Origin: a virus
Length of the DNA: 64,000 bases
IMG/VR virus record: IMGVR_UViG_3300045988_141580
Direction: 5' to 3' (one strand)
Part shown: in pieces, positions 1-64,000 of the stretch
How positions within the stretch are numbered: position 1 is the first letter of the stretch
How the letters are laid out: each line of letters opens with the position of its first letter
Position numbers and translations under genes: made by a program
The notes under the pieces: generated by a model
Told to the model about the DNA's origin: nothing
Databases searched by the model: none
What the model saw: only the letters and a program-made list of their open reading frames with translations

Positions 1-954
1 AAGTGTCTCCGTGTTGGTTATAATACACGTTTCCTTCCTATTCTTGTTGTCCGGAATGTCAGGCTTCATAAAGTTTGGCCTACGATAGGAATACATTCTC
101 CAGAGAGGAAATGCCATACAGAACTCATAGGAGTTGTGAACAACCGTATTATCCTCCAGAAGAAACTTATGATCACCATCACAGGCAAAACCATAATATG
201 AACCATCACCGTAAAATTCAACCGTTATCGGTGTATATTCCAGTATCGGGTTATCACTCGAAAACACCCTATACCCTCTAAATCTATTCTGCTTCTCCTG
301 AGGGTACTTTAGAAAGTTCCCCATCGGAACTTCAACATAGTGCTTCCTTTTTGTATCCCATAGACATAGAATGTGAAATCTATTCACTGTGTATGACACA
401 CCATTCTCCTGATGCACCGTAAACATCTGCGACCGACCGATATGCCGTGTGAGAACCTTTCTTGGAGTAAAATCCATACCCATCACTTCCATTCCTGGAT
501 ATATGTCCTCCACATTCCTTATAGTCCAATCAGCCATCAAGATATGAGTTCCAGCCAGAAAGCACTTCCCATGAGAACGAGCCGCAAGATAAGCACTATT
601 CGGATACAGCTGAATCATATTACCCCACTCAAGATTTCTCCACCCCTGTCTAAAATTAGGAAGCATTGTAGTCTTGAAGTAATTGTATGACATTATCTTC
701 AAGGAATCATCCATGCTCTCAATGAGCTGATCGACATAGGAAAGACGTTCAGTTTCCAATGTGGTGCTCAACTTCAGGACATTCTCTGTCTGACGAAACA
801 TCTCTGACAACATAACATCCTGATCCCCCCTATACCCCTCCATAAGCTGATTTATGGCCTTTATAGGAAGATTCTGCACTATTCTCGTTGTAGTGTCTAT
901 GATACTATCCAGCTGCCGAAAAGAAAGACTGTTATTCTCATTAAACTCAATCAT
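1..954 (-). CDS. terL: Terminase large subunit, N-terminal 318 codons; ORF runs off the left edge and is interrupted by a mini-intein
   Basis: Absent from the supplied ORF track (no stop inside the window). My translation from ATG 954..952 stays open to base 1. The spliced product reads NSAYLAARSHGK-SYEFCMAFPLWRMY, a Walker-A P-loop (RxxGKS) in a TerL-like context. Confidence 0.7.
   Translation of the reverse strand, partial: MIEFNENNSLSFRQLDSIIDTTTRIVQNLPIKAINQLMEGYRGDQDVMLSEMFRQTENVLKLSTTLETERLSYVDQLIESMDDSLKIMSYNYFKTTMLPNFRQGWRNLEWGNMIQLYPNSAYLAARSHGKCFLAGTHILMADWTIRNVEDIYPGMEVMGMDFTPRKVLTRHIGRSQMFTVHQENGVSYTVNRFHILCLWDTKRKHYVEVPMGNFLKYPQEKQNRFRGYRVFSSDNPILEYTPITVEFYGDGSYYGFACDGDHKFLLEDNTVVHNSYEFCMAFPLWRMYSYRRPNFMKPDIPDNKNRKETCIITNTETL
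133..564 (-). mobile_element. Mini-intein (Hint domain, 144 aa, no homing-endonuclease insert) inside the terminase P-loop
   Basis: Starts CFLAGTHILMADW (block A, Cys1 codon at 564..562). Has a TxxH block B (LTRH). Ends DGDHKFLLEDNTVVHN (Asn codon at 135..133), followed by a +1 Ser. Confidence 0.8.
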
Positions 955-956
955 CA

Positions 957-1616
957 CTACACAAGTTGAAAGGTCTCTCTAAAGGAGGACGGCTTCATTC
1001 TTGGAATCGCAACGCTCGAACCCTCTCCAGAGCCACGCATATAGGAAATGTATTTCAAAAGCAACAGGGCATTCGCCTTTGTATCGGCAAGCGCACGATG
1101 AGCGTCAACCAAGTCAACGCCCTCCATACGACAGCACGTTCCGAGCTTGTAGTTTTCCTGCTCCTTGGCACGATACCAAGCCAGCTTCATGGTGTCCTCC
1201 ACGAACGTGACATAGTTCCAGATGCTATCACCGCAGAATTCAAACATATTAATGAGAAAAGGCATATCAAACGGCTGAAAATTATGTCCTGCAAGTACCG
1301 CTCCTATACGAGGATTCTTATACTTCTTAAACAACATGATCATCTCCTTATAGATGTTCTTCAGGTCATCACCGCTTTTCTGCAACTGTTCAACCGTAAG
1401 ACCATTGACCTCAAGTGCCTTGGAGCCATACTCAAGATTGTCCTTATAGGGTCTAAAGAGTGTACTCCATTCCTCCACCACTTTCATTTCCTGAATATCT
1501 ATAACGACAAAGGCAAATTCACATAGTGCAATGTCATAAAAAGCCTGTTTGTCCTTATTGGGAAGCCCTCCAGTCTCACTGTCACCAACAATTATGTACC
1601 TAATCGTGGAATTCAT
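957..1616 (-). CDS. DEDDh (DnaQ-like) 3'-5' exonuclease
   Basis: Motifs IIVGDSETGG, AGHNFQPFDMPFL and DAHRALADT (H-x4-D). Confidence 0.8.
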   Translation of the reverse strand: MNSTIRYIIVGDSETGGLPNKDKQAFYDIALCEFAFVVIDIQEMKVVEEWSTLFRPYKDNLEYGSKALEVNGLTVEQLQKSGDDLKNIYKEMIMLFKKYKNPRIGAVLAGHNFQPFDMPFLINMFEFCGDSIWNYVTFVEDTMKLAWYRAKEQENYKLGTCCRMEGVDLVDAHRALADTKANALLLLKYISYMRGSGEGSSVAIPRMKPSSFRETFQLV

Positions 1617-1630
1617 AACAAAATCATTTT

Positions 1631-2032
1631 TTAGTTTTTCATTAATAATAACGTGTCAAAGTCCTCATCACGCACGTCAACATCGTCATAAACAAGCTCC
1701 AGTTCTATAACAGGATTGTTCTCCGCCTTTAGTCCTGCACCAAAGTCATTTATGACAATGGTAGGCTCACCCTCAACAGTCTCACTCTTGCGAAACATAA
1801 TGATAAAGCCCTTGGAAAGAATCTGACCTGTCCTGTCCCTGAAGTGCATCATCCTTCTACTCATAGTGGACAGCACTGACAGCAACTCACCAAGCAGACG
1901 AAGAATCATCTCCGTGGACACCACCTGCTGCTGAAGAATAATCTTATCAACCTCCGCTGACACGGAACTTACACCCATCACGTCAGCCAATAATTTCAAC
2001 TTAATGAGAATCTCTTTCATAATTAAATCCAA
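1631..2032 (-). CDS. Hypothetical protein
   Basis: 133-aa ORF in the minus-strand operon; no motif recognised. Confidence 0.6.
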   Translation of the reverse strand: MDLIMKEILIKLKLLADVMGVSSVSAEVDKIILQQQVVSTEMILRLLGELLSVLSTMSRRMMHFRDRTGQILSKGFIIMFRKSETVEGEPTIVINDFGAGLKAENNPVIELELVYDDVDVRDEDFDTLLLMKN

Positions 2033-2396
2033 ATTCGTGCCGTGAATGACACTCCAGACATAACAATTCTATATTATCCTTGCAAAGTCGCAAGTCAGGT
2101 CTCGCCCCCTTGGAATGAATATGACTAAAATAACCTGCTCTCATAGGAGATGAGAGCGGTCTACCGCAATGTGAGCAGACGTGTGGCCGCTCCGCCCATA
2201 TCTCCTTGAAAATCTCCGCTTCTCCAGTACGCTTCTTTCGTGCTCTTTCCGGAAACTTCCCTGCCGTAAACTTGTATTCAAACCGTGACAGACCATTATG
2301 CAGACGTCTGTAATTACACGAATCACACAGGCAATACGTTCTATTGACTATCACTGTCTCACGTCCACACTCACGACATACCCCTTTCACACCCAT
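2001..2396 (-). CDS. HNH endonuclease-like zinc-finger protein
   Basis: CRECG and CDSCN Cys pairs, then FSHIHSKGARPDLRLCKDNIELLCLECHSRHE (H-N-H). Start trimmed to ATG 2396, which abuts the upstream stop at 2398. Confidence 0.7.
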   Translation of the reverse strand: MGVKGVCRECGRETVIVNRTYCLCDSCNYRRLHNGLSRFEYKFTAGKFPERARKKRTGEAEIFKEIWAERPHVCSHCGRPLSSPMRAGYFSHIHSKGARPDLRLCKDNIELLCLECHSRHEFGFNYERDSH

Positions 2397-2397
2397 A

Positions 2398-2925
2398 TCA
2401 CTTCCCTCCATAAAGAATGTCACAGTCCAGCACAAACGGACACGACATACATATTCGGCTGGAATCATCATAGGGGTTCTCATACTTTAAGCCGCAATAA
2501 TTCGGCCCAGATATACGAGACATTCTCAGCCTTTCCGCTTCCAACACACTCTGTGCAACATTTTTATAATTTACATTTCTCAATGGATTTTCTATATGAT
2601 GTTCACTTGCCCATTCAAAAGCGTGATATCTTGCACCACTATCATAAGATTTCCATCGTTCCCACGCTTCCTTACCCATAAACCAAACAGGAAGAGGTCG
2701 CAACTTTTGATCCTGAAAATTATAGATGTAGAACTGGAAAACCAGAAAATCCCAAATAAACTGTACCCCTGCTGTATCAGGAAGACTTTCTATAAAAGAA
2801 ATAACCGTCTTTCGATGAGACGGTTTTTCCCACTTTATGGAACGTGGCATCTTCTTCACACTTCGTTGAAGATAGTCATATAGTGTCAGAACAATGTTCT
2901 GATAGGTATCTGTGTCATACAGCAT
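2398..2925 (-). CDS. Hypothetical protein
   Basis: 175-aa ORF, tightly packed in the operon. Confidence 0.7.
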   Translation of the reverse strand: MLYDTDTYQNIVLTLYDYLQRSVKKMPRSIKWEKPSHRKTVISFIESLPDTAGVQFIWDFLVFQFYIYNFQDQKLRPLPVWFMGKEAWERWKSYDSGARYHAFEWASEHHIENPLRNVNYKNVAQSVLEAERLRMSRISGPNYCGLKYENPYDDSSRICMSCPFVLDCDILYGGK

Positions 2926-2956
2926 AACAAAATCATTTCTAACTTAATCAGACTGA

Positions 2957-3532
2957 CTAACCTTTCCAGTCAACCACTATATCAACGGCTTCCTCGATCA
3001 GTCGTTCCACCGCCACATAACGTCTTCCAGTAGGATCCGTCGGGTCAGGCTTGCAGACATTGTCATACTGCTCCTTTGCCTTGGCCTTATCAATCTCCCG
3101 ACATATCCAGATGCCGACTTCCTGACCTGAATTAAGGGTCTCAGCAAGATCAAGCGTCACACCGTCCGTCATATCCACAAACTGTGCAGCAAACGGTCTG
3201 CTCTGAGCCGACTGCACATTGCTCATCTTCTTCGTGCCGTACTTGTCAGCCGTGACAAGATACTCCACGGCCATCTTGTACCGACAGATTGAATCAGTTG
3301 AATTCTTCACCGAAACTTTCACCTTGCGAACCTGATTAGGAAGCTCATTCTTGAGGATGATTGCCCTATACTCGGGACGTGCATTACGCACTGTCATAAT
3401 GGACACATCATCAAAGAGATTGGAAAAATCATCATTGATGACAAGCGTTGATGACTTGAATCCTCCAAGTGACCTACTCGGATTTGTCTGAATGGCATTA
3501 TAGCCTGTTGTCGTAGTATAATAAAGCTGCAT
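2957..3532 (-). CDS. Hypothetical virion-module protein
   Basis: 191-aa ORF downstream of the fibre genes. Confidence 0.65.
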   Translation of the reverse strand: MQLYYTTTTGYNAIQTNPSRSLGGFKSSTLVINDDFSNLFDDVSIMTVRNARPEYRAIILKNELPNQVRKVKVSVKNSTDSICRYKMAVEYLVTADKYGTKKMSNVQSAQSRPFAAQFVDMTDGVTLDLAETLNSGQEVGIWICREIDKAKAKEQYDNVCKPDPTDPTGRRYVAVERLIEEAVDIVVDWKG

Positions 3533-3544
3533 AGTCCACCTCCT

Positions 3545-4435
3545 TTACTGTTCAACCACCTGCAAGATACCATCAGTAACCTCAAAGTCCTCATATAGGC
3601 CAGTTTCGGTAAGAACCTGATAATTTTCATATCCTGATGGAGTAGGTATATCACCACCACCGCCTGTTCCGAGACTCCAGAACTCTGAACGTTCATCGCC
3701 CCAGACAATATTACCACCATTATTCTTTATTCTGGCGATATAATATTCATCGTTATCCTTCTGTGGAGCCTGTCCAGTGGAAACCTCCTCAACAAGACTG
3801 ACTTCCACGTCAGTAAAGGTATAGAGCCCCTCAAGTTGCTCGTCAGTGAATCTCCTGCCCATAGGAATGGAGCCAAGCACCACAACCTTAAGATTAGATT
3901 CCTTCACAAACACCTGACCACCGGACAAAATGATATTGTTATCATCCACAATGTCCACCACCTGATAAACCTGACTGTTCCTTGGTGTGGAGCCATCACT
4001 CTTCACGAATCTAATACAGGTAGGCACACCTGAAGACTGACTGCGAACAACACCACTGAAGGACACACTTCCAGAAACATTCCCTGACACGTCCACCTGA
4101 ACCGTTCCATCCTCATAGTTGCGTTCCCTTGGACTAATCTTCAGCCAATAAAACTGATTGTCCGCTGGAATGGCAAACTCGGTCGTATAAGGCAGTCTAA
4201 AGGCCTTATTAGCCGATGTAATGATGTATCCTCCTGCAATGTCCACCGCATTGCCCTTTGACGAAACAGAGACGGAAAATGGTGTTCCAGCCTTTGCCCC
4301 AGGAGAAACAATACCGTATGTCAGGGAAGAGGAAAGAACCGCTGATATATCATCTCTGTCCTCCAGAAATGACAGCATTCTCACAAGTTCCTCCTTTTCA
4401 AGAAATGTTCCTCTGTGAATATTAATTCTGCTCAT
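3545..4435 (-). CDS. Putative tail fibre / baseplate-distal protein
   Basis: 296-aa ORF immediately after the 845-aa fibre; beta-rich, Gly/Ser-rich composition. Confidence 0.5.
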   Translation of the reverse strand: MSRINIHRGTFLEKEELVRMLSFLEDRDDISAVLSSSLTYGIVSPGAKAGTPFSVSVSSKGNAVDIAGGYIITSANKAFRLPYTTEFAIPADNQFYWLKISPRERNYEDGTVQVDVSGNVSGSVSFSGVVRSQSSGVPTCIRFVKSDGSTPRNSQVYQVVDIVDDNNIILSGGQVFVKESNLKVVVLGSIPMGRRFTDEQLEGLYTFTDVEVSLVEEVSTGQAPQKDNDEYYIARIKNNGGNIVWGDERSEFWSLGTGGGGDIPTPSGYENYQVLTETGLYEDFEVTDGILQVVEQ

Positions 4436-4447
4436 ATCACAATCTAT

Positions 4448-6985
4448 TTACTTTTTTACAAACAATTCATCTGCCACACTTGCTCCAGTCTCACAGGCAA
4501 AAGCCTCATAGTCATCTGAACCCTCAGACTTCACAGTAAATTTATCATAGATGGCATCAACCACCTCAATTCTTATCTCAGTTGTTCCTGCTCCACCCGA
4601 CTTCGGACTAACACCCACCCAATTAGCATCAATGGCATCCAAAGCCCACTTCTTGGATGATACAGCCTGAACAGTAGCAGTTCCACCGTCATAAGGAATC
4701 TCAACCCTATGAGGAATAAATACAAACTCACCGCTTCGCTCAAATATGGCAAGCACATCAATCGGATCCACAAATCCCGTGACAGGGTAACTTACAGGAT
4801 TGGCGGTAAATTCCTCATAGTTTACTTCCCAGGACTTAAATGTAAACCCACTTGCGGCCACAGCCGTCAATGTCATTGTGGATCCAGGAGTGAGTGAACC
4901 ACCAACCTCAACTGTACCCCAACCGTTCTGATAAATGGAAACATTCACATCAACAGGCAGATTCAAAACCACTTCAACGAGCTTGTCATCAGTCATCTGC
5001 ACCGTGCCAACCTCACGAATTCCCTTCATCACAACATCCCAGTTCACGGTAACACCTGTCTCAATTTCAAATCGTATGTAGCCCTCTTCATCCGTTGCAC
5101 CTGACAGACCATTACTCAATGTCACAATAGCACCCTGAAGAGGAACTCCATTGATAGCCTTTGTCACAGCAAATGTTAGGTAATAAGATGAACGACGAAT
5201 ATAATCAAGCCACGCACCCCAGAAGACCTCCTTATAGGAAAGAAGATAATTCCTAATAAATAACTCTACATCCTTCTTGATTCTGGCGGAATTAATCTGC
5301 GAATAAATGGCTACAACATCCTTTGAACCCAAAAAACCCTGCCCCACTGGAGATATGGTCGTGACCATATCATTTCCAGCACCGTTCTTCCATGAATGTT
5401 CCTGCACTGGATACCCACCCATCAGCATAGGAACTGAATCACCAATAGATACATTGTATGTCTGATGTCTTGGAAAAAGATACAACGGCTTCACCGTCAC
5501 ACCACCAATCTGCATCGTGACACTGGACTGACCATCTTGAATAATGTATGGAGCCAGATATGCCGTACCATTGGCAAACTTCAAAGGCCTCCCACCATTA
5601 AAATTCAATGTTAAATTTAAATCCCTGTCAGCAAGCACGTTATAAATAACACCTCGTAACCTATACCACACGTTAGAAACAAGGCAAGGGCTATGATCAG
5701 CATCCCTATCAAAAAAGCTATCCGAAATTCGAAGATCAGTAAGGCCGACCTGTTTCAAAACTCCACCATTGGCATCAAAACAGTTAACACCAAAGTCAAT
5801 GTTCTGCGCACCACTTGATAAAGCCTTAACCCACACAGTCACCTCATAGTCCATTCCGGAATAAACCTCAACAGCCTTGGACTTGTTAGTGGAATATAGA
5901 CCACATCGCCCGGAACCTGTCTGAAAAACATACCCATCAGTCGTGTTGATTCTGGAAATACTGCCAACAACAGGATAGTTCTGCATAGAACCAACACCTT
6001 TCATCTCACTGCCACGAAGCCAATCCAAACCATAGTCCCACCCTTTTGAAACGGCATTCACTGATTCCGTGCCGTACCACATAGGAGAGGAATAACCGAC
6101 ACACCACCCAACATTACAAGGTTCCAGAACGGCAAATAGAAACTCACTTGGCCTACCATATCCAAGCAATCTGCGAAGCTCTCTGTTGGGCACACCCTCG
6201 TCAGCAATCTGCGAAGTGCCTCTCTCGCTAAACACCCCTATCCAATCATTGAAAATATTGGTTCGTTCCTCCTGAGTGAATATTGTCTCATATACAATAC
6301 ACCACTGCTCCAGAAACGTCTTCATCAAAACCTCACTGTCCTCTATTCTGCGATACTTTCGTCCATAGACCACTATTATCGCAAATAAATGAGTAATGGC
6401 CAAAAAGAAAGAATTAAAGTCATCAGCATTAATTCTGGAAATATAAATGGGAACAACTCCATGTATATACATCTTTTCAAGGACGTTCCAAGCCCACCCA
6501 ACAACATCCAGATCATTTACATCAAAGAAGCTTTTAAAGCCTGTTCTGTCATACACCACTGAATCAACAGGCTGCATTCCGTCTTCAACAGGCTCGGTAG
6601 ATTCACTTTCAGCACCAATGGTTATCTCCCACTCATCACTGGAAGATATGCCATTCTGCACTGGAGCACCACTGGACGGCATATTCAAAATGTCCTTATC
6701 AAAAAGGATCCTCCCTGAAGGAACTGAACCCTTAACCTTGGTTACATAGTCAAGCACCACCTCAAACGTATCCTTCATATCAAGACACGCCTTTAGAGAT
6801 TCATCATTGACAGTGAACCATTCAGTGTATGTCAGCCCACCGTCAAGCGAATATCTAAATAGGCTTCCGGAGTTAGCTCTCGCCATACGCATAACACAGA
6901 CAAGTCCAGCCAATGGGATTGACTGTGTCTTTACCGTGAATCCTGTCCCGACCTGCGGAAACTCCGCCAATACAAATGAAGCCAT
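4448..6985 (-). CDS. Tail fibre / receptor-binding protein with carbohydrate-binding-type modules
   Basis: 845 aa. CarboxypepD_reg-like segment (GVPLQGAIVTLSNGLSGATDEEGYIRF). InlB-B-repeat-like segment (GSTMTLTAVAASGFTFKSWEV). Complete BACON-like domain (IPYDGGTATVQAVSSKKWALDAIDANWVGVSPKSGGAGTTEIRIEV). Confidence 0.65.
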   Translation of the reverse strand: MASFVLAEFPQVGTGFTVKTQSIPLAGLVCVMRMARANSGSLFRYSLDGGLTYTEWFTVNDESLKACLDMKDTFEVVLDYVTKVKGSVPSGRILFDKDILNMPSSGAPVQNGISSSDEWEITIGAESESTEPVEDGMQPVDSVVYDRTGFKSFFDVNDLDVVGWAWNVLEKMYIHGVVPIYISRINADDFNSFFLAITHLFAIIVVYGRKYRRIEDSEVLMKTFLEQWCIVYETIFTQEERTNIFNDWIGVFSERGTSQIADEGVPNRELRRLLGYGRPSEFLFAVLEPCNVGWCVGYSSPMWYGTESVNAVSKGWDYGLDWLRGSEMKGVGSMQNYPVVGSISRINTTDGYVFQTGSGRCGLYSTNKSKAVEVYSGMDYEVTVWVKALSSGAQNIDFGVNCFDANGGVLKQVGLTDLRISDSFFDRDADHSPCLVSNVWYRLRGVIYNVLADRDLNLTLNFNGGRPLKFANGTAYLAPYIIQDGQSSVTMQIGGVTVKPLYLFPRHQTYNVSIGDSVPMLMGGYPVQEHSWKNGAGNDMVTTISPVGQGFLGSKDVVAIYSQINSARIKKDVELFIRNYLLSYKEVFWGAWLDYIRRSSYYLTFAVTKAINGVPLQGAIVTLSNGLSGATDEEGYIRFEIETGVTVNWDVVMKGIREVGTVQMTDDKLVEVVLNLPVDVNVSIYQNGWGTVEVGGSLTPGSTMTLTAVAASGFTFKSWEVNYEEFTANPVSYPVTGFVDPIDVLAIFERSGEFVFIPHRVEIPYDGGTATVQAVSSKKWALDAIDANWVGVSPKSGGAGTTEIRIEVVDAIYDKFTVKSEGSDDYEAFACETGASVADELFVKK

Positions 6986-7630
6986 CTATTCTCTATACCT
7001 TTTTTGTTTATCCTTTGACACAGAAACCCACCTCGCATAGCTTATCGTAGAATTAGGATTGTGATTCACAACCTTTATCTCATACCCTTTAACACCAAAA
7101 TGTAGACCTAAAAACCGACATTTAGGGACACAATACAAGTAATGTGTCAAACTATCCCGAGTATGTAGATTAAATTCCGTAATAGGCGGATTTTTTGCCA
7201 AATCTATCGTCTGTTGCACTGACCACCATCTTGTATCACGATTCCAGTGTAGAATGGAATCAGGTCGCATCAAAATCACTGTATCTTTATACATAATCTT
7301 CGTCTCAACGACCGTCTTCACCACCTCACGCACCTCACTTGCACGAATCTTTAGTTCTTTTATGGTTGCAGCATCATCTGCCTGACGCTTCTTAAACTCA
7401 TCAACCGTATATTGCAACTCCTGAATGGTGATCACTGCTTCACCTCGCTTTGTCTCGGACAACCGATATTTCATGGTAAGTGCCTCCGTATTACCCTTTT
7501 CACGAAGCCACCGCAACCGTATGTTTCTGGAATAAGTCATAGAAGCAAGCAAAGCCACAACAAGCAACCCCATTATGACCCACTTCCAATTTCTACAGAC
7601 AAATCTCCAGACAACTTTCCACATAATCAC
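6986..7630 (-). CDS. N-terminally membrane-anchored coiled-coil protein
   Basis: Hydrophobic segment WKWVIMGLLVVALLASM followed by a charged helical region. Confidence 0.6.
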   Translation of the reverse strand: MIMWKVVWRFVCRNWKWVIMGLLVVALLASMTYSRNIRLRWLREKGNTEALTMKYRLSETKRGEAVITIQELQYTVDEFKKRQADDAATIKELKIRASEVREVVKTVVETKIMYKDTVILMRPDSILHWNRDTRWWSVQQTIDLAKNPPITEFNLHTRDSLTHYLYCVPKCRFLGLHFGVKGYEIKVVNHNPNSTISYARWVSVSKDKQKRYRE

Positions 7631-8133
7631 TTTACATTTTTAATAGTTATCCACACTTGCACCCCACTCTTCTCAGCGTCTTCCACAATGTTACAAACCT
7701 TATCACGAGCCTTAAATGTGTTCACAAGATGCTTCCCATCCTGAGCCAAAGTTCCTACAAGAATGCACCCCTTTGAATGTTCCTCGTTAGAACCTGCGTG
7801 AATAAGAATACCCAAAAAATGAGGAACATTCTGAACACATGGAAACTTCCGCTTAAACCGATTGGAATAAAGATATCTCACCCTATATCGTCCTGCTGGA
7901 ATACAAGTCTGGCCATAAACCTTTTCAGGACAGGCACAAGGCTTAAATTTAGGGGTGTATGGACACTTCTCAGGGAGTTCACGCAACGTGTCCTCAAGCG
8001 TGTCCGCCAGTTTTACGCCATCGACAAATAGTTCCCCAATAGTTCTCTTGTCATCAAACTTCGTTCTCAAGAGAATCAACTCCAGTGTCTTCATCATTAG
8101 TAAGCTCTCCTTCTTTATAAAGTTTCCAGTCAA
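7627..8133 (-). CDS. DUF5675-like protein
   Basis: TIGELFVDG...CIPAGRYRV...ILIHAGSNEEHSKGCILVG matches my memory of the Bacteroidota DUF5675 pattern. The true start is probably the internal MMKTLE. Confidence 0.5.
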   Translation of the reverse strand: MTGNFIKKESLLMMKTLELILLRTKFDDKRTIGELFVDGVKLADTLEDTLRELPEKCPYTPKFKPCACPEKVYGQTCIPAGRYRVRYLYSNRFKRKFPCVQNVPHFLGILIHAGSNEEHSKGCILVGTLAQDGKHLVNTFKARDKVCNIVEDAEKSGVQVWITIKNVK

Positions 8134-8266
8134 CGTCAGAGATCACCTCCTGATCCCCTTCCAGTGTATTATCATCAATCCACACAACACTCTTCCTGAA
8201 GAAAAACCGAAGAATAATCTTTAGGGCTTTCTTGCCGATAATGTGTATGTTTCCAATGATGTTCAT
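8054..8266 (-). CDS. Small acidic-tailed hypothetical protein
   Basis: 70-aa ORF overlapping the 5' end of the next gene; weak support. Confidence 0.35.
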   Translation of the reverse strand: MNIIGNIHIIGKKALKIILRFFFRKSVVWIDDNTLEGDQEVISDVDWKLYKEGELTNDEDTGVDSLENEV

Positions 8267-8586
8267 TACAGACGACCTCCCTGTATAATCCCGGCTGGAG
8301 CCGCCTTAACCTCACACACAAGTTCAATGTTCCATCCTGGATAGAACACAGTCTCGATGAATTCCGTCATACCATAAAGGCGCACACTCAAGGTAACATT
8401 GTCCTCAGATATATTCTTAACGGCAAATGGCTCTGTTGACATAAAGTCACCAGAAATATTCCAGAGTTCACCTATCTGCACAGTAAGATCGCGCAAACCG
8501 TCCTCAGACTTCAATTTAGTGCCTGTCGTCTGGGCATAATTGCCTAAATTATAATTCTGTCCCATAACAAAATATTTTATATACAA
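8266..8586 (-). CDS. Hypothetical baseplate-module protein
   Basis: 106-aa ORF directly after the baseplate J-like gene. Confidence 0.6.
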   Translation of the reverse strand: MYIKYFVMGQNYNLGNYAQTTGTKLKSEDGLRDLTVQIGELWNISGDFMSTEPFAVKNISEDNVTLSVRLYGMTEFIETVFYPGWNIELVCEVKAAPAGIIQGGRL

Positions 8587-8588
8587 AA

Positions 8589-9791
8589 TTAGTTATTCGC
8601 TGCATAATACGACGGGAACAGCTCGTTATATCGTTGTTCAATCACCATAGAAGTGGATGAATCCACCATCACAGTACCGTCCAGATTCCTCATTATAAAC
8701 CTCTTCACACGAGGAAGCATAAACTCAGACACATACTCGTCCTCATTTGGATAGAACCACTCTGAAGCCACATACTTCACACCCTCTGTGGCCTTAACTA
8801 TCTCCAGTATATTGTCCCACTCCACCTTTGACCCTGCCGTCCAGTACCTCCAGTCAAGATATTTGGTGATACCAATTTGAATTTTTCTGCGCACGTCAGC
8901 AACCTCATAACCTGCCTCCAGCTCACACCTGAAATCAAGCCCTGCTTCCCCTCCAACCTCATACCATTGAACATTGTCAAGTTTAATACCCATCAGCCGA
9001 CCGCTGACAATCAAGTCGCTCAAGCCAAAATATGGACGTGCCTGTTCCAACAAGGTGTATCGCTCATTCTCCGACAAATCCTGACCGTTCTGAGTAGCAA
9101 CCTCAATATGAAGAAAACCGTCCTCCATAACCCCAACCCACAGAATCCTAAGAATCCTATCATCGAAGTTCTGGAACACCTGTGTAATTTTTTCCAAAGT
9201 AGCCGTCGCAAACAGATTCTGATGATTAAGAATCCTACGCCTAAAGGTGTCATCGTCCTCCTCATCACGACCGCCCTGCGCATAATATTCATTCGTACAG
9301 GCTATATGTCCTGTGGGAACAGGCGCAACACGAAGAATGCTGTTTGCCGCCACATTGGTATAAACACCCTCACCAACACTTCTAACCTTTATGTAGGCAT
9401 AACCGTAATCACCGACAACAACTGTCTCTTCAGGTTGGAAACGAACCCCGTTGGTATTCGTAAATATCTGAACATCCTTGTCATACACTGTTCCAGGATT
9501 AGCAAACACACAGACATAGGTGGAAGAACCGTGTGTGGATTTCCTCGGAGTAACACCGAACAACAAGGCCGAACGATCCAGCCACTCACCTGATGCTGTC
9601 TCTGGAAATATCTGCGTCTCCACAATAGCTACATCCTTAATCGCCTTTTGAGCAATCTTAGCTGCACCATAGGCAACACCATTCAAGACGGAATTATCCG
9701 TAATGTCAGACACCTTATCCGTCTTGTTCAAAAGCACCTCCAAAAACAGGTTCTTCAGATTATTAATTGTATTATCTGTCTTCGTTATCAT
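8589..9791 (-). CDS. Baseplate J-like protein
   Basis: 400 aa. N-terminal AAKIAQKAIKDVAIVETQIFPETASGEWLDRSALLFGVTPRK resembles the Baseplate_J signature; position in the baseplate block fits. Confidence 0.65.
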   Translation of the reverse strand: MITKTDNTINNLKNLFLEVLLNKTDKVSDITDNSVLNGVAYGAAKIAQKAIKDVAIVETQIFPETASGEWLDRSALLFGVTPRKSTHGSSTYVCVFANPGTVYDKDVQIFTNTNGVRFQPEETVVVGDYGYAYIKVRSVGEGVYTNVAANSILRVAPVPTGHIACTNEYYAQGGRDEEDDDTFRRRILNHQNLFATATLEKITQVFQNFDDRILRILWVGVMEDGFLHIEVATQNGQDLSENERYTLLEQARPYFGLSDLIVSGRLMGIKLDNVQWYEVGGEAGLDFRCELEAGYEVADVRRKIQIGITKYLDWRYWTAGSKVEWDNILEIVKATEGVKYVASEWFYPNEDEYVSEFMLPRVKRFIMRNLDGTVMVDSSTSMVIEQRYNELFPSYYAANN

Positions 9792-10702
9792 ATCTGAACA
9801 TTAGTTACAATATAATTATTTACAACAGTTCGTGCACTAATCTTGCAGAACACATTATCATCCTTAACATAAAGATCAAGAATATTCACCTCATCCCACC
9901 GACCATCTCTGCTAAACATATCCATCATATTCTTTATAATGGTAGGATAGGAAAGGGCTTTCATTGACACACCTATCGCTCTGTCAGCAAAACCATATTC
10001 CGGAAACTCCGGAATTGAACCCTGTATGCTGTTAAGAATTGTATCAAGTGCCTGACGAACTGCTTCATCATATTCAACCGTCACCAAGTCATTTCCGCCA
10101 AACGCAAACTTCTTGTCAATATCCTTGCCAAGTATGCTCTTATCACTCAATGAATCAACAATGTTATCAATCGGTGACACACCGCCTGTCTTAATGTTAA
10201 TCTTAAACATAGGAGAACCGTCATCAGGCGTATAGTCTTCCTCCTCAATCTGATTCGGTCTCGCTATATCAACCCACGAATCATCTGATTCAGAAACACC
10301 AAGTGACTCCGTAACATTTTCAAACGTCTCTCTGGACTTCAGTGTACGCTGAACCACAGTATTGTCCCCATACCGTCCTATAATTGCACTTCTAAACCAC
10401 TTGGAAGAATTATTTATAGTCCAGAGTTTTGTCTGACTATTTGTAAACACATCCAGCAATTCCCAGTAGTCTATAGTGTCCATCTGATTAGCCTTCAAGC
10501 TAAAAAGAGATTCAATTGTCTCAGACTGAAGTATAAGATAATCCAGTTCACTAAACACTTTTTTAGTATCAACAGTCTTACCGTTATAATACTGAACAAT
10601 CGTAGGAAAGGAATTCCGACAGAACAATACAAAGTTCTCAAGATATGACTTGATATCATACCCTGTAATAGTCTGAAATCTTTCAAAAACCCTCGTGTTC
10701 AT
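9788..10702 (-). CDS. Baseplate protein with gp25/GPW-like C-terminal domain
   Basis: C-terminus GSIPEFPEYGFADRAIG...DGRWDEVNILDLYVKDDNVFCKISARTVV resembles the gp25/W fold signature. Confidence 0.55.
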   Translation of the reverse strand: MNTRVFERFQTITGYDIKSYLENFVLFCRNSFPTIVQYYNGKTVDTKKVFSELDYLILQSETIESLFSLKANQMDTIDYWELLDVFTNSQTKLWTINNSSKWFRSAIIGRYGDNTVVQRTLKSRETFENVTESLGVSESDDSWVDIARPNQIEEEDYTPDDGSPMFKINIKTGGVSPIDNIVDSLSDKSILGKDIDKKFAFGGNDLVTVEYDEAVRQALDTILNSIQGSIPEFPEYGFADRAIGVSMKALSYPTIIKNMMDMFSRDGRWDEVNILDLYVKDDNVFCKISARTVVNNYIVTNVQI

Positions 10703-11544
10703 CAGTTCCCTATATTAGTCCAGTCATCAATTTTCATACTTGCCTTTTCACCGAGATCACCAACAACGTTCTTAACTTCCGTGCTGACAATATCCACACT
10801 CCCCTTAATGGCTGAAGCCGCAAGCTGCTTCCATTTCCTGGAATCCTTAACAACTGCATCAAGCGGAGCCACAACAGTCAATCGCAAGTCGTAGTTCCAT
10901 ATCATATTGTTAGAAAGATCCTGATAGAATCGCATTCCGTTGGAAGGAACCACAACCTGATAACTCTCTCCAAATGCCATATTGTAGAAAAATAGACGAA
11001 ACGGTCTCCCCTGATTATCGTGCCCGACACTCTTACTCAACATAGCCTGAAGCATCTTTACGACACCATAGCCCGTCTTTACAGCCGCATTAAATGTCCT
11101 AACCTTTGGAATCTTTCTGCCACTTCCTTCCTGAAGGGAATAAAGATCGTACTTCCCTGCTTTCATACTATAAGCCTGAGCACCACCAAAGACATCATTG
11201 CTGATACCTACAAGATTCTTAAACCCACGCCCAAAATTACCTTGGAGAACAATCTCTCCGAGTGGAAGTGCTGAATTTTGCAAAACAGTTACACCACTCA
11301 ATGACTTCTTAATGGACGTACGATTTTGCTCCACCTTGGACAATGAATTGGGCATTATAGGAAAGGTGAGATAATCTATCGTCTTATTGTCAGCCGTGGC
11401 CAGCTCCAAGGCAACCATATACCACTCAAACTCGTGTGGCATCATTGTCGCAATAGCCTGAAGGCCGATGTTCTTGGCAAGCCGCATCGCCTCATTTATC
11501 ACGGTGTTTCCACGATTCTGCAAGTATTCCGTCACATCTGACAT
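10702..11544 (-). CDS. Hypothetical baseplate/tail protein
   Basis: 280-aa ORF in the baseplate block. Confidence 0.7.
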   Translation of the reverse strand: MSDVTEYLQNRGNTVINEAMRLAKNIGLQAIATMMPHEFEWYMVALELATADNKTIDYLTFPIMPNSLSKVEQNRTSIKKSLSGVTVLQNSALPLGEIVLQGNFGRGFKNLVGISNDVFGGAQAYSMKAGKYDLYSLQEGSGRKIPKVRTFNAAVKTGYGVVKMLQAMLSKSVGHDNQGRPFRLFFYNMAFGESYQVVVPSNGMRFYQDLSNNMIWNYDLRLTVVAPLDAVVKDSRKWKQLAASAIKGSVDIVSTEVKNVVGDLGEKASMKIDDWTNIGN

Positions 11545-11563
11545 AATTCACCCATTCTTTTAT

Positions 11564-11572
11564 GCAAAGATA
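11564..11572 (-). promoter_or_regulatory. Isolated Bacteroidota-type -7 box (TATCTTTGC)
   Basis: Matches TAnnTTTG 20 nt upstream of ATG 11544; no -33 element seen. Confidence 0.3.
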
Positions 11573-11577
11573 CAAAA

Positions 11578-11811
11578 TTATATCAAAGTTCCAGGTGCAG
11601 TGGTCGCCCCAGTTTGAGCTGCTGCTGTTCCTGCGGTGGCCACTGGAATTCCTGGAGCAACCTGTGCTGTTTTAATATATCCATCTATGATATTAGCGAA
11701 CTTCTGAGCCATAGCCATATCATCAATCTCCGTGACGTTACGCATCTCCTGAAAGAACCCATATAACTGTGTAGCCAGATTCTGAGGTACAAGTGCCATA
11801 ATTCTATTCAT
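11578..11811 (-). CDS. Small hypothetical protein
   Basis: 77-aa ORF with an Ala/Gly/Thr-rich C-terminus. Confidence 0.55.
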   Translation of the reverse strand: MNRIMALVPQNLATQLYGFFQEMRNVTEIDDMAMAQKFANIIDGYIKTAQVAPGIPVATAGTAAAQTGATTAPGTLI

Positions 11812-12955
11812 TAAAAAATTGATTCAACTTCTGCTTCAACTGTGTGGTGGCCTGAATAGTAGGAGGAAGTGGTGTGCCACTCGGACCCATAGAGGTCGCC
11901 ACCGTCAACTTTTCTATCGTATCAACAAGCAAGGAAAGAATATCATTCATTCCAGTACCAGAATTAATTATTGCCACTTTACCCTCCCTTAGCTCTATCT
12001 TGGTGTCTTCACCCTGTTGAAGAACCGCAAGCTTTTCCTTTAGGGTGAAAATAATGTCCTTAAATTCGATTTTGTACTCTTCATCAGTGATTGTGTGAGT
12101 AAACTGCACTTTATCATCCTTAATCGCCGATTTTGCGATAAACCCCTCCTTGTTGATGTCAACATTATACTTCGTTACATCATCATCCTCACAAAAGTAC
12201 TCCTCACAGGACACACCATCCTTGGTGATATGAGCCTTGGTATAGTTCACCTTTTCAACATCTTCCTCACCCACGGAATAATTGGCCGCAATATCAACAC
12301 TATCCTTTGTGACAACAACACCTGTCTGATCCAGATTATCAGGGTTCTCCAGCTGTATATCTATCTTCTCATAGGAACGCACTCGAAGTTCCTTTCCAGA
12401 TTCAACGGACACAAGACCGTCAGACTTCACCTCAAGAACGGACTTCTCATCACCAAGCACGGACACTCTAACAGTGCCACCACTCTTTTCTTGACCGTGA
12501 ACAACAACATTCAGTGAGCCGTCCTTGGCATCAGCCGTAACATCAACATATCCCTTGTCCCATTCCTTATGAATCTCAATTGTCTGATCCGTGCCAAGCC
12601 GCATTCTATCACCGCTCGGAAACGTACCCACAACCATAGGTCTATTGAATATAGTAGGCTGTGCCACCCACACAACAGGGTCTCCAATGTCACCAACACC
12701 CCTCGGAAACTTTAGATTAGCAAGAACCTCATTAGTGGCATAACACTGCTTCAGATATGTCCCCTGACTTTCATCATAGAGATCGATTCGTCCTGTACGA
12801 TAACAGTCCGCAACATACTGATCTCTATCAACCCCTGATGGAACAATCACACGAGCAAGCCCCACATTCTGACTACCCAAGTCAGCTGTGACAGGCGTGA
12901 CCCCCTCCTTGTATCCTGAAAGGTCAACATATATTTTCTGATCAAACATACCCAT
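11804..12955 (-). CDS. Putative baseplate hub/spike protein
   Basis: 383 aa, beta-rich, directly downstream of the hub-lysin gene. The call rests on position only. Confidence 0.4.
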   Translation of the reverse strand: MGMFDQKIYVDLSGYKEGVTPVTADLGSQNVGLARVIVPSGVDRDQYVADCYRTGRIDLYDESQGTYLKQCYATNEVLANLKFPRGVGDIGDPVVWVAQPTIFNRPMVVGTFPSGDRMRLGTDQTIEIHKEWDKGYVDVTADAKDGSLNVVVHGQEKSGGTVRVSVLGDEKSVLEVKSDGLVSVESGKELRVRSYEKIDIQLENPDNLDQTGVVVTKDSVDIAANYSVGEEDVEKVNYTKAHITKDGVSCEEYFCEDDDVTKYNVDINKEGFIAKSAIKDDKVQFTHTITDEEYKIEFKDIIFTLKEKLAVLQQGEDTKIELREGKVAIINSGTGMNDILSLLVDTIEKLTVATSMGPSGTPLPPTIQATTQLKQKLNQFFNE

Positions 12956-12956
12956 A

Positions 12957-15674
12957 TTAAACCTCCTTAGAACTTACAATCTTATCTGATGAAAATACAG
13001 CAAGATTTCCTTCTCCTTCAAACAATTCTCCAGTTGATATGGTGGCACTCCACACATTTTTCACAAACTGCCTACGCCCCAAGAAAAAGTTAAAAACATC
13101 ACCCTCACGAGTAAGCGTGGTATTAAACTCCGTGTTGGCCACACCAGAGGTCAAGGCTTTTTTAAGTGCATCCTTAAGACCGTCTATATTCACGATATTA
13201 AAATAGTTATACTTCTCATTCGTGATATAGTCAACCACCATTCCTCGTTCAACGGTAAGCACTGTCTGTCTTTCCAAGCTGGATTCACTAAATGAAACAC
13301 TCTGCTGCACTCCCGTGACGTAAAATATCTCATTAGTGGCCTCAAGATGAACGAATGTTCCAACCTTAATACGTCTATCACCGTTAACGATTATCGTCCC
13401 CTTGCGAGTGAATGGGAGGTACGCTGTGCTCTCTATCGCATAAATATAATCAGCCGCCAAAGTGGTGAATAATGAATTCGTCTTCTCCTCTGACTTATTG
13501 CCACCAAGATAAGCGGAAAGCACATACGGATCCTGCACAATACATCGCTTATTTCCAAAGACCTTAACATAGGCATCCAAATAAAACACTGGAATAATAA
13601 TGGACACTGTATTGGCATCCAATCCAGGAATAAGCCCATCAGCCGGAACTATTTTATACCACGAATAAACCCTGTTATCAAATGACAGATTAAAGTTAAA
13701 CAAGTCCTCATCAGCAATGTCAATATAGGATTCAGCGGAAGCTCCTTGACTGTTCTTGGCATAATACATCGTCTGAATGGACGACTTGTCAAACGGTGGC
13801 TTGCGAATTATCAGGTCATACCCTGCACCCCAAGTGTCACCAAGTATCTCCACAAACGGCTCCTTGCACGTCGACCGAATGAAATCCGCTACACTGCCAT
13901 CAGGATTCACAAGAGCATTATTATAGAAGATTCTGCTGTCAAGTTGATTATCACACCATATCTTAAATAGCCGCCAGACACCCTTTGGATCAAAAGCTTC
14001 CTCGGCAGTCGCATCCAGATATCTATCACAAGCCTGAAATAAACCATTCGGAACCATCTCTATCTGGGAACACTTCTCAAAAATAAACCCAAGACTGGAC
14101 TTAATGGACTGAAAATACATTCCAAAGGCAATCATTCCGTCACCATTTCTACGAAGCCAAGGACTTTCATCACTTGTCATCAGCATCATATTATGGGCAG
14201 AACCAAATATGGAATTAAATGGAATAAAACTTATACCGTCATCTTCAAATAATTTCGAAAAATCTCTGCCCTCTATGGATACTGCATAGGAATCGCCATC
14301 ATAATTGATACTGCTTGTAACATTGTCCACAAAGCCAATCATATCCCAGATAAGCGAATCCGTCAAATCAGTGTTGGCCTTAACAAGTGAATCGTTACCA
14401 TCAACCTGATACTTCTTCTCCATCTGAAGTTCCTCAAACCGAAGCCAAACCATATCGTTCTGCTGCATAAAGACACTAAACCAATCCAATGTCTTAGAAT
14501 AGCCCAATGCCTTGTCCGCATCTGAATCATTATTCTTTCCTTTAAGTTCAACATCGGCATTAAACCTGTTCACTTCATTGTAATTGAATCCAGCAACATT
14601 CTTGGCTATCTTAACTGGATTAACCTGAATGGAAAATGAACCGTTAAAACCACTCTTGCTTGTGGAGGCAGAAAGAACATAGGGTGAAATATCCACAAGC
14701 CGCCCAAATGCCCTGCTCCAAACCCAAATCTTGGCATTAAGATTCTTCTGCTGCACCACAACATTCCCAAGTGGATTCTTCCACACAGACTGATATAGTG
14801 GGTCACTCGTTATCTTCTTTATGTTATCAGCCCAATACATCACAGCGGTCTTGTCTGGAACTGCAAACACATCAGAATTCTCAAATTTCACTCTTTGTGC
14901 CTCCAAATCCACAGACTTAACCAATAATCGTGTTCCCACCTTGACATAAGGCACTTTGCCGTTCTCAATATCAGCCTTGTACTTAATCTTTTCCGTAGGA
15001 GAGAACATCTCCACAATGCGTTCCAGATTTGTCTGATTACCGTCAGTGAACTCCAGCCAGTCCTCATTCGGCTTGCCGTCATCACCAAAGGTAAATCCAA
15101 GCTTCTTCAAGGCCTCATTAAGTTTCTCAATAGTAATGTTACCCTGCTCATCAGCACCGTCCGTCTTCTGCGTCGTATAAAGACAATATTGGCCTATCAC
15201 TTCGTTCACAGGAAATTCAACCTGAACATCAGCACCGTCAGATGAATCCTCCATCTTCTTCTGATGCTTTGCAACCCCAATATAGGAAATATGGACAAAC
15301 CCCTGCTTACTATAAGGAATTATCTGCGTATAGGGAACCCCAAGCTCGTCAACTTTCTTCATCACGGTCTCACAGTCAACCCGTTCCTTCTTACCATTCG
15401 TAACCTTATAAAAATTACAGTCAGCCGCACAACCTATCAAATGATGAGATGAATCCACTCCACCAACCTCCTTGTTCAACTGCTTTGACCTATATCCCGA
15501 GCTAATTATATTAATCCACCCTGTCGCATCATTTATGGGTTGCAAGGTAGATACACAGAGCCTTCGAATATTTGACTTATATTGCTCCGGAATGGAATTG
15601 TCCCACCCCTTTTTTGCCGCTGTTCCAGAACGTGAAAACTCGGCATAGGAATAATTCTTGCTTATATCACCCAT
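12957..15674 (-). CDS. Tail/baseplate hub protein with N-terminal peptidase M15 (VanY/L-Ala-D-Glu peptidase-like) domain
   Basis: 905 aa following the tape measure. SGYRSKQLNKEVGGVDSSHHLIGCAADC matches the SxxR...GG..S.H..G.A.D zinc-peptidase motif. Confidence 0.7.
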   Translation of the reverse strand: MGDISKNYSYAEFSRSGTAAKKGWDNSIPEQYKSNIRRLCVSTLQPINDATGWINIISSGYRSKQLNKEVGGVDSSHHLIGCAADCNFYKVTNGKKERVDCETVMKKVDELGVPYTQIIPYSKQGFVHISYIGVAKHQKKMEDSSDGADVQVEFPVNEVIGQYCLYTTQKTDGADEQGNITIEKLNEALKKLGFTFGDDGKPNEDWLEFTDGNQTNLERIVEMFSPTEKIKYKADIENGKVPYVKVGTRLLVKSVDLEAQRVKFENSDVFAVPDKTAVMYWADNIKKITSDPLYQSVWKNPLGNVVVQQKNLNAKIWVWSRAFGRLVDISPYVLSASTSKSGFNGSFSIQVNPVKIAKNVAGFNYNEVNRFNADVELKGKNNDSDADKALGYSKTLDWFSVFMQQNDMVWLRFEELQMEKKYQVDGNDSLVKANTDLTDSLIWDMIGFVDNVTSSINYDGDSYAVSIEGRDFSKLFEDDGISFIPFNSIFGSAHNMMLMTSDESPWLRRNGDGMIAFGMYFQSIKSSLGFIFEKCSQIEMVPNGLFQACDRYLDATAEEAFDPKGVWRLFKIWCDNQLDSRIFYNNALVNPDGSVADFIRSTCKEPFVEILGDTWGAGYDLIIRKPPFDKSSIQTMYYAKNSQGASAESYIDIADEDLFNFNLSFDNRVYSWYKIVPADGLIPGLDANTVSIIIPVFYLDAYVKVFGNKRCIVQDPYVLSAYLGGNKSEEKTNSLFTTLAADYIYAIESTAYLPFTRKGTIIVNGDRRIKVGTFVHLEATNEIFYVTGVQQSVSFSESSLERQTVLTVERGMVVDYITNEKYNYFNIVNIDGLKDALKKALTSGVANTEFNTTLTREGDVFNFFLGRRQFVKNVWSATISTGELFEGEGNLAVFSSDKIVSSKEV

Positions 15675-15684
15675 AATCTTTCAA

Positions 15685-17853
15685 TTACCTACCACCACCT
15701 CCGGCAGAATAGCCTGAGGCTCCTCTACCGCTAACATAACTTGACGTTGACCCTTGACCTGCTGCTCTTGCAGACACACTCTTTATATTAACGTCAATAC
15801 CACTATTCACCATTTGAAGCAATGTATCCAGATTCTTTTCTATCTGCTTAAAGGACTTAAACCAATCTTTATCACCACGTTGATAGGCATCCTGCTGCAT
15901 CTTACCTGCAACGATATTTCTATTGGCCGTTCCTGCTTCACTTCTCTCCTGATCCGTCACCATCGCAGCCGCTTCATCCTCAGAAAACTCCTTTCCTAAA
16001 ATACCACTGCTGTAAATGGAATCTATATCAAGATTTCCATTCCTGTCATATAAGAAATTGGTTCCATTTCTGGCTGCATTACGTTTGGCTGTTCGCAACT
16101 GTGATGCACTTATTCCAAGTGTAGAAGAAAGTGTTGTCTCAAAGAAGTCCTTATTACCCCCAGACATATTCCAGAGATTATTTATCAGGGTTTTCATCGT
16201 TGCCCCCTCAGGATGCTCCAGTTCAGCCTGTAAATCAAGCAATGAACCACCCTTTCCTGACATGGTGGCTGCTTGCATAATCAAGGCTCGAGACATCTGA
16301 GAACCTGACATCGTATTACCTGCAAAGGACTGTGCCATAGAAGACAGATTCTGCCCCTGAACTCCTCTGGCAGTCAACCCTTGAATGATGTTACGCAATT
16401 CCTCCGAATCAAACGCACCTGTCTGTCCGATAATGGAATTCGCCACCTGTGTATATGAACTAAGATCCTCCTGAAGACGAACTGACCTTTCAAAAGGATC
16501 ACTCGTCTGTCTTTGTAGTGACGCAAGCAACCCTCCAGCAATCTTATCAGCACTCAATGAACCATTCTGATATCTATTAGCCGCATACATAGCTGATAAA
16601 GTGCCCTTATCCAACCCATAGGTCTTTTCAGCAAGCATCGTCTGCCAGATAGATTCATTATCAGCATTCCTCAATGATACGGCTGCTCGCCTATAATCAT
16701 AGAGATCAGAAGCCATCTCAGAAATATTCTTTCCAAGAACGATGGAACCTCTATTATGAACCTCCATTTCTGGAACCTTATGGCTCATATACTCATTCCA
16801 AGCCCCAAGTCCATACCCACCTAAAAATCCAGCAAAAGCACCAATTCCACCACCAATCGCACTACCTATTCCTGGGGTCACTGCTGTACCTATTGCGGCT
16901 CCTCCTGCACCCAGAGATCCAGCCAATTGAATAGCCTTTGAAAGAGCACGAGAATATTCAGGATTATCATCATCCTTACCAAGAACCTTGGAACCTCTGA
17001 TCTGATAATTAAAAGCTTCATCAATGCCTGTGCCATTCATCAAGGCCGTCTGGTATTGAGCACCACGATTATTCCAATAGGCAGTAAGATTTTCACGAGT
17101 GGTCTCTACATTTCGCCCTCTGCTACTAAATGGAAGCCAACTCCAGACATCCAAGCGTTCAAGTTCTCGTTCAATAGAAGAACCTGCTCTATAAACATTT
17201 GTCTGTGCACGATATGTATCCTGAAAAGCCTTAATCAATCCAGCTCCGGCAACACCAAGCCCAGCCAGACCCATCAACTTTCCAAAACCACCAACAAAAT
17301 CTCCGGAAGCAATAGACTGAAGACCACCCTGAACATCAGGTCTTAAAAAGGAACCACCCTCTTCATCACCCTCTTCACGTTGTTCACCTCCTCTCGGCTG
17401 CAAAGGTCTTCCACCAACAGTCTGATTCTTATTAAATATCTTATTCAGCGTGTCACGAATCTGCTCAAGAATGGACTTTCGTGAGTTAGAATCATTGTCA
17501 ACAACATTCGGATTATCAGACACCCCACGCTGATTATCAAGTTGTTGACTTCTCTGTTGTGTAAGATACTGATTACGCTGATTCTCAACCACTCGATTAT
17601 AATTATTCTGATAATACAACCGAGTAAGATTAAAGTAATCATCATTGGCCTGTTGATTATTACCTGCACCAACTTCATTATAGGAGCGTGTCAGATCGTT
17701 AAACTGCCGATATATCCTATCGGCATCCTGACCTGTAATTCGCTCCTGGCTTTGTTGAATCTTCTCAAGATCTCTGTACAGATTGTTTACCTCCGCCCTG
17801 AATCGCTCAATTCCGGAAGTATCCGTGGTCACTCTAATCTGCTTATCAGCCAT
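15685..17853 (-). CDS. Tape measure protein
   Basis: 722 aa, Gln/Asn-rich helical ends and Gly-rich hydrophobic central segments. Lies between the chaperones and the hub. Confidence 0.75.
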   Translation of the reverse strand: MADKQIRVTTDTSGIERFRAEVNNLYRDLEKIQQSQERITGQDADRIYRQFNDLTRSYNEVGAGNNQQANDDYFNLTRLYYQNNYNRVVENQRNQYLTQQRSQQLDNQRGVSDNPNVVDNDSNSRKSILEQIRDTLNKIFNKNQTVGGRPLQPRGGEQREEGDEEGGSFLRPDVQGGLQSIASGDFVGGFGKLMGLAGLGVAGAGLIKAFQDTYRAQTNVYRAGSSIERELERLDVWSWLPFSSRGRNVETTRENLTAYWNNRGAQYQTALMNGTGIDEAFNYQIRGSKVLGKDDDNPEYSRALSKAIQLAGSLGAGGAAIGTAVTPGIGSAIGGGIGAFAGFLGGYGLGAWNEYMSHKVPEMEVHNRGSIVLGKNISEMASDLYDYRRAAVSLRNADNESIWQTMLAEKTYGLDKGTLSAMYAANRYQNGSLSADKIAGGLLASLQRQTSDPFERSVRLQEDLSSYTQVANSIIGQTGAFDSEELRNIIQGLTARGVQGQNLSSMAQSFAGNTMSGSQMSRALIMQAATMSGKGGSLLDLQAELEHPEGATMKTLINNLWNMSGGNKDFFETTLSSTLGISASQLRTAKRNAARNGTNFLYDRNGNLDIDSIYSSGILGKEFSEDEAAAMVTDQERSEAGTANRNIVAGKMQQDAYQRGDKDWFKSFKQIEKNLDTLLQMVNSGIDVNIKSVSARAAGQGSTSSYVSGRGASGYSAGGGGR

Positions 17854-18163
17854 TTTCTTCCACCTTTAACATTTCATCAATTTCCCTCTGCGCCTCCTTT
17901 GTAAAATCCTCCAGAGTGGCTGAAGTTCTAAATATGTCACCACTTCCAGGAATATAAACTTCGTTGTCCTTTATAGTGGCCGCTTCAGTAACCGCCTTGG
18001 AAAATAGTTTGTCCTCCTCAAACTCAAATAGTTGATATAAGAAGGAAGATTCCCTGTGAACAGGAGACATAAATGCGACTTCGTGCTTGTTGCGCCACCA
18101 CCTGTCCAAAGGGAATCGATTATTCCAACTGACGATTGCCTGTTCCAATTCGGAACGTTCCAT
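17846..18163 (-). CDS. Tail assembly chaperone-position protein (distal)
   Basis: 105-aa ORF between the tube and the tape measure. Confidence 0.5.
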   Translation of the reverse strand: MERSELEQAIVSWNNRFPLDRWWRNKHEVAFMSPVHRESSFLYQLFEFEEDKLFSKAVTEAATIKDNEVYIPGSGDIFRTSATLEDFTKEAQREIDEMLKVEENG

Positions 18164-18164
18164 A

Positions 18165-18524
18165 TTACTTCACATTTTCAGCGTCCGTTATGCCGTGCAA
18201 GGCGTCATTCACCGACTTAAAGAACGGTGCAACCTGCTTCAAATAGGCAGTCTTAACATCAAGATAATCTCGAATGTCAAGCTCCGTAATAGGAACTTTC
18301 AGATCCTTAATAAGGTCTGGACACATTATCGTAAGGGTAGCTTCGATATCAATCATATCCAACGCATCCTGCACACTGCGAAGCGGACTCTGAACCATCA
18401 TATTGTAGTTACCACGACCCAAAGACTGCTTCAAAGCTTCAATGCCGTAATACTGACCCACTGTCGGAAACTTAATCGTATATTCGTGCCCCTTAACGAC
18501 AAATTTTACTTCCTCTTGTAACAT
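18165..18524 (-). CDS. Tail assembly chaperone-position protein (proximal)
   Basis: 119-aa ORF directly after the tube gene. Confidence 0.5.
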   Translation of the reverse strand: MLQEEVKFVVKGHEYTIKFPTVGQYYGIEALKQSLGRGNYNMMVQSPLRSVQDALDMIDIEATLTIMCPDLIKDLKVPITELDIRDYLDVKTAYLKQVAPFFKSVNDALHGITDAENVK

Positions 18525-18547
18525 AATCCTCTTTTCTTTTTATAACG

Positions 18548-19036
18548 TTACTTCGCCATGGAAATCGGCTCCAGATAGATACCCTGAATGTTCACACCTG
18601 CAAGCCCTGCTTCGGAGAGCTGGAAGGACTGTGAATTCAGCAAGCACCCCTGAAGACGAGCTATCGTCTGACCTGTGTTGTCAACCTCTGTCACAAGTTT
18701 GGTCTGTTGATCCTCTGACTGAACGGTCTTGGAATAGACGGTAATGTCAAAGGCAATGTCACCAAGAACAAGACTGTTCTTGATTTCAGCGATAGTTCCA
18801 AACTTCTTCAGCATCTTCTTCATCACTGGAGTGTCAAAGGAGATGAAGTACTGATCAACCTGCCATTGACAGGTATAAACAACAGGCGGAGCCTCCTGAT
18901 AAGTAAGGCTGCCAAGACCCTGCACGTTGGCTCTCTGCACATTCTCAGAGAATGTCAGGTTGCGGACATATCCCGCAACCTGATTATCTATCTTGATGAA
19001 TGCCTTTGGAGCTGTAAAAACTTTTCCTCTGCTCAT
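18548..19036 (-). CDS. Tail tube protein
   Basis: 162-aa ORF immediately downstream of the sheath gene. Confidence 0.7.
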   Translation of the reverse strand: MSRGKVFTAPKAFIKIDNQVAGYVRNLTFSENVQRANVQGLGSLTYQEAPPVVYTCQWQVDQYFISFDTPVMKKMLKKFGTIAEIKNSLVLGDIAFDITVYSKTVQSEDQQTKLVTEVDNTGQTIARLQGCLLNSQSFQLSEAGLAGVNIQGIYLEPISMAK

Positions 19037-19053
19037 AATATTCTCTCATTTAA

Positions 19054-20688
19054 TTAGTTTCTGAGAAGGAATCCCGTAAAGAATATCTTCGTCACCTCGT
19101 TATTGAGAACAACCTCATAGGAAACATGATAACAGTCATCCACCCTCTTGGCAACAACATTCTGGAACCTCTGAATCAGGTTGTCCTGCTGATCCGTGGC
19201 CACCCTCGTCTGGAGGAAATTGGCTGTCCAGGTCTCAAGAGCGCCCTTTGACAGTGTGTTGATATTCACACCGTTCTCATCCCCAAGGAGATCAATGGAA
19301 GCATTCACGACACACTCCTTATTCAGTTGTGCGATGATACGCATAAACTGAATGCTGAATGACGCACCCTTTTTGTTGAAGAGCAACCTATTGTCCTGAA
19401 GAGTAGTAACACCCTGAAGAACCACGAACCTTTGAAGATATGGATTAGGATACACAACCACAAGACCGAACTTAAGAGCCTTCTCCATTTCCTTCTCGGT
19501 AGGAATGTGCTGAAGCTTGTCACCACCGATAGTCTTATTTGTCACTGGGATATAAGGTGGTTTTCCAGACACCCTGCCGACAATCTGACACAAATTATAG
19601 AACACCGTCCACCATCTAAATCCTGATGCCGTAGAGTCAGAAGCCGTGGCCACACCACCGTGAACAGCAACTATCCATTGATTGTTCATGGCCTTGGCCA
19701 CATTCAAAGAATCATTGAATTTTGCCTTTGTGCTGTACGCACCAACATAGACAAACTTGTCAAACTTCGCCTGTGTGTTACGATGAGCAATCACTTTCTT
19801 CTGTTGAGCGGAATTAGCATTAGCCTCAATCTGATCCGTGAACACAATGTTGTAGTCCACATCCGGAATGGCGTTAAGAAGATCATCAAGATCAGTCGGC
19901 TTGTAGTCTTCCGTGCCACCATCCGCAAGAACATAGGTGTCCAGTGTTGGATTAGTGATGGAATCACCGTCCGTGTAACGAGATTCAGCATCAAGAATAA
20001 ATCTTGCACCAAAGTTCTCGTCAACATTAGCCCACGCAATCAAATCCTGAATTGTCTTAACCTCAGGAGACTGACAGATAAGCAACGGCTCCGCCTGTGC
20101 AACAGTGAGCTCGTCATAGGATAGCGTCACTCCTGTCACAGGATCAGTGTAGTCGCCTGTGTAGGTTCCTCTCCAGAACTTCACCACAAAGGCTGATTCA
20201 TCATCAGTTCCTTGCTCTATCGTGTAGGCATAGCCATACTTCAGATATTCACCGTCAAGAACACCGTTGGCATTCAAGCCCTCGTCAATCGTCCTAACGA
20301 TAAACTTGCTGTTTCCGGAAGCAAACTGCATCTTCGCAGGAGTTGTCGTACAGGCACGAGCAAACAAAAGTCTGCTAATGCCAGCCGCATCCTGATTATA
20401 AGGGTCTGGAGTGAAAAGGGCTTCGGCAGCCTTCCAATACATACCGCCCTTAACAAAGTCTCTGAATGTCTGCAAGTCATCAAACTCGTAGACGGCATCC
20501 TTCCCCTGCTTGTCAACACCGTTCACGCCGGAGCCACCGCCCCAACCACCACCAAAAACTCCAGTGTCTATGAGGAGCACCGTGCCATAGTCAAGAGTTC
20601 TGGTCTGGGTGTTATCTCCGGAAGTGATGGTTGAGTACACCCCAGGGAGTGTCCTCATCTTACCGTTGAAATAAACACTTGTCGCCAT
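19054..20688 (-). CDS. Contractile tail sheath protein
   Basis: 544 aa; the N-terminal RTLPGVYSTI resembles the sheath PGVY motif; followed by the tube gene. Confidence 0.8.
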   Translation of the reverse strand: MATSVYFNGKMRTLPGVYSTITSGDNTQTRTLDYGTVLLIDTGVFGGGWGGGSGVNGVDKQGKDAVYEFDDLQTFRDFVKGGMYWKAAEALFTPDPYNQDAAGISRLLFARACTTTPAKMQFASGNSKFIVRTIDEGLNANGVLDGEYLKYGYAYTIEQGTDDESAFVVKFWRGTYTGDYTDPVTGVTLSYDELTVAQAEPLLICQSPEVKTIQDLIAWANVDENFGARFILDAESRYTDGDSITNPTLDTYVLADGGTEDYKPTDLDDLLNAIPDVDYNIVFTDQIEANANSAQQKKVIAHRNTQAKFDKFVYVGAYSTKAKFNDSLNVAKAMNNQWIVAVHGGVATASDSTASGFRWWTVFYNLCQIVGRVSGKPPYIPVTNKTIGGDKLQHIPTEKEMEKALKFGLVVVYPNPYLQRFVVLQGVTTLQDNRLLFNKKGASFSIQFMRIIAQLNKECVVNASIDLLGDENGVNINTLSKGALETWTANFLQTRVATDQQDNLIQRFQNVVAKRVDDCYHVSYEVVLNNEVTKIFFTGFLLRN

Positions 20689-20778
20689 ACTGCAATTATA
20701 ATTATGAAAATTTTACATTCATACTATTACGATGTAAAGGTAGTGTATTCCTGCGAAACAAGCTCACTATAAATCAAA

Positions 20779-20802
20779 CTGGAGTGAGAACACCCACTCC
20801 AG
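20779..20802 (-). terminator. Rho-independent terminator after the 748-aa gene
   Basis: 8-bp stem ctggagtg/cactccag with an 8-nt loop; on the minus strand it is followed by TTTGATTTAT. Confidence 0.6.
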
Positions 20803-20826
20803 CTCAACATAAATTTATAACAAGAA

Positions 20827-23073
20827 TCAGGATATTGTCCAATCTGCATTGGAAGTAATGGTAATTGCCTTACCCTCTCCATTGGCCACAAAGGACAATT
20901 CTGTCGGAGTGACATCCAATGATGCACTTACTCCAGCCTGATTGAACGTAACATCAGTGGTGGCCAACTTTGACCCCTCTCCAGTGGCCGTAACCATAAC
21001 CACAAAACCATTTCGAGGAGAGGTTGACGTATTCTGTGTCACAGTCACCGTCGCACCGCTAAGACTGAATCCAGTCTTGCTTGTCTTGACCTCATAAGCA
21101 AATGACACACTTCCTGCACGAGTGCTGCCTGATGTATAGCTTACAGTCTGACTTGCATTAGGTAATATCGTGCTTGAACCACCAGACGCTGGAATGGAGA
21201 CTGGAGTTGTGGCCGTAACAGAAACATCCCCATAGATGGCCTCATTGGCCCCCTGATAAACGGTGACTGAATCAGAACCAGACTTGCCGTTCAGCGTCAC
21301 GGTGGCTGTTAATGTTCCAACGCTTGACCTTAATTTTACTGTTGTGCCAAGACTGTCAGCACTCACAGGCGCTCCATAGGAAACCACCCCTCCAGATGTA
21401 ATTGTTGACAGTACTTCAGACGCTCCAGAAGTATAATACTGATTCTGACCTTGAGAATAGGTAACCGTACCACTGGAAATCATACCACCACTTGCTGGAA
21501 TATCATCATTAACAGTAAGTGAAACAGACGGAATGTCATACTCAATGGAAGTCTTCTGGTTCGCCTGTTGATAGACAGAAATGACAAAGGTCTCGTAAAC
21601 GCCAACTTCGATGGTAAACCTCACCCTAACATCAATTACATTCCTCCTGGATTTCATATTTGTACCCAGACTATCCGCTGTCACATAACCGTTGGACGTG
21701 TCAACTACGGCATTACTATACGAACTACCACCACCCCAGTACTTGCTATATGATATACTCATAGATTCACGAGAAATGGCCTCATAGGATCCAGATGTAT
21801 AACTCCAGTAACAAGGATAGTCCTTAATTGTAGGTATAGCCGCACCTCCATCAGCACCAATATCACTATAGGTAACAGGCTGTGAATTAAGTTTCAAAGT
21901 CTTATCGTTCGCTTCCTGATAGACATACATCATTCCTGAAGCTGACTCCCCACCATTTCCAGTCCAGGTAACAGCCTGAGACTTCACCAAGGTAATTTCA
22001 GAGACAGTCGTCCCCTTGGAAGAAACCGTGCCAGAAATAAAAGAAACTGATGGATCTATGGATTCATCTGTCGTCACAGCCTCTGACGTCTGTACTGTAT
22101 TGGTGGCTTCTGACGTATAGGTGTCAGTGCGATATGTGGCCGCAACAGTCTTGTTCTGAGAACCTTTTCCAGCCGTGGCCGTTCCAGTACCACCGCTTGC
22201 CGCAATGGTGGCGTTCGTGATGGTTCCAATGGACACACTACCATAGGTGACCTCCCCGCCTGAATCAACGGAACTCTCAACCTTGTTGGCTTCCTGTGAC
22301 ACTATTACGGTGGCAATGGTTCCTTGATATGAACCTGTCACGGTCGTTGACCGTGCGTCACCCACGGTGGTTCCACGAGTGCCGACTGACACAACATTTC
22401 CGGATGATACACTAAACACAGCACCTAACACAGTACATGTCGGAATAACGCTATCCGTTAAAATAAGCGAACCATTTCTGTACGTCCGTAACGTGCCTAA
22501 AATAGTGGACGAACCACCCTTTGCGGCAATCGTGGACACGGACGGTGAAAGCGTAAGTGTATAGGTGACAACAGAAGCGGCCTGATTCAATGTCCACGTC
22601 GCCTTTGCACCACTTGCTGTCGTAGCCGTAATCGTGAAACTAAGAGCTGATGTTCCAGTGTTTACAGGAACTGTCACTGATATGCTGAACTCATATTGAG
22701 AGGACGCTCCTGGGTCGCCTGTGATGACCACCCCATTGGTAGCTGTCGAGCCATTGACCGTATAGGATAACGAAACAATAACATCCGTAGAGCTTGAAGC
22801 AAATGTTAGTTTGGAAGAATTCGATAACCCACTCAGGGTAAGCGTCTGCCCCTCCCTGTCAACAGAGACAGACGCATCACCTGTAATGGATACAAACTCT
22901 TCAAGTGCTTTCTGCACCACTGTATATGAACGACTAACGGAAAGCCCCTTAACGGTGGCCGTCACACTCGTGGAACGTGTATTACGTCCTGTGTGATTCG
23001 TTCCAGTATTCGTCAAGGTGGCGTTCCCTGAGCCGGACATAGGATATACAGTAAGCCAAGATGATTTTGCCAT
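20827..23073 (-). CDS. Ser/Thr-rich multi-repeat BACON/Ig-like fibre or decoration protein
   Basis: 748 aa with about 6 repeats ending in V/Y-x-Q-x-A-N. The N-terminus is the second half of a BACON-like domain and the C-terminus is the first half. Confidence 0.65.
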   Translation of the reverse strand: MAKSSWLTVYPMSGSGNATLTNTGTNHTGRNTRSTSVTATVKGLSVSRSYTVVQKALEEFVSITGDASVSVDREGQTLTLSGLSNSSKLTFASSSTDVIVSLSYTVNGSTATNGVVITGDPGASSQYEFSISVTVPVNTGTSALSFTITATTASGAKATWTLNQAASVVTYTLTLSPSVSTIAAKGGSSTILGTLRTYRNGSLILTDSVIPTCTVLGAVFSVSSGNVVSVGTRGTTVGDARSTTVTGSYQGTIATVIVSQEANKVESSVDSGGEVTYGSVSIGTITNATIAASGGTGTATAGKGSQNKTVAATYRTDTYTSEATNTVQTSEAVTTDESIDPSVSFISGTVSSKGTTVSEITLVKSQAVTWTGNGGESASGMMYVYQEANDKTLKLNSQPVTYSDIGADGGAAIPTIKDYPCYWSYTSGSYEAISRESMSISYSKYWGGGSSYSNAVVDTSNGYVTADSLGTNMKSRRNVIDVRVRFTIEVGVYETFVISVYQQANQKTSIEYDIPSVSLTVNDDIPASGGMISSGTVTYSQGQNQYYTSGASEVLSTITSGGVVSYGAPVSADSLGTTVKLRSSVGTLTATVTLNGKSGSDSVTVYQGANEAIYGDVSVTATTPVSIPASGGSSTILPNASQTVSYTSGSTRAGSVSFAYEVKTSKTGFSLSGATVTVTQNTSTSPRNGFVVMVTATGEGSKLATTDVTFNQAGVSASLDVTPTELSFVANGEGKAITITSNADWTIS
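22705..22731. repeat. 27-nt exact direct repeat, copy 1 (cgctcctgggtcgcctgtgatgaccac)
   Basis: Identical to 24166..24192; encodes VVITGDPGA in both paralogues. Confidence 0.9.
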
Positions 23074-23083
23074 AATACACCCC

Positions 23084-23395
23084 TTATTCTATTGTCCAAT
23101 TGCCAGTAGTCGTGATTTGAATGGTCTTTCCAGAAGTTGGATCATCTGTAAAACTCAATGAAGTAGGACTGACTTCCAAAGTATCAACGGATCCTCCAGA
23201 AGCCTTTTTAACAGCATCCAGATTCACAAACCAAGCCCCTTGATAGGAAGCAAGGCTCGTCTCGTCGAACTTGCCTGTTCTGACAAGCTCGCTCTTGCGA
23301 ACAAAGGCCGTCGCAGAAATGCCGATGTCAGTCGGAGTGATACCCCCGATATCAGCCGCTTGCTTGGCCGTCGCGAAAGGTCTAAGTTCCGCCAT
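23084..23395 (-). CDS. Small protein ending in a first-half BACON-like segment
   Basis: 103 aa, C-terminus TLEVSPTSLSFTDDPTSGKTIQITTTGNWTIE. Its stop lies 10 nt before the ATG of the 748-aa gene. Confidence 0.7.
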   Translation of the reverse strand: MAELRPFATAKQAADIGGITPTDIGISATAFVRKSELVRTGKFDETSLASYQGAWFVNLDAVKKASGGSVDTLEVSPTSLSFTDDPTSGKTIQITTTGNWTIE

Positions 23396-23398
23396 ACG

Positions 23399-23614
23399 CT
23401 ACTTCGTGTTTCCAGCCCCACCCTGTGCATCGACAAACTTGGTAAAAACAATGTTCCCGGACACAGAGTTGATCTTATCAATAATCTGTTGACCTGTAAG
23501 ATTCGCCAGAATCTGCTCGGAGGTCATAATGCTGGAAGGATTATTCTTCCAACTGCGAACCTGCTCAATTGCAGCATCCACTTCAGCTCCAGTAAATTTT
23601 GATTTGTATGCCAT
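23399..23614 (-). CDS. Small fibre-associated hypothetical protein
   Basis: 71 aa. The N-terminal KFTGAEVDAAIEQV resembles fibre N-terminal motifs. Confidence 0.55.
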   Translation of the reverse strand: MAYKSKFTGAEVDAAIEQVRSWKNNPSSIMTSEQILANLTGQQIIDKINSVSGNIVFTKFVDAQGGAGNTK

Positions 23615-23656
23615 AATCTAAGATATTAAAACAATTTTTCATTAAAAATTATAGTG

Positions 23657-23842
23657 TTACTGCTCCTTCAGCACCCCATAGGGGGAATCATCAGCCACAA
23701 GCATCGAATCTTCATCACCCATAGGTATAAACGGCTCACGCAGACCAAGATGAACAACAACAAAAGAATCCTCCGCTGGAAGAGTTCCTTCAGTCAATCT
23801 GCCTGTGATTTTCACCTCTCTGTCAAATTCCTCATTTATCAT
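23657..23842 (-). CDS. Small acidic hypothetical protein
   Basis: 61-aa ORF downstream of the terminator hairpin. Confidence 0.45.
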   Translation of the reverse strand: MINEEFDREVKITGRLTEGTLPAEDSFVVVHLGLREPFIPMGDEDSMLVADDSPYGVLKEQ

Positions 23843-23863
23843 GGTCCCCCTCCTTAATTAAAA

Positions 23864-23892
23864 GAGGGGTGGGGTAATATGCCCCACCCCTC
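23864..23892 (-). terminator. Strong rho-independent terminator after the 210-aa BACON-like gene
   Basis: Perfect 11-bp GC-rich stem gaggggtgggg/ccccacccctc with a 7-nt loop; on the minus strand it is followed by TTTTAATTAA. Confidence 0.8.
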
Positions 23893-23925
23893 ATTTTGTC
23901 GAATAAACACCTATTCCCAAAGGCA

Positions 23926-24558
23926 CTACGAGAGTGTCCAGGCGGTGTTGGACTTGATGCCCTGAGATACAGCCTCACCGCTTGCCTCGATAGTGATGCT
24001 TTCCTTGTCGAAGCTGAAGGTAGGATCTCCGGCTGTCTGCTTAATGGTGATCTGAGCGGTGGCTGCATTGTCACCTGCCGTAACAGCAAGAGCACACTGA
24101 AGCTCATTGATAGTAAGGTTCTCAGCGATACCTGTAAAGGTAATGCTAAACTCATACTCTGCTGCCGCTCCTGGGTCGCCTGTGATGACCACATTGTTGG
24201 TGGTGGCTGCACCTGCTGCTGTGTAGGATTCAGGAAGAGTAAGGGAAAGATCGTTGACCGTACCCTCTGCGTTGTCAACAAGACTGAACGCAAGTTTAGC
24301 GGAATTGGACTTACCCTTAATGGTGAGAGAACCACCATCCTTGCCGACAGTAATCTCCGTGCCATTGTCAAAGGACACGAACTCAGGCTTCGGCTTCTGA
24401 ATTACGGAATAAGTTTTGTTAGGAGATACTCCAGTGGCTACACCTGTAACAGTTGTAGTTCTCTGCACACGTCCAGTGTGGACGGTGGCTGTGTTCTGTA
24501 CGGTTGCATTACCCTGTCCTGATGTAGGACTTAGAGTCAACCAAGCTGCTTTTGCCAT
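23926..24558 (-). CDS. BACON/Ig-like decoration or fibre protein (paralogue of the 748-aa protein)
   Basis: 210 aa. N-terminus MAKAAWLTLSPTSGQGNATVQNTATVHTGRVQRTTTV. C-terminus SITIEASGEAVSQGIKSNTAWTLS. Has its own -7 box and a strong terminator, which suggests high expression. Confidence 0.7.
   Translation of the reverse strand: MAKAAWLTLSPTSGQGNATVQNTATVHTGRVQRTTTVTGVATGVSPNKTYSVIQKPKPEFVSFDNGTEITVGKDGGSLTIKGKSNSAKLAFSLVDNAEGTVNDLSLTLPESYTAAGAATTNNVVITGDPGAAAEYEFSITFTGIAENLTINELQCALAVTAGDNAATAQITIKQTAGDPTFSFDKESITIEASGEAVSQGIKSNTAWTLS
24166..24192. repeat. 27-nt exact direct repeat, copy 2
   Basis: Identical to 22705..22731. Confidence 0.9.
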
Positions 24559-24622
24559 AGAACAAAAAGATTTAATTAAACACTATAATAAAACTTGTAA
24601 AAAGTTCCTTCCTTTATATAAC

Positions 24623-24631
24623 GCAAATATA
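24623..24631 (-). promoter_or_regulatory. -7 box TATATTTGC upstream of the 210-aa gene
   Basis: ACTATATTTGC on the minus strand, 65 nt before ATG 24558. The same extended word occurs at 38153, 42463 and 45973. Confidence 0.4.
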
Positions 24632-24651
24632 GTTATAAAACATATTCCTCA

Positions 24652-25530
24652 CTACTCAAGCGTCCATGTTGTCTGCGCCATCACTGTCTGCTCACCATAA
24701 TTCTCATTATTCAAATAAAGAATGTCCACACCAAAGTTGAATAATTCGCCACCGTACTCCAAAACCCAGTCCGTATTCGACAGAATACCCATATCACCCT
24801 CTGCCACCAGAGCATCCAGCCACAGATACGGATTGGTGAAGAAAAAATACTTCCCAATCGGCTCCGGCTCCGGCATTTCAAAATCACTGACAGGAATAGG
24901 TGACTCAAACTTCACACACGACATCAAGTCCTGACGTATAAGTGAAGCACAATCCTCACTCTCGGTAACATCTATGGAAACCGTCTTTATAATAACAGGC
25001 AGAGGAAACAAACTATTCTCAGCCACAAGCTCAGACGTGGAGAACGAAAAGTTTAGAAACTCCTCCTCAAAGATGTTCCTCGCCCCCTGCAACAAGGCAT
25101 AAAGCACCTCCCCCATCAACAGTGATTCCATAGGATTATCACTAAAGCACATCAGGTTCACCTTTGAATTGCTTGTCACACTAAATGCTTCCCTCTGATA
25201 TCCAGGGGCACCAAACGAACTCTCCGGATCACCGATTCCTCCCAGTGGATTGGGCTGTGTCTGCTGACGTGACGGCTCTCGAACCACAATACACGGAAGA
25301 GCCACCTTATCCTTCGGATATTCCAGTGTGACAGCCACCTTACGAGAACTCTCATTGGTTCGCAGAAACATCTTTCTGGCCTGTTCATAGAAGTCAAAGC
25401 TCCCGTCCCGAGCACCCCAAAACATCTGATATAGAAATGTCTGTGTCTCAGGAATTCCACTGTTATAATCTCGCTGAATATAGTCAATCAGCCCTAAGAC
25501 AAGTCTCTTAATTCTCGCTACAAGTATCAT
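24652..25530 (-). CDS. Hypothetical neck/head-proximal structural protein
   Basis: 292 aa. The C-terminus carries ILSNTDWVLE and a terminal TTWTLE, resembling the first-half BACON ending. Confidence 0.65.
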   Translation of the reverse strand: MILVARIKRLVLGLIDYIQRDYNSGIPETQTFLYQMFWGARDGSFDFYEQARKMFLRTNESSRKVAVTLEYPKDKVALPCIVVREPSRQQTQPNPLGGIGDPESSFGAPGYQREAFSVTSNSKVNLMCFSDNPMESLLMGEVLYALLQGARNIFEEEFLNFSFSTSELVAENSLFPLPVIIKTVSIDVTESEDCASLIRQDLMSCVKFESPIPVSDFEMPEPEPIGKYFFFTNPYLWLDALVAEGDMGILSNTDWVLEYGGELFNFGVDILYLNNENYGEQTVMAQTTWTLE

Positions 25531-26300
25531 AATTGCGCCAAAAAATTATCAATCGCCATATCCGCCACAATATAGATGTCAGCCTGATCCAATGCCTTAT
25601 CCATAAACTTATGAGCATCAAACCCCGGATGAATCCACGAGTTAGGATCACTTCTATCACTCACACGCCTGAATGTCATATAGCTGCCTCGGTTCTCCTT
25701 GTCGGTGGATGAAACATTCACACGCACCAAACCGAGATACTTCGGAGCCTTATGAGTGTACTCTGGTATAACACCCCTCGCTGTAACAATCTCCTTTCTG
25801 CTACCAAGCTGCCTATACTGCTCCGGAAGCTGTGCCATAGACACTCCACGACCACCATTATTCTTCGCTATATCGTATATCTCCTTCGGTAGAACGCTCT
25901 GAAATATGCCTGATTCAGCGACCGCTTCAGGAGTGGCATGTCTAAACGGAACTGTCAAATACCAGCCGCCACCCATAGCCTTAAGACGCTTCCGTGGAGA
26001 GGCCTCGAAGAACGGCTTCTCATCCCAAGCCTCCTTGCCCTCCTCCAAGGCCATAGCAAGACCATTCTCACCCTCACGCAACCCAAATATAACCTCCGTG
26101 GGACTCTTTTTGTCGACATACATCGCATTCTTATAAACATTGCGAAGCCCCTTTAGATTATTATCAACAAGATTCTCCCATTTGGAAGTGTACTCCACGA
26201 CTATTCTGTCAATGATAACATCACTCAGTTCCATTGACTGTGTAGCCGTAAGAGCAAACTCCTCAACCACCTCACTAATATCTATATTCAAAGGCATCAT
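25527..26300 (-). CDS. Hypothetical head-tail joining module protein
   Basis: 257-aa ORF with 4-nt overlap coupling to its neighbours. Confidence 0.65.
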   Translation of the reverse strand: MMPLNIDISEVVEEFALTATQSMELSDVIIDRIVVEYTSKWENLVDNNLKGLRNVYKNAMYVDKKSPTEVIFGLREGENGLAMALEEGKEAWDEKPFFEASPRKRLKAMGGGWYLTVPFRHATPEAVAESGIFQSVLPKEIYDIAKNNGGRGVSMAQLPEQYRQLGSRKEIVTARGVIPEYTHKAPKYLGLVRVNVSSTDKENRGSYMTFRRVSDRSDPNSWIHPGFDAHKFMDKALDQADIYIVADMAIDNFLAQL

Positions 26301-27091
26301 CTCTCTATATCGTCATTAATCAACAGACCGCCACCACCATAGTTAGGCTTCCCCACGAGTAAATGAGTTCTCCTGCCAATACTTTGAACAGGCATCTTCA
26401 ATATCTGAAACTGTCCAGACATCTTACCCCTGCCAAGTGAAGCCCTTATCTCGTGCGGCATATCTATTATATGATATTCAACTCTATGTGTATAGACTAT
26501 GGAAATAGCCGTGTCAGGCGCAACGTTTCCCTTCGTGAATCTAAGACAATAAGGATTATCCTCCATAATCTCATAACAAGAATCATCCAGCCGATACAAC
26601 TTCTGATCGGAACCATAGAACTTATACACCCTTTCAATCGTTACAGGCGCATAGGAAAGGAAACATATCACGCTCTCATCAACGGTCTCGGTAACAAGCC
26701 GTGACTCCGTAAAGGTCGCAATTTCATCCTCAACAGTCACTCTGTTGAGAAAGGATACAAGCCGTTTATCCTCATCACGAACCGTAATGGCCGCTGTTCC
26801 CATCAACTCTGGATTCCATTGAACATAGTTGGTGGAACGATTCAAGCCTGTTATAAGAGCCTTGGTACGCACTGGATTGATGAAGAAGTAGCCAAATCCG
26901 TGACAGTTCTCACAGTCCGGAAGTGCTGCATCAGAACTTCCACAGCAAGGACATCTAACAGCCTGTTCACAGACAACATCATATCCATGTGACCAGATGG
27001 CCGCATCAAAGTCATTGGGTCTGAACTGAACAGCGGGTTGTCCATACAATGACGCTTCAGGCGCATCAATTATGTTTCTATCCTTTAGCAT
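26297..27091 (-). CDS. Hypothetical structural protein with DnaJ-type CxxCxGxG zinc knuckle
   Basis: CPCCGSS...CENCHGFG motif; 264 aa. Confidence 0.65.
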   Translation of the reverse strand: MLKDRNIIDAPEASLYGQPAVQFRPNDFDAAIWSHGYDVVCEQAVRCPCCGSSDAALPDCENCHGFGYFFINPVRTKALITGLNRSTNYVQWNPELMGTAAITVRDEDKRLVSFLNRVTVEDEIATFTESRLVTETVDESVICFLSYAPVTIERVYKFYGSDQKLYRLDDSCYEIMEDNPYCLRFTKGNVAPDTAISIVYTHRVEYHIIDMPHEIRASLGRGKMSGQFQILKMPVQSIGRRTHLLVGKPNYGGGGLLINDDIER

Positions 27092-27140
27092 ATTCTGGAT
27101 ATTTTATAATAATTTTCACGAATTTTCTATTTTGTTCATT

Positions 27141-27169
27141 GTGATTCCAAGAAATCACGTTATATTTGC
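27141..27169 (+). promoter_or_regulatory. Plus-strand copy of the phage promoter cassette
   Basis: TGTGATTCCAAGAA-N7-TATATTTGC. Spacing is identical to the 43401 copy (CCAAGAA-N7-TAnnTTTGC). Confidence 0.5.
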
Positions 27170-27174
27170 AGCGT

Positions 27175-27298
27175 AACAAGGTTGTAATGAGTAAGTACAG
27201 GTTCATTACGTAAATTTAGAGAGCATGACGCTTTAAGCAAATTCCTAAATTCCTTAATATAAGCCAGACAAAAATCAATAGTTTGTCTGGTTTATTTG
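27175..27298 (+). ncRNA. Candidate ~120-nt small RNA (promoter to terminator, no ORF above 8 codons)
   Basis: Bounded by the 27141 promoter and the 27264 hairpin plus T-run. Internal hairpin gtaatga/tcattac. Confidence 0.3.
27264..27290. terminator. Bidirectional hairpin overlapping the stop of the 470-aa gene
   Basis: 9-bp stem ccagacaaa/tttgtctgg with a 9-nt loop; followed by TTTATTTGTT on the plus strand. Confidence 0.6.
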
Positions 27299-28687
27299 TT
27301 CATAATGACTACGTCGCACATTTTCGTCTTCAATAATTTTGGAATTCCTACCCCTCGAAGAATCATAAGAAGTCAAAATAAAATGCCGCACAACTTGATT
27401 CCCATATAAATCCTTAGACACTTCCACACTAATAACAAAAGATTCACCTTTTTGATTAAGCAATTCATACGCTCCATTCCTTTCATTAAATTTTACCTCA
27501 AATGAAGAAGAATCTTTTTGAAACCTAATCAAATTATAAGTAAGTACGTCTTCCGCATTTTTAATGGATGAAAAATCATTCTGTTGAACAAAATGTCGCA
27601 AAAGGATATGTTTTAGACCTTTATCTGCATCACCCCAAACCATATCTATTGAGGTCTCAACCATTAACGGTTCCCCTCCAACTTGATAAACTTGATAAGG
27701 CCTACCATTTTCATCAATATCTATTGCTGGAAGATTTATTTTTACAACATCGTATGCTTGACCAGTTTTTCTTCTAAAAAGTGCCTTAAAAGCTTGTCGA
27801 GGATCACCAACAAAATCCCTAAAAATCTGTCCATATCTTCCTCTAACAAATTTATCTTTTACATCATCATACCAATACCTCCATCGCCCATTACGCCATT
27901 CACGACGAATGTACTTATAGGACTTCATTAGGTATCGCTCCGTAAGATTTAGGAACACGGACTTCTTCACTTCATGCTCCTTACGATGCCATTCCAGCCA
28001 AGCGTAGGACGGCTTCGTTCTGCCATAACCATTCTTCTTCTGCGCCCATTCATAAGCATAGGCTCCACCGCCTAAATCAACTGCATAGATATCAGTCCAT
28101 TCAGGGTGCTTTGCTGCAAATTCCTCAGATTTGGCATAGGTGCGCTCATTTCTTCCAAATTCCTTACCCTTAAAATCACCTGAAATTGATTCCCAGTAGT
28201 TATCCAGTTCCTGCTCCTTCTGACGACGCCTATCCATTTCTTCCTCACGCTTTCGAGCTCGCTCCTGAATAGCATCATAATGTTCCTTCGCATAATCAGC
28301 AAGTTTCTTCACATCTGAATCATAGGTAAAGAAATCCTCATTCATAACACGATGTATATTCGTAACAGAATGATCGCTGATTCTAAACTTTAGACCATAG
28401 CCCTGAACATAGGTGCTAACACCAAAGTCTGTAATTGAACGACTGATATAGAATTCACCAAGACCACGCTTCTTCAACGCTGAAAGCAATTCCTGAGCCT
28501 TGACGTACTGCTGATCAGAGACACGTTCCTGTGCTCTACGTCGTGCCAGACGTTCATCCTGCTCCTGCCGCATTCTCTGCTCAGACACACCATAACGCTG
28601 ACCAACACGCCCAAGCCTACGATTCTCAGGTGTATTGGCATATATACCAGAACGTGCCTTGAGGAATATTTCAGTCAATGTTAGCAT
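27275..28687 (-). CDS. NRRLGRVG-motif protein with C-terminal putative nuclease/toxin-like domain
   Basis: 470 aa. N-terminus SGIYANTPENRRLGRVGQRYG. Contains YKYIRREWRNGRWRYWY. C-terminal GLKHILLRH segment (possibly PBECR-like; unverified). Confidence 0.6.
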   Translation of the reverse strand: MLTLTEIFLKARSGIYANTPENRRLGRVGQRYGVSEQRMRQEQDERLARRRAQERVSDQQYVKAQELLSALKKRGLGEFYISRSITDFGVSTYVQGYGLKFRISDHSVTNIHRVMNEDFFTYDSDVKKLADYAKEHYDAIQERARKREEEMDRRRQKEQELDNYWESISGDFKGKEFGRNERTYAKSEEFAAKHPEWTDIYAVDLGGGAYAYEWAQKKNGYGRTKPSYAWLEWHRKEHEVKKSVFLNLTERYLMKSYKYIRREWRNGRWRYWYDDVKDKFVRGRYGQIFRDFVGDPRQAFKALFRRKTGQAYDVVKINLPAIDIDENGRPYQVYQVGGEPLMVETSIDMVWGDADKGLKHILLRHFVQQNDFSSIKNAEDVLTYNLIRFQKDSSSFEVKFNERNGAYELLNQKGESFVISVEVSKDLYGNQVVRHFILTSYDSSRGRNSKIIEDENVRRSHYEQINQTNY

Positions 28688-29487
28688 ACAACCATCTTTA
28701 TCTCATCATACACCAACTTCAAACGCTTAACAGAATCAGCAATTTCCTTCTGATAAGCAATAATACGAGCTCCGTACCCACTATTCGTGGCCGAGGAAGT
28801 TGACGATATACCCTGACTCAAACCATCCACACCTAAACTCTGACTTGCAATACCTGCACCCAGAATCAGGTCTCCTGCAATATTAAGCGGTCCAAAGCAC
28901 GCCAATTTTCCTATCAGGTTAATCAAGTCCAGGGGCATCGTGTCAAGATCAAAACCTGTAATATATTGAAACGACCAATAATCCGGAATCATCCTAAATC
29001 GCTGACTTCCAAGCTGTGTAGTAATACCCGAAAGAATAACTTCAGCATTAGCCTGACAGGTGGCGCTTCCGGTAGGAACAAGAGATACCCTCCTCTTATA
29101 AAGGCCATAACTATTCTGGTGTGTGGTAAGCCACTCCGTAGGATAGGAAATCTGCTCTATGTTATTGAATCGCCCTGTCAACGATATAGGCTTGTTGACA
29201 GGGTAATTCGTGAATAGAATAGGAAACTGCTGCCAATAGTCAGCACGATAGAACGTGAGCTTCTCTTGACTGATGAACTGCTTCAGAAGCTTGAGGTTGA
29301 AGAAGCTCTCCACCTCCTGCTGCGCTGACTGTATGTAGAAGCGCATACTCTCATTGCTGAATGACGTTCCATCACCACCCTGAATGGTTATACCATACAG
29401 ATACAGCGCAAATATCTCTGACGGATTAAACATCATACCGTCATTCTTTCTGGTTTTCAATGTCAAGACAAGCTGTCCCATCTCCAA
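28681..29487 (-). CDS. Hypothetical head-completion/adaptor-position protein
   Basis: 268-aa ORF two genes downstream of the capsid gene. Confidence 0.6.
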   Translation of the reverse strand: MEMGQLVLTLKTRKNDGMMFNPSEIFALYLYGITIQGGDGTSFSNESMRFYIQSAQQEVESFFNLKLLKQFISQEKLTFYRADYWQQFPILFTNYPVNKPISLTGRFNNIEQISYPTEWLTTHQNSYGLYKRRVSLVPTGSATCQANAEVILSGITTQLGSQRFRMIPDYWSFQYITGFDLDTMPLDLINLIGKLACFGPLNIAGDLILGAGIASQSLGVDGLSQGISSTSSATNSGYGARIIAYQKEIADSVKRLKLVYDEIKMVVC

Positions 29488-30108
29488 CTATTTTGTAGAT
29501 TCCACAATAAACTCTATGATGTCGGCCTTTGTTCTCTTCTCAAGACCGTCAATTTCCAGACCGTTATCCCTTACAAAGGCAAGAAGCTCATCCTTCTTCA
29601 GAGAGACAAGCTCTTCACGCAAGGCCTCATCAGATGTTTCCTCCGGAGTGACTTCACCTGCGACTTCCTCCTCACCACCCTGCTCGTCGTTTTTAGGCTG
29701 CTCTGGCTCAATTTCATCAGGAACCTCAGGTGCTGATTCGGTGGCTCTCGAAAGATTCTCAACAAGAGCCAAGCGTGCCGCCTTTTCCTTCTCGTACTCC
29801 TCCTTCCAGAGTTTCACCTCCGATTCCAGATCCTCAACCTGCTTCTTGCGAGAATCCGCTATATTGCGAAGTCGAGAACACTCACCCTTATACCACTCCT
29901 CCTTCTCAGAAAAATCAGTCTTCATCTGAATTTCCTTCGGGGTCTCATACACAGGCTGCTTACCAAGCTCATAGAGGTCAGCAAAACCCATCTTCAATAT
30001 CTCAGCACCAAAGGCGTCATCCACCTCAGCCACTGAATTGACAAACGTAACCTTTCTTCCGTTGAAATTTACTGTCTGATTGCCTATTTTCTTATCAAAA
30101 AGTTTCAT
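29488..30108 (-). CDS. Acidic protein with C-terminal HeH/SAP-like motif
   Basis: 206 aa with a Glu-rich centre. C-terminus LKKDELLAFVRDNGLEIDGLEKRTKADIIEFI. Confidence 0.6.
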   Translation of the reverse strand: MKLFDKKIGNQTVNFNGRKVTFVNSVAEVDDAFGAEILKMGFADLYELGKQPVYETPKEIQMKTDFSEKEEWYKGECSRLRNIADSRKKQVEDLESEVKLWKEEYEKEKAARLALVENLSRATESAPEVPDEIEPEQPKNDEQGGEEEVAGEVTPEETSDEALREELVSLKKDELLAFVRDNGLEIDGLEKRTKADIIEFIVESTK

Positions 30109-30133
30109 AACTAAATCTATTTTAATTAAAAAT

Positions 30134-30159
30134 GGGGAGGGAGTTGTTCACCCCTCCCC
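30134..30159 (-). terminator. Rho-independent terminator after the major capsid gene
   Basis: ggggaggg/ccctcccc stem; on the minus strand it is followed by ATTTTTAATTAAAAT. Confidence 0.7.
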
Positions 30160-30183
30160 GATGATTCTACGGTCATTACCCGA

Positions 30184-31701
30184 TTAAAGGGTAGGAAGAC
30201 CAATCTTACCGATATTGATGATACGAGCGATCTTTCCTGGCTGATAGAGCACTGGAGTACCGTAATTCAGCACGGAGAATGATCTTCTCGGGCCGACAAT
30301 GGCATAATCCAGCTTCATCGTGCCGCCGAGCTCAAGATATTCAAGCATCTCGGATCCGTTGAAGTAAACGAGAGCGGACTTTGTTCCAGCGATCCACCTG
30401 TTGCGGTCGTGAACTGAACCTGCCTCCGCACCATCCCATCCTGCCACAAGCTCAGTCTTGGACACCTTAAAGATAGGATAGAAGTCAGCAACGTTCTTGT
30501 CGGCTGGATTGGCTTCTGTACGATAGATAACATAACAGGTCTCAGGATATGCGGATGATACAGCCCCTGTAAACTTTAAGGCCACGGACTGTGTTGCGCC
30601 TACCGCCTGTGCGTCATCGTTGAGAAGCACGAGCTCTGACTCACCATATCTATTGACGGCTGCAACTGCATAGAAATAGTTTCCAGCGTGCATTGTACCA
30701 AACTGACCCTTTGCATCAACGGCCACTGACACGGCTGCTGCACCATCCTTAACTGGAGCGTTTGGAGCCTTGTCAGAGGTCTTGCCACGACCGAGCTTAA
30801 CTGGAGCGTTCCAATCAAAGTACTTGTCGGCCTTGATGGCAACCTTACCGAACTGTGTCGTGATATCATTAACGGACTGACCCATAGTAGCACCTACGAC
30901 GCCACCCTGCATTCCGACAATGACACGCTTTGATTCGTGGAAGAGCTTAACATAATTGTTGAATACGACTGGGGAGGAAACAATGCGATCGATGATACCG
31001 TTTCGGTCGTTGACGACAGCCTGTGCAGCATCCTCAACAAGAGCGTCAGTAAGAACCGAGCCATTCGCATTGATAACAGCCACGTCACCGAAGTATGCGT
31101 CAAGCACCTGCTCTGAAGTCTTGCCAAGCAGACCACCTGTGATATCATTGATACCTGCAACGTGCTGTGCGAACACACCGTCAAACTCCTCCGGAACCTT
31201 GTTGGAATCAGCGTCGATGACTTTCTTGTCCAGAATCGTCTGAAGAAGAATGGTCTTGTTCTCGACTTCCTTCGTGTAGAGCGAGCCCACAACGGTCTTC
31301 ACAATCATTCCCGGATGAGTTACCTGTCCAGTAACGCCTGTGAACTTCACAACTACTGACTTACGCCTGTAGATGGAATCGGTCTCGGTAGGGGTCTCGC
31401 CCTCAACGTTGAAGATACCGACCTCCTGGCCGTACTTGTAGAGCTGATTGTACTGATGTACGGTGTTTTCGATCCTCTGTCTTCCGAGTTCATTCCAGAA
31501 AACAAGCTGATCAAGCCTGTTCTCGAGGTTCTTGAGAACTCCATCCAGAGATTCCGGCTTCAAGCCGCCACCGTTGTTGAGCTGATTGTCGTACTGCATT
31601 CCAGTCAGCAGACCAGCTTCCATCGCTTTGAGAATCTCCTCTGAGGACATTGACTCAAGCGGATTGGCATTTTCGTTGCCTGTGTAGTTGAACAAATCCA
31701 T
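30184..31701 (-). CDS. Major capsid protein
   Basis: 505 aa. Position after protease and scaffold, strong terminator downstream. ESLDGVLKNLENRLDQLVFWNELGRQRIENTVHQYNQL resembles capsid-family N-terminal regions. Confidence 0.75.
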   Translation of the reverse strand: MDLFNYTGNENANPLESMSSEEILKAMEAGLLTGMQYDNQLNNGGGLKPESLDGVLKNLENRLDQLVFWNELGRQRIENTVHQYNQLYKYGQEVGIFNVEGETPTETDSIYRRKSVVVKFTGVTGQVTHPGMIVKTVVGSLYTKEVENKTILLQTILDKKVIDADSNKVPEEFDGVFAQHVAGINDITGGLLGKTSEQVLDAYFGDVAVINANGSVLTDALVEDAAQAVVNDRNGIIDRIVSSPVVFNNYVKLFHESKRVIVGMQGGVVGATMGQSVNDITTQFGKVAIKADKYFDWNAPVKLGRGKTSDKAPNAPVKDGAAAVSVAVDAKGQFGTMHAGNYFYAVAAVNRYGESELVLLNDDAQAVGATQSVALKFTGAVSSAYPETCYVIYRTEANPADKNVADFYPIFKVSKTELVAGWDGAEAGSVHDRNRWIAGTKSALVYFNGSEMLEYLELGGTMKLDYAIVGPRRSFSVLNYGTPVLYQPGKIARIINIGKIGLPTL

Positions 31702-31738
31702 AATGAACTATAAAATTAAGTAGTTTATAACTGCGAAA

Positions 31739-32491
31739 TTATTTCACCAGACGCACGTTCTTGTTGTTATACATATAGCGTGCGGCTGTCTCACCGATAG
31801 CACCACCAATAGGATCAATGAGGTAGTTCAGGGTCTCGTCACGAAGTGACTTCTGAATAGCCTCATCCTTTTCCTCCTCAATGGCCTTCTCAATCAGCGC
31901 TCTAACGACCATACGGTCACGGCTGACACTGAGAATGGTCTTGTCATTGTCGTCCTTTGCACCACCGCCAATGGACTTTTCAAGCACCGCACGATTCAGT
32001 CCGGCTGACTTGAACGCTGGAGCCTGATCACCGATTGCATCAATCTTGGCGGCAAGACCATCAACGGACTTCATAAGGGTGTCAACCTTTGCGAGAACAT
32101 CCTTAACGGAATCAGCCACCATAGACTTCAACACGTCATCACGCTCATCCAGCACGGAAGAAAGGCTCTTCATCAGTTCGTCCTTGTCAAGGCTCTTTGC
32201 GATAGGCGGCTCGGGGTCAGCACCCTCACCCTCCTTGCCGTCACCGTCACACCCCTCGGACTTCTTCTTCTCGTCCCTATCAGGCTCCTGCTCACCACCG
32301 TCGCCCTCAGAACCGTTGTCAGGATCATTCTGTGACTCATCGCCCTCACCACCGTCGCCCTCGGCTTCCTCAGACTTCAGGGTAATGTCACCAGAGTTGA
32401 TCCAACCTGCGATGGTCTCCTCAGAAAAGCCACTGTCCAACAGAGACTTCACGAGCTCATCTTTCTTCTGATTTTCTGTCAATTCTAACAT
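31739..32491 (-). CDS. Scaffolding protein
   Basis: 250 aa, extremely acidic and helical, between protease and capsid. Confidence 0.7.
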   Translation of the reverse strand: MLELTENQKKDELVKSLLDSGFSEETIAGWINSGDITLKSEEAEGDGGEGDESQNDPDNGSEGDGGEQEPDRDEKKKSEGCDGDGKEGEGADPEPPIAKSLDKDELMKSLSSVLDERDDVLKSMVADSVKDVLAKVDTLMKSVDGLAAKIDAIGDQAPAFKSAGLNRAVLEKSIGGGAKDDNDKTILSVSRDRMVVRALIEKAIEEEKDEAIQKSLRDETLNYLIDPIGGAIGETAARYMYNNKNVRLVK

Positions 32492-32535
32492 AACTCTAAA
32501 AATTTATTGTTTACATTCTACTGGAATCGTGCCGC

Positions 32536-33198
32536 TTAGATGCTTTCTTCCACCGTTGTAAAATCTGATTTAATAATAAACTTCCTGCCACCACGCATAA
32601 CCTCCAGCATCACATCATCACTGATCGCTATTGAACCATCAGTAGGATAAAAATCCTGGGACTGAATTCCCTTGGCAATCTCAATATAGGAGTTAAAGTT
32701 CACAGGAGTGAACGTCATCGCTATATTATTGATTATGGCCTTAAGAATGTGCTTCGGGTTCTTAGGGTCACGTTCCAAAGCACGCCCCTCAATGGACATT
32801 CCTGGCTTGCGTGTTGAGCCGCTCTCAGCCATCTCAATGCACTTGTCCCAGAACGCCCTTGCCTCAGGACTATCCTTCCAGAGCTTACCTTTCACCCACA
32901 ACTTGTTATCAACAATCTTGGCTTCCAGTGGCTCACCTATCCAAAATCTGGATTTGAGTTCCTTCGCCCTTATGGTAAGATGGTCAAGATTCAACAGTCC
33001 GTGCTTCAGGAAGTGGCTCAAGTCAAAACCCTTCGGCTCCATACTCTCTCCCTCATAGTCCTTGCTATTGTCGCTCGCGATGCCCTCAAACACCATATTC
33101 TCGTAGCGTCTTTCGTCACCACGAGGATACCGAGTTGAATCCTCCGCCTTTACAAGATCAGCTGGAAGAAAGAAATTGAAGTCATTCATCCCACTCAT
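32536..33198 (-). CDS. Prohead (maturation) protease
   Basis: 220 aa. FEGIASDNSKDYEGESMEPKGFDL resembles the caudoviral prohead protease N-terminal motif; position fits. Confidence 0.65.
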   Translation of the reverse strand: MSGMNDFNFFLPADLVKAEDSTRYPRGDERRYENMVFEGIASDNSKDYEGESMEPKGFDLSHFLKHGLLNLDHLTIRAKELKSRFWIGEPLEAKIVDNKLWVKGKLWKDSPEARAFWDKCIEMAESGSTRKPGMSIEGRALERDPKNPKHILKAIINNIAMTFTPVNFNSYIEIAKGIQSQDFYPTDGSIAISDDVMLEVMRGGRKFIIKSDFTTVEESI

Positions 33199-33234
33199 TC
33201 ACGTCAATAATTATGGACAAAAATAATCAGAAAC

Positions 33235-34563
33235 TTACATAACAACAAAGATGGGGTCACCAACATAGTCCGTGCCATTCTCATTAACGGAAGTAAACTC
33301 CTCTTCCTTAATTCTGAAATTCACCGAACCATTCCGCAGACCATTCCGCAAGACATCAATTAACTTGCTCATATCAGAATCTTCACCAACATAGCTCACT
33401 GCACACTGAACAAGCCTATTTGTCTCTGGATTTTCCTCGTAGGAAACACTATGAATAAACAATGGCTTGACAAACTTAATTGTCTCCGTGCCATTCACAA
33501 CCACCTCATCAACACCGTTGATTCCCTTCAAAAGCGTCTCAACGCCACACATCGGGTCACGAACAGGCATAGTAAGTTTCCTAACGTCACCCTCCATGCT
33601 CTCCGGAATGACAGCTGCTGCATTCTCCGTGGACAGTGCCTTTTTCACAATGTCAGAGCAGATTTCCTTAAAGCACTGAACAGACATACGACCGTCCTGA
33701 ACAGCCTTGACAACAGTGTCAAGCGGCTCAAGGGAATCCATACGCCACACTCTGTTCATCATATTCAGCACGTTCTTCCCTTGGTCAAAGATGAAGTTCT
33801 TCAACGGAATCTCACTTAAATCAATCCACTCATAAAAGCACTCCTCCGTGGCGTCAACCGTAATCGGCTGCCCTGCATCCACATAAACCTGAAAATACTG
33901 AATATGGGCATCAGAGTTCTTATACTCACCAAGATAACGAATACCTCTGGCCGCAATAGGGTCAAGGTTCGTCTCCTCCTTAAACTCACGCAAGGCGGCT
34001 GTCTTAAAGTCCTCGTTAGGCTCAACGTGCCCTCCAGGAATGCACACTTCACCTGTCGGACACATCTCGTCGTCAACACGATGCAGAATAAGGATCTTAC
34101 CGTCCGATTCACGCATAACAACCATGTCAGCGTATCGAACAGGCTTGCCGTCCACTGACTTAACAAGATTGAAATACTCACCCTCATTCAACTTGCCAGC
34201 CTTGCGAAGCTCCATCAAGCCTTTCAACTTGCGGCTCTTGGCAACCTCATCACGCACCTCCTGACACTCCTCAACAAGTACGTCAATTCCCTTCAGAATC
34301 TTCTCACGCTCATTGACACAGGCTGTGACACGCTTTGTGTGACCTTTCATGAAGTCAGCGTGCTTCGCAAGCACATCAGCTCTTCTGGAATCAGGCACAC
34401 CCTCACCGATGCTGTCAACAATGGACTTCTGAATAGAGAACTGATGAGCAAGTTCCTTACCCTCATCCTCTATCTGAGCAAGCCTCTTCCTAAGATCGTG
34501 ATACTCCTCCAGCTTTTCCTGTGGAGTCATTATCCCAAGCCATTTCTTGAATCTCATAATCAT
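33235..34563 (-). CDS. Nudix-domain protein in the head module
   Basis: Nudix box GHVEPNEDFKTAALREFKEETNL (G-x5-E-x7-REUxEExxU). Start trimmed to ATG 34563, just after the MuF-like stop at 34571. Confidence 0.75.
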   Translation of the reverse strand: MIMRFKKWLGIMTPQEKLEEYHDLRKRLAQIEDEGKELAHQFSIQKSIVDSIGEGVPDSRRADVLAKHADFMKGHTKRVTACVNEREKILKGIDVLVEECQEVRDEVAKSRKLKGLMELRKAGKLNEGEYFNLVKSVDGKPVRYADMVVMRESDGKILILHRVDDEMCPTGEVCIPGGHVEPNEDFKTAALREFKEETNLDPIAARGIRYLGEYKNSDAHIQYFQVYVDAGQPITVDATEECFYEWIDLSEIPLKNFIFDQGKNVLNMMNRVWRMDSLEPLDTVVKAVQDGRMSVQCFKEICSDIVKKALSTENAAAVIPESMEGDVRKLTMPVRDPMCGVETLLKGINGVDEVVVNGTETIKFVKPLFIHSVSYEENPETNRLVQCAVSYVGEDSDMSKLIDVLRNGLRNGSVNFRIKEEEFTSVNENGTDYVGDPIFVVM

Positions 34564-34570
34564 ATAATTT

Positions 34571-35518
34571 TTATACGTCATAATGTTTGTCACCGATATC
34601 AATATGAACCTTGCTTCTGCGCTGCACCTTACGAACATAGTTCTTAGGAGGCTCAAACCTATGATTCTCTTCATTCCACACATAACCCTCTGGAAGCCTG
34701 TTTATTAAACAGCGGCAATATGGATGCACTGGATGTACTGTCGGCTTCCACTCCTTTGACTTCACACCATAGTTCGTGCCGTTGGCCAACAACTCCGATA
34801 ACCTGAATATCCTCGGCTGCGACCCCACACCGTGTGTCAAGTAGAGGCGAATACAGTGCTTGCACGCTCCAGGGTACACCTGAAAGAACACCTTGGGATC
34901 ATCTTCATCCTGCATAAACGTCTGCGCTCTGCCGAGATTAAACACGTCCTGACACTCCGTCTCCACAATACGACCCCAGTCCCTGTTCCAGTCATCCATC
35001 TGATGCGCTATGTTAGAGGCTATCTTCTGCACCGTTCTCTTCTGAACAGTGCCGTTCAGTATCTCGTCATGAATGACCTTGTTCGCTTTTGCGGCCTGTT
35101 CAGTCTGAATATAGGACATCTCCTCCGCTGAGATAGCATTCCTCACGTCATTCTTCAGTCTATCACCAAAACCCTTTATATGAGTGTATGTCTTATTCGC
35201 TGCCACGTCATAGAAGGACAGTTCCATCGCAGTCGGGACAAAATCACCCATTTTAGGAAGAAACTGCAACAGGTCAGAATAACCCATCGTCCTGGTGATA
35301 GAATCGCCCAGTGCAGCCGAAACACGACCAAACAGAAACGACTGATAATGTACTGGAAACTTCGGAATCAACTTTAATAGATCAACACCACGCTTTCTCA
35401 GAATATCCAGATCATACTTCGTAAGATAGTTTCTACCGAGAACACGAGCTATCAGCTTGGCCGTGGACAAGTCCACTTCCTTCAGAATACGCTGTATGTC
35501 CTTGTCAGTAAAAAGCAT
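34571..35518 (-). CDS. MuF/SPP1-gp7-like minor head protein
   Basis: CKHC...VHPVHPYCRCL signature, immediately downstream of the portal. Confidence 0.75.
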   Translation of the reverse strand: MLFTDKDIQRILKEVDLSTAKLIARVLGRNYLTKYDLDILRKRGVDLLKLIPKFPVHYQSFLFGRVSAALGDSITRTMGYSDLLQFLPKMGDFVPTAMELSFYDVAANKTYTHIKGFGDRLKNDVRNAISAEEMSYIQTEQAAKANKVIHDEILNGTVQKRTVQKIASNIAHQMDDWNRDWGRIVETECQDVFNLGRAQTFMQDEDDPKVFFQVYPGACKHCIRLYLTHGVGSQPRIFRLSELLANGTNYGVKSKEWKPTVHPVHPYCRCLINRLPEGYVWNEENHRFEPPKNYVRKVQRRSKVHIDIGDKHYDV

Positions 35519-35519
35519 A

Positions 35520-35690
35520 TCAACCTCGCTTCTCCTTAACTATTCTCGTCATCGTCTCAACAATGTTACCAAACAGCTCCACAGGCGCAAAGCTCTTCAT
35601 CGCTTCACGCTCATATCGCCCCTGCACGGCTGGATATCGCATAGGATCAACGTGCCTCTGCACCCTTGGAACTCTTTCTCTATAAGCCAT
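35520..35690 (-). CDS. Small 56-aa protein between portal and MuF (not in the ORF track)
   Basis: Manual translation MAYRERVPRVQRHVDPMRYPAVQGRYEREAMKSF... The ATG overlaps the portal stop (TAATG) and its stop abuts the MuF-like ATG. Confidence 0.5.
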   Translation of the reverse strand: MAYRERVPRVQRHVDPMRYPAVQGRYEREAMKSFAPVELFGNIVETMTRIVKEKRG

Positions 35691-37411
35691 TATTTAGCCG
35701 ATAACTGATTGTCAATAAATTCCAGTGCCTTGCCAAGAATAGGGTTGCCCTGCGACTTCTGCATAAGCATATCTGCAATATCAAAGTCATCACCATTGCC
35801 ACCCTCACCGTTCATCTCGTCAACAGCTCCATTCATATCCTCCCCACCCATCATCTTGTTGCTCTGTGCGGTCTGATAGATGGAATTGAGAATGGTATCC
35901 TTCTCAGGATCAAGATCACGCCCCGAATACTTACGGAACATATCCTCCAGAGAAACAACACCTGCATCCAGCTTCTTCTTGTCAATATCTATCTGAGCGG
36001 ACTCATCCTTGATGTCCACACCTGTGAACACAAACTCAAAGCGGTCGTCTATCTCAGATATAATATAACGATTCACAATATTCTGGAAGAACACAAGTAA
36101 AGGAAACAGACCTTTCTTCTGTGAATGGTCAAGACGCTCCTTCTGGCCGTCCTGCCCGAACACCCTTGCCGCATCCTGGAACTGAAAACCCAACTCTGAT
36201 GGATCAATACGATATACCGCACAGGTCACAACAAAGAGGAACTTGATCCACTCTGTAAACTCCATGTCCTTATTGGACTGCTGCAAGTCTATCCACTCAA
36301 GATCAATACCCTGTATCACAGGAATCTTGTGAGCGTTATAGACGGTGGACATCGTCTGCTTCCAGTCCTGACGGAACTCATTCAACGTGCCTTGATCAAT
36401 ATTGGAGTTCTTGACGTTAATGAATCCCTTTGGCTGCGACCCCTGCTTAAAGAAGTTGCCGTTGTACTGCATACCCCACAGAATCCACGTCACAACCTCT
36501 ATAAGGGTCTCAAGCTCTGAACAGCCATAGCCGTTCCTGAGCACGTTGGTCGTCTTGTTACGTATGCCATAACCAAGCTCCCACGGATAGTAGATGACAA
36601 GCTCGTCAGTGGCCGGATTACGTATAATCTGACTATCCCACACCATCGCATAACGAGGAAGATAACCGTGCCACCTGTATGATTCGAACATACTTGCATA
36701 GCGAGGGTCATCCGTGTCAAGCTGTCGTATAAGGGAGGCATCAACTGCCCTAAACTTGTTCACTTTCATGCTCCTACTGCGAACCACCTCAAAGCAGAGT
36801 TGATCCAGACAGAGTGAATCTTTTATGGTCTTGCGAGTGAAGTCCTGAAAGTTATCCTCTGAAGACCACTTGTCATTCTCACCGCCATCCTCAAGAAAGC
36901 GCACAAGCCCCTCAACGACTTTCATATCCTTCTTGGATATCTCCTTGATGTCACCGCCAAGCAACCTCTTGTATCGCAGCTGAAATCCAGGTTTCTGATC
37001 ATCATCACTGTATCTCAGAAAGTTCTGAATCTGCTCAATGCGAGTGTTGATTATTGCCTTGATGATATAGATGTCACCCATCCTCTGAAGCGTGGTGAAC
37101 GGTATGCCATTGTTCGGGTCACGATAACCACGACCATTAAAACCGATGTCAGACGGATTCCATAGGATGGACTTGATGTCAGGTTTGACGGCTCTACCAC
37201 TCTTCTCCTGCTGTGCGATGAACGCCTGTGCTTTTAGCACGTCCTCAACGTTCTCTGAACGGAGAGCCTTTTCCAGCCGATTCTGAAGAGCAAGCGGAGC
37301 GGCCTGTGACATCAAGCTCAACTCCTGAATGGACATACTGTCTAAACGGTCTATGGGGGCTGCTTTATCAACCCCCATCTGACCCTTTATGGAATGCTTC
37401 TTCCTACCCAT
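35690..37411 (-). CDS. Portal protein
   Basis: 573 aa, directly upstream of the MuF-like gene at the head of the morphogenesis block. Confidence 0.7.
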   Translation of the reverse strand: MGRKKHSIKGQMGVDKAAPIDRLDSMSIQELSLMSQAAPLALQNRLEKALRSENVEDVLKAQAFIAQQEKSGRAVKPDIKSILWNPSDIGFNGRGYRDPNNGIPFTTLQRMGDIYIIKAIINTRIEQIQNFLRYSDDDQKPGFQLRYKRLLGGDIKEISKKDMKVVEGLVRFLEDGGENDKWSSEDNFQDFTRKTIKDSLCLDQLCFEVVRSRSMKVNKFRAVDASLIRQLDTDDPRYASMFESYRWHGYLPRYAMVWDSQIIRNPATDELVIYYPWELGYGIRNKTTNVLRNGYGCSELETLIEVVTWILWGMQYNGNFFKQGSQPKGFINVKNSNIDQGTLNEFRQDWKQTMSTVYNAHKIPVIQGIDLEWIDLQQSNKDMEFTEWIKFLFVVTCAVYRIDPSELGFQFQDAARVFGQDGQKERLDHSQKKGLFPLLVFFQNIVNRYIISEIDDRFEFVFTGVDIKDESAQIDIDKKKLDAGVVSLEDMFRKYSGRDLDPEKDTILNSIYQTAQSNKMMGGEDMNGAVDEMNGEGGNGDDFDIADMLMQKSQGNPILGKALEFIDNQLSAK

Positions 37412-37425
37412 AAACGGAAGAATTT

Positions 37426-38115
37426 TTAGATTGTGTCCGGATTCACATTAAGCTTCGCTTCGTAGAGAACACCGCTGTATGTTATACGAATCGTGAACCA
37501 AGTCACATTCTTAGGTTCAACAATGCCAAGGTCTGCAACAACCTCCCATGACAGGCCGTTCTTGGCCTTACAGGTGAGGGTCTTCATGTCCTCGGAAATC
37601 TCACCAAGATTGGCGCTCGTTCCAACAAAGTCAAGAACCCTGTCATCAGCCAGAACCTGAACCTGATAGGTACTGTCAGGCTTCTCGGTCTGCTTCTTAA
37701 ATCTGGCTACAAGCCAAGGAAAGTTGTTGTTGGTAAGACCCTCCTCATAAGGATGAGCCTCCACATACTCCGGAAACATATTGGCCTCGTATGTGGCCTT
37801 GTCCTTAACAATGGCAAGACTGAGACCCTCTATTGTGCCATCAAGCTCCGGCTCATTCTCAACATAGTCAGCACTCTCGTCCTGAACAAGAACGTCACCC
37901 TCGAAACACTCAACCTTGGCCTTGCAGAGCTTTGCCATATTCAACATGGAAGCGATGGACACCGCATCACCCATCTTGAAGCAAAATCCGGACTGCACAA
38001 GACCGCTGTAGTTCTTTCCGATGACACCTATCACCATAAAGTTATCGATTCTGCCAAGACCATCAGTCTCCACGATAACTGATTCACTCCCCTTAGTGTA
38101 AATGTACTTTTTCAT
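37426..38115 (-). CDS. Hypothetical protein
   Basis: 229-aa ORF upstream of the portal. Confidence 0.7.
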   Translation of the reverse strand: MKKYIYTKGSESVIVETDGLGRIDNFMVIGVIGKNYSGLVQSGFCFKMGDAVSIASMLNMAKLCKAKVECFEGDVLVQDESADYVENEPELDGTIEGLSLAIVKDKATYEANMFPEYVEAHPYEEGLTNNNFPWLVARFKKQTEKPDSTYQVQVLADDRVLDFVGTSANLGEISEDMKTLTCKAKNGLSWEVVADLGIVEPKNVTWFTIRITYSGVLYEAKLNVNPDTI

Positions 38116-38152
38116 CTCTTATGTAATTTTTTAATCATTCATTGACCACACG

Positions 38153-38161
38153 GCAAATATA
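38153..38161 (-). promoter_or_regulatory. -7 box TATATTTGC upstream of gene 37426..38115
   Basis: ACTATATTTGC on the minus strand, 38 nt before the ATG. Confidence 0.4.
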
Positions 38162-38242
38162 GTCATATTAAAACTAAGACAGCCATTTAATATCAAGCAA
38201 GTACCCCATTACTTTCTATCCACAGTAAAATTTTATGAACCA

Positions 38243-39562
38243 TTAAAATTTTAATAATATACGAAGAACATCAATCTTACAAAAATTCTTAGCACCTACA
38301 GAAGTACTAAAAAGACCGCTTGATGTACGGCTGGCAATTGTTTTTCCACTACCATTTTTAACAAAATAATGGTTGATTTTATTTCCTCTAAGACTTGGAT
38401 TTCGAAACGTTGTGTCTATGGTATAATAAGCACCAAAGGTAAAATTCTGTCCGTCAATATCTATTTTATTAGTATTAGGATGCGATGAACTTCCTGATGA
38501 TGCTGAAGGGAATTTAGCTCGCATCACATTACGAACAATTTTTTCATTTTCTTCAAGCAATTCTTTAATACTTTGAACTTTTTCATCACCCAAATGTCCG
38601 TAACCAACAAAATGTTTAATTTTCTGTAACGTGTCTGCTATCAATGCTGAAGGCTTTTTATTTACTTCAATTTCATCCTTAGATACAACATTCTTTTCAT
38701 CTAAAGATTTCACCTTATTCAACAAATCCTTATATTTCATAATAACATAGAGGGCTGACGCACGTTCAGATTTCTTCAAGCTGTCAAAGTTGTCATTAAA
38801 CTTCTTAACGGCTGCATCATGCATCTGTTTTACAGTGCTTTTCGGCATAACTTCGGCAGCCTTCATCAAATAATCAACTTGCTTACGCCTTGAATCAGTA
38901 AGATACTTCTTCAGGTTCACTTCCTTGGAACGTGGAACATCCGCAAATGTAACACGTGAAGTCGGCTTATCCTGCTTCTCAACACTCTCCTTAACAGGCT
39001 GTTTTTCAACCTTTGAAGGAACTTCCTCCACACCTGCCTCTAAAACAGCCTTTTTCTCAAACTTCTGAGCATTAAACCACTTGTTCACAGCCATAAACAT
39101 TTTAGTGGCAGCCGAAGTGCTCACACCCTCATTATGAACCTTTTGCTGAACATTCTGTATCTTAGCCAGAAACTCCTTATAACAGTCATCAGCAAACGCA
39201 ACAGCCTCATCATGAGTAGCACCGTTATTGACGGCTTCCACATACTTCTTTGCTGGAATATCCTTAGATGGAGAACCACTGCCTGATTCCTTCAACATAA
39301 GATCCACGGACTTACTCTTACCACTCCTCCTAAGAGCCTTATGAACTTCAGCCACGGCTCTGTAATAGTCATCACCAACCCTTCCGGACAGAAACGTCTT
39401 TATGCCAGCCTTAGAAGTAACAATTTCAACGTCTTTGACATTGTCACCACCTTTCTTTTCCTCTGGCTTCTTTGCTTCGCCATAGTGTTGACCAACACGA
39501 TTAAGACGCCTATTTTCCGATGTGTTCTGATAAACACCGCTTCTTGATTTTTCTATTAACAC
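38243..39562 (-). CDS. NRRLNRVG-motif protein, paralogue B
   Basis: 439 aa with a GVYQNTSENRRLNRVGQHYG motif. I read the start codon as GTG (rc of cac at 39560..39562). Shares an ~80-aa module with the next gene. Confidence 0.7.
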   Translation of the reverse strand: MLIEKSRSGVYQNTSENRRLNRVGQHYGEAKKPEEKKGGDNVKDVEIVTSKAGIKTFLSGRVGDDYYRAVAEVHKALRRSGKSKSVDLMLKESGSGSPSKDIPAKKYVEAVNNGATHDEAVAFADDCYKEFLAKIQNVQQKVHNEGVSTSAATKMFMAVNKWFNAQKFEKKAVLEAGVEEVPSKVEKQPVKESVEKQDKPTSRVTFADVPRSKEVNLKKYLTDSRRKQVDYLMKAAEVMPKSTVKQMHDAAVKKFNDNFDSLKKSERASALYVIMKYKDLLNKVKSLDEKNVVSKDEIEVNKKPSALIADTLQKIKHFVGYGHLGDEKVQSIKELLEENEKIVRNVMRAKFPSASSGSSSHPNTNKIDIDGQNFTFGAYYTIDTTFRNPSLRGNKINHYFVKNGSGKTIASRTSSGLFSTSVGAKNFCKIDVLRILLKF

Positions 39563-39582
39563 ATCATTTCATTTTTATGAAT

Positions 39583-39615
39583 GCAAATATAACAATCCCT
39601 CAGAAAATTCCAAGG
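39583..39615 (-). promoter_or_regulatory. Phage promoter cassette copy
   Basis: CCTTGGAATTTTCTGAG-N7-TATATTTGC on the minus strand. Confidence 0.55.
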
Positions 39616-39658
39616 AGTTGTTTATGAAATTTCATACTACAATTTAATTGTCTATGAC

Positions 39659-41440
39659 TCATTCTTTTGTAAACTTCGCTTTATCAAAAGTATCATAAGC
39701 CTTTCTCAACAAATAATCCGTCATATCTTGAGGGTGTCCATTCCTGGCTGCTTCTTGAGCCACCTCAACATCGTGATTAAAAGCTTCAAACTTCTTCTGA
39801 GCAAATTCCTTGGCCTCATCATGAGTAGCACCGTTATTGACGGCTTCCACATATTTTCTGGCTGGCATATCCTTAGACGGATTACCACTACCTACTTCCT
39901 TTAATATAGTTGTAACTTTCTTATTTTTGCCAACCTGTCTAAAAGCATCATAAACCTCAGCCACGGCTCTGTAATAGTCACCACCGACTTTCCCAGACAA
40001 AAACTGCTTTGCACCAGCCTTTGATACGAGAAGTTTAACTTTTTTCCGAGCATTTTCATCTGCTACAAACTTTGCATCACTAAAAGCAACCAGTGCATCC
40101 TTATCCCCTTTACCTGCACGACCTATAGTGTCAGCATAAACTTTATTAGCAAAATCTTCAGCTTCCTTGGCAGTTGCACCATCTCTCAGGGCTTCCAATC
40201 TTTTGAATTCCTTATATTTTGCTTCGAGTCTTTTAGCCTTGAGTTCATCACTATCATCAGGTCTATCCTTTATAAAGGCACGAACTAGCCCCTTAATGTC
40301 CGCTTCAGAAGATTCCTGTTTCTGCTTCTCCTCGACTTCTGCCTTTGCCTTTGTTTCAGCTGCCTCCCTCTTGGCTGCATGACGAGCTCTACGCCTTTCC
40401 TGTCGCTTGGCTCTCTTTTCAGCCTTTCTACGCTCCTCCTCCTCGGCATCCTGCTTGTCAGCGCGATCCTTGAGCTGCTTCACGGTCTCCTTCTGCTCAA
40501 AGTCCTCACCCTCCTTCTTCAGGGCTTCAATCTTCTTGTCATAGGCATCCTGACCGTATTTTTCAACAATCTTGTCCTTATTTTCCTCAAGAATAGAAAT
40601 GTCACGTTTCACGGAGTCACCGTTGCGGGACTGCTTTTCACCTGATTCACCGTCTGGAGCACCCTGTTTCTTTTCACCCTTGTCCTTCTCCTGAGCCGCC
40701 TTGCCGTACTCCTGGCCAACACGATGCAGACGCCTGTTCTTGGCATTGTCAGCATAGCGACCGTGAGCGGCCTTTACAATATCGACGAATGCCGCCCTTG
40801 CATCAGCCAAGTCCTCACGCACGTCAGACAAGTCCTCAGACTTCACAACGTCACAGCACTCATTAAGTGTGTCGCCCCACGATGTCAGATACATACCAAC
40901 CTCTGTCTTCACGGACTTACAGAGCTCTTCATCAATCTCACCAAGCGCAAGTCTTCTCTCCGCATCAGCGGCCACAACGGCACAGGACTTTCTGATGGAA
41001 GAAGCCTGTTCAGCTATCCCAACGTCAACAGTGTTCTCCTCAATGTCATCCTTACCGCCATAGATGGACTTGATGACGTCAGGGCTTGGAACATAGGCAC
41101 GACCCACACGATTCAACTTTCTGTTCTCAAAAGTGTCAGTGTACGTTCCGGCGATTCCCTTCATCATAACACCATCGTTGTCAACTTTCCAGTCAACAAG
41201 CGGCTTGCGATAGTAGAGGGTGCACTGACTACCGTCCTCGTTCGCACAGATTGCTTTCTGCAGACCTGCCATCTCCACTGCAAACTCCTCTCTGTCAGCC
41301 TGTGAAATCTCACCTGCCTGTGACTTCATCATGGTATCCTTGGCGTAGGCGGCAACCTGTGCTTCATCAAACACTTCATAACCATTGAGTAGGGCAACCT
41401 CCCTAAACTTCTCAATCGGAACTAATTTTTTAGTTGTCAT
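39659..41440 (-). CDS. Double NR(K/R)LxRVG-motif protein, paralogue C, with Lys/Glu/Arg-rich centre
   Basis: 593 aa. Motifs GTYTDTFENRKLNRVGRAYV and GRYADNAKNRRLHRVGQEYG. The C-terminal module is paralogous to 38243..39562. Confidence 0.7.
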   Translation of the reverse strand: MTTKKLVPIEKFREVALLNGYEVFDEAQVAAYAKDTMMKSQAGEISQADREEFAVEMAGLQKAICANEDGSQCTLYYRKPLVDWKVDNDGVMMKGIAGTYTDTFENRKLNRVGRAYVPSPDVIKSIYGGKDDIEENTVDVGIAEQASSIRKSCAVVAADAERRLALGEIDEELCKSVKTEVGMYLTSWGDTLNECCDVVKSEDLSDVREDLADARAAFVDIVKAAHGRYADNAKNRRLHRVGQEYGKAAQEKDKGEKKQGAPDGESGEKQSRNGDSVKRDISILEENKDKIVEKYGQDAYDKKIEALKKEGEDFEQKETVKQLKDRADKQDAEEEERRKAEKRAKRQERRRARHAAKREAAETKAKAEVEEKQKQESSEADIKGLVRAFIKDRPDDSDELKAKRLEAKYKEFKRLEALRDGATAKEAEDFANKVYADTIGRAGKGDKDALVAFSDAKFVADENARKKVKLLVSKAGAKQFLSGKVGGDYYRAVAEVYDAFRQVGKNKKVTTILKEVGSGNPSKDMPARKYVEAVNNGATHDEAKEFAQKKFEAFNHDVEVAQEAARNGHPQDMTDYLLRKAYDTFDKAKFTKE

Positions 41441-41524
41441 ATCGTAAAAATTAAAAAGTTTTCATGATACAAATATAGGCAAGTAAAAATTTACCAAAGA
41501 GTCATCGCTCTACCTTTTTATACT

Positions 41525-41557
41525 GCAAATATAATGGACTTTCTATAATTTCCAATG
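41525..41557 (-). promoter_or_regulatory. Phage promoter cassette copy
   Basis: CATTGGAAATTATAGAA-N7-TATATTTGC on the minus strand, 85 nt before ATG 41440. Confidence 0.5.
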
Positions 41558-41853
41558 AACTTTTCACGACTTTTCATAAAAATGTCCACCGTAGAGAACC
41601 TTACTTCCCAGACGGTGGGCTAACTACAAAACGAAAAAGAAGAAACTCTACAAACCTTGAAATCACTGATAAATCTCAATTTTTCGTAAATATGATATGC
41701 AAGCTAAAATTCTACGCAATTTAGGAATGAACCAATCACAAACCTGACCACACTAAAGAAACACTAAACATCGCTTAAATCGTCTAAAAACCGACAAATT
41801 CACCCAATTACAACTTAAAACATAAAATCGTTATAGGCACAAGGCTGAAATTA

Positions 41854-41965
41854 GAGACATAGATGGACTCGAACCACCGTCTACACACTCATTGCGTCTG
41901 CTTTCGTATCTACTTCACGAAACAGCTACATAGAGGGTTGCACTTGCCAGCTATGCTATATGTCT
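41854..41965 (-). tRNA. tRNA-like gene with canonical acceptor, D and T arms but ~38 extra nt in the anticodon/variable region
   Basis: AGACATA/TATGTCT acceptor stem, U8, D-arm GCAT-AGCTGGCAA-GTGC (A14, G18G19, A21), T-arm GGTGG-TTCGAGT-CCATC. 60 nt lie where about 22 are expected; no anticodon could be assigned. Confidence 0.4.
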
Positions 41966-42051
41966 TGTGTCAAGGGAAGAATGTTATATTCTTTGCGGCC
42001 TTAACACACCTACTTAACGCATTTCATCATAGGAATCTCCTATAAGAAAAT

Positions 42052-42071
42052 AGGGTCGCTCCGTCGACCCT
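42052..42071 (-). terminator. Hairpin plus T-run, sequence-related to the 53142 terminator
   Basis: agggtcg/cgaccct stem; on the minus strand it is followed by ATTTTCTTAT. Confidence 0.45.
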
Positions 42072-42333
42072 CTACTGGGCGATAGAAAGGGAGAAGACAA
42101 GACCTCCGACCATAGGGAGGAGTCTCCCTTTCGAAGCCCTCTATTTCAGATGTAGCGTTTCAGTTCCCTTTTCTATATTTCCCTTCAAACTATAACCAAA
42201 AGAATGGTTATGATATGTATTACGACTTTAGGAGTAATACTATCAAATATAACCATTCAAAGCTATAACCCTATACTATAACCCCATCCGCGAAACCCCG
42301 ATAATGTCCTGTGGCACAGTGAATTATGTGAAT

Positions 42334-42417
42334 AATAAAAACCCATCCTTGGACGAATAAAAACCCATCCTTGGACGAATAAAAACCCATCCTTGGACGA
42401 ATAAAAACCCATCCTTG
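42334..42417. repeat. Iteron array: 3.8 tandem copies of the 22-bp unit aataaaaacccatccttggacg
   Basis: Three exact copies at 42334, 42356 and 42378 plus an 18-nt partial at 42400, immediately upstream of the Rep-like gene promoter. Confidence 0.9.
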
Positions 42418-42438
42418 AAAAAATGCCATCAAAATAAA

Positions 42439-42471
42439 TTTGGTATTTTATTAGTCTTAAACTATATTTGC
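42439..42471 (+). promoter_or_regulatory. Bacteroidota-type promoter (-33 TTTG, -7 TATATTTGC) for the Rep-like gene
   Basis: TTTG at 42439..42442 and TATATTTGC at 42463..42471, a 20-nt spacer. Confidence 0.55.
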
Positions 42472-42489
42472 CGTAAAATAAATGAAGTT

Positions 42490-43293
42490 ATGATAGAAAC
42501 AGTAAGATTCCCTATGGAAGTGGATTTTTCAGAATGGAACGTTGCTCAACGAAAATGCTTGTATCTTGTTGCCCAACAGTTACAGCCGTTTTGGGGTAAA
42601 ATAGACTTTGCCAAACTTGATGAAGACTGGGAAACCTATATCAAGTTCTTGAAAAAGGAGCTTAATTTGGATTCCTATTGTTATTTTCACTGTAAAGTGA
42701 ATATTCGTCTATTAAGTGTGCGTAATAAAATTCGTTCTTCTTTTAAGAATGCTCTTATGTCTTTAACTAAAGACTTCTATCTCATAGAAAAGGGGAGTTC
42801 TAAAACTCGTGGCCGCATATTCTTTCCATTTATTAAAATTATATGGGATGAAGTAGATGGAACTAAAAATGAAATAGTTATGGGTCTGGAATCTGTTAGA
42901 TTCTTTTTGGAAGTGCTAAATAATAATTATCGTAATGTTCATATTCCATCTGTTTGCAAGTTGAACTCTACAACATCTATGGATGTTTATGAATTTATTA
43001 GCAAGTACCATTCTTTAGCCCAAGAACAGGGTTCAATAACAATTTCTCTTGAGAAATTTAGAACATTACTTCATATTACTGAAGATACTCCTTGGGCAAG
43101 AATTCAGGAACGCTGGCTAATTCCATCCAGAATGAATTTTATAGATGAACAAACTCTATTGAATTTTAATTTCCAACCTGTTTATAAAGAAGTACCTGAT
43201 CGTCCTATAATTCGAGGTAGAAAGCCTGTTACACACATTCAATTTGAGATTTTCAAACAGGTGCAGGATAAAATTCCAAGTCAGAAACGATAA
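42490..43293 (+). CDS. Putative iteron-binding replication initiator (Rep_3-like)
   Basis: Adjacent to the iterons. The N-terminal WNVAQRKCLYLVAQQL resembles the Rep_3 N-terminal motif. Start moved to ATG 42490 because the promoter lies inside the longer track ORF. Confidence 0.5.
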   Translation: MIETVRFPMEVDFSEWNVAQRKCLYLVAQQLQPFWGKIDFAKLDEDWETYIKFLKKELNLDSYCYFHCKVNIRLLSVRNKIRSSFKNALMSLTKDFYLIEKGSSKTRGRIFFPFIKIIWDEVDGTKNEIVMGLESVRFFLEVLNNNYRNVHIPSVCKLNSTTSMDVYEFISKYHSLAQEQGSITISLEKFRTLLHITEDTPWARIQERWLIPSRMNFIDEQTLLNFNFQPVYKEVPDRPIIRGRKPVTHIQFEIFKQVQDKIPSQKR

Positions 43294-43325
43294 AACCCCA
43301 TTTAATATAAAGTAGTGGTTTATTC

Positions 43326-43366
43326 CAATGAACTATAACTTTCTGCACAATGAACTATAACTTTCT
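43326..43366. repeat. Two 19-nt direct repeats (caatgaactataactttct) with 22-bp periodicity
   Basis: Copies at 43326..43344 and 43348..43366. They contain the CTATAAC word that is also repeated at 42190..42283. Confidence 0.85.
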
Positions 43367-43400
43367 TCAGAAGAAATTTTGAAGAATTCCTGATAAACTC

Positions 43401-43432
43401 CTTGGATATCCAAGAAAGATGACTACCTTTGC
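43401..43432 (+). promoter_or_regulatory. Phage promoter cassette copy (plus strand)
   Basis: CTTGGATATCCAAGAA-N7-TACCTTTGC, 53 nt before ATG 43485. Confidence 0.6.
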
Positions 43433-43484
43433 ACCTGCAATCAGGTTGGTTGCCTTTGTTTGTTACATAAAATAATTTCGTATT

Positions 43485-44054
43485 ATGAAAAGATTCATTA
43501 CAATCATCGCTGCTATTGCAGCATTCTGTTTATCAATCTCGGCTTATGCCGCTGACTTCTTCTCCATCGCAGAAATGCACGTTGGCGGTAATCTTACAGT
43601 TCTGCTCTCAGAACTTCGCAAGGGAAATGTATCCTATGAAGTGGTAGGCTACAATCATGTCTATATCAACTTCGGTAGGTGTAGTGATGTCGGCCTAAAG
43701 TCCATAGGAGAGGTCATGCTTGCGGCCAACAGTAGAAACATTATCTGGAGTGACACCCGAATGCTAAAGACAATACCCCTGTTTAAGGAAGACGGTGTAA
43801 GTTCCAACAGGCAACAGGCTATAGAGGAATACTGTAAGATACTGGAAAAGAATTGTGAAATATATAACTACCACAGTGACGGCAACCCTCGAGAGGAGAT
43901 TATGTATCTTACGGAGCGTCAGCACACATTTAGATATAACTATCAGTTCTGGGACAAGCCCTATGCCTCAAGAACCTACACTGTCTTCATCGGTCGTGAC
44001 TACAAGGAATTTGGTATCGGTGAAATAAATCAGGACACTGCATTGAAGGACTAA
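43485..44054 (+). CDS. Secreted hypothetical protein
   Basis: Signal peptide MKRFITIIAAIAAFCLSISAYA/AD. Confidence 0.7.
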   Translation: MKRFITIIAAIAAFCLSISAYAADFFSIAEMHVGGNLTVLLSELRKGNVSYEVVGYNHVYINFGRCSDVGLKSIGEVMLAANSRNIIWSDTRMLKTIPLFKEDGVSSNRQQAIEEYCKILEKNCEIYNYHSDGNPREEIMYLTERQHTFRYNYQFWDKPYASRTYTVFIGRDYKEFGIGEINQDTALKD

Positions 44055-44572
44055 TGATGTCAATGATGGAACAGAATATGCAGTCTCTCAAGGCGGAGAA
44101 TGACCGCCTTGAGAGAAAACTCTACTTCAAGGAGTGTGAGGTTAAGGATCTACAGAAAGAGCTTGAAAATGCCAGTACCCTGATAGATGAACTTACGGCC
44201 AAGAATGCCGAATTACAACGACTTTTACAAAGCCAACAGTCCAATACCCTACAATCACCTGCAAGACGTCTTACAGAGAGCGAATTTCGGTCAATAATGT
44301 CCGTTCAGCCCAATATTAACAGGCAGCACGGTCTGGAATCAGAATGGAGTGATGTCATGGTGGCGTTTTCAGATCCGATATTCTGGGAGCAGAACTATCC
44401 GGACGTGGTGCTGTTTCGTGATGATGAACATAGGTGTTATCGTACTCTGGATGGTAACACTGAAATAAAGTATCCCATTTCTCAGGGGTTGCTGGAAATG
44501 CTTGGATGGGAGCATATTCGTCCGATAACGAAGGAAGAATCTGTTAAGATAACTAATGAATACGATTTATGA
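44054..44572 (+). CDS. Hypothetical protein with N-terminal coiled coil
   Basis: 172 aa; its ATG overlaps the upstream stop. Confidence 0.7.
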   Translation: MMSMMEQNMQSLKAENDRLERKLYFKECEVKDLQKELENASTLIDELTAKNAELQRLLQSQQSNTLQSPARRLTESEFRSIMSVQPNINRQHGLESEWSDVMVAFSDPIFWEQNYPDVVLFRDDEHRCYRTLDGNTEIKYPISQGLLEMLGWEHIRPITKEESVKITNEYDL

Positions 44573-44826
44573 AATACGAGATAGAGGTACAATTTGAAGT
44601 TGGTGATGTGGTGTGGCATAAAAATCTTGTCACCAATGAGGCGATTCAGACAAAAATCAAGTCATATCAGGCCATAATCAATAGTGATGGCAGTTCCTGT
44701 GTCATATATCACACAGAGGACCAGAATCATATTGTAAATATCATAGGAAAACCAAGTAATACTAATGTGTTTGCAACAAAGGAGGAATGTGATTCATACC
44801 CTCCTTATGTGCCAGATAATAATTAA
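44569..44826 (+). CDS. Hypothetical protein
   Basis: 85 aa with a 4-nt overlap to the upstream gene. Confidence 0.65.
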   Translation: MKYEIEVQFEVGDVVWHKNLVTNEAIQTKIKSYQAIINSDGSSCVIYHTEDQNHIVNIIGKPSNTNVFATKEECDSYPPYVPDNN

Positions 44827-44964
44827 TGATTATGATGGTTAAGGTAGGGTAGAGCTTCCTTCTGATGCTGATTTTAGGCTTTTAGGAAGATCTATCACCT
44901 ATGCTGACGGTGCAATAGAACTAAAGTGATATGACTGATGGCTTTATTATAAGATAGCGAAATC

Positions 44965-45420
44965 ATGGGTGATGCTAAAACAGAAGAGCGGCTGTTGAAT
45001 CTGCTTCGTATGGACTTTGATGATATGCAGAGGGAGGACACAAACTACTTCCGCAATAGGGTGCGTGAAGAATTTCACGTGTCCGCTGACTACATCACGC
45101 TGAACAGAGATGTGTGTAGAACTGCTTTCTGTCTGCTGAAGCGCAAGTATATCAGATCTCTGGAAACGATTCTGATTCAGCCCAGAATGATCCTCAAGGA
45201 TGGCGGCACATTCGGTGTACGGACACAGAATAGAAGACCGCCTGTTGTACCTGTGTGGGATAACCTGCATAGGGAGAAAGTCGGTTCGTTTACTGTCGTG
45301 ACCAATTTTTATCCAGTCATTGACGTGCGATTCATACGCAATCGCACGATTGTCACCCTGCTCGTGGAACAGGGGTTCATTGACGTGGATGATGTTCATC
45401 TTGACTTCACGATAGTGTAG
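44965..45420 (+). CDS. Hypothetical protein (strand ambiguous)
   Basis: The 151-aa plus ORF has a more protein-like composition than the antisense 166-aa ORF. It is followed by the convergent hairpin at 45455. Confidence 0.4.
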   Translation: MGDAKTEERLLNLLRMDFDDMQREDTNYFRNRVREEFHVSADYITLNRDVCRTAFCLLKRKYIRSLETILIQPRMILKDGGTFGVRTQNRRPPVVPVWDNLHREKVGSFTVVTNFYPVIDVRFIRNRTIVTLLVEQGFIDVDDVHLDFTIV

Positions 45421-45454
45421 GGATTGTTTTCGGGGGCACATATACAAAAGGATT

Positions 45455-45492
45455 GCCGAGGAAGTAGAAGCGTCACGCCCGTACTCCTCGGC
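45455..45492. terminator. Convergent-transcription hairpin
   Basis: gccgagga/tcctcggc stem. A T-run (CCTTTTG) follows on the minus strand. Confidence 0.5.
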
Positions 45493-45666
45493 TGCTCATT
45501 GAAATAAGCAAATACATAACAACCAATCAAACAACAGGAAAAAGAAGTTCGTAAGTCGTAATGTCAATCCCAATTTAACCTAAAAACACTAACAAAACTA
45601 AACTAATTTATCCTTATGAAACGTTTTCACTGGACAAATATACATTTAGCCTATCTTAAAAGCAAC

Positions 45667-45945
45667 CTATCGTTCATTTCTGAATACTGTGATGTAACGG
45701 TCATTGATGGCGTCAAAGTGATCCCTGAAGAACTGCACCAGAACGGCTACGTCATTGACCTTGGGGGAGCCTATCGGCCTGAGAATGCCCTCCGGACACT
45801 TGGGGTCATACATACGAAGGAAGATGCCCTCCGGAGCGATGAAGCCCACCTCTCTGTCCTTGAACCATATTTGAACATAGTCCGTCTTGACATACCCTGA
45901 GCCGTTCTGATACTTGAATGACTTTAGTGTGATGTTGCTGTTCAT
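45667..45945 (-). CDS. Hypothetical protein
   Basis: 92 aa. Preferred over the antisense plus ORF because it carries the conserved promoter plus leader (TAATCATTAAATCACGTTACATC-ATG). Confidence 0.6.
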   Translation of the reverse strand: MNSNITLKSFKYQNGSGYVKTDYVQIWFKDREVGFIAPEGIFLRMYDPKCPEGILRPIGSPKVNDVAVLVQFFRDHFDAINDRYITVFRNER

Positions 45946-45972
45946 GATGTAACGTGATTTAATGATTATGCA

Positions 45973-46006
45973 GCAAATATAGTGGAATGTCTGAAATTAT
46001 CCAAGG
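45973..46006 (-). promoter_or_regulatory. Phage promoter cassette copy
   Basis: CCTTGGATAATTTCAGAC-N7-TATATTTGC. Confidence 0.6.
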
Positions 46007-46023
46007 AATGTATGAAAGAAAAA

Positions 46024-46050
46024 CCCGATGACCTATCACAGGCGATCGGG
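46024..46050 (-). terminator. Rho-independent terminator
   Basis: cccgat/atcggg stem; on the minus strand it is followed by TTTTTCTTTC. Confidence 0.5.
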
Positions 46051-46093
46051 AAGCAACCTAAACTATGGAATATATATATGACACGATGCACTG

Positions 46094-46777
46094 CTACATC
46101 GTTGTTGTTATAACGTATCCAGGGACTGGACAGTCCGTGAACGAGCGAGTGTCCTCCTCCGGAGTGTCCGTGAACATAAGTCCCACGAAGGACACGACCT
46201 CACCGTTGACCGTTCTACGAGCCGGAATCCAGTTGATGCCGTTGTTGTCATCACCGTCCTTGACCTTAACCCATACGTATTCGTCCCTTTTAGGCGATTT
46301 GCGAGAGTTTTCCACCACCGTATCACTAACAGGCTCGGTGTAGAAGTTTTCCTCCCCCAGATAGGCGATTCCAAGTATCTCGTAGCCCCTGCGGATGTCA
46401 TCCTGCACATATTCCTCGGAAACGACCTTAATGCGCTTTTCGTTGAGAAGATATGGAGCGGTACTGCATTCATAGATAGTGTTTCTAATTATGTTGTCAC
46501 TATGAATATCTCCCATAATGACCTCATATTTATAGAGATGTTCATTTTTGGTGTGGCGTGACAGCTTCGGCAGATTCTGTGCCACGTTCTCCGTGACTGG
46601 AAAGGCTTCCAGCAAAGTCAGATTCATTTCGGCTTCTCTGGAGTTGTCAATGATGTCCTTGACCTTTCTTTTCAGGCTGTTCTTGCTTGGATTCTCCATA
46701 GGAAAGACCATAACCTTGACATGACCACAGGAGCTATCCATATCCTTGAACACAAAATAATAGTTGACTGAATTCAT
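46094..46777 (-). CDS. Hypothetical protein
   Basis: ORF trimmed to the internal ATG (MNSVNYYF). Confidence 0.6.
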   Translation of the reverse strand: MNSVNYYFVFKDMDSSCGHVKVMVFPMENPSKNSLKRKVKDIIDNSREAEMNLTLLEAFPVTENVAQNLPKLSRHTKNEHLYKYEVIMGDIHSDNIIRNTIYECSTAPYLLNEKRIKVVSEEYVQDDIRRGYEILGIAYLGEENFYTEPVSDTVVENSRKSPKRDEYVWVKVKDGDDNNGINWIPARRTVNGEVVSFVGLMFTDTPEEDTRSFTDCPVPGYVITTTM

Positions 46778-46822
46778 AATTCTAAATATTATATTGATGA
46801 TATAACTGATATTCATAAGAAA

Positions 46823-46842
46823 TTCGGGGATTACTCCCCGAA
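46823..46842 (-). terminator. Rho-independent terminator after the HAD phosphatase gene
   Basis: ttcgggga/tccccgaa 8-bp stem with a 4-nt loop; on the minus strand it is followed by TTTCTTAT. Confidence 0.65.
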
Positions 46843-46846
46843 AATC

Positions 46847-47617
46847 TTAGTTTTTCAGTTTTTCTTTCTCAGCCGCCTTTTTCGCGAATGGAGGAACGAC
46901 CACCTTGGCTTCCTTCTTCAGTTTTGGTATGTTCTCAGGTTCCGGAGCCGCATCAAGTTTTGGAGGCAGAAACTTGCTCGGCACGATGTCCCACTCGGTC
47001 TCACCGTTCTCGTCAGTGTGTTCACGCACTATCTGCACGGCCTCCGCCTTGGTGAGAATGCGACCGTCATAGTCAGAACAGTCCTTCTTGCTGACAATGC
47101 GATATGTCGGAGGGTCAATGTGCATACGAAGAAAGTCCTCCACAGGCACAAAGTCACAGCCGAAGTTCTCTGCCGTTCTACGTTCCGTGTCAATAAGCGT
47201 GTCACCGATGTAGACACATTCCTCCTTGGTGAACTTATAGTCCTTGACTATCTGCTCGAACTCGTCCAGCATAGTGGTCAGCATCGCTGTGTTTGGCTTG
47301 CGTCCCTCGAACTTCGGGTTCTGGGTCGGGCAGAATCTTCCTGTTACAAAAGTGTGCAGTCCAAGAAATTCCTGCAGAGCCGCCAGAATATACATAAACT
47401 TGTGCTGAAAGAGTGTCGGATTGACATGCCCTGCCTCAATGCCGCCCTGATTGGACACGATGAACACCGCATTAGGTGCAAGCATCTTTATCTTGGCAAA
47501 CACGTCCAGTCGAAGTGTCATGTCATATATGCCCAGAGGAAATGCCCCACCTGACACTGTCTTGATTAGAGTGTCGTCCATGTCGACGAACACGATTCTT
47601 TTTTCGGATAGTTTCAT
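46847..47617 (-). CDS. HAD-superfamily phosphatase (GmhB / polynucleotide 3'-phosphatase-like)
   Basis: FVDMDDTLIKT (DxDxT) and FIVSNQGGI motifs. Confidence 0.7.
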   Translation of the reverse strand: MKLSEKRIVFVDMDDTLIKTVSGGAFPLGIYDMTLRLDVFAKIKMLAPNAVFIVSNQGGIEAGHVNPTLFQHKFMYILAALQEFLGLHTFVTGRFCPTQNPKFEGRKPNTAMLTTMLDEFEQIVKDYKFTKEECVYIGDTLIDTERRTAENFGCDFVPVEDFLRMHIDPPTYRIVSKKDCSDYDGRILTKAEAVQIVREHTDENGETEWDIVPSKFLPPKLDAAPEPENIPKLKKEAKVVVPPFAKKAAEKEKLKN

Positions 47618-47622
47618 TCTTA

Positions 47623-48042
47623 TTACTGTTTATTGTTCTTGATTTCGATTATCTTACCGTTTATAAGGTCATAGTTCGCTGGACTTGTCTCCAGTGCGTG
47701 ACTTTGAAACTGTGCAAGGAACCTGCTGATGGCAATCATGTCATTCTTAGGTAGAGAGATGAACTTCACATAGTCTATCTGCTCACCCTGAATGGAGATT
47801 ACAGCCCAGTTCTCCGCCTTTTTAGGCAGATTGGCCGACACTGAAATGCCTCCCAGTAGGGATTTCAACTTCTTCTCATAGACGTTGAGTTGGTTCTGAA
47901 GGATGCGTAGATCCTCAATCTCCTTCTGCATCTGTGTGGTCGTTCGTTGCTGCTGCTCACAGGTGGTTCTCATGTTGTCGAACTCCTCACTGAAAGCCCA
48001 TTCAAGGAACCCCTTAAATCTTTTCTTTATCCACTTCTTCAT
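47623..48042 (-). CDS. Hypothetical coiled-coil protein
   Basis: 139-aa ORF. Confidence 0.7.
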   Translation of the reverse strand: MKKWIKKRFKGFLEWAFSEEFDNMRTTCEQQQRTTTQMQKEIEDLRILQNQLNVYEKKLKSLLGGISVSANLPKKAENWAVISIQGEQIDYVKFISLPKNDMIAISRFLAQFQSHALETSPANYDLINGKIIEIKNNKQ

Positions 48043-48050
48043 GATATACG

Positions 48051-48536
48051 TTACTGTTTGATTTGATTTTCCACGATGGTGATGTGACCCTCTGCCCGAA
48101 GCCTGTCCCAGTCCTCACGGCTATACGTCACAAGGGAGAATTCCATCAGATAGTGGAGGTAGGACGGCCACATACGCTCCCCCTTGCGTCTCTCGGCGAG
48201 AACTTTCTTGCCGTAACTCCAGAAGGAGGAATATGAACAGACCGTGACAGTATTTGGCGTCTCTATGAGGTAGAGCTGCTCCGTTGGAAATGGCGTTTCC
48301 ATATTCGTGGAGCGAGCTGACGCCTGACGGAACGTGTATGTCTGCCCTGTGACGTCCACGACAATGTTGCTGTGGTGTTTTGGCCACACACCGTCCATCC
48401 AGATGACATCCGGCCACCATCTATGATAAAAGTCAATGTGATTGAACAGATCAAATTCCACAGGCTGAATCTCAAAACGTGCATTCCATTTGGGAACGGC
48501 TGCTGTCGCTGCTGATTTCTTTCTTGATGCTGCCAT
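48051..48536 (-). CDS. Hypothetical protein
   Basis: 161-aa ORF. Confidence 0.7.
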   Translation of the reverse strand: MAASRKKSAATAAVPKWNARFEIQPVEFDLFNHIDFYHRWWPDVIWMDGVWPKHHSNIVVDVTGQTYTFRQASARSTNMETPFPTEQLYLIETPNTVTVCSYSSFWSYGKKVLAERRKGERMWPSYLHYLMEFSLVTYSREDWDRLRAEGHITIVENQIKQ

Positions 48537-48541
48537 GACTG

Positions 48542-48880
48542 TTATTTCTTAGATTCTGTTGGTGCTGCCTTACGCTTGCGTGGTGGAATGGCCTCGTAGG
48601 AGCCGTCCTCCATCAGGTGGAGCTTCAGTTTTTTTCTGGTGCTGAACGCCAGAGAGCGTGTTTCCGTTGTCATCGTAACCTTGCCTGTTTTAGGGTTGCG
48701 ACACTTTCTTGCCGCAAACGTCTTACGACTGAACTTTCCAAACGGTGTTATCACCTCCACTCCCTCACCCAGAGTTTTCTCCTTCAGGACATCTGAAAGT
48801 GACTCCAGACAGGATCTTACTTCCTTGGGCTTCACGGACGCTCTGTCCGCTATCTCCCTACATAATTCTGACTGTCTCAT
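48542..48880 (-). CDS. HU/IHF-family DNA-binding protein
   Basis: ELCREIADRASVKPKEVRSCLESLSDVL...FGKFSRKTFAARKCRNPKTGKVTMTTETRSLAF matches the HU fold pattern. Start set at MRQSEL. Confidence 0.7.
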   Translation of the reverse strand: MRQSELCREIADRASVKPKEVRSCLESLSDVLKEKTLGEGVEVITPFGKFSRKTFAARKCRNPKTGKVTMTTETRSLAFSTRKKLKLHLMEDGSYEAIPPRKRKAAPTESKK

Positions 48881-48946
48881 ATCGTAAAAATGTTTATAAC
48901 TGAGACTTAACGTGCATTCCATGGAATATTCCCTGGACAAATCCGT

Positions 48947-49339
48947 TTAATTTGCAAGTAGAGGCCTAAATTCGGTGCTGTCGTGCTGCCTGTATGAGCG
49001 ATGTGTGCACTGTTCACGCCATCCAGCAATCCACTGTTCACAGGTTAGAGCGCTGTCATCAGCAAGATTTATGTTCGTCGTCTCCACGTCAGCGTTCTCT
49101 ATCTTCAGCCCATAGTTCTCCTCCAGAGTGCCGTCCATAAGATTCGCTATTGATGGAGGGAGATTGTTCTCCTTGATCCACCGCCACCACAGAGGAGTGC
49201 GAAAGATGGAGAGCTGTGTTCTGACGAACACGGGCTTCCCGACAACACGTGTAATGTAATACAGGACGAGTGTGACGTTGTCCGGAACCACGAGACAGTG
49301 CGGATGAAATCGCTCCGCTCTACCTTTGTTGCTCATCAT
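48947..49339 (-). CDS. Hypothetical protein
   Basis: 130-aa ORF. Confidence 0.65.
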   Translation of the reverse strand: MMSNKGRAERFHPHCLVVPDNVTLVLYYITRVVGKPVFVRTQLSIFRTPLWWRWIKENNLPPSIANLMDGTLEENYGLKIENADVETTNINLADDSALTCEQWIAGWREQCTHRSYRQHDSTEFRPLLAN

Positions 49340-49475
49340 TCCCCCTCCTGAATATATAGTGATACATTCCGTCCATACACGAGTAGAGGGCTGACTTCAG
49401 TTCCCACCCCTGATCCTCCATCTGCTGAAAGAAGTCTTCGCTCCGATCGGTTCTTGACTTGATTATTCTCCACAT
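49320..49475 (-). CDS. Small 51-aa ORF between the endolysin and the next gene (not in the track)
   Basis: Manual translation MWRIIKSRTDRSEDFFQQMEDQGWELKSALYSCMDGMYHYIFRRGNDEQQR. Confidence 0.35.
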   Translation of the reverse strand: MWRIIKSRTDRSEDFFQQMEDQGWELKSALYSCMDGMYHYIFRRGNDEQQR

Positions 49476-49480
49476 AACGC

Positions 49481-49996
49481 CTAAAGATTGTACTTGCGAA
49501 TGATCGATTTCAGCTTGGCCGTGTAGGAGCCGTCCTCAGCGTATATTCTATCCAGCAAGGCGAGATAGGCCTCATCAGAGAGGTTACGTCCATAGGCGCT
49601 CTGCCACAGAGCATAGTCGGCGATGCAGTCATGCCATGATTTAAATCTGGCGTGTCCTCTGCACACACCTACTGCAAATGTCGGTCGCTGCCCTGGAACT
49701 TTCATCCCGAGGCAATTGTTGCCCTCCTTGAACAGGTCGGAGGTGAATTCACCGCTCTCCAGTATGCACTGAGCCATAACGATGTCAGGATGATCCAGAC
49801 GGAGCTGGAAGATTCTGTCATAGACGGACTCCATGATCTCAGCGTTCTGAACGCTGTTGCTGAAGTGAGTTTCCTTCTCACGCTCATCAGTCACCTCGTC
49901 AGTCTTGTGCGTGCATCGTGACACACCTACCATAGTGCCCACAAGTGCCGCTATTCCAAGCACGACAGGCCATAGAGTTCCTTTCTTCATAATCAT
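49481..49996 (-). CDS. Endolysin, glucosaminidase family, with N-terminal signal-anchor
   Basis: DIVMAQCILESGEFTSDLFKEGNNCLGMK motif; N-terminal hydrophobic LWPVVLGIAALVGTMVGV. Confidence 0.7.
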   Translation of the reverse strand: MIMKKGTLWPVVLGIAALVGTMVGVSRCTHKTDEVTDEREKETHFSNSVQNAEIMESVYDRIFQLRLDHPDIVMAQCILESGEFTSDLFKEGNNCLGMKVPGQRPTFAVGVCRGHARFKSWHDCIADYALWQSAYGRNLSDEAYLALLDRIYAEDGSYTAKLKSIIRKYNL

Positions 49997-50012
49997 TTCT
50001 ATTTTAGTTTAA

Positions 50013-50174
50013 CTAATTGGCTATTAAGCATAGAACTCCCACCATAGCAAAGGCCAGAAATGCCCCCACGATGACCGCTCCAAGCATTATGGCGACCACG
50101 GCCATCATCCTGCTGACGATGTTCAGGCCACCAAGCCACAGAAGTGTTCTATCCACTATTTCCTCCATTCTCAT
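50013..50174 (-). CDS. Holin candidate
   Basis: 53 aa from MRMEE. The hydrophobic C-terminal stretch MMAVVAIMLGAVIVGAFLAFAMVGVLCLI sits directly upstream of the endolysin. Confidence 0.5.
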   Translation of the reverse strand: MRMEEIVDRTLLWLGGLNIVSRMMAVVAIMLGAVIVGAFLAFAMVGVLCLIAN

Positions 50175-50196
50175 AATATGTGGTTTATAAACGGAA

Positions 50197-50667
50197 TCAA
50201 AGATAGGTATTTGGCGTGAATTCTCTGTCATATAACTCCTCTGCGTTAAACAGGACGGGATACTCCGCCATAGAATCATTGATTTTCGTGGTGAAGTCCG
50301 GCCAGTAGTCTATGTCCACCACACAGAGCATTCCAGCGACCTCTGACCACCGAAGCACATTCTTCGGCATCCAGGCCACACCGAGATCCAGATTTAATAT
50401 ACGCACGGCCTTGTCGGTGCAGTGCGTGACAGCCGCCGTGACCATTCTGCCGTTCACAAGCAAACGGACAAGACCTGAACAGTGCATATAGGAGCGGATG
50501 CGTGGTCGTGCCACGGCTCCCGAGTTTTCCGCCCTTTGGGCGACTTCCGCTCCTCGTTCCTGAGGTGTGCATCGGAGCGTTACCGTTCCGTCCTCATTGG
50601 CCGTTATTTCGGTCACGCTGTAGTTCCTTGCCCATCCGTCAAGGGTGATTGTAAGCTCCTTCGTCAT
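50197..50667 (-). CDS. Hypothetical protein
   Basis: Start set at MTKELTI (ATG 50667), behind the promoter cassette. Confidence 0.65.
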   Translation of the reverse strand: MTKELTITLDGWARNYSVTEITANEDGTVTLRCTPQERGAEVAQRAENSGAVARPRIRSYMHCSGLVRLLVNGRMVTAAVTHCTDKAVRILNLDLGVAWMPKNVLRWSEVAGMLCVVDIDYWPDFTTKINDSMAEYPVLFNAEELYDREFTPNTYL

Positions 50668-50689
50668 ATCGTATGTGTTTAATTCGTGT

Positions 50690-50722
50690 GCAAATATAAG
50701 GCTGCTCCTTGGATATCCAAGG
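50690..50722 (-). promoter_or_regulatory. Phage promoter cassette copy with a perfect 16-bp palindrome
   Basis: CCTTGGATATCCAAGG then TATATTTGC. Confidence 0.6.
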
Positions 50723-50736
50723 AGCAATCCAGGAAA

Positions 50737-52227
50737 CTATATCTTGAAGTCCGTTACGAAGCCAAGATAGTGCTTCGCTCTTGTGTAGGCCACGTAGATG
50801 AGATTGTGCTCCTGTTCGGCCATCCACGAAATCTTCATTGACCGCTTAAGCAAGAACTTGTCCGGACACAGAATGAACACCCTGTCAGCCTCCAGCCCCT
50901 TGGACTTGTGAACGGTTGACAGGCAGATGCCCTGCTTGCTCTCGTCACTGAAGATGGCGTTGATGCGATCACAGACCTCCTCAACCTTGGTGAGACCCTC
51001 ACTGATGACCTCAATGGCCTTAATCTTGTCAGCATAGAGAACGTAGGACGTGTGCTGGACGGCCTCGTCAGCGGTCAGACCAGTGGTCTTTACAATTTCG
51101 GCCTGAACACGAGCCAGCTCCTTCTCCAGAACCTTGAGTGCGTCCTTGATGCGGACACGTTTGGTCTTCTGAAGCATATTGACAAGGTTGGTTCCAATGT
51201 CACGACCCTTGATGTAGGCCTTGACCCCCTCACCTATCCACTTGATGCAGAGAGCGACCAGAGGTGCTGACAGACGACACAGCACCATATCACCGTCCTT
51301 GATGTCGGCCACCTTGGCCTCATCGTTCACGATGCCGTCAGGCGCTCCCTCACGCCATTCTATCTGTGGAACCTCGGCCTGTGCCCTTTTGATAATCCCT
51401 CTGTCACAGCGATAGCACACGGACAGCGGAAGCTCCACCGTGTCAGGAAGAGACTTCAGGAGATTGAATGACTCCACGTCCGCTCCAGCGAAGCCGTATA
51501 TCGCCTGACGAGGATCTCCTACCGCCACGAAGCGACCGTTGCGCTTGATGGTCTTTAGAAAGAGGGTTCTCTGTGCCGCATTCAAGTCCTGGCACTCGTC
51601 AATGAGAACGAGGTCATACTTGAAGAATCGCACCTCACTGAAGTAGCACGGGAGGTAGATCATGTCCGTGAAGTCAATGGTGGACAGACCGCTCTCACTG
51701 CGACCCCAGACGATAGCGTTCAGGGCGAGCTGAATCTCATTGTCGTGCAGGAACAGACCGTGCTTCTGAGCCACGGCAGCGACCTCCTGAGCGGACTGAC
51801 ACAGGTTGACACGTGCAAGGTCGATGAGATCCAGCACATTGCTTCTGTACTCGGACCTCTCCTCCAGTGACAGTTCACGTGTCGGTGCGTATGCTCCGGA
51901 CTTCAACTGCTCCGTGACATACTGACGATACTTGCTGCTGTTGATGTCACCTATGGAGAGCTGCTTACGAAGAGCCGAGCACCCAAGTGAATGCAGTGTT
52001 CTGACGTCCACGTTGCTGAATCGGGAGGTCTTTATCTTGAGTTCCTCCACGATTGACTTGTTGAACGCCAGAAAGAGAACCCTGCTTGTGGCTGGAACAC
52101 GTTCCAGAAGACTGATTAGGGTCGTTGTCTTGCCGCTTCCAGCGACAGCGTTGATAACCACATTGCCTGACCCCTTTTCGATGAAGTCGTAGATGCGCTG
52201 CTGATACTTGCTTGGTGTGAATCCCAT
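50737..52227 (-). CDS. UvrD/PcrA-like superfamily 1 DNA helicase
   Basis: Walker A AVAGSGKTT, DExx LIDECQD, and C-terminal VHKSKGLEADRVFIL. Confidence 0.8.
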   Translation of the reverse strand: MGFTPSKYQQRIYDFIEKGSGNVVINAVAGSGKTTTLISLLERVPATSRVLFLAFNKSIVEELKIKTSRFSNVDVRTLHSLGCSALRKQLSIGDINSSKYRQYVTEQLKSGAYAPTRELSLEERSEYRSNVLDLIDLARVNLCQSAQEVAAVAQKHGLFLHDNEIQLALNAIVWGRSESGLSTIDFTDMIYLPCYFSEVRFFKYDLVLIDECQDLNAAQRTLFLKTIKRNGRFVAVGDPRQAIYGFAGADVESFNLLKSLPDTVELPLSVCYRCDRGIIKRAQAEVPQIEWREGAPDGIVNDEAKVADIKDGDMVLCRLSAPLVALCIKWIGEGVKAYIKGRDIGTNLVNMLQKTKRVRIKDALKVLEKELARVQAEIVKTTGLTADEAVQHTSYVLYADKIKAIEVISEGLTKVEEVCDRINAIFSDESKQGICLSTVHKSKGLEADRVFILCPDKFLLKRSMKISWMAEQEHNLIYVAYTRAKHYLGFVTDFKI

Positions 52228-52255
52228 GATGTAAGTGATTTAATGATTAACTGCC

Positions 52256-52288
52256 GCAAAGGTAGTCATTATTCTGGAATATCCAAGG
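52256..52288 (-). promoter_or_regulatory. Phage promoter cassette copy
   Basis: CCTTGGATATTCCAGAA-N7-TACCTTTGC with leader GGCAGTTAATCATTAAATCACTTACATC-ATG. Confidence 0.65.
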
Positions 52289-52289
52289 A

Positions 52290-52652
52290 CTAATCCGTAG
52301 TTTCTATGAAATAATTTAATTCCTCGTCCTTGAGGTTGTCCAGTGCGTACTCTCTTGCCTGATAAAAGAGGTTCTGATACAGCATTGATGTGTCATCGTC
52401 ACCCTGATTGTACCAATCCCAGCACTTCCAGTTCAGCACGAGGACAAGCTCCGTGAGATACCTGTACTTGTCTGACCACTCCTTGAATACCCTGTCAAAC
52501 GTCTCCTGGATGCCCTTTAGGCCACCCATCTTTTCAGCGATGGAGAAGTCCTGCCAGAACGTTGTCTCAGGCTTGTAGCCTGTCTGCTGTTCAATAGTCC
52601 ACACAGGGACTCTGATGTTGATTCCGAAAATATTTACCGTCGTGTTGTTCAT
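52290..52652 (-). CDS. Hypothetical protein
   Basis: 120-aa ORF. Confidence 0.7.
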   Translation of the reverse strand: MNNTTVNIFGINIRVPVWTIEQQTGYKPETTFWQDFSIAEKMGGLKGIQETFDRVFKEWSDKYRYLTELVLVLNWKCWDWYNQGDDDTSMLYQNLFYQAREYALDNLKDEELNYFIETTD

Positions 52653-52665
52653 AATGTGCTCCTCC

Positions 52666-53022
52666 TTATCTTACTTCAATTCTATCGTGGAACATAGGAT
52701 CAACGGCCGCCTTTGCGGTAAGAATTCCTCTATCAAAGTCACTGCCATAAGCCTGAAGGAACTCCTGAAAGTTGCTTTCCTCCACATAGTCGGAGTACCT
52801 GTTAAGAACGTCATAGGAGTTGTTCACAGCTCTTACGAGCGACTTGAGGCTCTTTGGTTCCCTGGAAATGGAGGGCTTCCAGGAATGACCGCATTCAAGC
52901 GTATAGCCGAACACCTCACTGACGAGACCTGCGAGTGTGCCGTAATAGATGCAAGTGGAATCCCTGTGATGCTTCTTGATGAAGATGATGCCCTTCGGGC
53001 TTTGCTTTGAACTGTTTGCCAT
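52666..53022 (-). CDS. Hypothetical protein
   Basis: 118-aa ORF behind a promoter cassette. Confidence 0.7.
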   Translation of the reverse strand: MANSSKQSPKGIIFIKKHHRDSTCIYYGTLAGLVSEVFGYTLECGHSWKPSISREPKSLKSLVRAVNNSYDVLNRYSDYVEESNFQEFLQAYGSDFDRGILTAKAAVDPMFHDRIEVR

Positions 53023-53048
53023 AATGTGTGATGTTTAATGATTACACG

Positions 53049-53081
53049 GCAAAGTTGGGGTGAATTCTTGAAATATCCAAG
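53049..53081 (-). promoter_or_regulatory. Phage promoter cassette copy
   Basis: CTTGGATATTTCAAGAA-N7-CAACTTTGC. Confidence 0.6.
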
Positions 53082-53141
53082 ATGGATTCTAAGAATTATT
53101 CTGAAATTTCATAATATAGGATTCGTGATTCCACTAAAGAA

Positions 53142-53171
53142 AAATAGGAGCGCATCCCTGCGACCCTATTT
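53142..53171 (-). terminator. Rho-independent terminator
   Basis: aaatagg...cctattt stem with an inner cgca/tgcg pairing; on the minus strand it is followed by TTTTTCTTTAG. Confidence 0.55.
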
Positions 53172-53252
53172 CTGATAATCATTAATTCACCTAAGACAAT
53201 TGATTTGTCATTTAGCTATGACTGAACTTATTCAGATATATAACGTTTTTCG

Positions 53253-53483
53253 TTACATTTTTCTCTCGTAGTATGCTATCTTCTTGGATATCCTCACGTA
53301 TCTGTCTCTGTACCATTGAAATAATCCAGGATCCATATTGGCGTCACCGTCTATTTCATTCGTGTAGGTGGTGTAGTCCAGTTGAAGATCCCTTAGATCC
53401 ATCCTCATCTGAAGCCATCGTGATTTCCAGTACCCCTTTCGGGCTATGAGCCGTCTGGCTCGTCGTGTTTGTCGTGTGGTCAT
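53253..53483 (-). CDS. Small basic hypothetical protein
   Basis: 76-aa ORF. Confidence 0.6.
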   Translation of the reverse strand: MTTRQTRRARRLIARKGYWKSRWLQMRMDLRDLQLDYTTYTNEIDGDANMDPGLFQWYRDRYVRISKKIAYYERKM

Positions 53484-53737
53484 AATTTGTCAAAATACTC
53501 GTTTAGAATAAAACTGAATGTCCCGTCCGGCATCTTGACTGCCGTTCTGTCACCAAGGCGAAGTCTCACGTGAGACTTTATCCACCTCTTAAGTCGCTTT
53601 TTGCAATACACCGTGTTTACGGCACGCTCTACTGTTCTTCCATTATAGGAGTGGAAAAGTTCAGGCCCTTCCTGAATACGCCTAACAATCTTCAGTGCTA
53701 TTCTTGCTTTCATAGTCGTAGTGCTCAAAATTGTCAT
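53480..53737 (-). CDS. Small basic hypothetical protein
   Basis: 85-aa ORF. Confidence 0.6.
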   Translation of the reverse strand: MTILSTTTMKARIALKIVRRIQEGPELFHSYNGRTVERAVNTVYCKKRLKRWIKSHVRLRLGDRTAVKMPDGTFSFILNEYFDKL

Positions 53738-54116
53738 TTATCATCCTGTTTCTGAGGGAACCTCTTAGGCTATAAACTGTGTGGCATCGAATGTGATTCA
53801 CCTCGTTCACACGTGGGTTTGACGTGGACTGTTTCCACTGTAGAAGCAATCTGTATCGATTTAAAAGCTTCTCATCCATCGTGCTCTGACACTGTATCCA
53901 CCCGTTGCGGAACCATCTTCGACGTGTGACTGAAAGCATCCGCTTCACCGCCCAGTCATACAGGGCAAGCGTAAAGAACACTATGGAGGTCGTGAATTCG
54001 CAGCACGCCACCTCCCACTTACCTATACACCCATCATAGATGCAGCACGCCAGATTCATCACTCCCATCAGAATGCTGAACCATCTAATCCATCTGTTTA
54101 GCATTGTCTTCTTCAT
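53682..54116 (-). CDS. Hypothetical membrane protein
   Basis: 144 aa with two hydrophobic segments (WFSILMGVMNLACCI, SIVFFTLALYDW). Confidence 0.55.
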   Translation of the reverse strand: MKKTMLNRWIRWFSILMGVMNLACCIYDGCIGKWEVACCEFTTSIVFFTLALYDWAVKRMLSVTRRRWFRNGWIQCQSTMDEKLLNRYRLLLQWKQSTSNPRVNEVNHIRCHTVYSLRGSLRNRMINDNFEHYDYESKNSTEDC

Positions 54117-54438
54117 TTAGTTGTTTAATCATCTCATCAAGCAAGTCCAGCACGTCCCGCACACCCTGACGATATCCAGACCCATAGGACACGCCTATCA
54201 CGTCTTCCACGTTGTATTTCTTCATATTCTCCTCGATGGTGCTCTTTATGTGCGTGAGCGTGACTTTGGTCGTAAACGATGCACATTCTGTCCATCCATC
54301 CAGACGATAGTCGTCAGGTGTTATACCGAACAGGCCTTCCACAAACGTTCTGGCATAGGGGTATCTTCTGCAACCCTCCATCAGCACGTCATCAACGGCC
54401 TTGTGGATTCCTTCTCTACTGTTCCTCTTCCTAACCAT
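54085..54438 (-). CDS. Hypothetical protein
   Basis: 117-aa ORF. Confidence 0.6.
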   Translation of the reverse strand: MVRKRNSREGIHKAVDDVLMEGCRRYPYARTFVEGLFGITPDDYRLDGWTECASFTTKVTLTHIKSTIEENMKKYNVEDVIGVSYGSGYRQGVRDVLDLLDEMIKQLNEEDNAKQMD

Positions 54439-54811
54439 TGCTCACCTCCTTGTCATCGGTGTTAAACATTTCCCACCTGAGAATTCTCCATAGACCAGTT
54501 CTTACCTTTGCATGACCACGATACAGTCCCCACACCCACTTCCTGAACATATCGGCTGAATAGAAGAGTGATTCCGGATGCAGTGACACGAACTTCTCCC
54601 ATACCATATTGCAGTTCAGCAGACGAGTTGGGAACTCCATAAGATCGTTTTGGGTAGGATTCCGTGGAAATGCCTTTTGCGTTAGCACGGCCATCATGGC
54701 GGCTGTCAGCTTCATGACGTCTCCAGGCTCACATCCGTGAGCCATCCACTCACTGTGCATCTCCATAAGCCTGTTCAGCAGAATCTCGGCTTCATTCGTT
54801 CGCTTGTTCAT
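54431..54811 (-). CDS. Hypothetical protein
   Basis: 126-aa ORF. Confidence 0.65.
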   Translation of the reverse strand: MNKRTNEAEILLNRLMEMHSEWMAHGCEPGDVMKLTAAMMAVLTQKAFPRNPTQNDLMEFPTRLLNCNMVWEKFVSLHPESLFYSADMFRKWVWGLYRGHAKVRTGLWRILRWEMFNTDDKEVSNG

Positions 54812-54874
54812 AAATTTAGAATTTTTTATAATAACTATTTTCCTTTTTAGAATGCTGCTTCATATTATTCATTT

Positions 54875-55252
54875 TTAATTTTTCAAATTTACGACCGCTC
54901 TACTGGCATAATAATAATCCATATATGTGTAGTTGCAAAGGCCCGAGCCAAGATGAACGATCAATTCCATATCTGAATCAGACTTCGATGAAGAGCCAAA
55001 CCAAGCAAATGCAAGAGTGTCTCCATTATGCTCTTTGAGTATCTTATTTATTTGATCTCTCTGAAGATACATTTGCAGGAGTTCGTCTTTTGTGGCGATT
55101 TTAACCCCGTTTTTTGCGTATTTCATAAAATCGTGATATGGCATTGCAGGAATATTATCCTTGAGCAACACCTTGTCAATCAATGGGATATATACACCTT
55201 GTTGCCCCTCAACCCAGTAAGGTTGAATTAGCTTCTTTAGTTCATTGTTCAT
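54875..55252 (-). CDS. Hypothetical protein, possibly DUF1566-like
   Basis: ATKDELLQMY...FAWFGSSS...ASRAVVNL loosely resembles the DUF1566 pattern. Confidence 0.5.
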   Translation of the reverse strand: MNNELKKLIQPYWVEGQQGVYIPLIDKVLLKDNIPAMPYHDFMKYAKNGVKIATKDELLQMYLQRDQINKILKEHNGDTLAFAWFGSSSKSDSDMELIVHLGSGLCNYTYMDYYYASRAVVNLKN

Positions 55253-55262
55253 AACCCCTCCG

Positions 55263-56174
55263 TTATCTTAATTTACGAAAATTGTTTGTAATTATAAACT
55301 CACTCCTCGTCCTTCTTCCTGCGTTGGTGGCTGCAAACGTACAGGGAATCTCTGACATACTGTCAGGCTGTCCGTATATCTCACGCACGATGTCCTCATC
55401 ACCGCCTATCGTCAGCACATAGGTGGCTTCACTCAGTCTCAACTTCTCGGCCAGTGCAAGATGATCCGCATCGGTGAAGCCGTCCTTGGTGTATGCCGTG
55501 AATCCACGACCGTTATTCTCACGTATATACGGTGGATCCACGAAGACGACCGTTCCTGGAGCCATAACGAACTCATCAAAGCCTCCCTGCTGGATATCAG
55601 CGTTTCTCAGCAGAACGGACGCCTGTTCTATCGCCTCATAGTTCACACGACTTTTCCTTGTGATAGACTGCCTTGGCGGAACGTTGAACTCACCCCTGGA
55701 GTTCACACGCCACATTCCCTGGAAACAGTTGCGATTCAGCCACAGGAACATTCCGGCTCTGCCAGCCTCGCCACCGCTGTCCTCATCATCCATACTCTCG
55801 TCACACCGCTCAAGCACGGCCATATAGATGTTCCATCTTTCACGCACGGCCATATAAAAGGACTTCTGCTCGTCGGCGAACTTTAGACGCAGATAGCGGT
55901 CATCCAGTGCGTGAACGGAACGTATGACATCCTGTGGATTCTCCTTGACCTGTCGCCAACAGTTGATGAGGTGTGGATTTAAATCCGAGAGCAAAGCCTT
56001 GCAGTCAGGGTTTCTCCGGAGAACCTCCAGTGCCACCGCACCACCTCCCAGGAACGACTCCATATAGTAGTCAATCTGTTCAGGCATAAGGTCAAGTATC
56101 TCATTCACCCTGCGAGCCTTTCCACCGACCCATTTCAGAAACGGCTCGGCCTGTGTTTCTTTTCTTCTATTCAT
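55263..56174 (-). CDS. dam: DNA adenine N6-methyltransferase (Dam / D12 class)
   Basis: FLKWVGGKARR, FLGGGAV and VFVDPPY motifs. Confidence 0.85.
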   Translation of the reverse strand: MNRRKETQAEPFLKWVGGKARRVNEILDLMPEQIDYYMESFLGGGAVALEVLRRNPDCKALLSDLNPHLINCWRQVKENPQDVIRSVHALDDRYLRLKFADEQKSFYMAVRERWNIYMAVLERCDESMDDEDSGGEAGRAGMFLWLNRNCFQGMWRVNSRGEFNVPPRQSITRKSRVNYEAIEQASVLLRNADIQQGGFDEFVMAPGTVVFVDPPYIRENNGRGFTAYTKDGFTDADHLALAEKLRLSEATYVLTIGGDEDIVREIYGQPDSMSEIPCTFAATNAGRRTRSEFIITNNFRKLR

Positions 56175-56508
56175 CGTAGTATAGATTTACAAGTGTTGTG
56201 ATGTTTCCTGTCTCGGTTATGGTTATCATACTCTCCATGTCAGGTCTGTCGGCATAGTGGCTCATCAGGGCTTCAGTGGTCGCGACGAATGCGTCCAGAA
56301 GATCTACCCATTTCCAGCCTGTGGAATGGAGGTTGAGCGTCTCGTGTCGCATCCTCAGGGATAGGAAGCCGCTGCGCTCGTCCAGAACGCACGCTCTTAA
56401 TTCCGTCACTGGAATGCGGAAGAAGCCCTTGATTGAATTAGACACGGCCTTGCCGCCCTCCGTCACGTCAACTTTTCTCGTGCCTATGTTGATTTGTAGA
56501 AATGTCAT
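56167..56508 (-). CDS. Hypothetical protein
   Basis: 113-aa ORF overlapping the dam start by 8 nt. Confidence 0.65.
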   Translation of the reverse strand: MTFLQINIGTRKVDVTEGGKAVSNSIKGFFRIPVTELRACVLDERSGFLSLRMRHETLNLHSTGWKWVDLLDAFVATTEALMSHYADRPDMESMITITETGNITTLVNLYYDE

Positions 56509-56601
56509 ATTCGGTCATTATTTACGATTGTGGAGGTGTGTCCTGCCGAATGTATCAGATGGAGAACAACACCTCCTAATTTTCGTGATTTTAACGCAAA
56601 T

Positions 56602-57501
56602 TCAAGCGAATATCGCCTGTCTCAGGGTGTCAACCGTGTAGCTCCTTGCGCTGAACACCCATCCAGCCCTCCTAACACCCTCCACTGTTAGGCCTGGATT
56701 GAAGCGACCCTTGAGCTCCTTCAGGCGTGCTCTCAACGGCTTGGTGTCCCCCACCACGGCCAGAGCCTTGTCAGAGTAGGTAATGATGTCCACACCCTCC
56801 CCAAGGCTTGGGGCTGAAGCCTGTTCCTCACTCGGTGTAGGCTGTGGGGCTGTGATACGAGCCTGTCTCTGGACGTGCTTCCATTCCCTGCTGCCAGCGA
56901 TGCGCTCAGATATGTAGAAGTTCGTGTCGAAGTAGTCAATCATGCCGTCACTGTCGTCGTAGTTGAAGGACATGAGGTAGGCGATGACGTCCTGCATCAC
57001 AATCTCCGCTTCGGGTGCTACTCTGTTGTCACGCTCACTTCGGTACTGGTATCTCGTCTGATGGCCGAACTCCTGACAGCATTCATCCTGCTCCCCAACC
57101 AGACCTGAAGCAATCGGACCTCCCTTGAGATAGACGCTGATCTCACTGCACATAGAAGCGAAGTGACATCTGATGTTGAACCTCCACTGATTCCAGTTCT
57201 GCTTGCAGTATTCACGAACCAGAGCGGCGATGTCCTTGGTGCTGAGACTGGAGTCATAGTTGGAACCCTCCCATCCGTTCTGCGTGTAGAAGTGGTGGAT
57301 GGACTGCTCGGCCGTCATCGTGGGGCGAACGTTTGCGTCCTCTATCCTGTTCACCCAGATGGCGTACAGGCTGCTGTATTCGGCATTGATCTCCTGCATA
57401 GTGGCTGTGTCACCGCCTCTGTCAGGGTGGTTGGCCATAGCGAGGGTTCTGTACTGATCCTTGAGATTCTGAAACGATGTGATGTTGTTGAAGTGTGACA
57501 T
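56602..57501 (-). CDS. J-domain (DnaJ-like) protein
   Basis: LKDQYRTLAMANHPDRGGDTATMQEINAEYSSLY with the HPD tripeptide; the ~230-aa C-terminal region is unrecognised. Confidence 0.8.
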   Translation of the reverse strand: MSHFNNITSFQNLKDQYRTLAMANHPDRGGDTATMQEINAEYSSLYAIWVNRIEDANVRPTMTAEQSIHHFYTQNGWEGSNYDSSLSTKDIAALVREYCKQNWNQWRFNIRCHFASMCSEISVYLKGGPIASGLVGEQDECCQEFGHQTRYQYRSERDNRVAPEAEIVMQDVIAYLMSFNYDDSDGMIDYFDTNFYISERIAGSREWKHVQRQARITAPQPTPSEEQASAPSLGEGVDIITYSDKALAVVGDTKPLRARLKELKGRFNPGLTVEGVRRAGWVFSARSYTVDTLRQAIFA

Positions 57502-57527
57502 AACGTGTGTGAATTAATGATTACGAT

Positions 57528-57560
57528 GCAAATATAAGGGGAAGTCCTGGATTTCCCAGG
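57528..57560 (-). promoter_or_regulatory. Phage promoter cassette copy
   Basis: CCTGGGAAATCCAGGAC-N7-TATATTTGC. Confidence 0.55.
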
Positions 57561-57567
57561 AACTTCT

Positions 57568-58188
57568 CTACTTTTCTTCAGGTGTCTTGAACAGGCCGTT
57601 GATGGAGCGAAGAGTTTCCAGACGTGCGTTGGCTCTGGCTATCTTGCGCTTCAGGGATGCGATGCGCTTCCTGTCCTGACAGTCCTTAAGCTCGGCCACG
57701 TAGTTTTCGCGCCTGTCTTCAACGGCCTTGATGCGTTCATCGTGTTCATTCTTGGCTGTATTGTTAGCCTGACAAGGCTTATCTTCAACAGGGTTCATGG
57801 CTGCATGGATTTCTTCGGCAGTTGTCTGTGCCCAATCACTAAGTTCATTATAGGAAGCGAAGTCCGTGGAAAATGCCAGAACGTCACCCGTACCATCACC
57901 CCACCAATCAGACATAGATACCATAAACGAACATTGATGCGTCTTAGCCGCTTTTGCAACACCGCTCATGATGCCGCTTATCTGTTTACCTGAAAAATGA
58001 CCTCCTCTCTTGGCATCATTGGTGATATAGCCATTCCCCATTTTTGTTTCACCATTAAAGGTAAAGTCAGAATCACCCCAGTAACCATAACGGATGACGT
58101 CCTTAATGAGCTGAATGGCATTGGCTGTAAGATCAAGTGATTCGAATGCCTTCTGAATTTCGATTGATTTTTGTGATATTGCTTTCAT
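57568..58188 (-). CDS. Hypothetical protein
   Basis: 206-aa ORF with a basic coiled-coil C-terminus. Confidence 0.7.
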   Translation of the reverse strand: MKAISQKSIEIQKAFESLDLTANAIQLIKDVIRYGYWGDSDFTFNGETKMGNGYITNDAKRGGHFSGKQISGIMSGVAKAAKTHQCSFMVSMSDWWGDGTGDVLAFSTDFASYNELSDWAQTTAEEIHAAMNPVEDKPCQANNTAKNEHDERIKAVEDRRENYVAELKDCQDRKRIASLKRKIARANARLETLRSINGLFKTPEEK

Positions 58189-58218
58189 AATTCAAACTGT
58201 GATTTAATGATTACGCCT

Positions 58219-58251
58219 GCAAAGTTGGGGCTATTTCTTGAATCTTCCAAG
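58219..58251 (-). promoter_or_regulatory. Phage promoter cassette copy
   Basis: CTTGGAAGATTCAAGAA-N7-CAACTTTGC. Confidence 0.6.
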
Positions 58252-58252
58252 A

Positions 58253-58486
58253 CTACTTCTGAAAATTTCGTGAAATTAATCCTGGATTTTCATATATTCC
58301 TCGTTCAAACCTCTTACAGGGCTTCATATAGTTCATTCGTCCATAGGGTCTATCCGTGACATGACACATTCCCTGTGCCATAATAGCCGTTGGAATCCTA
58401 CGTTCCATACCTATGGGAGTGGTTCTCCAGAAGTCTCCTGGCTCCCAGTGTCTGCAACCTGCACAGCAATATTTCCTATCGTTCAT
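58253..58486 (-). CDS. Small Cys-rich hypothetical protein
   Basis: 77 aa with CCAGCRHW...MCHV...CKRF. Confidence 0.6.
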   Translation of the reverse strand: MNDRKYCCAGCRHWEPGDFWRTTPIGMERRIPTAIMAQGMCHVTDRPYGRMNYMKPCKRFERGIYENPGLISRNFQK

Positions 58487-58492
58487 TTTTCA

Positions 58493-58510
58493 TTTATCAT
58501 ATATGATAAA
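58493..58510. promoter_or_regulatory. Perfect 18-bp palindrome TTTATCATATATGATAAA
   Basis: Lies 7 nt upstream of ATG 58486. Confidence 0.5.
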
Positions 58511-58553
58511 TGGAGGAACAGAGTCCCCCACTCATCAGCTTTACTTTATACCC

Positions 58554-58730
58554 TCAAGAATGACCTCGCACCACACGATGTCCGGCCTTATTTTCTTTAT
58601 GTACTTCTCTGCTTCGATGCGGCTGCACTTTCTTGTGAGACGTGTCGTATGGACGACCTCTGACCCTTTCTCCAGCCAGGAGATTCTCCACGTAGGCGTG
58701 TTCATATAGATTCTGATTATAGGTTGTCAT
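58554..58730 (-). CDS. Small basic 58-aa protein
   Basis: MTTYNQNLYEHAYVENLLAG... Its ATG overlaps the upstream stop (ATGA). Replaces the implausible 127-aa track ORF. Confidence 0.45.
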   Translation of the reverse strand: MTTYNQNLYEHAYVENLLAGERVRGRPYDTSHKKVQPHRSREVHKENKAGHRVVRGHS

Positions 58731-58909
58731 GCCAATAGATATTGTTCCACTATTCTGCCGAGCTCCTCCCTGAACTGCCGTGCAGCCAAGGCTTGGCTGC
58801 GATAGAAGCAGAGCTCGGTTCCGTCCTCGAGACGTATTGTGACGGTGTCCGACGTGGCCACCGCATTCCGCACGATGTGTGCGTTTCGTTCCTTTTGTGT
58901 CATATCCAT
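58727..58909 (-). CDS. Small hypothetical protein
   Basis: 60-aa ORF. Confidence 0.5.
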   Translation of the reverse strand: MDMTQKERNAHIVRNAVATSDTVTIRLEDGTELCFYRSQALAARQFREELGRIVEQYLLA

Positions 58910-58933
58910 AAGTTTTTATTATAAGCAAAATTA

Positions 58934-59224
58934 TCACCCCTCTATAACCCTGAATTCACCCTCATACCCCTCTGACAACATAAGCCCTTTCTCTATTTCC
59001 CACTGTGTGTCGTATGCAGAATTGTCCTCCCTGTGATGCCGATACCACTTATCGTAGATGCCACCCCTTGCGTCCCTGATGGCAGCAAGCCTATCCCTAT
59101 CCCTTACCATACGGCTCTGCAGATTATGAAGTTCGTTGATTTTTTGACTAATCTGCAAATCCAGCCCCTTAATCAAAGCTTCGGAACATTTGATACGCTC
59201 CTGAAGTTGTTTCTGTGCATCCAT
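58934..59224 (-). CDS. Small coiled-coil protein
   Basis: 96-aa ORF behind a promoter cassette. Confidence 0.65.
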   Translation of the reverse strand: MDAQKQLQERIKCSEALIKGLDLQISQKINELHNLQSRMVRDRDRLAAIRDARGGIYDKWYRHHREDNSAYDTQWEIEKGLMLSEGYEGEFRVIEG

Positions 59225-59251
59225 AATTTTGATGATTTTAACGATTACGGT

Positions 59252-59283
59252 GCAAAGTTGGTGTATTTTCTTGAATATCCAAT
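59252..59283 (-). promoter_or_regulatory. Phage promoter cassette copy
   Basis: ATTGGATATTCAAGAA-N7-CAACTTTGC. Confidence 0.6.
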
Positions 59284-59489
59284 GAAGTTTTCACGAAAAT
59301 TCTATTACTTACAATTTTAATCATCATAACTCGGGATACCTGAGTGGAGTTATAGGAGTGGTATCCATGAACAGCTTTACATTTTACGTAATTTCGGGAT
59401 TTTTGCTTAATTTCGTTTTATACCCCTCCGGGATTTTGTTATCACACACTTAACATTTGAAATCAGTCACTCATTATCAGTGAATTATA

Positions 59490-59523
59490 TTTTTCACGTC
59501 ATTTTCACACCCAATTTTTCACA
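59490..59523 (+). repeat. Three direct DnaA-box-like 9-mers
   Basis: TTTTTCACG (59490), ATTTTCACA (59501) and TTTTTCACA (59515), compared with the relaxed DnaA box TTWTNCACA. Confidence 0.45.
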
Positions 59524-60009
59524 AAATATCGGCATCCGCCTGTCCCGATGAGCTTCCGTTAAGTACCGAAAATCCCGGAGTTTAGGGAACTGGCCGCTCA
59601 TAGGTGGTGTATCTATGTCGGAAATGCCCTGTCATCGGCTAATTTCGCCCGAAAACAGGCGTGACGTGAGCGAAAGGGATTCTGTGGCGGAGGACTCCGC
59701 ACGGCTCTAAATACCCAGAACCTCTCCACCTAAACCGACCTCTCAAAACCACCACACTATGACCTCAAAACCCACCCAAACCGACCTCAAGATATCCCTA
59801 CTGAACCTGAATCAATACACCCAACCGACCCCTCCTGAACCCTCATACCTCTAAACTGACCCTCCTGACTGAACCCCTCCCCTTGATGTCATTCACCTCA
59901 ATACCCTCAATGCCTGTATTCAAGTGCTCCATATAAGGAAGGATTATCATCCATTATAAGAAATGCTTATCATAGGAATAGGAGGGTATCCTGAATATCA
60001 GGGAGTTGG

Positions 60010-60154
60010 GGAACGTTCTGTTCGAACGTTCCAGGTGTGAACTTCCTACGGAGTTCACACGAAAAGACACACAGGGTCTGGACCAATCTCCATATTCTCT
60101 GTGTGTCTATCAATTATGATCAACTATAAGTTCTGCTTATCGAGGGTGATAAGC
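60010..60154. other. Train of four perfect hairpins
   Basis: 9-bp stem at 60010/60024, 9-bp at 60035/60052, 10-bp at 60065/60099, 7-bp at 60135/60148. Confidence 0.7.
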
Positions 60155-60178
60155 TCTAATTATGCACCTGCCCCCACT

Positions 60179-60466
60179 TTATAGCTTCATCCCCACAGGT
60201 GTTCCATCATCATACCACACATAGTGCTCCACCAGAATATTATACAGAATGCGACGCTCTCCGCACTGCACAAAATCGTCAGTGATGATGGACGGCACAA
60301 GAATGTGACCTTTTATCGGCTCCCTGATAAGCATACACTTGTGATCACAGGCTTCCCTCGTGAACTCCTTCACTCCAGTGTATGCTCTGTAATCGTTTTC
60401 CATCACTCTATACCTCTCACTGTTGAAGTCCAGGCACAGATGTCCAAGACCATCCACTGGATTCAT
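60179..60466 (-). CDS. Hypothetical protein; possible N-terminal extension interrupted by an in-frame TAG
   Basis: 95-aa ORF. In frame upstream: ATG 60562, 18 further codons, TAG at 60505..60503, 12 codons, then ATG 60466. Confidence 0.6.
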   Translation of the reverse strand: MNPVDGLGHLCLDFNSERYRVMENDYRAYTGVKEFTREACDHKCMLIREPIKGHILVPSIITDDFVQCGERRILYNILVEHYVWYDDGTPVGMKL

Positions 60467-60574
60467 CTTGTTCAGCCAAATGTTGGAGCCATCTACACTA
60501 TACTAAATTCTCTTGCCCTGCTTCAAAGCGTTTAGAATCTTAATACATTCATCAATGTTCATAACTTCTTTTCT

Positions 60575-61120
60575 TTATATTGGTTGTTCATCTCTCTTCC
60601 TTATGACGTTCAGCATATAAACCAACGGCAGCGGTCTGCCAATTCTGTCCCTCACTTTTACCACATGGAATCCACCGTCACCGTTCTCACACACCACACA
60701 CGGCTCTCCCGTGACGGCCGTGGACAGCTCCTCCAGTCTATGTCTCGCATTCTCAACGGCTGATAGTAGATCCTGATAGTTTCTCCATTCAGCCCTGTAC
60801 TCCTTCACACCCACGTGACACCCATTCATTCGATCCTCCACAAGAATGCTGTTGAATAGGCGCTTCATCACACGCCACCTTTCCTCATGAAGCGGATAGA
60901 TGCCTATGGCCTCACGCATCTCTCTTCTGTGGTGCAGAACGGTGGCGTGATCACGATTGATGTATCTGCCTGACCTTTCCAGAGGTCGTGGCGTCGTGAG
61001 TAGGCAGTACCACTTTCGTGCCTCAACTATTCGCTCATCTCTGCGATCACCCCTCAACACCTCCGGTGTTATGTCATAGGCCGTACAGACAGCCTTTATT
61101 GCAGCTTCATAGAAATTCAT
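60575..61120 (-). CDS. DnaA domain IV-like (DnaA-box-binding HTH) protein
   Basis: RRDERIVEARKWYCLLTTPRPLERSGRYINRDHATVLHHRREM matches the DnaA C-terminal signature (R..aR..amyL...s...IG....rdHsTV.h). Confidence 0.65.
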   Translation of the reverse strand: MNFYEAAIKAVCTAYDITPEVLRGDRRDERIVEARKWYCLLTTPRPLERSGRYINRDHATVLHHRREMREAIGIYPLHEERWRVMKRLFNSILVEDRMNGCHVGVKEYRAEWRNYQDLLSAVENARHRLEELSTAVTGEPCVVCENGDGGFHVVKVRDRIGRPLPLVYMLNVIRKRDEQPI

Positions 61121-61139
61121 AATTTGGTATTATTAGCCA

Positions 61140-61613
61140 TTAATCCGTCCTTAGATGCAGTCTTGTCCAGTCCTCAAGGGTAACTCCTCGGTCACGAGCG
61201 GCCTCTCTCGCTGTGTCTCTAATTTTCTCCATTGCGGAGGGATCCTTGCTTGCCTGCACTATCATGGACACCAGCTCGGCCACCTCACCGCACCTTGCAC
61301 GAAAGCCGTCATAGGAAGAGGCCGTTCCGTATGTTCCAAAGGTACACTCAACGTTCCTCGGCTCAACCTCTCTGTCAAACCAGTATCCAGCCGTCTTCAC
61401 CGCCTGACAGTAGCTCTTCAGTCCCTTTAGCACGTTATTGCCCTTGGCGTCCAGCCCCACGGCCTTGTATCTCATCTTGATTCTGGCCATAACGTCATTC
61501 ATTATCGTCTCCATAGCTGTGGCAAGAACCATACAGGAGGCCATCTCCTCAGGAATGGTGCTCTCGTCAATGGACTGACGAACGGCTTCCACACGTGGAT
61601 CCGTACTATTCAT
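61140..61613 (-). CDS. Hypothetical protein
   Basis: Start set at MNSTDP, overlapping the upstream stop. Confidence 0.65.
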   Translation of the reverse strand: MNSTDPRVEAVRQSIDESTIPEEMASCMVLATAMETIMNDVMARIKMRYKAVGLDAKGNNVLKGLKSYCQAVKTAGYWFDREVEPRNVECTFGTYGTASSYDGFRARCGEVAELVSMIVQASKDPSAMEKIRDTAREAARDRGVTLEDWTRLHLRTD

Positions 61614-61908
61614 TTTCCTCGTCATAACCTGTTTCCTCCATATCATCAGTGGTCGGCTCATCACCCTCGTCCGTCTCCCAGTGATCCTTCACCCAGTGCT
61701 CTGTTTGCAGCGTTCGTAGATTTATACGCCCAAATTTCTTCATCTGCTTCTCATTAAAGGCCTCCAGCTCCTCAGCTGTCATGAAGAACGTCTGAATGCC
61801 GTTGCTGCCCCCCTCAATCCAGTCGCATCTTAGCGTGCTGCGATCTATCGTAATACCTGCCCCCTGCCTCACCCCCGTGCGGAGGGTGTCCATTCCATTT
61901 TCTGCCAT
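61606..61908 (-). CDS. Small protein with acidic tail, immediately downstream of the sigma factor gene
   Basis: 100-aa ORF. Confidence 0.65.
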   Translation of the reverse strand: MAENGMDTLRTGVRQGAGITIDRSTLRCDWIEGGSNGIQTFFMTAEELEAFNEKQMKKFGRINLRTLQTEHWVKDHWETDEGDEPTTDDMEETGYDEENE

Positions 61909-61916
61909 ATAATATG

Positions 61917-62531
61917 CTATTTACTTCTCAATTCAACATCCGTCTCATTAACCATATCCTTCAGGTGACGTATGCCGTCACGCACGGAGTGACGCACCGT
62001 GCGTCTGGTGGTTCCCATCTGCTCGGCGCACTCATCACTTGAAAGACCGTCCAGACACTTCATGCGAAGTGCGTCACGCTCATTGTCTGAAAGTTCCTCC
62101 ATAAGACCGTTTAGATAGGAGATATCCTGTCTGCGCTCCACCTGCTCCGTGGGAAGAGGTGCGTCATCCATCAGCTGCAACTCCAGAACAGGGCTGTCAT
62201 CATCAACGGTGGCGTCCACGGATGTGACGTCCAGTCTGCCGCTTCTTCGTAGACAGTCCAGCGCTCTGTTGGACGCTATCCTTACAAGCCAGGCCGACAG
62301 CTGATAGTCAGGCTGAAATCTGTGCAGCAGAGAGAACGCCCTCTCGAACGTCTCCATGCACACGTCCTCCACGTCCATCGGTCTTTTGTACAGAATTCTG
62401 GCCACGGCATATCGAACGGACTTCTGATAGTCCTCATATATCTTGGTGTAGGCGGACTGATCACCGCAGATTGCCCTCTGCACAAGAAAGAAGTCCGCTT
62501 CCCTTCTTGTTCTCTTCATAACGTATGCCAT
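61917..62531 (-). CDS. ECF-type sigma-70 family RNA polymerase sigma factor
   Basis: Region 2: FERAFSLLHRFQPDYQLSAWLVRIASNRALDCLRR. Region 4 HTH: LSDNERDALRMKCLDGLSSDECAEQMGTTRRTVRHSVRDGIRHLK. Confidence 0.8.
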   Translation of the reverse strand: MAYVMKRTRREADFFLVQRAICGDQSAYTKIYEDYQKSVRYAVARILYKRPMDVEDVCMETFERAFSLLHRFQPDYQLSAWLVRIASNRALDCLRRSGRLDVTSVDATVDDDSPVLELQLMDDAPLPTEQVERRQDISYLNGLMEELSDNERDALRMKCLDGLSSDECAEQMGTTRRTVRHSVRDGIRHLKDMVNETDVELRSK

Positions 62532-62533
62532 AT

Positions 62534-62848
62534 CTATGCAGTTCTGGTGAACAGCTCCACGACACGTGACACCACACTGCCGTCAGAGTTCAGATAGGAG
62601 AAGTTGACGGTGATTCTGGCCGTGAACGGTGTAATGTCGGAATAGGTCTGAAGCACGGTGAATTCAGCGGCCTCAAACCATCCACGCACAGTATCCTCAT
62701 AATTTATAAGATTGACCCTGCTGAAGTGAATTGTGTGCGCTCTGGCTATCAACTCCAGTCTTTCCTGAACGGACTTGCCGTCCATATAGATGTGCCTGGA
62801 TACAGGCTTGGTGAAGAAATTCCTCAATGCTTTCTTTAGTGACTTCAT
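62534..62848 (-). CDS. Hypothetical protein
   Basis: Start set at MKSLKKAL, behind the promoter cassette. Confidence 0.65.
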   Translation of the reverse strand: MKSLKKALRNFFTKPVSRHIYMDGKSVQERLELIARAHTIHFSRVNLINYEDTVRGWFEAAEFTVLQTYSDITPFTARITVNFSYLNSDGSVVSRVVELFTRTA

Positions 62849-62873
62849 TGTTCCGTGTGTTTTAATTACAGAT

Positions 62874-62906
62874 GCAAAGTTGCATAATCGTCCTGGAATA
62901 TCCAAG
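62874..62906 (-). promoter_or_regulatory. Phage promoter cassette copy
   Basis: CTTGGATATTCCAGGAC-N7-CAACTTTGC. Confidence 0.6.
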
Positions 62907-63007
62907 AGTGATTCTGGAATTTTCCATAAAAATTATAGCGGCCTGAACTCACGCCCAGACCGCTGCCAACATTGGTAAAACTTTTAATATATGACAAATT
63001 TATAAAG

Positions 63008-63439
63008 CTATCTGTCCTTCTCAGGATTGTATGCATTAAGGCGCACATTGGCGACCTTAACACTCCTGTCCATAGGGTCAGTGGAGAGCACTATCTGACC
63101 ATAGCCGTGCTCCAGAATGTACGCACCGAGCGCCTTGGTGGCTTCGTCCCAGAACTCCTGCATAACAGCTGGACTAAAGTCCATTGCCTGCCCTCCGGAT
63201 CTCTGCTGGAACATGACATCACTTCTACCCCACTTCTTACCGTTGCACCAGATTCCGGCCTTGGTCACGTGCAGTGACACGAACGGTGTCACGTCAGGAT
63301 CAAGAGGTCTGTCAGTGTAGGTGGAGTTCAACACCTTATGCCACCCCAGATTCACTCTCTGCACCTCCTCGTCAATGGCCTGTTCCAGTCGCCTTGGACT
63401 GAACACCATCACTATTCTTTTCCAGATGCTGTATTTCAT
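63008..63439 (-). CDS. Hypothetical protein
   Basis: 143-aa ORF. Confidence 0.7.
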   Translation of the reverse strand: MKYSIWKRIVMVFSPRRLEQAIDEEVQRVNLGWHKVLNSTYTDRPLDPDVTPFVSLHVTKAGIWCNGKKWGRSDVMFQQRSGGQAMDFSPAVMQEFWDEATKALGAYILEHGYGQIVLSTDPMDRSVKVANVRLNAYNPEKDR

Positions 63440-63441
63440 AG

Positions 63442-63891
63442 CTATTCGAGATTTGCCTTAATCATCCACAGTTCCTTCTGCATCTCCTCGGTCATGTTCT
63501 CCAGAAATGATCGTGTGGCAATGTCGTCCTCAGGGGTTGCCCTGTGAACGTCCACTATAATGTTAATTGTGTTGCTCCACAGACGAGCAAGATTGTTCCA
63601 CACAGATTTCATATCATGGTTGTTAGCCGAGCTGCCAATGGTGGATATGAGTGTTCTACGTTCCATCTCCTCTATGGAATCTGGAGCAACTCCACCCAGA
63701 GCACGAACCCTCTCAGCCGTGGCGTCCACACGTTCCTGCTCGGCCTCATAAAGATCCTTCAGAAAGTCGTGAGCCGCCTTGAACCCCATTCCTGTCACGT
63801 TCCAGTGACAGCCCCAAGCGTGAGTCATCACGGTGAAGTGTGAACCCAGAAGCTCGTTCAGCCTCTTAATGGTAATGTTTTCTTCTGCCAT
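63442..63891 (-). CDS. Dps-like ferritin-fold protein
   Basis: LNELLGSHFTVMTHAWGCHWNVTGMGFKAAHDFLKDLYEAEQERVDATAERVRALGGVAP matches the Dps pattern (HWnV.G..F...H..f...y......D..AERi..lGg.p). Confidence 0.8.
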   Translation of the reverse strand: MAEENITIKRLNELLGSHFTVMTHAWGCHWNVTGMGFKAAHDFLKDLYEAEQERVDATAERVRALGGVAPDSIEEMERRTLISTIGSSANNHDMKSVWNNLARLWSNTINIIVDVHRATPEDDIATRSFLENMTEEMQKELWMIKANLE

Positions 63892-64000
63892 AATTCTATC
63901 GTTTTAATGTATGTATGCAAATAACGTTCCGTCAGATGTCCAGTCCTTCAGTCAGGCTCTCTATCAAAGGTGGTGACGATAAGTCAGGAGGGGCAGACCC

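Follow-up and report, generated by a model that had tools for sequence, protein, structure and literature searches.

Background

The BACON domain, a small fold of the sugar-binding type, has so far been described in Bacteroidota glycoside hydrolases and crAss-like phage proteins (Mello 2010; de Jonge 2019, PMC6949934), always as an uninterrupted unit that occurs singly or in tandem arrays. Apjok et al. (2026, PMC13370021) reported that BACON/Ig-like proteins displayed on phage K1F result in epithelial binding and longer gut retention; these are independent adhesins with whole domains, and no link between subunits was proposed. In chaperone-usher pili (PapD/FimC with pilins), type V pili of Bacteroidota and TasA fibres, a segment of the neighbouring subunit completes an incomplete Ig-like fold, which produces head-to-tail non-covalent chains. 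One fold is likewise made from two chains in 3D domain swapping, split GFP and SpyCatcher-type split Ig-like domains.

In the present study, we analyzed a phage locus in which the BACON domain appears to be cut at gene boundaries. The locus lies in the window, that is, the whole 64,000-nucleotide stretch of virus DNA analyzed. Once the halves are joined, they fall into the same sequence family as the described BACON domains, which share the ecological setting (gut Bacteroidota phages), and intact versions also occur in fused relatives of the proteins studied here. The adhesins of Apjok et al. come from the same phage groups and are the same kind of BACON/Ig-like protein beside structural genes; in the supplements searched, no sequence match was found between their constructs and the proteins B or D (see below). 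Their findings bear indirectly on possible carbohydrate or mucin binding by the proteins of the present locus. We found no mention of a BACON domain divided between genes in de Jonge 2019, Benler 2021, the crAss001 structural atlas or Apjok 2026.

Results and discussion

Half-domains at the ends of virion proteins

The features of the locus are listed in Table 1. All four open reading frames, genes A to D, and all peptide strings quoted in a previous sequence-only reading of the window were confirmed on the minus strand. That reading claimed that two proteins start with the second half of a BACON domain, and indeed the second half of BACON_2 stands at residue 1 of the 210-aa (B) and 748-aa (D) proteins, Pfam placing their N-termini at positions 40-92 of 94, from residue 3. 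It also saw a first half at four C-terminal ends, which was confirmed for the 103-aa (C), 748-aa and 210-aa proteins but not for the 292-aa protein (A), the C-terminal end of which is only weakly similar to the BACON first half.

We propose that the BACON Ig-like domain would be encoded here as two pieces on different polypeptides, cut in the loop between strands C and C' (4+4 strands). The first piece of about 32 aa (strands A, A', B and C) would close one protein, and the second piece of about 56 aa (C', E, F and G) would open another at Met1. In the general topology of the Ig sandwich, each piece would give strands to both sheets, and thus neither should fold alone; the two pieces would co-fold into one domain, joining the proteins non-covalently, head to tail. 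The clearest pair in the window would be C and, 10 nt further on, D, with C as a likely anchor or adaptor having the first half only and D as a string of Ig-like repeats. In the second pair, A or B would probably supply the first half to the N-half of B. The C-terminal first halves of B and D could accept either the next subunit, so that a homotypic chain would form, or a cap protein of the type found in crAss-like phages; alternatively, they could fold back onto their own N-half before assembly. A point against this scheme is that first halves (on B, C, D and perhaps A) outnumber second halves (on B and D) in the window; thus, either some first halves stay unpaired or homotypic chains form.

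Table 1. Positions of the genes, putative BACON halves and other elements of the locus in the window
Feature	Position	Strand	Remarks
Gene A, 292 aa	24652..25530	-	ORF; virion-module protein, downstream of head-completion-like genes
A_C, putative first half, weak	24655..24744	-	ends ...LFNFGVDILYLNNENYGEQTVMAQTTWTLE; joined-profile score, C-half HMM
Internal copy of the A_C motif	24757-24831	-	SNTDWVLE; sequence
A-B intergenic spacer, 93 nt	24559..24651	-	sequence
Gene B, 210 aa	23926..24558	-	order: BACON second half, Ig-like body, BACON first half
B_N, second half (C', E, F, G), residues 1-56	24391..24558	-	MAKAAWLTLSPTSGQGNATVQN...YSVIQK; BACON_2 40-90, BACON 8-61
B_C, first half, residues 177-210	23929..24030	-	...DPTFSFDKESITIEASGEAVSQGIKSNTAWTLS; joined-profile match; homology to fused relatives
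Strong terminator-like hairpin right after gene B	23864..23892	-	11-13 pairs, 9 G-C, then T run
ORF E, 61 aa	23657..23842	-	ortholog of 82-86-aa proteins in relatives
ORF F, 71 aa	23399..23614	-	ORF; N-terminus MAYKSKFTGAEVD...
Gene C, 103 aa	23084..23395	-	conserved N-terminal segment, then BACON first half; without second half
C_C, first half (A, A', B, C)	23087..23188	-	...TLEVSPTSLSFTDDPTSGKTIQITTTGNWTIE; joined-profile match
C-D junction	23074..23086	-	TAA, 10 nt including GGGGTG, ATG of D; sequence
Gene D, 748 aa	20827..23073	-	second half, variable string of other Ig-like repeats, first half
D_N, second half, residues 1-57	22903..23073	-	MAKSSWLTVYPMSGSGNATLTN...YTVVQKA; BACON 9-61 of 61, BACON_2 40-92 of 94
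D_C, first half, paralog of C_C	20830..20931	-	...SLDVTPTELSFVANGEGKAITITSNADWTIS; joined-profile match
Hairpin between gene D and the sheath gene	20782..20807	-	sequence
Sheath gene	19054-20688		phrog_279
Contiguous BACON-like stretch in 845-aa fibre	4562..4690	-	residues 766-808; marginal BACON_2

Gene A, the synteny of which is kept in L005-L038, has two first-half-like motifs near its C end. Its sole match, to SP10_terminator, is weak (E 0.24), and none was found in the PDB, even with a 10-sequence profile. Against a custom C-half HMM, A_C gave an E value of 0.36, and three related genomes (L020, L023 and L036) lack the terminal motif. In the spacer between A and B, TATATTTG fits the published consensus of the Bacteroides -7 box (TAnnTTTG) and may belong to a promoter. 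Gene B represents a family of 1812 homologs (734 clusters at 50% identity), mostly of 197-226 aa, that align end to end; across these clusters, down to 32% identity, the proteins open with the N-half at residue 1 and finish with the C-half. With Foldseek, the top PDB match of the B model was a donor-strand-complemented CfaB pilin fusion, a generic Ig similarity.

ORF E is also an ortholog of the crAss-like 'cap' proteins of 80-99 aa that open with a BACON second half, and it shares with its orthologs the tails ...GVLKE and ...NVLKNG. In the window, it is shortened to a remnant resembling strands F and G, most of the second half having been lost, and the version of the window family is not recognized by Pfam. 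ORF F shares its N-terminus with longer, fibre-like proteins that occupy the corresponding position of crAss-like loci (L043 7838-8374; L041 2086 onwards). Gene C encodes 177-295 aa in the relatives.

Profile matches of the joined termini

In the window, the BACON halves do not make up a single contiguous domain; one reading frame stops, a spacer follows, and a new start codon opens the second half. The fibre peptide previously taken as an uninterrupted internal control is present, but its BACON_2 match is marginal (E 0.16, profile 19-63). We compared the joined termini with the Pfam profiles BACON_2 (PF19190, 94 positions, cut-off 25 bits) and BACON (PF13004, 61 positions). The unjoined window proteins score 18.6-20.1 bits with the second half of BACON_2 only, none reaching the cut-off, and the N-halves by themselves score 17.7 and 24.3 bits. 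When the C-terminal and N-terminal segments were concatenated, full-length matches above the cut-off were obtained for C_C+D_N (35.1 bits, 2-92 of 94), D_C+D_N (32.0 bits) and D_C+B_N (39.0 bits), and B_C+B_N scored 27.9 bits over positions 4-89. A_C+B_N reached 26.0 bits, but over profile positions 30-89 only, with A_C adding about 2 bits. With shuffled C-halves, only the second half of the profile was matched (14.4-16.0 bits in the C+D series and 21.9-28.8 bits in the D_C+B_N series), and with the halves in the wrong order, the match was confined to positions 40-92. The C-halves of C and D contribute 10-20 bits above chance, and the last 36 aa of C by themselves match positions 2-30. In Pfam terms, the C-half of B adds little, yet its homolog in the fused relatives P0127, P0145 and P0207 is the first half of the contiguous BACON. 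Furthermore, C_C+D_N aligns over the junction with the BACON of a sulfatase of solved structure (9s8x_A), and concatenations from L043 and L039 likewise give full-length BACON_2 matches.

The split might be only apparent if readthrough, frameshifting or stop-codon reassignment fused the reading frames, or if it arose from sequencing errors or pseudogenes. Stop-codon recoding is known for some gut phages, and in one relative (L005) the gap between C and D is 9 nt and in frame. However, the C-D gaps of the relatives (9, 10, 12, 14, 21, 25 and 26 nt) cover frames 0, 1 and 2, and TAA, TAG and TGA all terminate these genes; thus, recoding is excluded. The A-B gap ranges between 47 and 103 nt, every downstream gene starts with an ATG of its own, with the purine-rich GGGGTG just upstream of D, and the identical layout is found in dozens of independent assemblies. 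We consider an artefactual or recoded split hardly credible, and the C-D junction has the form of an ordinary coupled operon junction, with D in a different frame.

Conservation, gene adjacency and natural fusions

The four-gene layout is kept in 25 distinct related genomes (Flandersviridae-like myoviruses), despite the variation of D from 355 to 1390 aa. The same rule of adjacency was observed in independent lineages: the first half ends the upstream gene, and the second half starts the next gene. It applies to L039 (411 aa, then 307 aa), L041 (456 aa, then 89 aa), L048, L054, L069 and L087, as well as to cr111_1 and cr127_1 in GenBank. In crAss-like phages, the split-BACON genes are adjacent and tightly coupled, and in L043/L044, which encode proteins of 113, 201 and 80 aa, the stop-start junctions are TAAtATG and TAATG. 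A pattern scan of IMG/VR gave 44 in-frame junction candidates, 37 of which have both halves. Wherever a protein has a single half, the adjoining gene always encodes the other one, and the order is correct.

One possible explanation of this arrangement is that the coding segments of the half-domains are mainly recombination linkers (homology arms) for swapping the variable bodies, the peptide halves being unpaired flexible tails. This would be in line with the different sizes of the D bodies (355 to 1390 aa) among phages whose flanks are almost identical, and with the homology between the C-terminal 110 aa of C and the C-terminal 105 aa of D. It would also be in line with L027, in which D_N is replaced by the B_N type and C_C and D_C are identical, W-x-I/V-S having changed to WELS in both (a single event). 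Within a genome, C_C and D_C show 47-100% identity with indel states in common; they evolve in concert, and this co-variation, with the joint switch in L027, also speaks for reconstitution of BACON from the halves. However, it is the protein sequence that is conserved, at the signature residues of BACON (W, G-x-G, N, R and Q) and down to 32% identity, unrelated lineages keep both the order of the halves and the precise position of the cut in the C/C' loop, and a normal BACON occupies that position in fused relatives. Linkage by recombination as the main role of the halves seems improbable to us, and module exchange is more likely a by-product of the split BACON than an alternative to it.

In the fused relatives, an intact BACON is found exactly where two units meet, and orphan halves remain at the outer ends. 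In P0127, P0145, P0207 and P0133, the N-half is followed by a body, the contiguous BACON, another body and the C-half, and their junction BACON matches BACON_2 2-92 of 94 with 30-40 bits. In P0182, an unrelated 250-aa part is joined to a B-like unit by an uninterrupted stretch resembling BACON, which scores 20.3 bits with BACON_2 and thus stays under the cut-off. Fusion of C with D was not found among the C homologs, all of which are short. Together with the profile matches and the conservation among relatives, these fusions support the earlier claim that the terminal segments are complementary halves of one BACON domain.

Complementary termini could also meet within the same chain, so that the N-half and C-half of B, or of D, form one BACON by circular permutation; in that case, C and A would have their first halves as unrelated leftovers or as pieces with a transient 'chaperone' role. 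Both halves are present in most family members, and a stand-alone B-like gene of the 210-aa type, without partner genes, occurs in L042. The AF2 monomer model of B is compact (mean pLDDT 80.7, pTM 0.70) with strands in both terminal segments, and in the model of P0127 the terminal C-half displays all four strands (A, A', B and C); both models are compatible with pairing of the termini inside one chain. However, B_N (strands at 7-11, 18-22, 33-39 and 48-54) is the least confident part of the B monomer (pLDDT 57-74). The most confident region of P0127 is the junction BACON (pLDDT 79-89), with eight strands and the cut point in the C/C' loop. Furthermore, C, the 80-99-aa caps and the 307-aa protein cannot complete themselves because each has one half only, and self-closure does not explain why such proteins lie beside genes for the complementary half. 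Nor does it explain the fused relatives, in which the contiguous BACON connects two different units rather than the ends of one, and closure of a string of Ig domains of 748-1390 aa would be geometrically demanding. We regard closure within the chain as unlikely; completion between subunits, the other hypothesis of the sequence-only reading, fits the comparative data better, both in the adjacency of the half-genes and in the junction BACON of the fusions.

Comparison with known systems

From the sequence comparisons, it is fairly probable that two polypeptides together rebuild one BACON domain from their halves and that appendage subunits are linked head to tail in this way, and the split at gene boundaries probably serves to snap virion proteins together into chains. 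We infer physical pairing of the halves, a chain architecture, a location in neck or fibre appendages of the virion and a role as adhesins. The proteins with a single half resemble the initiator or adaptor and the terminator of donor-strand systems, which may have one of the two elements. However, donor-strand systems donate one beta-strand, whereas in the phage proteins about half a domain (four strands) would come from each partner. Donor-strand subunits are secreted; the phage proteins are virion parts with the BACON fold, assembled in the cytoplasm. Unlike the loci of donor-strand pili, the phage locus has no chaperone, usher or protease: no genes for a periplasmic chaperone or an outer-membrane usher were found at the locus, the neighbours being sheath, tube, capsid and other virion genes. 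Donor-strand complementation would thus be an analogy of mechanism, not a class to which these proteins belong.

Domain swapping allows both closed (self) and open-ended (runaway) forms, comparable to self-closure and chain formation of the phage proteins. However, swapped and split systems are engineered or come from a protein also able to fold as a monomer, whereas in the phage system several natural proteins have one half only, and gene boundaries fix the position of the cut genetically. The split BACON would be fold complementation of a form not found in the literature searched.

Conclusions

More tentatively, gut Bacteroidota phages, both Flandersviridae-like myoviruses and Crassvirales, may generally use half-BACON ends as plug-and-socket connectors, a possibility that we leave in near balance, with each gene boundary in these operons encoding a nicked Ig-like domain that would be reassembled 4+4. 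If so, anchors, variable adhesin or fibre modules and small caps could be chained, swapped by recombination, and fused or split in evolution. This would be an undescribed way of building virion appendages, and it could explain what holds the poorly resolved fibre assemblies of crassviruses together.

BACON halves at the protein termini

Judged by sequence, the ends of the structural proteins studied here are a BACON domain when joined. The sequence-only reading had proposed that proteins B (210 aa) and D (748 aa) start with the second half of such a domain, and that these two as well as proteins A (292 aa) and C (103 aa) end with the first half; every peptide string that it quoted was found in the window. 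In B and D, the N-terminal 55 residues align from residue 3 to positions 40-92/94 of the Pfam model BACON_2 (PF19190), below threshold, and also cover nearly the entire shorter Pfam BACON model. When a C-terminal end was joined to an N-terminal start, the BACON_2 scores (cut-off, 25 bits) were 35.1 bits for C with D (profile 2-92), 32.0 for D with D, 39.0 for D with B and 27.9 for B with B, the first three being full-length matches and the last nearly so. The N-terminal halves without a C-terminal half scored 17.7 and 24.3 bits, and with shuffled C-terminal halves (four each) 14.4-16.0 and 21.9-28.8 bits, the match being confined to the second half of the profile. In the native (wrong) order of the halves, the match was confined to positions 40-92. 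Furthermore, the joined C-D sequence aligns unbroken over the junction to the C-terminal BACON of a sulfatase with a solved structure (NWTIE-MAKSSWLTV vs PWTVSC-DQPWVTV). Thus, for both C and D the first half is well supported as a BACON sequence.

The end of B was marginal by Pfam, yet the intact BACONs of relatives with fused units have a first half homologous to it. The end of A, also proposed as a first half, is not independently supported; it added about 2 bits, aligned to profile positions 30-89 only, and is absent from three related genomes. The uninterrupted copy in an 845-aa fibre, put forward as an internal control, is present, but its BACON_2 match is marginal (E 0.16).

Gene order and adjacency of complementary halves

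These genes belong to the late structural operon of a phage with a contractile tail, and strong hairpins follow B and D.

Features of the late structural operon, listed from the capsid to the tube
Feature	Position	Strand	Basis
Capsid	30184-31701	-	SU10_MCP
264-aa virion protein	between capsid and 257-aa protein	-	phrog_1004
257-aa protein	between 264-aa virion protein and A	-	gene order
A, 292 aa	24652-25530	-	
B, 210 aa	23926-24558	-	
E, 61-aa ORF	23657-23842	-	
F, 71-aa ORF	23399-23614	-	
C, 103 aa	23084-23395	-	
D, 748 aa	20827-23073	-	
Sheath	19054-20688	-	phrog_279
Tube	after sheath	-	gene order

Megablast of the region found no close relative among GenBank phages; 38 related loci were found in IMG/VR, from contigs of about 60-110 kb. 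The group fits the myoviruses near the proposed Flandersviridae, which infect Bacteroidota (Benler 2021; Apjok 2026, PMC13370021). Protein A had no nameable match in Pfam, PHROGs or NCBIfam, or by phmmer against the PDB or profile search. Upstream of the virion module, a 470-aa protein (27275-28687, minus strand) has a weak C-terminal match to PBECR1, a Barnase/EndoU/ColicinE5-like nuclease (23 bits, below the cut-off), and its counterpart in some relatives is 226-282 aa long. In the close relatives L005 (4403-5122 and 6720-7481), L008 (5753-6547) and L009 (6907-7482), homing-endonuclease genes of the GIY-YIG (+NUMOD) type lie between structural genes; the window has none at the corresponding sites, for example in the 183-nt gap at 27092-27274.

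Wherever the context was visible, a gene ending in a first half directly preceded a gene starting with a second half. At locus L039, a B homolog (P0127, ...NVSWTVS*) is followed after 13 nt by a 307-aa protein that starts MAESWLHYTPSQGTGS... and has no first half at its own C-terminal end; at L041, another homolog (P0182, ...TDWEIL*) is followed by an 89-aa protein with a second half at its start. The crAss-like loci L043 and L044 carry genes for 113 aa (...ESNVNWTIQ*), 201 aa (B-like) and 80 aa (MEKNGIIVSPSSGSGN...), with the stop-start junctions TAAtATG and TAATG. This three-gene module holds two first and two second halves in exact balance and, on its sequence, would give two reconstituted domains. 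The joined junctions of L043 and L039 gave full-length BACON_2 matches (30.2 and 27.9 bits). Adjacent halves were also found in the GenBank crassviruses cr111_1 (126, 209 and 99 aa) and cr127_1 (70 and 211 aa), whose B-like gene is annotated as "lipocalin-like protein, BACON binding domain", and more junction types were seen in L054/L069, L087 and L048. Elsewhere in the genome, L054/L069 have an extra split-BACON pair, a 225-aa protein with both halves and then a 220-aa protein starting MAKPDW..., with no counterpart in the window by tblastn. The L043 locus also contains a 1085-aa gene (269-3526) with faint intein and LAGLIDADG matches.

A scan of IMG/VR with a degenerate DNA pattern for "WT[ILV]x-stop-(1-30 nt)-MAKxxW" matched 59 stretches; 44 were in-frame junction candidates, and HMMs found both halves in 37 of these. 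Since about 40 matches would be expected by chance on a rough estimate, the HMM filter matters.

Recoding or readthrough of adjacent ORFs was ruled out by the frames of the gaps and by the usage of stop codons. The C-D junction (...AAT TGG ACA ATA GAA TAA ggggtgtatt ATG GCA AAA) has a purine-rich spacer between the stop and the next start, which is in a different frame. In relatives this gap is 9, 10, 12, 14, 21, 25 or 26 nt, so that each of the three frames occurs, and the A-B gap is 47-103 nt; genes here end with TAG, TAA and TGA alike.

Natural fusions and predicted structure

Several B relatives are about double-length (P0127, 411 aa; P0145, 428 aa; P0207, 433 aa; also P0255 and P0270), and P0133 is a fusion of four units. 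The fused order is N-terminal half, body, contiguous BACON, body and C-terminal half, and the fusion junction matches BACON_2 at 2-92/94 with 30-40 bits. P0182 combines an unrelated 250-aa part with a B-like unit that keeps the first half at its end; the link between the two is a contiguous BACON-like stretch (BACON_2, 20.3 bits, below the cut-off). As read from these "Rosetta-stone" sequences, phages differ in whether this junction is covalent or split, and where it is covalent, the BACON connects two different units, not both ends of one unit. Low-sensitivity searches found no fusion of C with D (the joined C-D query gave four C-like matches, and the C query five short proteins).

The AF2 model of native B (42-sequence alignment) had a mean pLDDT of 80.7 and a pTM of 0.70, with the body at 84-96, the C-terminal half at 78-84 and the N-terminal half weakest at 57-74. 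Foldseek gave generic Ig-like matches in the PDB and, in BFVD, viral proteins that were unannotated or labelled 'cellulase' or 'BACON'. For the natural tandem P0127 (shallow alignment of five sequences; mean pLDDT 72.5, pTM 0.37), the contiguous junction BACON at 174-257 was the best-predicted part, with pLDDT blocks of 79-89. Its first half is predicted to form strands A (174-177), A' (180-183), B (189-196) and C (200-205), and its second half C' (210-213), E (220-226), F (235-242) and G (251-257); thus, the cut in the split proteins would fall in the C/C' hairpin loop, leaving four strands to each partner. In an Ig sandwich, strand B is paired with E, strand C with both F and C', and A' with G. 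By analogy with this general topology, both sheets would draw strands from each half, and neither half would be expected to fold by itself.

The sequence-only reading had offered two explanations, namely that a circularly permuted protein closes upon itself or that the C-terminal half of one subunit completes the N-terminal half of the next. Self-closure of B-type proteins is possible before assembly, or where B stands alone as in L042; the compact model of the B monomer and the four strands predicted in the terminal C-half of P0127 are compatible with such pairing within a monomer. However, in the covalent fusions the joined partners are separate units, not the two termini of a single unit. 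Self-closure and the formation of chains could also occur side by side, on the pattern of open-ended domain swapping. While the identity of the termini as complementary halves of BACON was borne out, pairing between subunits is favoured but unproven.

Conservation and variation of the module

The layout of A-like, B-like (both halves), C-like (first half only) and D-like (both halves) genes recurs across 25 distinct related genomes. B was also the query of an exhaustive search, which gave 734 clusters at 50% identity (E <= 0.001). Most of these are 197-226 aa long and align end to end, even where identity falls to 32%; a second half placed at Met1 and a first half at the very C-terminus are therefore deeply conserved. 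Among relatives, C is 99-295 aa and D 355-1390 aa, the latter through gain or loss of internal Ig-like repeats. D differs in size even between phages with nearly identical flanking genes (the window versus L014, L009 and L020), by repeats of about 105-115 aa; domain ends of the type ...V(Y)Q.AN. recur in the window's D. Half-domain HMMs built here matched D at its termini only, so the internal repeats are a different Ig-like unit, and an out-of-phase BACON array was rejected for D.

The ends of C and D are paralogous, the last ~110 aa of C matching the final ~105 aa of D. Within a genome, their similarity (mean 0.64) is on a par with that of orthologs from different genomes (0.61), and their indel state (NVxSW vs NxxW) is common to both in every genome. 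The penultimate residue of A and B is always Leu (W-x-L-E/S), whereas C and D have Ile or Val except in L027, where a B-type N-terminal half replaces the first 44 aa of D, and C and D both read NWELS. This single event shows the pattern that contact between the final strand of the first half and the initial strand of the second would produce. In the mosaic relative L027 (IMGVR_UViG_3300045988_148533, 10001-15577), the long D begins with 44 aa identical to the N-terminal half of the same genome's B, and C and D do not differ over their last 34 aa, which indicates recent gene conversion among these segments.

E is the ortholog of 82-86-aa proteins in relatives (e.g., L025, 10648-10905) and of 80-99-aa crAss-like cap proteins that start with a BACON second half (L043, 7606-7848), and all share the tail ...GVLKE / ...NVLKNG. 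In the window's clade, E is truncated to an F/G-strand-like remnant just past a strong terminator hairpin. When E of the window family was tried as a partner of the B C-terminal half, Pfam did not recognise it. F starts MAYKSKFTGAEVD..., a motif that also heads longer fibre-like proteins of 178 and >523 aa (L043, 7838-8374; L041, 2086-3657), which occupy the relative position of F in crAss-like loci; this motif may serve as a conserved segment by which fibre proteins dock.

A putative split-domain connector

The reading best supported by the sequences is that the two halves, carried by different polypeptides, reconstitute one domain and so act as a connector. An anchor that has a first half only (C, perhaps A) would capture the N-terminal half of a module (D, or B), and the module's own first half could accept another module or a small cap. 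The count in the window is unbalanced, with first halves on B, C, D and doubtfully A and second halves on B and D only; therefore, homotypic chains or free ends must be assumed.

The proposed mechanism resembles donor-strand complementation in pili. However, the window locus has no chaperone or usher, and half a domain is supplied rather than one strand; we therefore regard the similarity as analogy, not membership. To our knowledge, every described BACON is contiguous, whereas the split halves of the window are not. Neither a split BACON nor a split Ig-like connector is described in de Jonge 2019 (PMC6949934), Benler 2021, the crAss001 atlas or Apjok 2026, or was found by keyword search, and the split-BACON N-termini had no match in the supplements of Apjok 2026. 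As coverage of the literature was incomplete, the split BACON is provisionally regarded as a new variant of a known principle.

Related BACON/Ig-like proteins mediate adhesion to epithelium and mucus (Apjok 2026). From this phenotype and from synteny we infer the virion location and function of the module. If the split BACON is a natural fold complementation with half a domain per partner, it could serve as a handle for protein ligation or phage display. If it is a connector, current annotations as "lipocalin-like", "cellulase" or "glycosyl hydrolase family 5" would be corrected, and it would give a guide to searching the flexible, unresolved fibre densities in reconstructions of crassviruses. 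Split BACONs are widespread among dominant gut phages, and the hypothesis is directly testable; such a connector would explain both the mounting of variable adhesin or fibre modules on the virion and their exchange between phages.

Follow-up and report, generated by a model that had tools for sequence, protein, structure and literature searches.

On the minus strand of the window (the whole 64,000-nt stretch of DNA that was analysed), a gene for a 103-aa protein (23084-23395) is followed by one for a 748-aa fibre-like protein (20827-23073), and the junction between them reads ACT GGC AAT TGG ACA ATA GAA TAA, then GGGGTGTATT, then ATG GCA AAA TCA TCT TGG CTT ACT. The original prediction placed here a BACON domain interrupted between its two conserved Trp residues by a stop (TAA, 23084-23086), a 10-nt spacer (23074-23083) and a new start whose frame is +1 with respect to the ORF before it, and the minus-strand sequence and ORFs bear out this layout; of the letters quoted for the junction, only ACC GGC is actually ACT GGC, a synonymous codon. 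The 103-aa protein consists of a ~66-aa N-terminal domain (FATAKQAADIGGITPTDIG...) and a C-terminal BACON N-half (TLEVSPTSLSFTDDPTSGKTIQITTTGNWTIE, then the stop; 23087-23182) that closes with ...GNWTIE-TAA. The 748-aa protein begins MAKSSWLTV... with a BACON C-half (MAKSSWLTVYPMSGSGN...YTVVQKA, 22906-23073), continues with a middle domain of the type found in the 210-aa protein described below and many beta-rich repeats, and ends in a further N-half (SLDVTPTELSFVANGEGKAITITSNADWTIS, then the stop; 20830-20922) with the residues ...NADWTIS. The sheath gene lies 138 nt beyond the 748-aa gene. Among homologues of the 103-aa protein (99-295 aa), the N-half is at the C-terminal end in all, homologues of the 748-aa protein range from 355 to 1774 aa, and the corresponding spacers in relatives (7-26 nt) vary in sequence and frame.

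A second site of the same kind, also predicted originally, was found at 24558/24652, where a 292-aa ORF (24652-25530, minus strand) ends ...TTWTLE-TAG and a 93-nt spacer (24559-24651) with two further in-frame stops precedes the start MAKAAWLTLSPTSGQGN of a 210-aa protein (23926-24558, minus strand). The -7 box ascribed to this spacer is present as TATATTTG (24624-24631, minus strand), but the motif TANNTTTG shows no clear enrichment across the window (it occurs 50 times where 38 +/- 6.6 would be expected; 8 of 100 shuffles reached 50). The 210-aa 'SELF' unit is made up of a C-half (residues 1-56; MAKAAWLTLSPTSGQGN...YSVIQKP, 24391-24558), a middle beta domain (57-175) and an N-half (176-210; ...FSFDKESITIEASGEAVSQGIKSNTAWTLS, then the stop, 23929-24033; Nhalf HMM 4.5e-15) that finishes with ...NTAWTLS. 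The 292-aa protein has a ~200-aa core and a C-terminal extension with two N-half modules: module a (residues 227-258, KYFFFTNPYLWLDALVAEGDMGILSNTDWVLE, 24757-24852) carries the UP-type motif P.Y.WL....SNTDW.L., which is kept by all extended homologues, and in module b (residues 260-292, ...ILYLNNENYGEQTVMAQTTWTLE, then the stop, 24655-24753) the chain ends 3 aa past the Trp. The C-terminal N-halves of the 210-aa and 748-aa proteins and the two N-halves of the 292-aa protein had gone unmentioned in the original prediction. In all, the window holds five N-halves, spread over the 292-, 210-, 103- and 748-aa proteins, and two proteins (210 and 748 aa) that clearly begin with a C-half; the split first noticed, though real, is one junction in a system of half-domain tags on at least five proteins.

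BACON is a small domain of the sugar-binding type, and half-domain content was judged against its profiles PF13004 (61 positions) and PF19190 (viral BACON, 94 positions, cutoff 25 bits). The N-terminus of the 748-aa protein matched the C-terminal part of the profiles only (PF13004 9-61 of 61, PF19190 40-92 of 94), as did that of the 210-aa protein (PF13004 8-61 of 61, PF19190 40-89 of 94), with scores of 18.6-20.1 bits restricted to the second half of the profiles; scored as a fragment, the 748-aa C-half reached 26.8 bits. The whole 103-aa protein matched neither profile, and its last 38 aa alone matched PF19190 2-30 of 94 at 14.5 bits. No full-length match above the cutoff was found inside the 103-, 210- or 748-aa polypeptides; artificial joins alone gave such matches, covering PF19190 2-92 and 2-89 of 94 at 35.0 and 38.9 bits, and the first of these bears out the proposal that the two ends at the 103/748 junction belong to one domain. 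Joining module b of the 292-aa protein to the 210-aa N-terminus gave 25.9 bits with PF19190. An HMM made from the N-halves of SELF proteins failed to detect those of the 103-aa and 292-aa proteins, which were therefore judged through the Pfam joins and by direct reading. Across the join W-TIE/MAKSS-W the two Trp residues are separated by 8 residues, the canonical spacing; natural fused relatives have 7-8 residues at this place (WSISQLPAW; FEAFIQNADW, with F replacing the first Trp), and the SG.GN turn occurs in both the 210-aa and the 748-aa C-half. The profile of alignment A1, made from the family of the 210-aa protein (positions 4-55), matched the solved BoGH5A BACON domain (3zmr_A) at residues 42-92 only. 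The partial profiles, the joined match and the conservation of the split in more than 100 independent contigs confirm, at the level of sequence, a half-domain match at the junction beyond chance. Recurrence in that many independent contigs also rules out an assembly or sequencing artefact.

The original prediction also allowed for a fusion product made by some of the ribosomes. Frameshifting, hopping or readthrough at the junction would give a 103-748 fusion in which the BACON domain is whole. This suits the short spacer (10 nt) and +1 frame in the window, and programmed frameshifts are known in phage structural genes: in lambda G/GT and T7 10A/10B, as here, adjacent structural ORFs differ in frame and lie very close together. 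In contrast to those systems, neither a slippery site nor a fixed frame or spacing is conserved here, and the downstream ORF opens with a conserved start of its own, Met-Ala-Lys. We reject ribosomal fusion because spacer length varies between -16 and +103 nt, with all three frames represented (19, 14 and 11 of 44 junctions), and because a near-identical relative with the same 103-aa protein (L001) has TAG plus 9 nt in frame 0, whereas the window has TAA plus 10 nt in frame +1. The sole possible shift site in the window is GAA-TAA, where AAU is non-cognate for tRNA-Glu, and a TAG stands in the +1 frame just upstream of the stop. The 292/210 spacer presents three in-frame stops including the ORF's own, and the window has no tRNA genes and thus no suppressor tRNA. 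A fusion product is contradicted by these comparative data and we consider it exceedingly improbable. Reassignment of a stop codon was rejected as well, with no tRNA genes, with TAA, TAG and TGA ending 24, 13 and 12 long ORFs, respectively, and with ORFs intact under code 11. Protein trans-splicing, considered in passing, was dismissed because the two halves account for the whole BACON profile and leave no room for intein sequence.

The split is not peculiar to this locus. In 28 of 29 dereplicated cases, drawn from myovirus-like ~100-kb phages and 35-75-kb phages, the gene immediately before one that starts with a C-half ended in an N-half, and three extra examples came from the L085 junction and from two families of Crassvirales. 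Unrelated phage groups share the position of the split and the precise termini. The 210-aa protein has 1812 homologues; its family comprises 734 cluster representatives, most of them ~200 aa and alignable end to end, and the termini are the best-conserved parts, with MAKxxWL..P.SG.GN at the start and SNT.WT.S before the stop; the chains begin 5 aa ahead of one Trp and stop 3 aa past the other, constantly down to ~32% identity. Some proteins carry only one half. The N-half stands alone in the 292-aa protein, in 103-like proteins and in small UP proteins, and the C-half in DOWN proteins (PF13004 10-61) and in two long fibres (P0213 and P0218). These single-half proteins have no partner in their own chain and could thus be completed in trans only. 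A search for fused as well as split homologues turned up both, and each junction type has natural fusions: a UP-type N-half with a SELF C-half (P0183), SELF with a DOWN-type C-half (P0255, DownC HMM 1.2e-7) and SELF with SELF (P0128, P0146 and P0208). Of the original idea of an ancient split with reassembly, the split is supported by the conserved termini, the fusions and the single-half proteins, and reassembly is the part that we would state conditionally.

On balance we think it somewhat more likely than not that the halves reassemble in trans as plug and socket to dock Ig-like adhesin fibres. The coding sequence of BACON, an Ig-like beta-sandwich, is divided within the loop that separates the conserved Trp pair, so that ~30 residues (N-half, or socket) lie at the extreme C-terminus of one structural protein and the other ~55 (C-half, or plug) at the extreme N-terminus of the next-encoded protein. 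Translated separately, the halves would most likely refold into one BACON domain and so join their carriers non-covalently. AF2 speaks for this: the orphan N-halves of the 292-aa protein have a pLDDT of 47-67 (module a 56-62 with no C-half present) beside a core at 90-95, as compared with 95-97 for the N-half of the 210-aa protein, to which a C-half is available. The 103-aa protein would then hold the 748-aa Ig-like fibre and the neck tail terminator (292 aa, two sockets) the 210-aa unit. A further socket at the C-terminus of both the 210-aa and the 748-aa protein could allow chains to be extended, and plug-only proteins could cap them in other clades. Gene order would place the 103-, 210- and 748-aa proteins on the virion, where the displayed BACON/Ig-like proteins would probably act as adhesins for glycans or mucus. 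A counterpoint to docking is that N-halves (five) outnumber clear C-halves (two, or three with a degenerate one), so that some sockets would be empty or some chains capped.

Identification of the 292-aa protein as a tail terminator draws on structure and gene position. Its AF2 core is confident (pLDDT ~90-95), and Foldseek matched the model to the phage 812 neck protein (8qkh_G, E 6.7e-7, TM 0.48/0.50) and further to 8kef_a (the A-1(L) gp7 terminator), 9cc7_F, 8fvh_M and 3fz2 (lambda gpU); there was also a weak Pfam SP10_terminator match. A phmmer search against PDB gave nothing meaningful for this protein. In the window, genes run from portal, MCP, 264 aa (phrog_1004) and 257 aa to 292 aa and then sheath (544 aa) and tube, which sets the 292-aa gene after those for head completion and ahead of those for sheath and tube, and in L087 the sheath gene directly follows the terminator homologue. 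By its modelled fold and its place, the protein is a terminator of the lambda gpU-like kind. The number of N-half modules in terminator homologues varies from 0 to 2. A 210-like gene was found downstream in 12 of 12 examined homologues with an N-half extension and was absent downstream of those without one (L085, L086 and L087), a co-occurrence that supports docking.

The confident AF2 model of the 210-aa protein brings up another reading, that the C-half and N-half of the same chain (210 or 748 aa) close on each other as a circularly permuted BACON domain. The split at the gene boundary would then be a by-product, leaving the 292-aa and 103-aa proteins to pair their N-halves with other partners, for example plug-only DOWN proteins, or with none. 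Beta-sandwich domains are known to undergo circular permutation and 3D domain swapping, and tandem domain swaps are reportedly the subject of one published study (PMC6863430). The halves of the 210-aa and 748-aa proteins do stand in swapped order (the 103-aa and 292-aa proteins have an N-half only and no permutation). The AF2 monomer of the 210-aa protein is all-beta, with a pLDDT of 96.1, a pTM of 0.84 and 93-97 at both termini, its Foldseek matches in PDB are generic Ig-like arrays, and independent BFVD models of homologues share its full-length shape when superposed (TM 0.85, rmsd 2.0 A). The compact monomer and this superposition imply that the chain's own halves are apparently able to close on each other, and a closed single domain in the 210-aa chain is suggested by the models. 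Both halves are kept in 119 of 150 SELF representatives from 200 to 1300 aa, and mfDCA on 270 SELF sequences (Neff 119) showed a weak enrichment of couplings between a chain's own C-half and N-half (13 of the top 80, against 9.3% expected).

The case for closure within a chain is weakened, however, by the fact that a domain-swapping chain modelled alone would also give a closed AF2 monomer, and one interface could serve a closed monomer or an open chain alike. Closure would leave the strictly conserved 103-like N-half without a partner, since plugs in the myovirus cassette occur only on the 210-aa and 748-aa proteins and on degenerate DOWN-like proteins, and simple permutation does not explain why partner proteins with only one half exist on both sides. 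The fibres P0213 and P0218 have a plug and no terminal socket, the natural fusions are UP-SELF and SELF-DOWN (no UP-DOWN fusion was seen, without a dedicated search), and loss of the terminator N-half accompanies loss of the SELF gene. Looping of a 748-1300-aa string of beta domains would also be awkward. We regard self-closure as rather unlikely.

The junctions fall exactly at the borders of highly variable modules (99-295 aa upstream, 355-1774 aa downstream), and bacterial surface proteins with 8-15 intact copies of the BACON-plus-middle unit are plausible ancestors. The halves might then be leftovers of a broken multi-BACON ancestor, kept as recombination linkers for swaps of fibre modules and forming no folded domain relevant to assembly. 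Conservation at the protein and not the DNA level speaks against such a relic: spacers, stops and codons vary between relatives, and a megablast of 10 kb against GenBank phages found no match. A recombination linker needs no exact chain ends, yet these are held down to the ~32% identity given above, and unpaired beta fragments of 30 and 55 aa would be exposed and aggregation-prone. We judge this account quite improbable, and docking and exchangeability are in any case compatible with each other.

Docking of the kind favoured here has a natural likeness in donor-strand complementation and exchange, by which chaperone-usher pili and the type V pili of Bacteroidota are built. In pili an incomplete Ig-like fold is completed by the next subunit, and the phage proteins would likewise form head-to-tail non-covalent chains with an anchor, repeats and a possible cap. 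Pili donate a single strand, whereas here about a third to half of the sandwich would come from each partner (about 30 + 55 residues). Unlike in pili, genes for a chaperone, an usher or a processing protease are not apparent: when the neighbouring genes were scanned with Pfam and PHROGs, only phage head, neck and tail proteins came up. The top PDB Foldseek match of the 210-aa model was the donor-strand-complemented CfaB fusion 3f85, a generic likeness (TM 0.32). We tentatively suggest, as a rather unlikely extension, a pilus-like non-covalent polymerisation, with the terminator and 103-like proteins as anchors, ~200-aa units and long fibres as extenders and plug-only proteins as caps or effectors of head-to-tail adhesin chains. 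Such chains would vary in length and composition, and distal modules could be swapped by keeping the plug. SpyTag/SpyCatcher, a split CnaB2 Ig-like domain joined by an isopeptide bond, and split GFP are engineered counterparts in which a beta-rich domain cut at a permissive loop is rebuilt from two polypeptides and joins cargo. Those tags are man-made and the split described here is natural and conserved, and covalent linkage is without evidence in it.

Once joined, the domain belongs to the same family (PF13004, PF19190) as the BACON proteins of gut phages, described as tandem repeats in crAssphage (PMC6949934) and as modular Ig-like adhesins (PMC13370021), and the phage groups (crAss-like and the myovirus-like gut group), the tail or neck gene setting and the likely adhesin role also agree. 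In the text available from these two sources BACON lies intact within one polypeptide, whereas here it is divided between successive gene products; a term search of that text gave no passage on split or half domains. BACON/Ig-like proteins of gut Bacteroidota phages, including a myovirus-like group, are described in the available part of PMC13370021 as giving epithelial adherence when displayed, and the N-terminal strings of the window family do not occur in its supplements. Literature searched outside subscription journals held no precedent for a split, half, fold-complemented or domain-swapped phage BACON.

If refolding in trans is real, a natural split Ig-like domain would serve as plug and socket for assembly of virion appendages, in a system found in crAss-like and ~100-kb myovirus-like phages, which are among the most abundant groups of the human gut. 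It would account for the attachment of BACON/Ig-like adhesins to the particle and for their exchange among phages, and would offer protein engineering and phage display a short tag pair (about 30 and 55 aa) already tested by evolution. It would also correct the routine mis-annotation of these proteins as 'cellulase', 'lipocalin-like' or hypothetical (PHROGs has no family for the 103-aa, 210-aa and 292-aa proteins) and warn annotators that protein-by-protein domain searches miss domains divided between genes.

Two smaller observations concern the partners. The N-halves of 103-like proteins and of fibre ends are 60% identical within genomes and 46% between them (permutation p ~0.001, n = 7), which fits both serving the same plug and could also come from duplication or gene conversion, the seven genomes being few and non-independent. 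A 61-aa ORF (23657-23842, minus strand) is homologous to the DOWN-like proteins (82-102 aa) but truncated at the N-terminus. Those proteins contain a C-half in degenerate form (..SG.N.GFDR..TVTGRT.EG...SF.V.Q.GLREPF), and the homologue in L088 gives a weak Chalf HMM match; we tentatively count the 61-aa ORF as a member of the split-domain system.

The region's genes are all encoded on the minus strand. The 103-aa ORF (23084-23395) ends ...TTGNWTIE with a TAA stop, and after a 10-nt spacer (GGGGTGTATT) the 748-aa ORF (20827-23073) starts ATG GCA AAA..., in the +1 frame relative to the 103-aa ORF, its protein beginning MAKSSWLTVYPMSGSGN; the minus-strand sequence thus confirmed the stop, spacer and new start originally described. 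The second split site, at 24558/24652, is also real: the 292-aa ORF (24652-25530) ends ...TTWTLE with a TAG stop, and a 93-nt spacer containing two additional in-frame stops separates it from the 210-aa ORF (23926-24558), which begins MAKAAWLTLSPTSGQGN.

The original prediction that one BACON-like domain is split by the first of these junctions was borne out by profile searches. At their N-termini, the 748-aa and 210-aa proteins matched only the second half of the Pfam BACON profiles, below cutoff (positions 9-61 of 61 in PF13004 and 40-92 of 94 in PF19190). A Pfam scan of the whole 103-aa protein gave no match, and its C-terminal 38 residues, searched alone, matched PF19190 positions 2-30. 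Once joined, the 103-aa tail and 748-aa head matched PF19190 end to end (2-92 of 94; 35.0 bits, cutoff 25), and the 748-aa tail joined to the 210-aa head scored 38.9 bits. A profile of the 210-aa family matched only the second half of the BACON domain of BoGH5A in its solved structure (3zmr_A). These matches indicate that the 103-aa tail and 748-aa head really are two halves of one domain: an N-half, or socket, at the end of one protein and a C-half, or plug, at the start of the next.

By sequence, the flagged junction belongs to a system and is not a lone site. Scanning the whole window, we found four proteins ending W-T-[IL]-[ES]-stop (292, 210, 103 and 748 aa) and two starting MAKxxWLT (210 and 748 aa). 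The 292-aa protein carries two N-halves in tandem; the 210-aa protein consists of a C-half, a middle domain of ~120 aa and an N-half; and the 748-aa protein shares its first 165 residues with the 210-aa protein, then has many beta-rich repeats and ends in an N-half. Downstream of the N-half that ends the 210-aa protein comes a 61-aa ORF, and downstream of the one that ends the 748-aa protein comes the sheath gene; neither N-half has a clear C-half after it, which argues against every such site being a recoding site.

The 61-aa ORF (23657-23842, minus), 3' of the 210-aa gene, is homologous to proteins of 82-102 aa in relatives (loci L011 and L088-L094), from which it differs by an N-terminal truncation; these longer proteins have a basic tail at the N-terminus and, after it, a stretch resembling a degenerate C-half (..SG.N.GFDR..TVTGRT.EG...SF.V.Q.GLREPF). 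The 61-aa ORF may encode a cap or plug protein in decay; an alternative start could give its counterpart in the related locus L001 a longer reading. A 71-aa protein (23399-23614, minus; beginning MAYKSKFTGAEVD...) and the N-terminal domain of the 103-aa protein (23198-23395, minus; FATAKQAADIGGITPTDIG) are conserved across the cassette and resemble N-terminal motifs of longer fibres in relatives without the split system, such as the 389-aa MGYKSKFKGS... protein of L086, and both may be virion-attachment parts.

The 210-aa protein has 1812 homologues by word-indexed search, nearly all of 208-213 aa, and 734 cluster representatives by exhaustive search; among the best 150 of these, about 90% are around 200 aa long and align end to end, with identity down to ~32%, and 119 of the 150 carry both terminal halves according to half-domain HMMs. 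The termini, whose conservation the original prediction had put at stake, are the best-conserved parts of the family even to that identity: when 38 diverse members are aligned, the start reads MAKxxWLxxxPxSGxGN...HTGRxxR and the end SNTxWTxS-stop, with the stop three residues past the Trp. Five or six homologues are bacterial proteins that have a signal peptide and 8-15 internal units, each intact, and the module may plausibly have come from such proteins.

In a gene-order survey of 80 IMG/VR loci and other contigs, a C-half-starting gene lay directly 3' of an N-half-ending gene in 28 of 29 dereplicated cases, and the rule held in 11 of 11 myovirus-type cassettes examined and at the junction of locus L085. 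Phage clades of 35-75 kb carry, in order, an upstream protein with an N-half only (UP; 63-137 aa), a member of the 210-aa family with both halves (SELF; ~202 aa) and a downstream protein (DOWN; 84-470 aa) with a C-half start (PF13004 10-61) and no N-half at its C-terminus. The ~100-kb myovirus-like cassette runs from terminator (293-316 aa) through SELF (207-215 aa), a DOWN-like protein with a degenerate C-half (84-102 aa), a 71-like protein and a 103-like protein (99-295 aa, always with an N-half end) to a fibre (355-1304 aa, always starting MAK[SD]SWLTV). Two Crassvirales families show the same split architecture, with a 126-aa protein ending ...TNLTFTIK-stop 1 nt from a 209-aa SELF gene in cr111_1 and a 70-aa protein ending ...SNTNWTFND-stop 10 nt from a 211-aa SELF gene in cr127_1; in both, GenBank labels SELF a "lipocalin-like protein". 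The labels "lipocalin-like protein" and "cellulase" given to SELF-family proteins in public records (MT774387.1, 1744-2373; MT774393.1, 62917-63552; UniProt A0A8S5TEI1) are probably wrong and seem to derive from glycoside hydrolases that contain a BACON domain. In a single clade of 58-kb phages (L012, 4612-5961), a plug-only DOWN protein has an ALK/LTK-type glycine-rich domain directly after the C-half (PF12810, E 1.7e-26), so different effector domains are mounted on the same plug. Some large BACON-repeat proteins have, where an N-half would be expected, a second recurrent end, G.G...I..M.VG(T/S).F.VR-stop (L016 113-3271, GNGLAIPNMVVGTSFLVR; the C-terminus of homologue P0134, GGIGEMIVESNFFVR; L096 3035-3751 in cr127_1, GIGRLKIGTNFIIR; each followed by a stop), which may be another kind of terminal tag.

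The original suggestion that a fraction of ribosomes make a fusion product did not survive these comparisons. Spacer lengths at 44 junctions vary between -16 and +103 nt, with the three frame offsets represented 19, 14 and 11 times, and relatives differ in spacer sequence and stop codon. L001 encodes a 103-aa protein identical to that of the window with the junction GAA TAG GGGTGTATT ATG, its spacer one base shorter, so that the frame relation is changed. The window has no tRNA genes, and its long ORFs end with all three stop codons; recoding at the junctions is excluded on all these grounds. The proposed search for fused homologues did uncover natural fusions. In P0183 an unrelated N-terminal domain precedes an intact BACON (UP-type N-half plus SELF-type C-half), after which come the middle domain and an N-half at the C-terminus; P0128, P0146 and P0208 are SELF units in tandem with an intact internal BACON and half-domains at both ends; and P0255 joins SELF to DOWN in one chain (DOWN-type C-half HMM, E 1.2e-7). 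For every kind of gene junction there is thus a "Rosetta-stone" protein that carries the upstream N-half and downstream C-half as one continuous domain.

Alternatively, the C-half and N-half of one SELF-type chain may pack together. Modelled alone with AF2, the 210-aa protein gave pLDDT 96.1 and pTM 0.84 with both termini included, and independent BFVD models of its homologues superpose over their full length (TM 0.85, rmsd 2.0 A); the monomer is thus reproducibly predicted to be compact, its own C-half and N-half presumably packing against each other. Mean-field DCA (270 sequences, Neff 119) recovered strand pairings inside the C-half and a modest excess of couplings between C-half and N-half (13 of the top 80 versus 9.3% expected), which is compatible with self-closure as well as with copies pairing head to tail. 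However, self-closure does not appear to be the whole story, as proteins with a single half exist on both sides, fibres P0213 and P0218 have a plug without a terminal socket, and the fusions and co-occurrence data point to pairing between neighbours. In addition, the 103-like N-half and the fibre's terminal N-half share 60% identity within genomes and 46% between them (permutation p ~0.001; n = 7), and both are unlike SELF and terminator N-halves (~21-31% identity), which suggests that the two were shaped by the same plug.

The 292-aa protein is a tail terminator. Its core (residues 1-200) was modelled by AF2 from a 45-sequence MSA with pLDDT ~90-95, and the C-terminal extension holding both N-halves was poorly defined (47-67). 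The core matched the phage 812 neck (8qkh_G; E 6.7e-7, TM 0.48), the cyanophage A-1(L) gp7 terminator, the E217 and Pa193 necks and lambda gpU, structures in which the terminator is a hexamer. Homologues carry 0, 1 or 2 N-half modules. All module-bearing homologues examined have a SELF gene downstream, and it is absent downstream of the three module-less ones examined (L085, L086 and L087), the sheath gene lying directly 3' in L087. L085 retains the 103-like/fibre pair, split at ...SNVSWNIK-stop, 12 nt, MGKESWLEVSPSSGIGD.

We infer that the two halves are translated separately and then refold in trans as a BACON sandwich, which would dock the 748-aa fibre onto the 103-aa protein and, at the neck, the 210-aa unit onto two C-terminal sockets of each terminator subunit, while sockets at distal ends would permit extension or capping. 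The split-domain anatomy is well supported and the docking mechanism moderately so; the virion positions and an adhesin role are likewise inferred. The displayed proteins probably adhere to glycans or mucus. BACON/Ig-like proteins from phages of gut Bacteroidota, among them a myovirus-like group without assignment, are reported to increase epithelial binding when displayed on another phage (PMC13370021). Phage BACON domains, Ig-like decoration proteins and pilus donor-strand complementation are already known; literature searches of incomplete coverage, which took in the most closely related papers, turned up no account of neighbouring phage genes regularly sharing out one BACON or other Ig-like domain between them. 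The split BACON would be a further case of fold complementation serving assembly.

The 93-nt spacer, in which a -7 box was originally noted, contains the octamer TATATTTG at 24624-24631, and the degenerate motif TANNTTTG is not clearly enriched, being only marginally above chance across the window (50 seen versus 38 +/- 6.6 expected). There are 13 exact copies of the octamer in the window, some in intergenic gaps and 11 on the gene (minus) strand (24624, 26084, 38154, 39584, 41470, 41526, 42244, 45635, 45974, 50691 and 57529). It agrees with the Bacteroidota -7 promoter box TAnnTTTG, which hints at a host in that phylum.

Three other minus-strand genes deserve mention. A 470-aa protein in the head/neck block (27275-28687) has a C-terminal match to PBECR1, a Barnase/EndoU/colicin-like nuclease domain (23 bits, below the 27.6 cutoff), and its N-terminal ~200 aa differ in the 282-aa homologue of L003. 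A 482-aa protein (33235-34683), encoded between the genes for the portal and the major capsid protein, matches NUDIX/MutT hydrolase PHROGs (E 4e-14), which is unusual for a head-morphogenesis block. Finally, a 264-aa virion structural protein (26297-27091; phrog_1004) has a Cys cluster, CPCCGSSDAALPDCENCHGFGYF, that is kept in all relatives examined and is suggestive of a metal-binding knuckle.

Follow-up and report, generated by a model that had tools for sequence, protein, structure and literature searches.

Two large tandem genes that adjoin the head genes of this large gut Bacteroidota phage raise the question of what a motif of about 20 residues might do when it recurs, hardly altered, in proteins whose other parts differ. 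An earlier note on the 64,000-nucleotide stretch of viral DNA analysed here (the window) suggested capsid targeting, processing or host interaction. Among these, the context favours capsid targeting. Our preferred reading, to which we assign a probability of roughly 0.45, is that the motif serves as a shared docking peptide that would recruit modular effectors into the procapsid in place of a covalent MuF fusion.

Four copies of the motif in three proteins

The window contains exactly four copies of the consensus G-x-Y-x-(D/N)-(T/N)-x-x-N-R-(R/K)-L-x-R-V-G, spread over three proteins of 593, 439 and 470 aa that are all encoded on the minus strand. The strings were located, and the open reading frames found, just as the earlier note had described them. 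With a motif-only HMM run against all six-frame segments of the window, the four copies score 45–56 bits and the next-best segment only 4 bits, a gap that excludes chance and leaves no degenerate extra copies. The features are as follows.

39659..41440, minus strand: 593-aa mosaic protein (ORF call, BLASTP, homologues with motifs at the same positions)
41090..41149, minus strand: motif copy 1 of the 593-aa protein, GTYTDTFENRKLNRVGRAYV (HMM, 45 bits)
40703..40762, minus strand: motif copy 2 of the 593-aa protein, GRYADNAKNRRLHRVGQEYG (HMM, 53 bits)
38243..39562, minus strand: 439-aa mosaic protein (GTG start; AF2; coverage by 119 homologues)
39479..39538, minus strand: motif copy of the 439-aa protein, aa 9–28, GVYQNTSENRRLNRVGQHYG (HMM, 56 bits)
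27275..28687, minus strand: 470-aa protein (ORF call, Pfam, homologues)
28589..28648, minus strand: motif copy of the 470-aa protein, GIYANTPENRRLGRVGQRYG (HMM, 56 bits)
27353..27652, minus strand: PBECR1-like (predicted RNase) region of the 470-aa protein, aa 346–445 (Pfam PF18809)

The 593-aa protein consists of a conserved N-terminal domain of ~90 aa, the two motifs, a K/E-rich low-complexity middle and a C-terminal helical module; its homologues P0028, P0056, P0060–63 and P0072 carry motifs at matching positions. The 439-aa protein, for which public data contain an identical gene call (P0001), has its motif in an N-terminal disordered leader, followed by the same helical module, a second, widely conserved helical domain (aa ~200–285) and a variable C-terminal stretch of ~140 aa. 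Neither protein has a recognisable enzymatic domain in domain, profile and structure searches: Pfam, PHROGs and NCBIfam returned only sub-threshold noise for the two (pP_pnuc_1, Ligase_CoA, LIC_13029), and the 593-aa protein has no match in these databases or in the PDB. In the 470-aa protein, an N-terminal motif precedes a middle domain that also occurs in proteins bearing LPD1, ART-PolyVal or PBECR1/LPD3; the C-terminal region is PBECR1-like. The PF18809 match spans profile positions 9–102 of 104 but falls below the cutoff (E 1.1e-4, 23 bits versus 27.6); the homologue P0276 carries PF18809 together with PF18798, and a PDB sequence search with the 470-aa protein found no match. The window's three motif proteins and at least one further protein, encoded elsewhere in a near-identical genome, have the motif within the first 10–40 aa. 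TAG recoding was ruled out as a confounder, TAG being the terminator of 13 of the 49 long minus-strand ORFs, and by megablast the locus had no match among 50,697 phage records.

A helical module shared by two separate genes

The earlier note had also described a module of ~80 aa common to the tandem genes; by BLASTP it extends to 102 aa.

39740..40045, minus strand: shared helical module, 593-aa copy, aa 466–567 (BLASTP; DNA repeats D1/D2)
39131..39436, minus strand: shared helical module, 439-aa copy, aa 43–144 (BLASTP; DNA repeats D1/D2; AF2)

The two copies share 60 of 102 residues (59%, E 8e-34), and both motif copies are aligned in the same comparison. The underlying DNA repeat has an offset of 609 bp and is 74% identical over 246 nt, and the reported 41-nt stretch of perfect identity (39204–39244 = 39813–39853) is exact. 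Similarity by BLASTP is confined to motif and module, so that the termini of the two proteins are unrelated, as proposed.

Although the tandem genes lie in the same frame, the 96-nt spacer between them contains five in-frame TGA/TAA stops and a promoter box. The genes are therefore separate, and a read-through fusion was ruled out. Bacteroidetes-type −7 boxes occur at the following positions, all identified by sequence match.

41470..41477, minus strand: −7 box TATATTTG with an upstream TTTG, ahead of the 593-aa gene
39584..39591, minus strand: −7 box TATATTTG ahead of the 439-aa gene
38154..38161, minus strand: −7 box TATATTTG ahead of the 229-aa gene and the portal gene

The window holds 13 copies of this box, against 2.0 expected. 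Each tandem gene has its own promoter box, as had been noted, but the label 'early-type' has no support other than a host-type −7 box; the same box precedes the 229-aa and portal genes of the head module.

In an AF2 model of the 439-aa protein built from a 67-sequence alignment, aa 1–43 have a pLDDT below 50, whereas aa 45–170 are helical with a pLDDT of ~85–95. A low-confidence leader beside a confidently predicted helical domain is what is typically seen for peptides that become ordered when they bind a partner. The motif itself is probably a two-turn helix, with D-T-P-E as N-cap, NRRLxRV as core, G as C-cap and two flanking aromatics. A Foldseek comparison of the model with PDB structures yielded nothing better than E 0.3.

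Conservation of the motif and exchange of the cargo

A profile made from phage copies alone matched 1,283 protein clusters among 1.84 billion in an exhaustive HMM search, which replaced a word-index search with a 42-aa motif profile that had yielded only 32 short candidates. The motif of the 439-aa protein is near-invariant in 74 of the 120 homologues listed. Of 119 homologues, about 97 retain the N-terminal 40 aa, where the motif lies, and only 3–10 retain the C-terminal 140 aa, in line with the swappable effector heads envisaged earlier. Phage-type copies have an additional conserved prefix, [IL]-E-K-[AS]-R-[ST]-G, and the 439-aa protein starts exactly at this prefix. Phage copies are located either in a predicted disordered leader or between domains, as in the fused relatives P0190 (aa 103 and 922), P0150 (aa 305 and 561) and P0171 (aa 815 and 1105). 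The motif is strongly basic; the scaffold and portal C-terminus of the window phage are strongly acidic.

No Pfam or NCBIfam model matched the motif on the proteins scanned, a motif profile search found no PDB chain that carries it, and we found no motif strings in the searchable literature. The near-invariant peptide of ~20 residues is, apparently, undescribed to date. Several candidate resemblances were rejected. RHIM, WH2, AT-hook and the DnaK-binding peptide NRLLLTG do not fit the conserved positions, and the Pfam RHIM model was matched neither by the phage proteins nor by the kinase repeats described below, the core here being L-x-R-V-G with three conserved arginines rather than (I/V)-Q-(I/V)-G. 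The weak tblastn matches in Enterococcus, Pseudomonas and Gordonia phages (E 2–6) were judged to be chance; the Enterococcus match falls within a 107-aa early-region ORF.

The domains found in motif-bearing relatives are ART-PolyVal, ADPrib_exo_Tox, Kinase-PolyVal, Zeta_toxin (DAC16_76, L016, L018, L064, P0183), Gln_amidase (L008, L013 and L048), NUDIX, GNAT, PBECR1, LPD1/LPD3 and InPase. P0190 (1458 aa) combines NUDIX, ART-PolyVal and DUF5661, and P0150 combines NUDIX and GNAT; homologues that share the middle domain of the 470-aa protein carry PF18796, PF18798, PF18809, PF18760, PF18823 and PF06414. In Bacteroidaceae prophages, toxins of the same classes (ART, glutamine deamidase) occur as fusions with MuF, a domain considered to target the capsid (PMC11699363, PMC5576092, PMC5512222). 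None of the motif proteins scanned has a MuF (Phage_Mu_F) or portal domain, or a metallopeptidase (MPTase) or other peptidase domain. Because motif and MuF never occur in the same scanned polypeptide, the motif appears to replace rather than accompany the MuF fusion. The association with polyvalent and MuF proteins suggested in the earlier note thus holds for the type of domain and for the position of the genes beside portal, MuF and protease, but not for MuF within a motif polypeptide.

Motif genes adjoin the head-morphogenesis module

The conserved head genes that neighbour the motif genes in the window are listed below; the gene for the 229-aa protein also belongs to this module.

30184..38115, minus strand: adjacent head-morphogenesis module (domain/profile matches; synteny in about 45 IMG/VR loci)
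35690..37411, minus strand: portal
34571..35518, minus strand: MuF-like protein, a separate 315-aa gene
33235..34683, minus strand: Nudix protein, 482 aa
32536..33198, minus strand: prohead protease
31739..32491, minus strand: acidic scaffold
30184..31701, minus strand: SU10/SPO1-type major capsid protein

Most motif genes lie inside the head module, beside portal, MuF or prohead protease. Head genes occur no more than 8–10 kb from the motif gene in about 45 of 63 loci of a first IMG/VR scan and, after a second scan, within 8–10 kb in 29 of 41 loci (38 scan loci and three looked up), counts that overstate independence because the loci share ancestry. The motif genes occupy several slots: upstream of the 229-aa and portal genes, in the portal/MuF interval, in the interval from MuF/Nudix to protease, and after a 268-aa gene. 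Such variety favours placement there on repeated and independent occasions. L089 has the motif immediately after the prohead protease domain, within one polypeptide (37% identity, E 6e-32), the position at which HK97-type proteases have a capsid-targeting tail.

Portal linkage is also seen on a Sulfuricurvum-binned contig. Among cultured phages, the motif is carried by the Bacteroides thetaiotaomicron phages DAC16-23 and SJC03. In Bacteroides phage DAC16 (motif proteins DAC16_76, _79, _82 and _196), a 552-aa motif protein directly follows portal and MuF, and three motif genes are some 80 kb away from the head genes. The Gln_amidase motif gene of L048 is in a replication module, among SbcCD, UvsX, RuvC and ligase genes. 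A genome scan with a narrower profile gave no evidence of ICE association (3 loci, one clearly portal-linked).

The core motif in invertebrate kinases

The same core is present in 5–13 tandem copies in TKL kinases of molluscs and echinoderms (Biomphalaria KAK0061970.1, Acanthaster XP_022104385.1, Saccostrea XP_062600528.1, Physella XP_059146664.1). These genes are genuinely eukaryotic and are found on Mb-scale contigs, and the repeats lie in Ser-rich, disordered regions N-terminal to the kinase domain (Pkinase E ~1e-50). The kinase core is Y-x-D-N/T-x-x-N-R-x-L-x-R-V-G-x-x-x-G, and phage and kinase copies agree at positions outside the search regex (Y in 97 and 97%, D in 82 and 95%, the final G in 73 and 94%, respectively). 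Repeats of the Acanthaster type, YVDNxxNRxLGRVGxPxGS, are identical to the phage motif at 10 spaced core positions but differ in their tandem arrangement, Ser-rich spacers, lack of the phage prefix IEKARSG and attached eukaryotic kinase domain. The repeats have no Pfam match and their motif strings are absent from the searchable literature; they are apparently uncharacterised and undescribed. An AF2 model of the kinase P0135, made without an alignment, is uninformative on them (pLDDT 35).

Because these kinases cannot be capsid cargo, they suggest that the motif's partner or property is not phage-specific; together with the replication-module gene, the repeats argue against a purely capsid-specific role.

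A proposed docking peptide for phage effectors

From the conservation of the motif, its place in disordered leaders, the cargo and the genomic position, we infer binding to a head component, encapsidation and injection. The motif would act as a short linear docking peptide, carried on a basic and disordered leader, and as the common address tag of a modular, rapidly shuffled effector family. Its partner would be a single component of the head during assembly; the candidates come from the head module and include the acidic scaffold, the acidic C-terminus of the portal, MuF and the inner surface of the HK97-fold capsid protein. The procapsid would take in the tagged cassettes, which would then enter the next host along with the DNA; among them are Zeta-toxin kinase, glutamine deamidase, ADP-ribosyltransferase, PBECR RNase, Nudix, GNAT, kinase and many orphan domains, for example those found in the 439-aa and 593-aa proteins. 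The tag would be a non-covalent substitute for the MuF/portal fusions of classical polyvalent proteins and MuF toxins, and in fused, truly polyvalent relatives the motif recurs at the start of successive cassettes.

This docking role is supported by a motif that is almost invariant while the downstream sequence varies, and that unrelated proteins of one genome share; by cargo domains that are those of packaged phage effectors; by the proximity of head genes and the protease fusion in L089; and by the pairing of a basic motif with an acidic scaffold and portal C-terminus. If tag and fusion are alternatives, the lack of MuF and portal domains in the scanned motif proteins is as expected. The docking role is weakened by the motif genes of L048 and DAC16 that lie outside structural modules, by the tandem copies in invertebrate kinases, and by the sub-cutoff PBECR1 match and the lack of recognisable enzymatic domains in the tandem proteins.

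Another explanation is that the motif is a general module with affinity for a ubiquitous polymer, nucleic acid being the most plausible, or for itself. Its biochemical use would then be alike in phage effectors and invertebrate kinases, either avidity or clustering on DNA or RNA or else homotypic assembly, and any part in packaging would be secondary. The multivalency of the kinase copies suggests a polymeric or multivalent target, the motif has three near-invariant arginines together with Tyr and Asn, and some phage copies are in a replication module. However, Pfam searches of the repeats and the PDB chains show no likeness to known nucleic-acid-binding, RHIM or other amyloid motifs, and an amyloid core with three conserved arginines would be unusual. 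DNA binding alone would leave both the persistent head-module placement and the protease fusion unexplained, and proteins riding on DNA would not get through the portal during terminase-driven packaging. We regard this explanation as possible though doubtful. Somewhat less probable is its extension to an ancient cross-kingdom peptide module, whose partner or property would not be phage-specific: a novel polymer- or nucleic-acid-binding or self-associating element, present singly in phage effectors and in tandem in possibly immune kinases for clustering-driven activation.

A conserved host factor that directs or activates unpackaged effectors in the infected cell would fit the host-type promoter before each gene and the motif genes in non-structural regions, and the eukaryotic copies would make sense if the partner, perhaps a chaperone or the translation machinery, were conserved between bacteria and animals. 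We consider this unlikely: the head genes are driven by the same −7 box, head-module linkage and protease fusion are left unexplained, and one tag on cargo with such diverse targets (UDP-sugar kinase, RNase, ART, deamidase, Nudix) fits trafficking better. Least probable is a processing site or cassette boundary at which a protease would cut polyproteins or remove a leader, as in the T4 capsid-targeting sequence. The recurrence of the motif between domains of P0190, P0150 and P0171 and the conserved prefix at which the 439-aa protein begins are consistent with it, but the phage's own capsid protein, scaffold and portal, the expected protease substrates, have no motif-like segment by HMM, the scanned motif proteins contain no peptidase domain, the prefix is missing from the eukaryotic copies, and a cleavage site rarely needs about 12 conserved positions.

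Relation to known packaging systems

A docking peptide of this kind has counterparts. Encapsulin cargo-loading peptides and the C-terminal tail of the HK97 protease are short, conserved, Gly/Leu/basic peptides in disordered extensions, sometimes repeated, that dock cargo inside an HK97-fold shell. The L089 motif occupies the corresponding tail position of a prohead protease; the consensus differs, and capsid-protein binding by the motif is a candidate activity only. The T4 capsid-targeting sequence (IPI–III, Alt) and the N-terminal signal of the P1 Dar proteins are likewise short and route unrelated proteins into the prohead for injection; as with the motif, a short N-terminal element is common to several unrelated proteins whose genes are partly dispersed. 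The T4 sequence is about 10 aa long, poorly conserved and removed by gp21 at L/I-x-E. In contrast, the motif is dissimilar in sequence, about 20 aa long, kept across hundreds of clusters and able to be internal or duplicated, and a T4-like L/I-x-E pattern is not consistently adjacent to its copies. T4 internal proteins are summarised in PMC9503650.

The polyvalent proteins of phages and conjugative elements (Iyer, Burroughs, Anand, de Souza and Aravind 2017, PMC5512222, in whose text we found no mention of the motif) resemble the motif proteins in their domains (ART-PolyVal, Kinase-PolyVal, PBECR1, LPD1/LPD3, Zeta toxin, GNAT, Nudix, InPase), in extreme mosaicism and in being encoded with portal and head genes, and P0190, P0150 and P0171 are true multidomain polyvalent proteins. 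However, polyvalent proteins have 2–15 domains per polypeptide and a globular header (MuF, portal, ArdC-N), whereas the window proteins have none (439 and 593 aa) or one sub-threshold PBECR1 (470 aa), and what unites the motif proteins is a 20-aa peptide within a leader that is disordered. The MuF polymorphic toxins of (pro)phages (Jamet et al. 2017, PMC5576092), including Bxa of Bacteroides (PMC11699363) and Apk2, similarly place swappable C-terminal toxins (ART, and glutamine deamidase in Bacteroidaceae) after a conserved N-terminal element, with delivery presumed to be via the capsid. Here, MuF is instead a separate 315-aa gene and the toxins bear the peptide, no immunity gene was identified among the conserved head genes that adjoin the window genes, and the motif phages look lytic, with genomes of about 100–180 kb.

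Implications

A linear motif shared this strongly between phages and the kinases of molluscs and echinoderms, where its tandem repetition was unexpected, needs explaining; if the cross-kingdom explanation were true, it would represent a new class of short signalling or docking repeat common to bacterial viruses and animals. The encapsidation reading is directly testable because the cultured phages DAC16-23 and SJC03 carry the motif. If it is true, the motif would offer a 20–30-aa handle with which phage capsids could be loaded with foreign proteins, and dozens of genes of head modules that now count as 'hypothetical' would become predicted injected effectors. A portable encapsidation tag would account for the way in which gut Bacteroidota phages of a large and abundant group load an ever-changing toxin-like arsenal without MuF or portal fusion.

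Organization of the motif genes in the window

Every long gene between positions 1 and 41440 lies on the minus strand, and the proteins carrying the ~20-aa motif G-x-Y-x-(D/N)-(T/N)-x-x-N-R-(R/K)-L-x-R-V-G are encoded on either side of the head genes.

Gene order in the window, in the direction of transcription
41440-39659, minus: 593-aa gene, first in transcription order, two motif copies
39562-38243, minus: 439-aa gene, one motif copy
minus: 229-aa gene
minus: portal (PF04860, phrog_12)
minus: MuF-like protein gene
33235-34683, minus: 482-aa Nudix protein gene, without the motif in the window
minus: prohead protease (phrog_1028)
minus: strongly acidic scaffold
minus: major capsid protein, SU10/SPO1-type (phrog_752)
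minus: 206-aa gene and 268-aa gene
28687-27275, minus: 470-aa gene, one motif copy, followed by tail genes

A motif-only HMM run over all six-frame segments of the window gives the four copies 45-56 bits and no other segment more than 4 bits; a chance origin of the copies is excluded. A direct check found all four strings where the earlier note had located them, and its claim that the tandem 439-aa and 593-aa genes share a module with an exact 41-nt DNA identity is also borne out. The module aligns aa 43-144 of the 439-aa protein with aa 466-567 of the 593-aa protein (60/102 identities, E 8e-34), and the DNA repeat beneath it is 74% identical at an offset of 609 bp. Because a 41-nt run within it is exactly identical, the repeat suggests a recent duplication or gene conversion. 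Beyond the motif and this module the two proteins are unrelated; their genes lie in the same frame, with a promoter box and five stop codons between them.

The capsid protein shares 90% identity with that of a human-faecal 'Bacteriophage sp.' fragment and ~35% with those of the cultured Bacteroides thetaiotaomicron phages DAC16-23 and SJC03, which have genomes of 167-179 kb. The promoters carry Bacteroidetes-type boxes (TAnnTTTG), with 13 copies of TATATTTG in the window versus 2.0 expected; the label 'early-type' previously given to them lacks support. Judging by the capsid relatives and these boxes, the window is part of a ~100-kb myovirus-like gut phage of Bacteroidota. An identical 439-aa protein is present in public contigs of up to 101.5 kb.

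Upstream of the structural genes, a 975-bp non-coding region separates them from a divergent plus-strand 292-aa ORF (42415-43293). It contains a 22-bp perfect tandem repeat of 3.8 copies (AATAAAAACCCATCCTTGGACG) at 42334-42417, which resembles an iteron or origin arrangement. A tRNA-like gene at 41854-41965 on the minus strand matches Rfam RF00005 with 38 bits (gathering score 29), and ARAGORN made no call there. The replacement of the 13-nt anticodon-arm core by ~52 nt suggests an intron or insertion in the anticodon arm, and a CUA anticodon could be formed by the sequence that follows the D-arm (…GCAAC CCUCUAUGU…), which would make the gene a candidate amber suppressor. In three pairs of adjacent ORFs, the two members share a frame and a single TAG is all that lies between them.

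ORF pairs joined by TAG
28681-30108, minus: 206 + 268 aa
4448-7630, minus: 214 + 845 aa
50197-52227, minus: 496 + 176 aa

If translated on its own, the second ORF of each pair would have to begin at a TTG or GTG right after the stop. This arrangement hints at programmed amber read-through, possibly with a suppressor tRNA, but TAG is the normal terminator in 13 of 49 long ORFs.

Anatomy and conservation of the motif

Phage-type copies follow the consensus K-[SA]-R-[ST]-G-[VI]-Y-x-D-[TN]-x-E-N-R-[RK]-L-x-R-V-G-Q-x-Y-G, and a K/E/Q-rich low-complexity stretch comes after it. The D-T-P-E ... G portion suggests a two-turn helix that begins with an N-cap and ends in a glycine C-cap. In an AF2 model of the 439-aa protein built from a 67-sequence alignment, residues 1-43 have pLDDT <50 and a sole helix of three residues (R19-N21). 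The same model shows the shared module (aa 45-170) as all-helical and confident (pLDDT 85-95) and leaves the C-terminus uncertain. Comparison of this model with PDB structures returned no significant neighbour. The low pLDDT of the first 43 residues beside a confident helical domain therefore indicates, at the level of the model, that the motif has the character of a short linear motif within a disordered leader rather than of a component of a fold.

Homologues of the 439-aa protein (265, all on phage-size contigs) keep the motif near-invariant at residues ~17-30 and vary in the rest. The suggestion that these proteins have swappable heads holds up in numbers: the first 40 residues are covered by ~97 of the 119 homologues examined and the last 140 by just 3-10, with intermediate regions represented by the helical domain at aa 200-285 (~107) and the shared module (~52).

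Profile A2, made from phage copies only, was searched against 1.84 billion cluster representatives and matched 1,283 proteins at E ≤ 1e-3 (391 at E ≤ 1e-10). No Pfam or NCBIfam model matched the motif in any protein scanned, and no PDB chain contains it. A literature search found none of 18 motif strings printed in a relevant context, nor was any mention of the motif found in the text of the paper on polyvalent proteins (PMC5512222). By these sequence comparisons, the motif is a widespread and strongly conserved element that was not found described in the searched literature.

Motif genes and the head-assembly module

We mapped head genes on 63 + 38 IMG/VR loci and three further contigs. At ~45 loci the motif gene lies, as in the window, directly upstream of 229aa-portal-MuF-Nudix-protease-scaffold-capsid. 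Elsewhere it sits between portal and MuF, where the portal is merely 33-49% identical (for example L005, L015, L060, L071, L072, L074, L086, L091, L095 and L103); between MuF and protease, often Nudix-fused (L069, L070, L092, L093); or behind the 268-aa gene, where the window has its 470-aa gene (L078, L079). At locus L089 the motif is fused to the prohead protease itself: the 502-aa protein (7242-8750) has the protease at aa 10-182 (37% identity, E 6e-32), the motif at aa ~262 and, beyond it, a further region similar to the window's 470-aa protein. The linkage to the portal recurs on a contig binned as Sulfuricurvum and in phage DAC16, where DAC16_196 (552 aa, motif at aa ~33) directly follows portal DAC16_192 and MuF DAC16_195.

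There are exceptions. Locus L048, whose genome is near-identical to the window's, encodes a fourth motif protein of this type of phage, outside the window, in which the motif accompanies a papain-fold Gln_amidase (glutamine deamidase; 8989-10122); this gene lies outside the structural genes, among SbcCD, UvsX-like, RuvC-like, NAD-ligase and helicase genes. In DAC16, three motif genes are ~80 kb away from the head module, and their neighbours are very large genes whose products have LamG, collagen-trimerisation and phosphoesterase domains.

Related phages also carry inteins (Intein_splicing, LAGLIDADG_3) in their portal genes and in one MuF-position gene (L069 1-2056; L070 3757-5955 and 7074-9017). 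In the distant motif-bearing phage L005, MuF is immediately followed (12302-14763) by genes for a radical-SAM/SPASM protein and a TET-associated glycosyltransferase (TAGT), possibly a DNA-hypermodification system lodged within the head module.

Cargo domains

Pfam domains were found in a minority of 78 phage-type matches: NUDIX in 7, DUF5661 in 4, ADPrib_exo_Tox and ART-PolyVal in 2 each, and Kinase-PolyVal, Zeta_toxin and Gln_amidase once each. Zeta toxin accompanies the motif in DAC16_76 (E 3e-35), at loci L016, L018 and L064 and, with two motifs, in protein P0183; glutamine deamidase does so at L008 and L013. Mixed architectures are exemplified by P0150 (Nudix, two motifs, GNAT) and P0190 (motif, Nudix, second motif, ART-PolyVal, DUF5661). 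The window's 470-aa protein has a nearly full-length but sub-threshold PBECR1 match, and its middle domain recurs beside LPD1, PBECR1+LPD3, ART-PolyVal, InPase or Zeta-toxin domains. In related phages, the counterparts of the window's 482-aa Nudix protein at the same position (P0150, P0190, L092/L093) form fusions with cassettes headed by the motif (GNAT, ART-PolyVal).

As judged from these domain assignments, the cargo repertoire is that of polyvalent proteins and MuF toxins, which are regarded as head-packaged, injected effectors (PMC5512222, PMC5576092, PMC9503650, PMC11699363). The earlier note had suggested a link of the motif to both groups. The common repertoire substantiates that link, but a MuF or portal domain is absent from every motif protein scanned: the motif substitutes for MuF and does not accompany it.

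A candidate encapsidation tag

The most economical reading of these results, to which we assign a probability of about 0.45, is that the motif would be a shared docking tag for encapsidation, because a single peptide, far better conserved than the proteins that carry it, stands at the head of many unrelated cassettes of effector type; because it sits in a disordered basic leader; because its genes have repeatedly been inserted at differing points of the head-assembly module; and because in one case it is fused to the prohead protease, which is itself built into proheads. The basic motif would bind a head component, with the scaffold and the C-terminus of the portal, both acidic, as natural candidates for the receptor, and the tagged effector would be packaged, perhaps processed, and injected. 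Such a tag would be the non-covalent counterpart of a MuF or portal fusion. Known loading signals include the T4 capsid-targeting sequence, the P1 Dar N-terminal signal, the HK97 protease tail and encapsulin cargo-loading peptides, and the motif would work like them. Among the roles proposed earlier (capsid targeting, protease processing and host interaction), capsid targeting is best supported by context. Binding of a host factor by unpackaged proteins seems improbable to us, and a processing or cassette-boundary signal more so.

The animal copies of the motif bear on a further alternative. At least four copies occur in 35 of the 129 newly listed top profile matches, and all identifiable multi-copy matches that were scanned or looked up are eukaryotic TKL Ser/Thr kinases (Pkinase E ~1e-50), encoded on 0.2-5 Mb contigs of Biomphalaria, Physella, Saccostrea and Acanthaster; other multi-copy matches are truncated or repeat-only proteins. 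These mollusc and echinoderm kinases, among matches P0134-P0143 and others, include KAK0061970.1 (Biomphalaria), XP_022104385.1 (Acanthaster), XP_062600528.1 (Saccostrea) and XP_059146664.1 (Physella). Their Ser-rich N-terminal regions contain 5-13 tandem copies of [KR]-T-Y-V-D-N-x-x-N-R-x-L-G-R-V-G-x-P-x-G-[ST] with Ser-rich spacers, a repeat that has no Pfam family and for which no description was found in the searched literature. At positions unused in repeat selection, the phage and animal sets agree (Y 97/97%, D 82/95%, T or N in phages against N in animals, final G 73/94%). A capsid-specific receptor cannot explain these copies, which speaks for a general property of the peptide that phages put to use, such as binding of a ubiquitous polymer (e.g. 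nucleic acid) or self-association, or else for two uses that have diverged. We consider this unlikely overall, though the strongest competitor to the docking tag.

Head-packaged modular effectors are already known as a kind of system. What appears to be new is a 20-aa linear tag common to such effectors, present in >1,000 protein clusters and also in invertebrate kinases.
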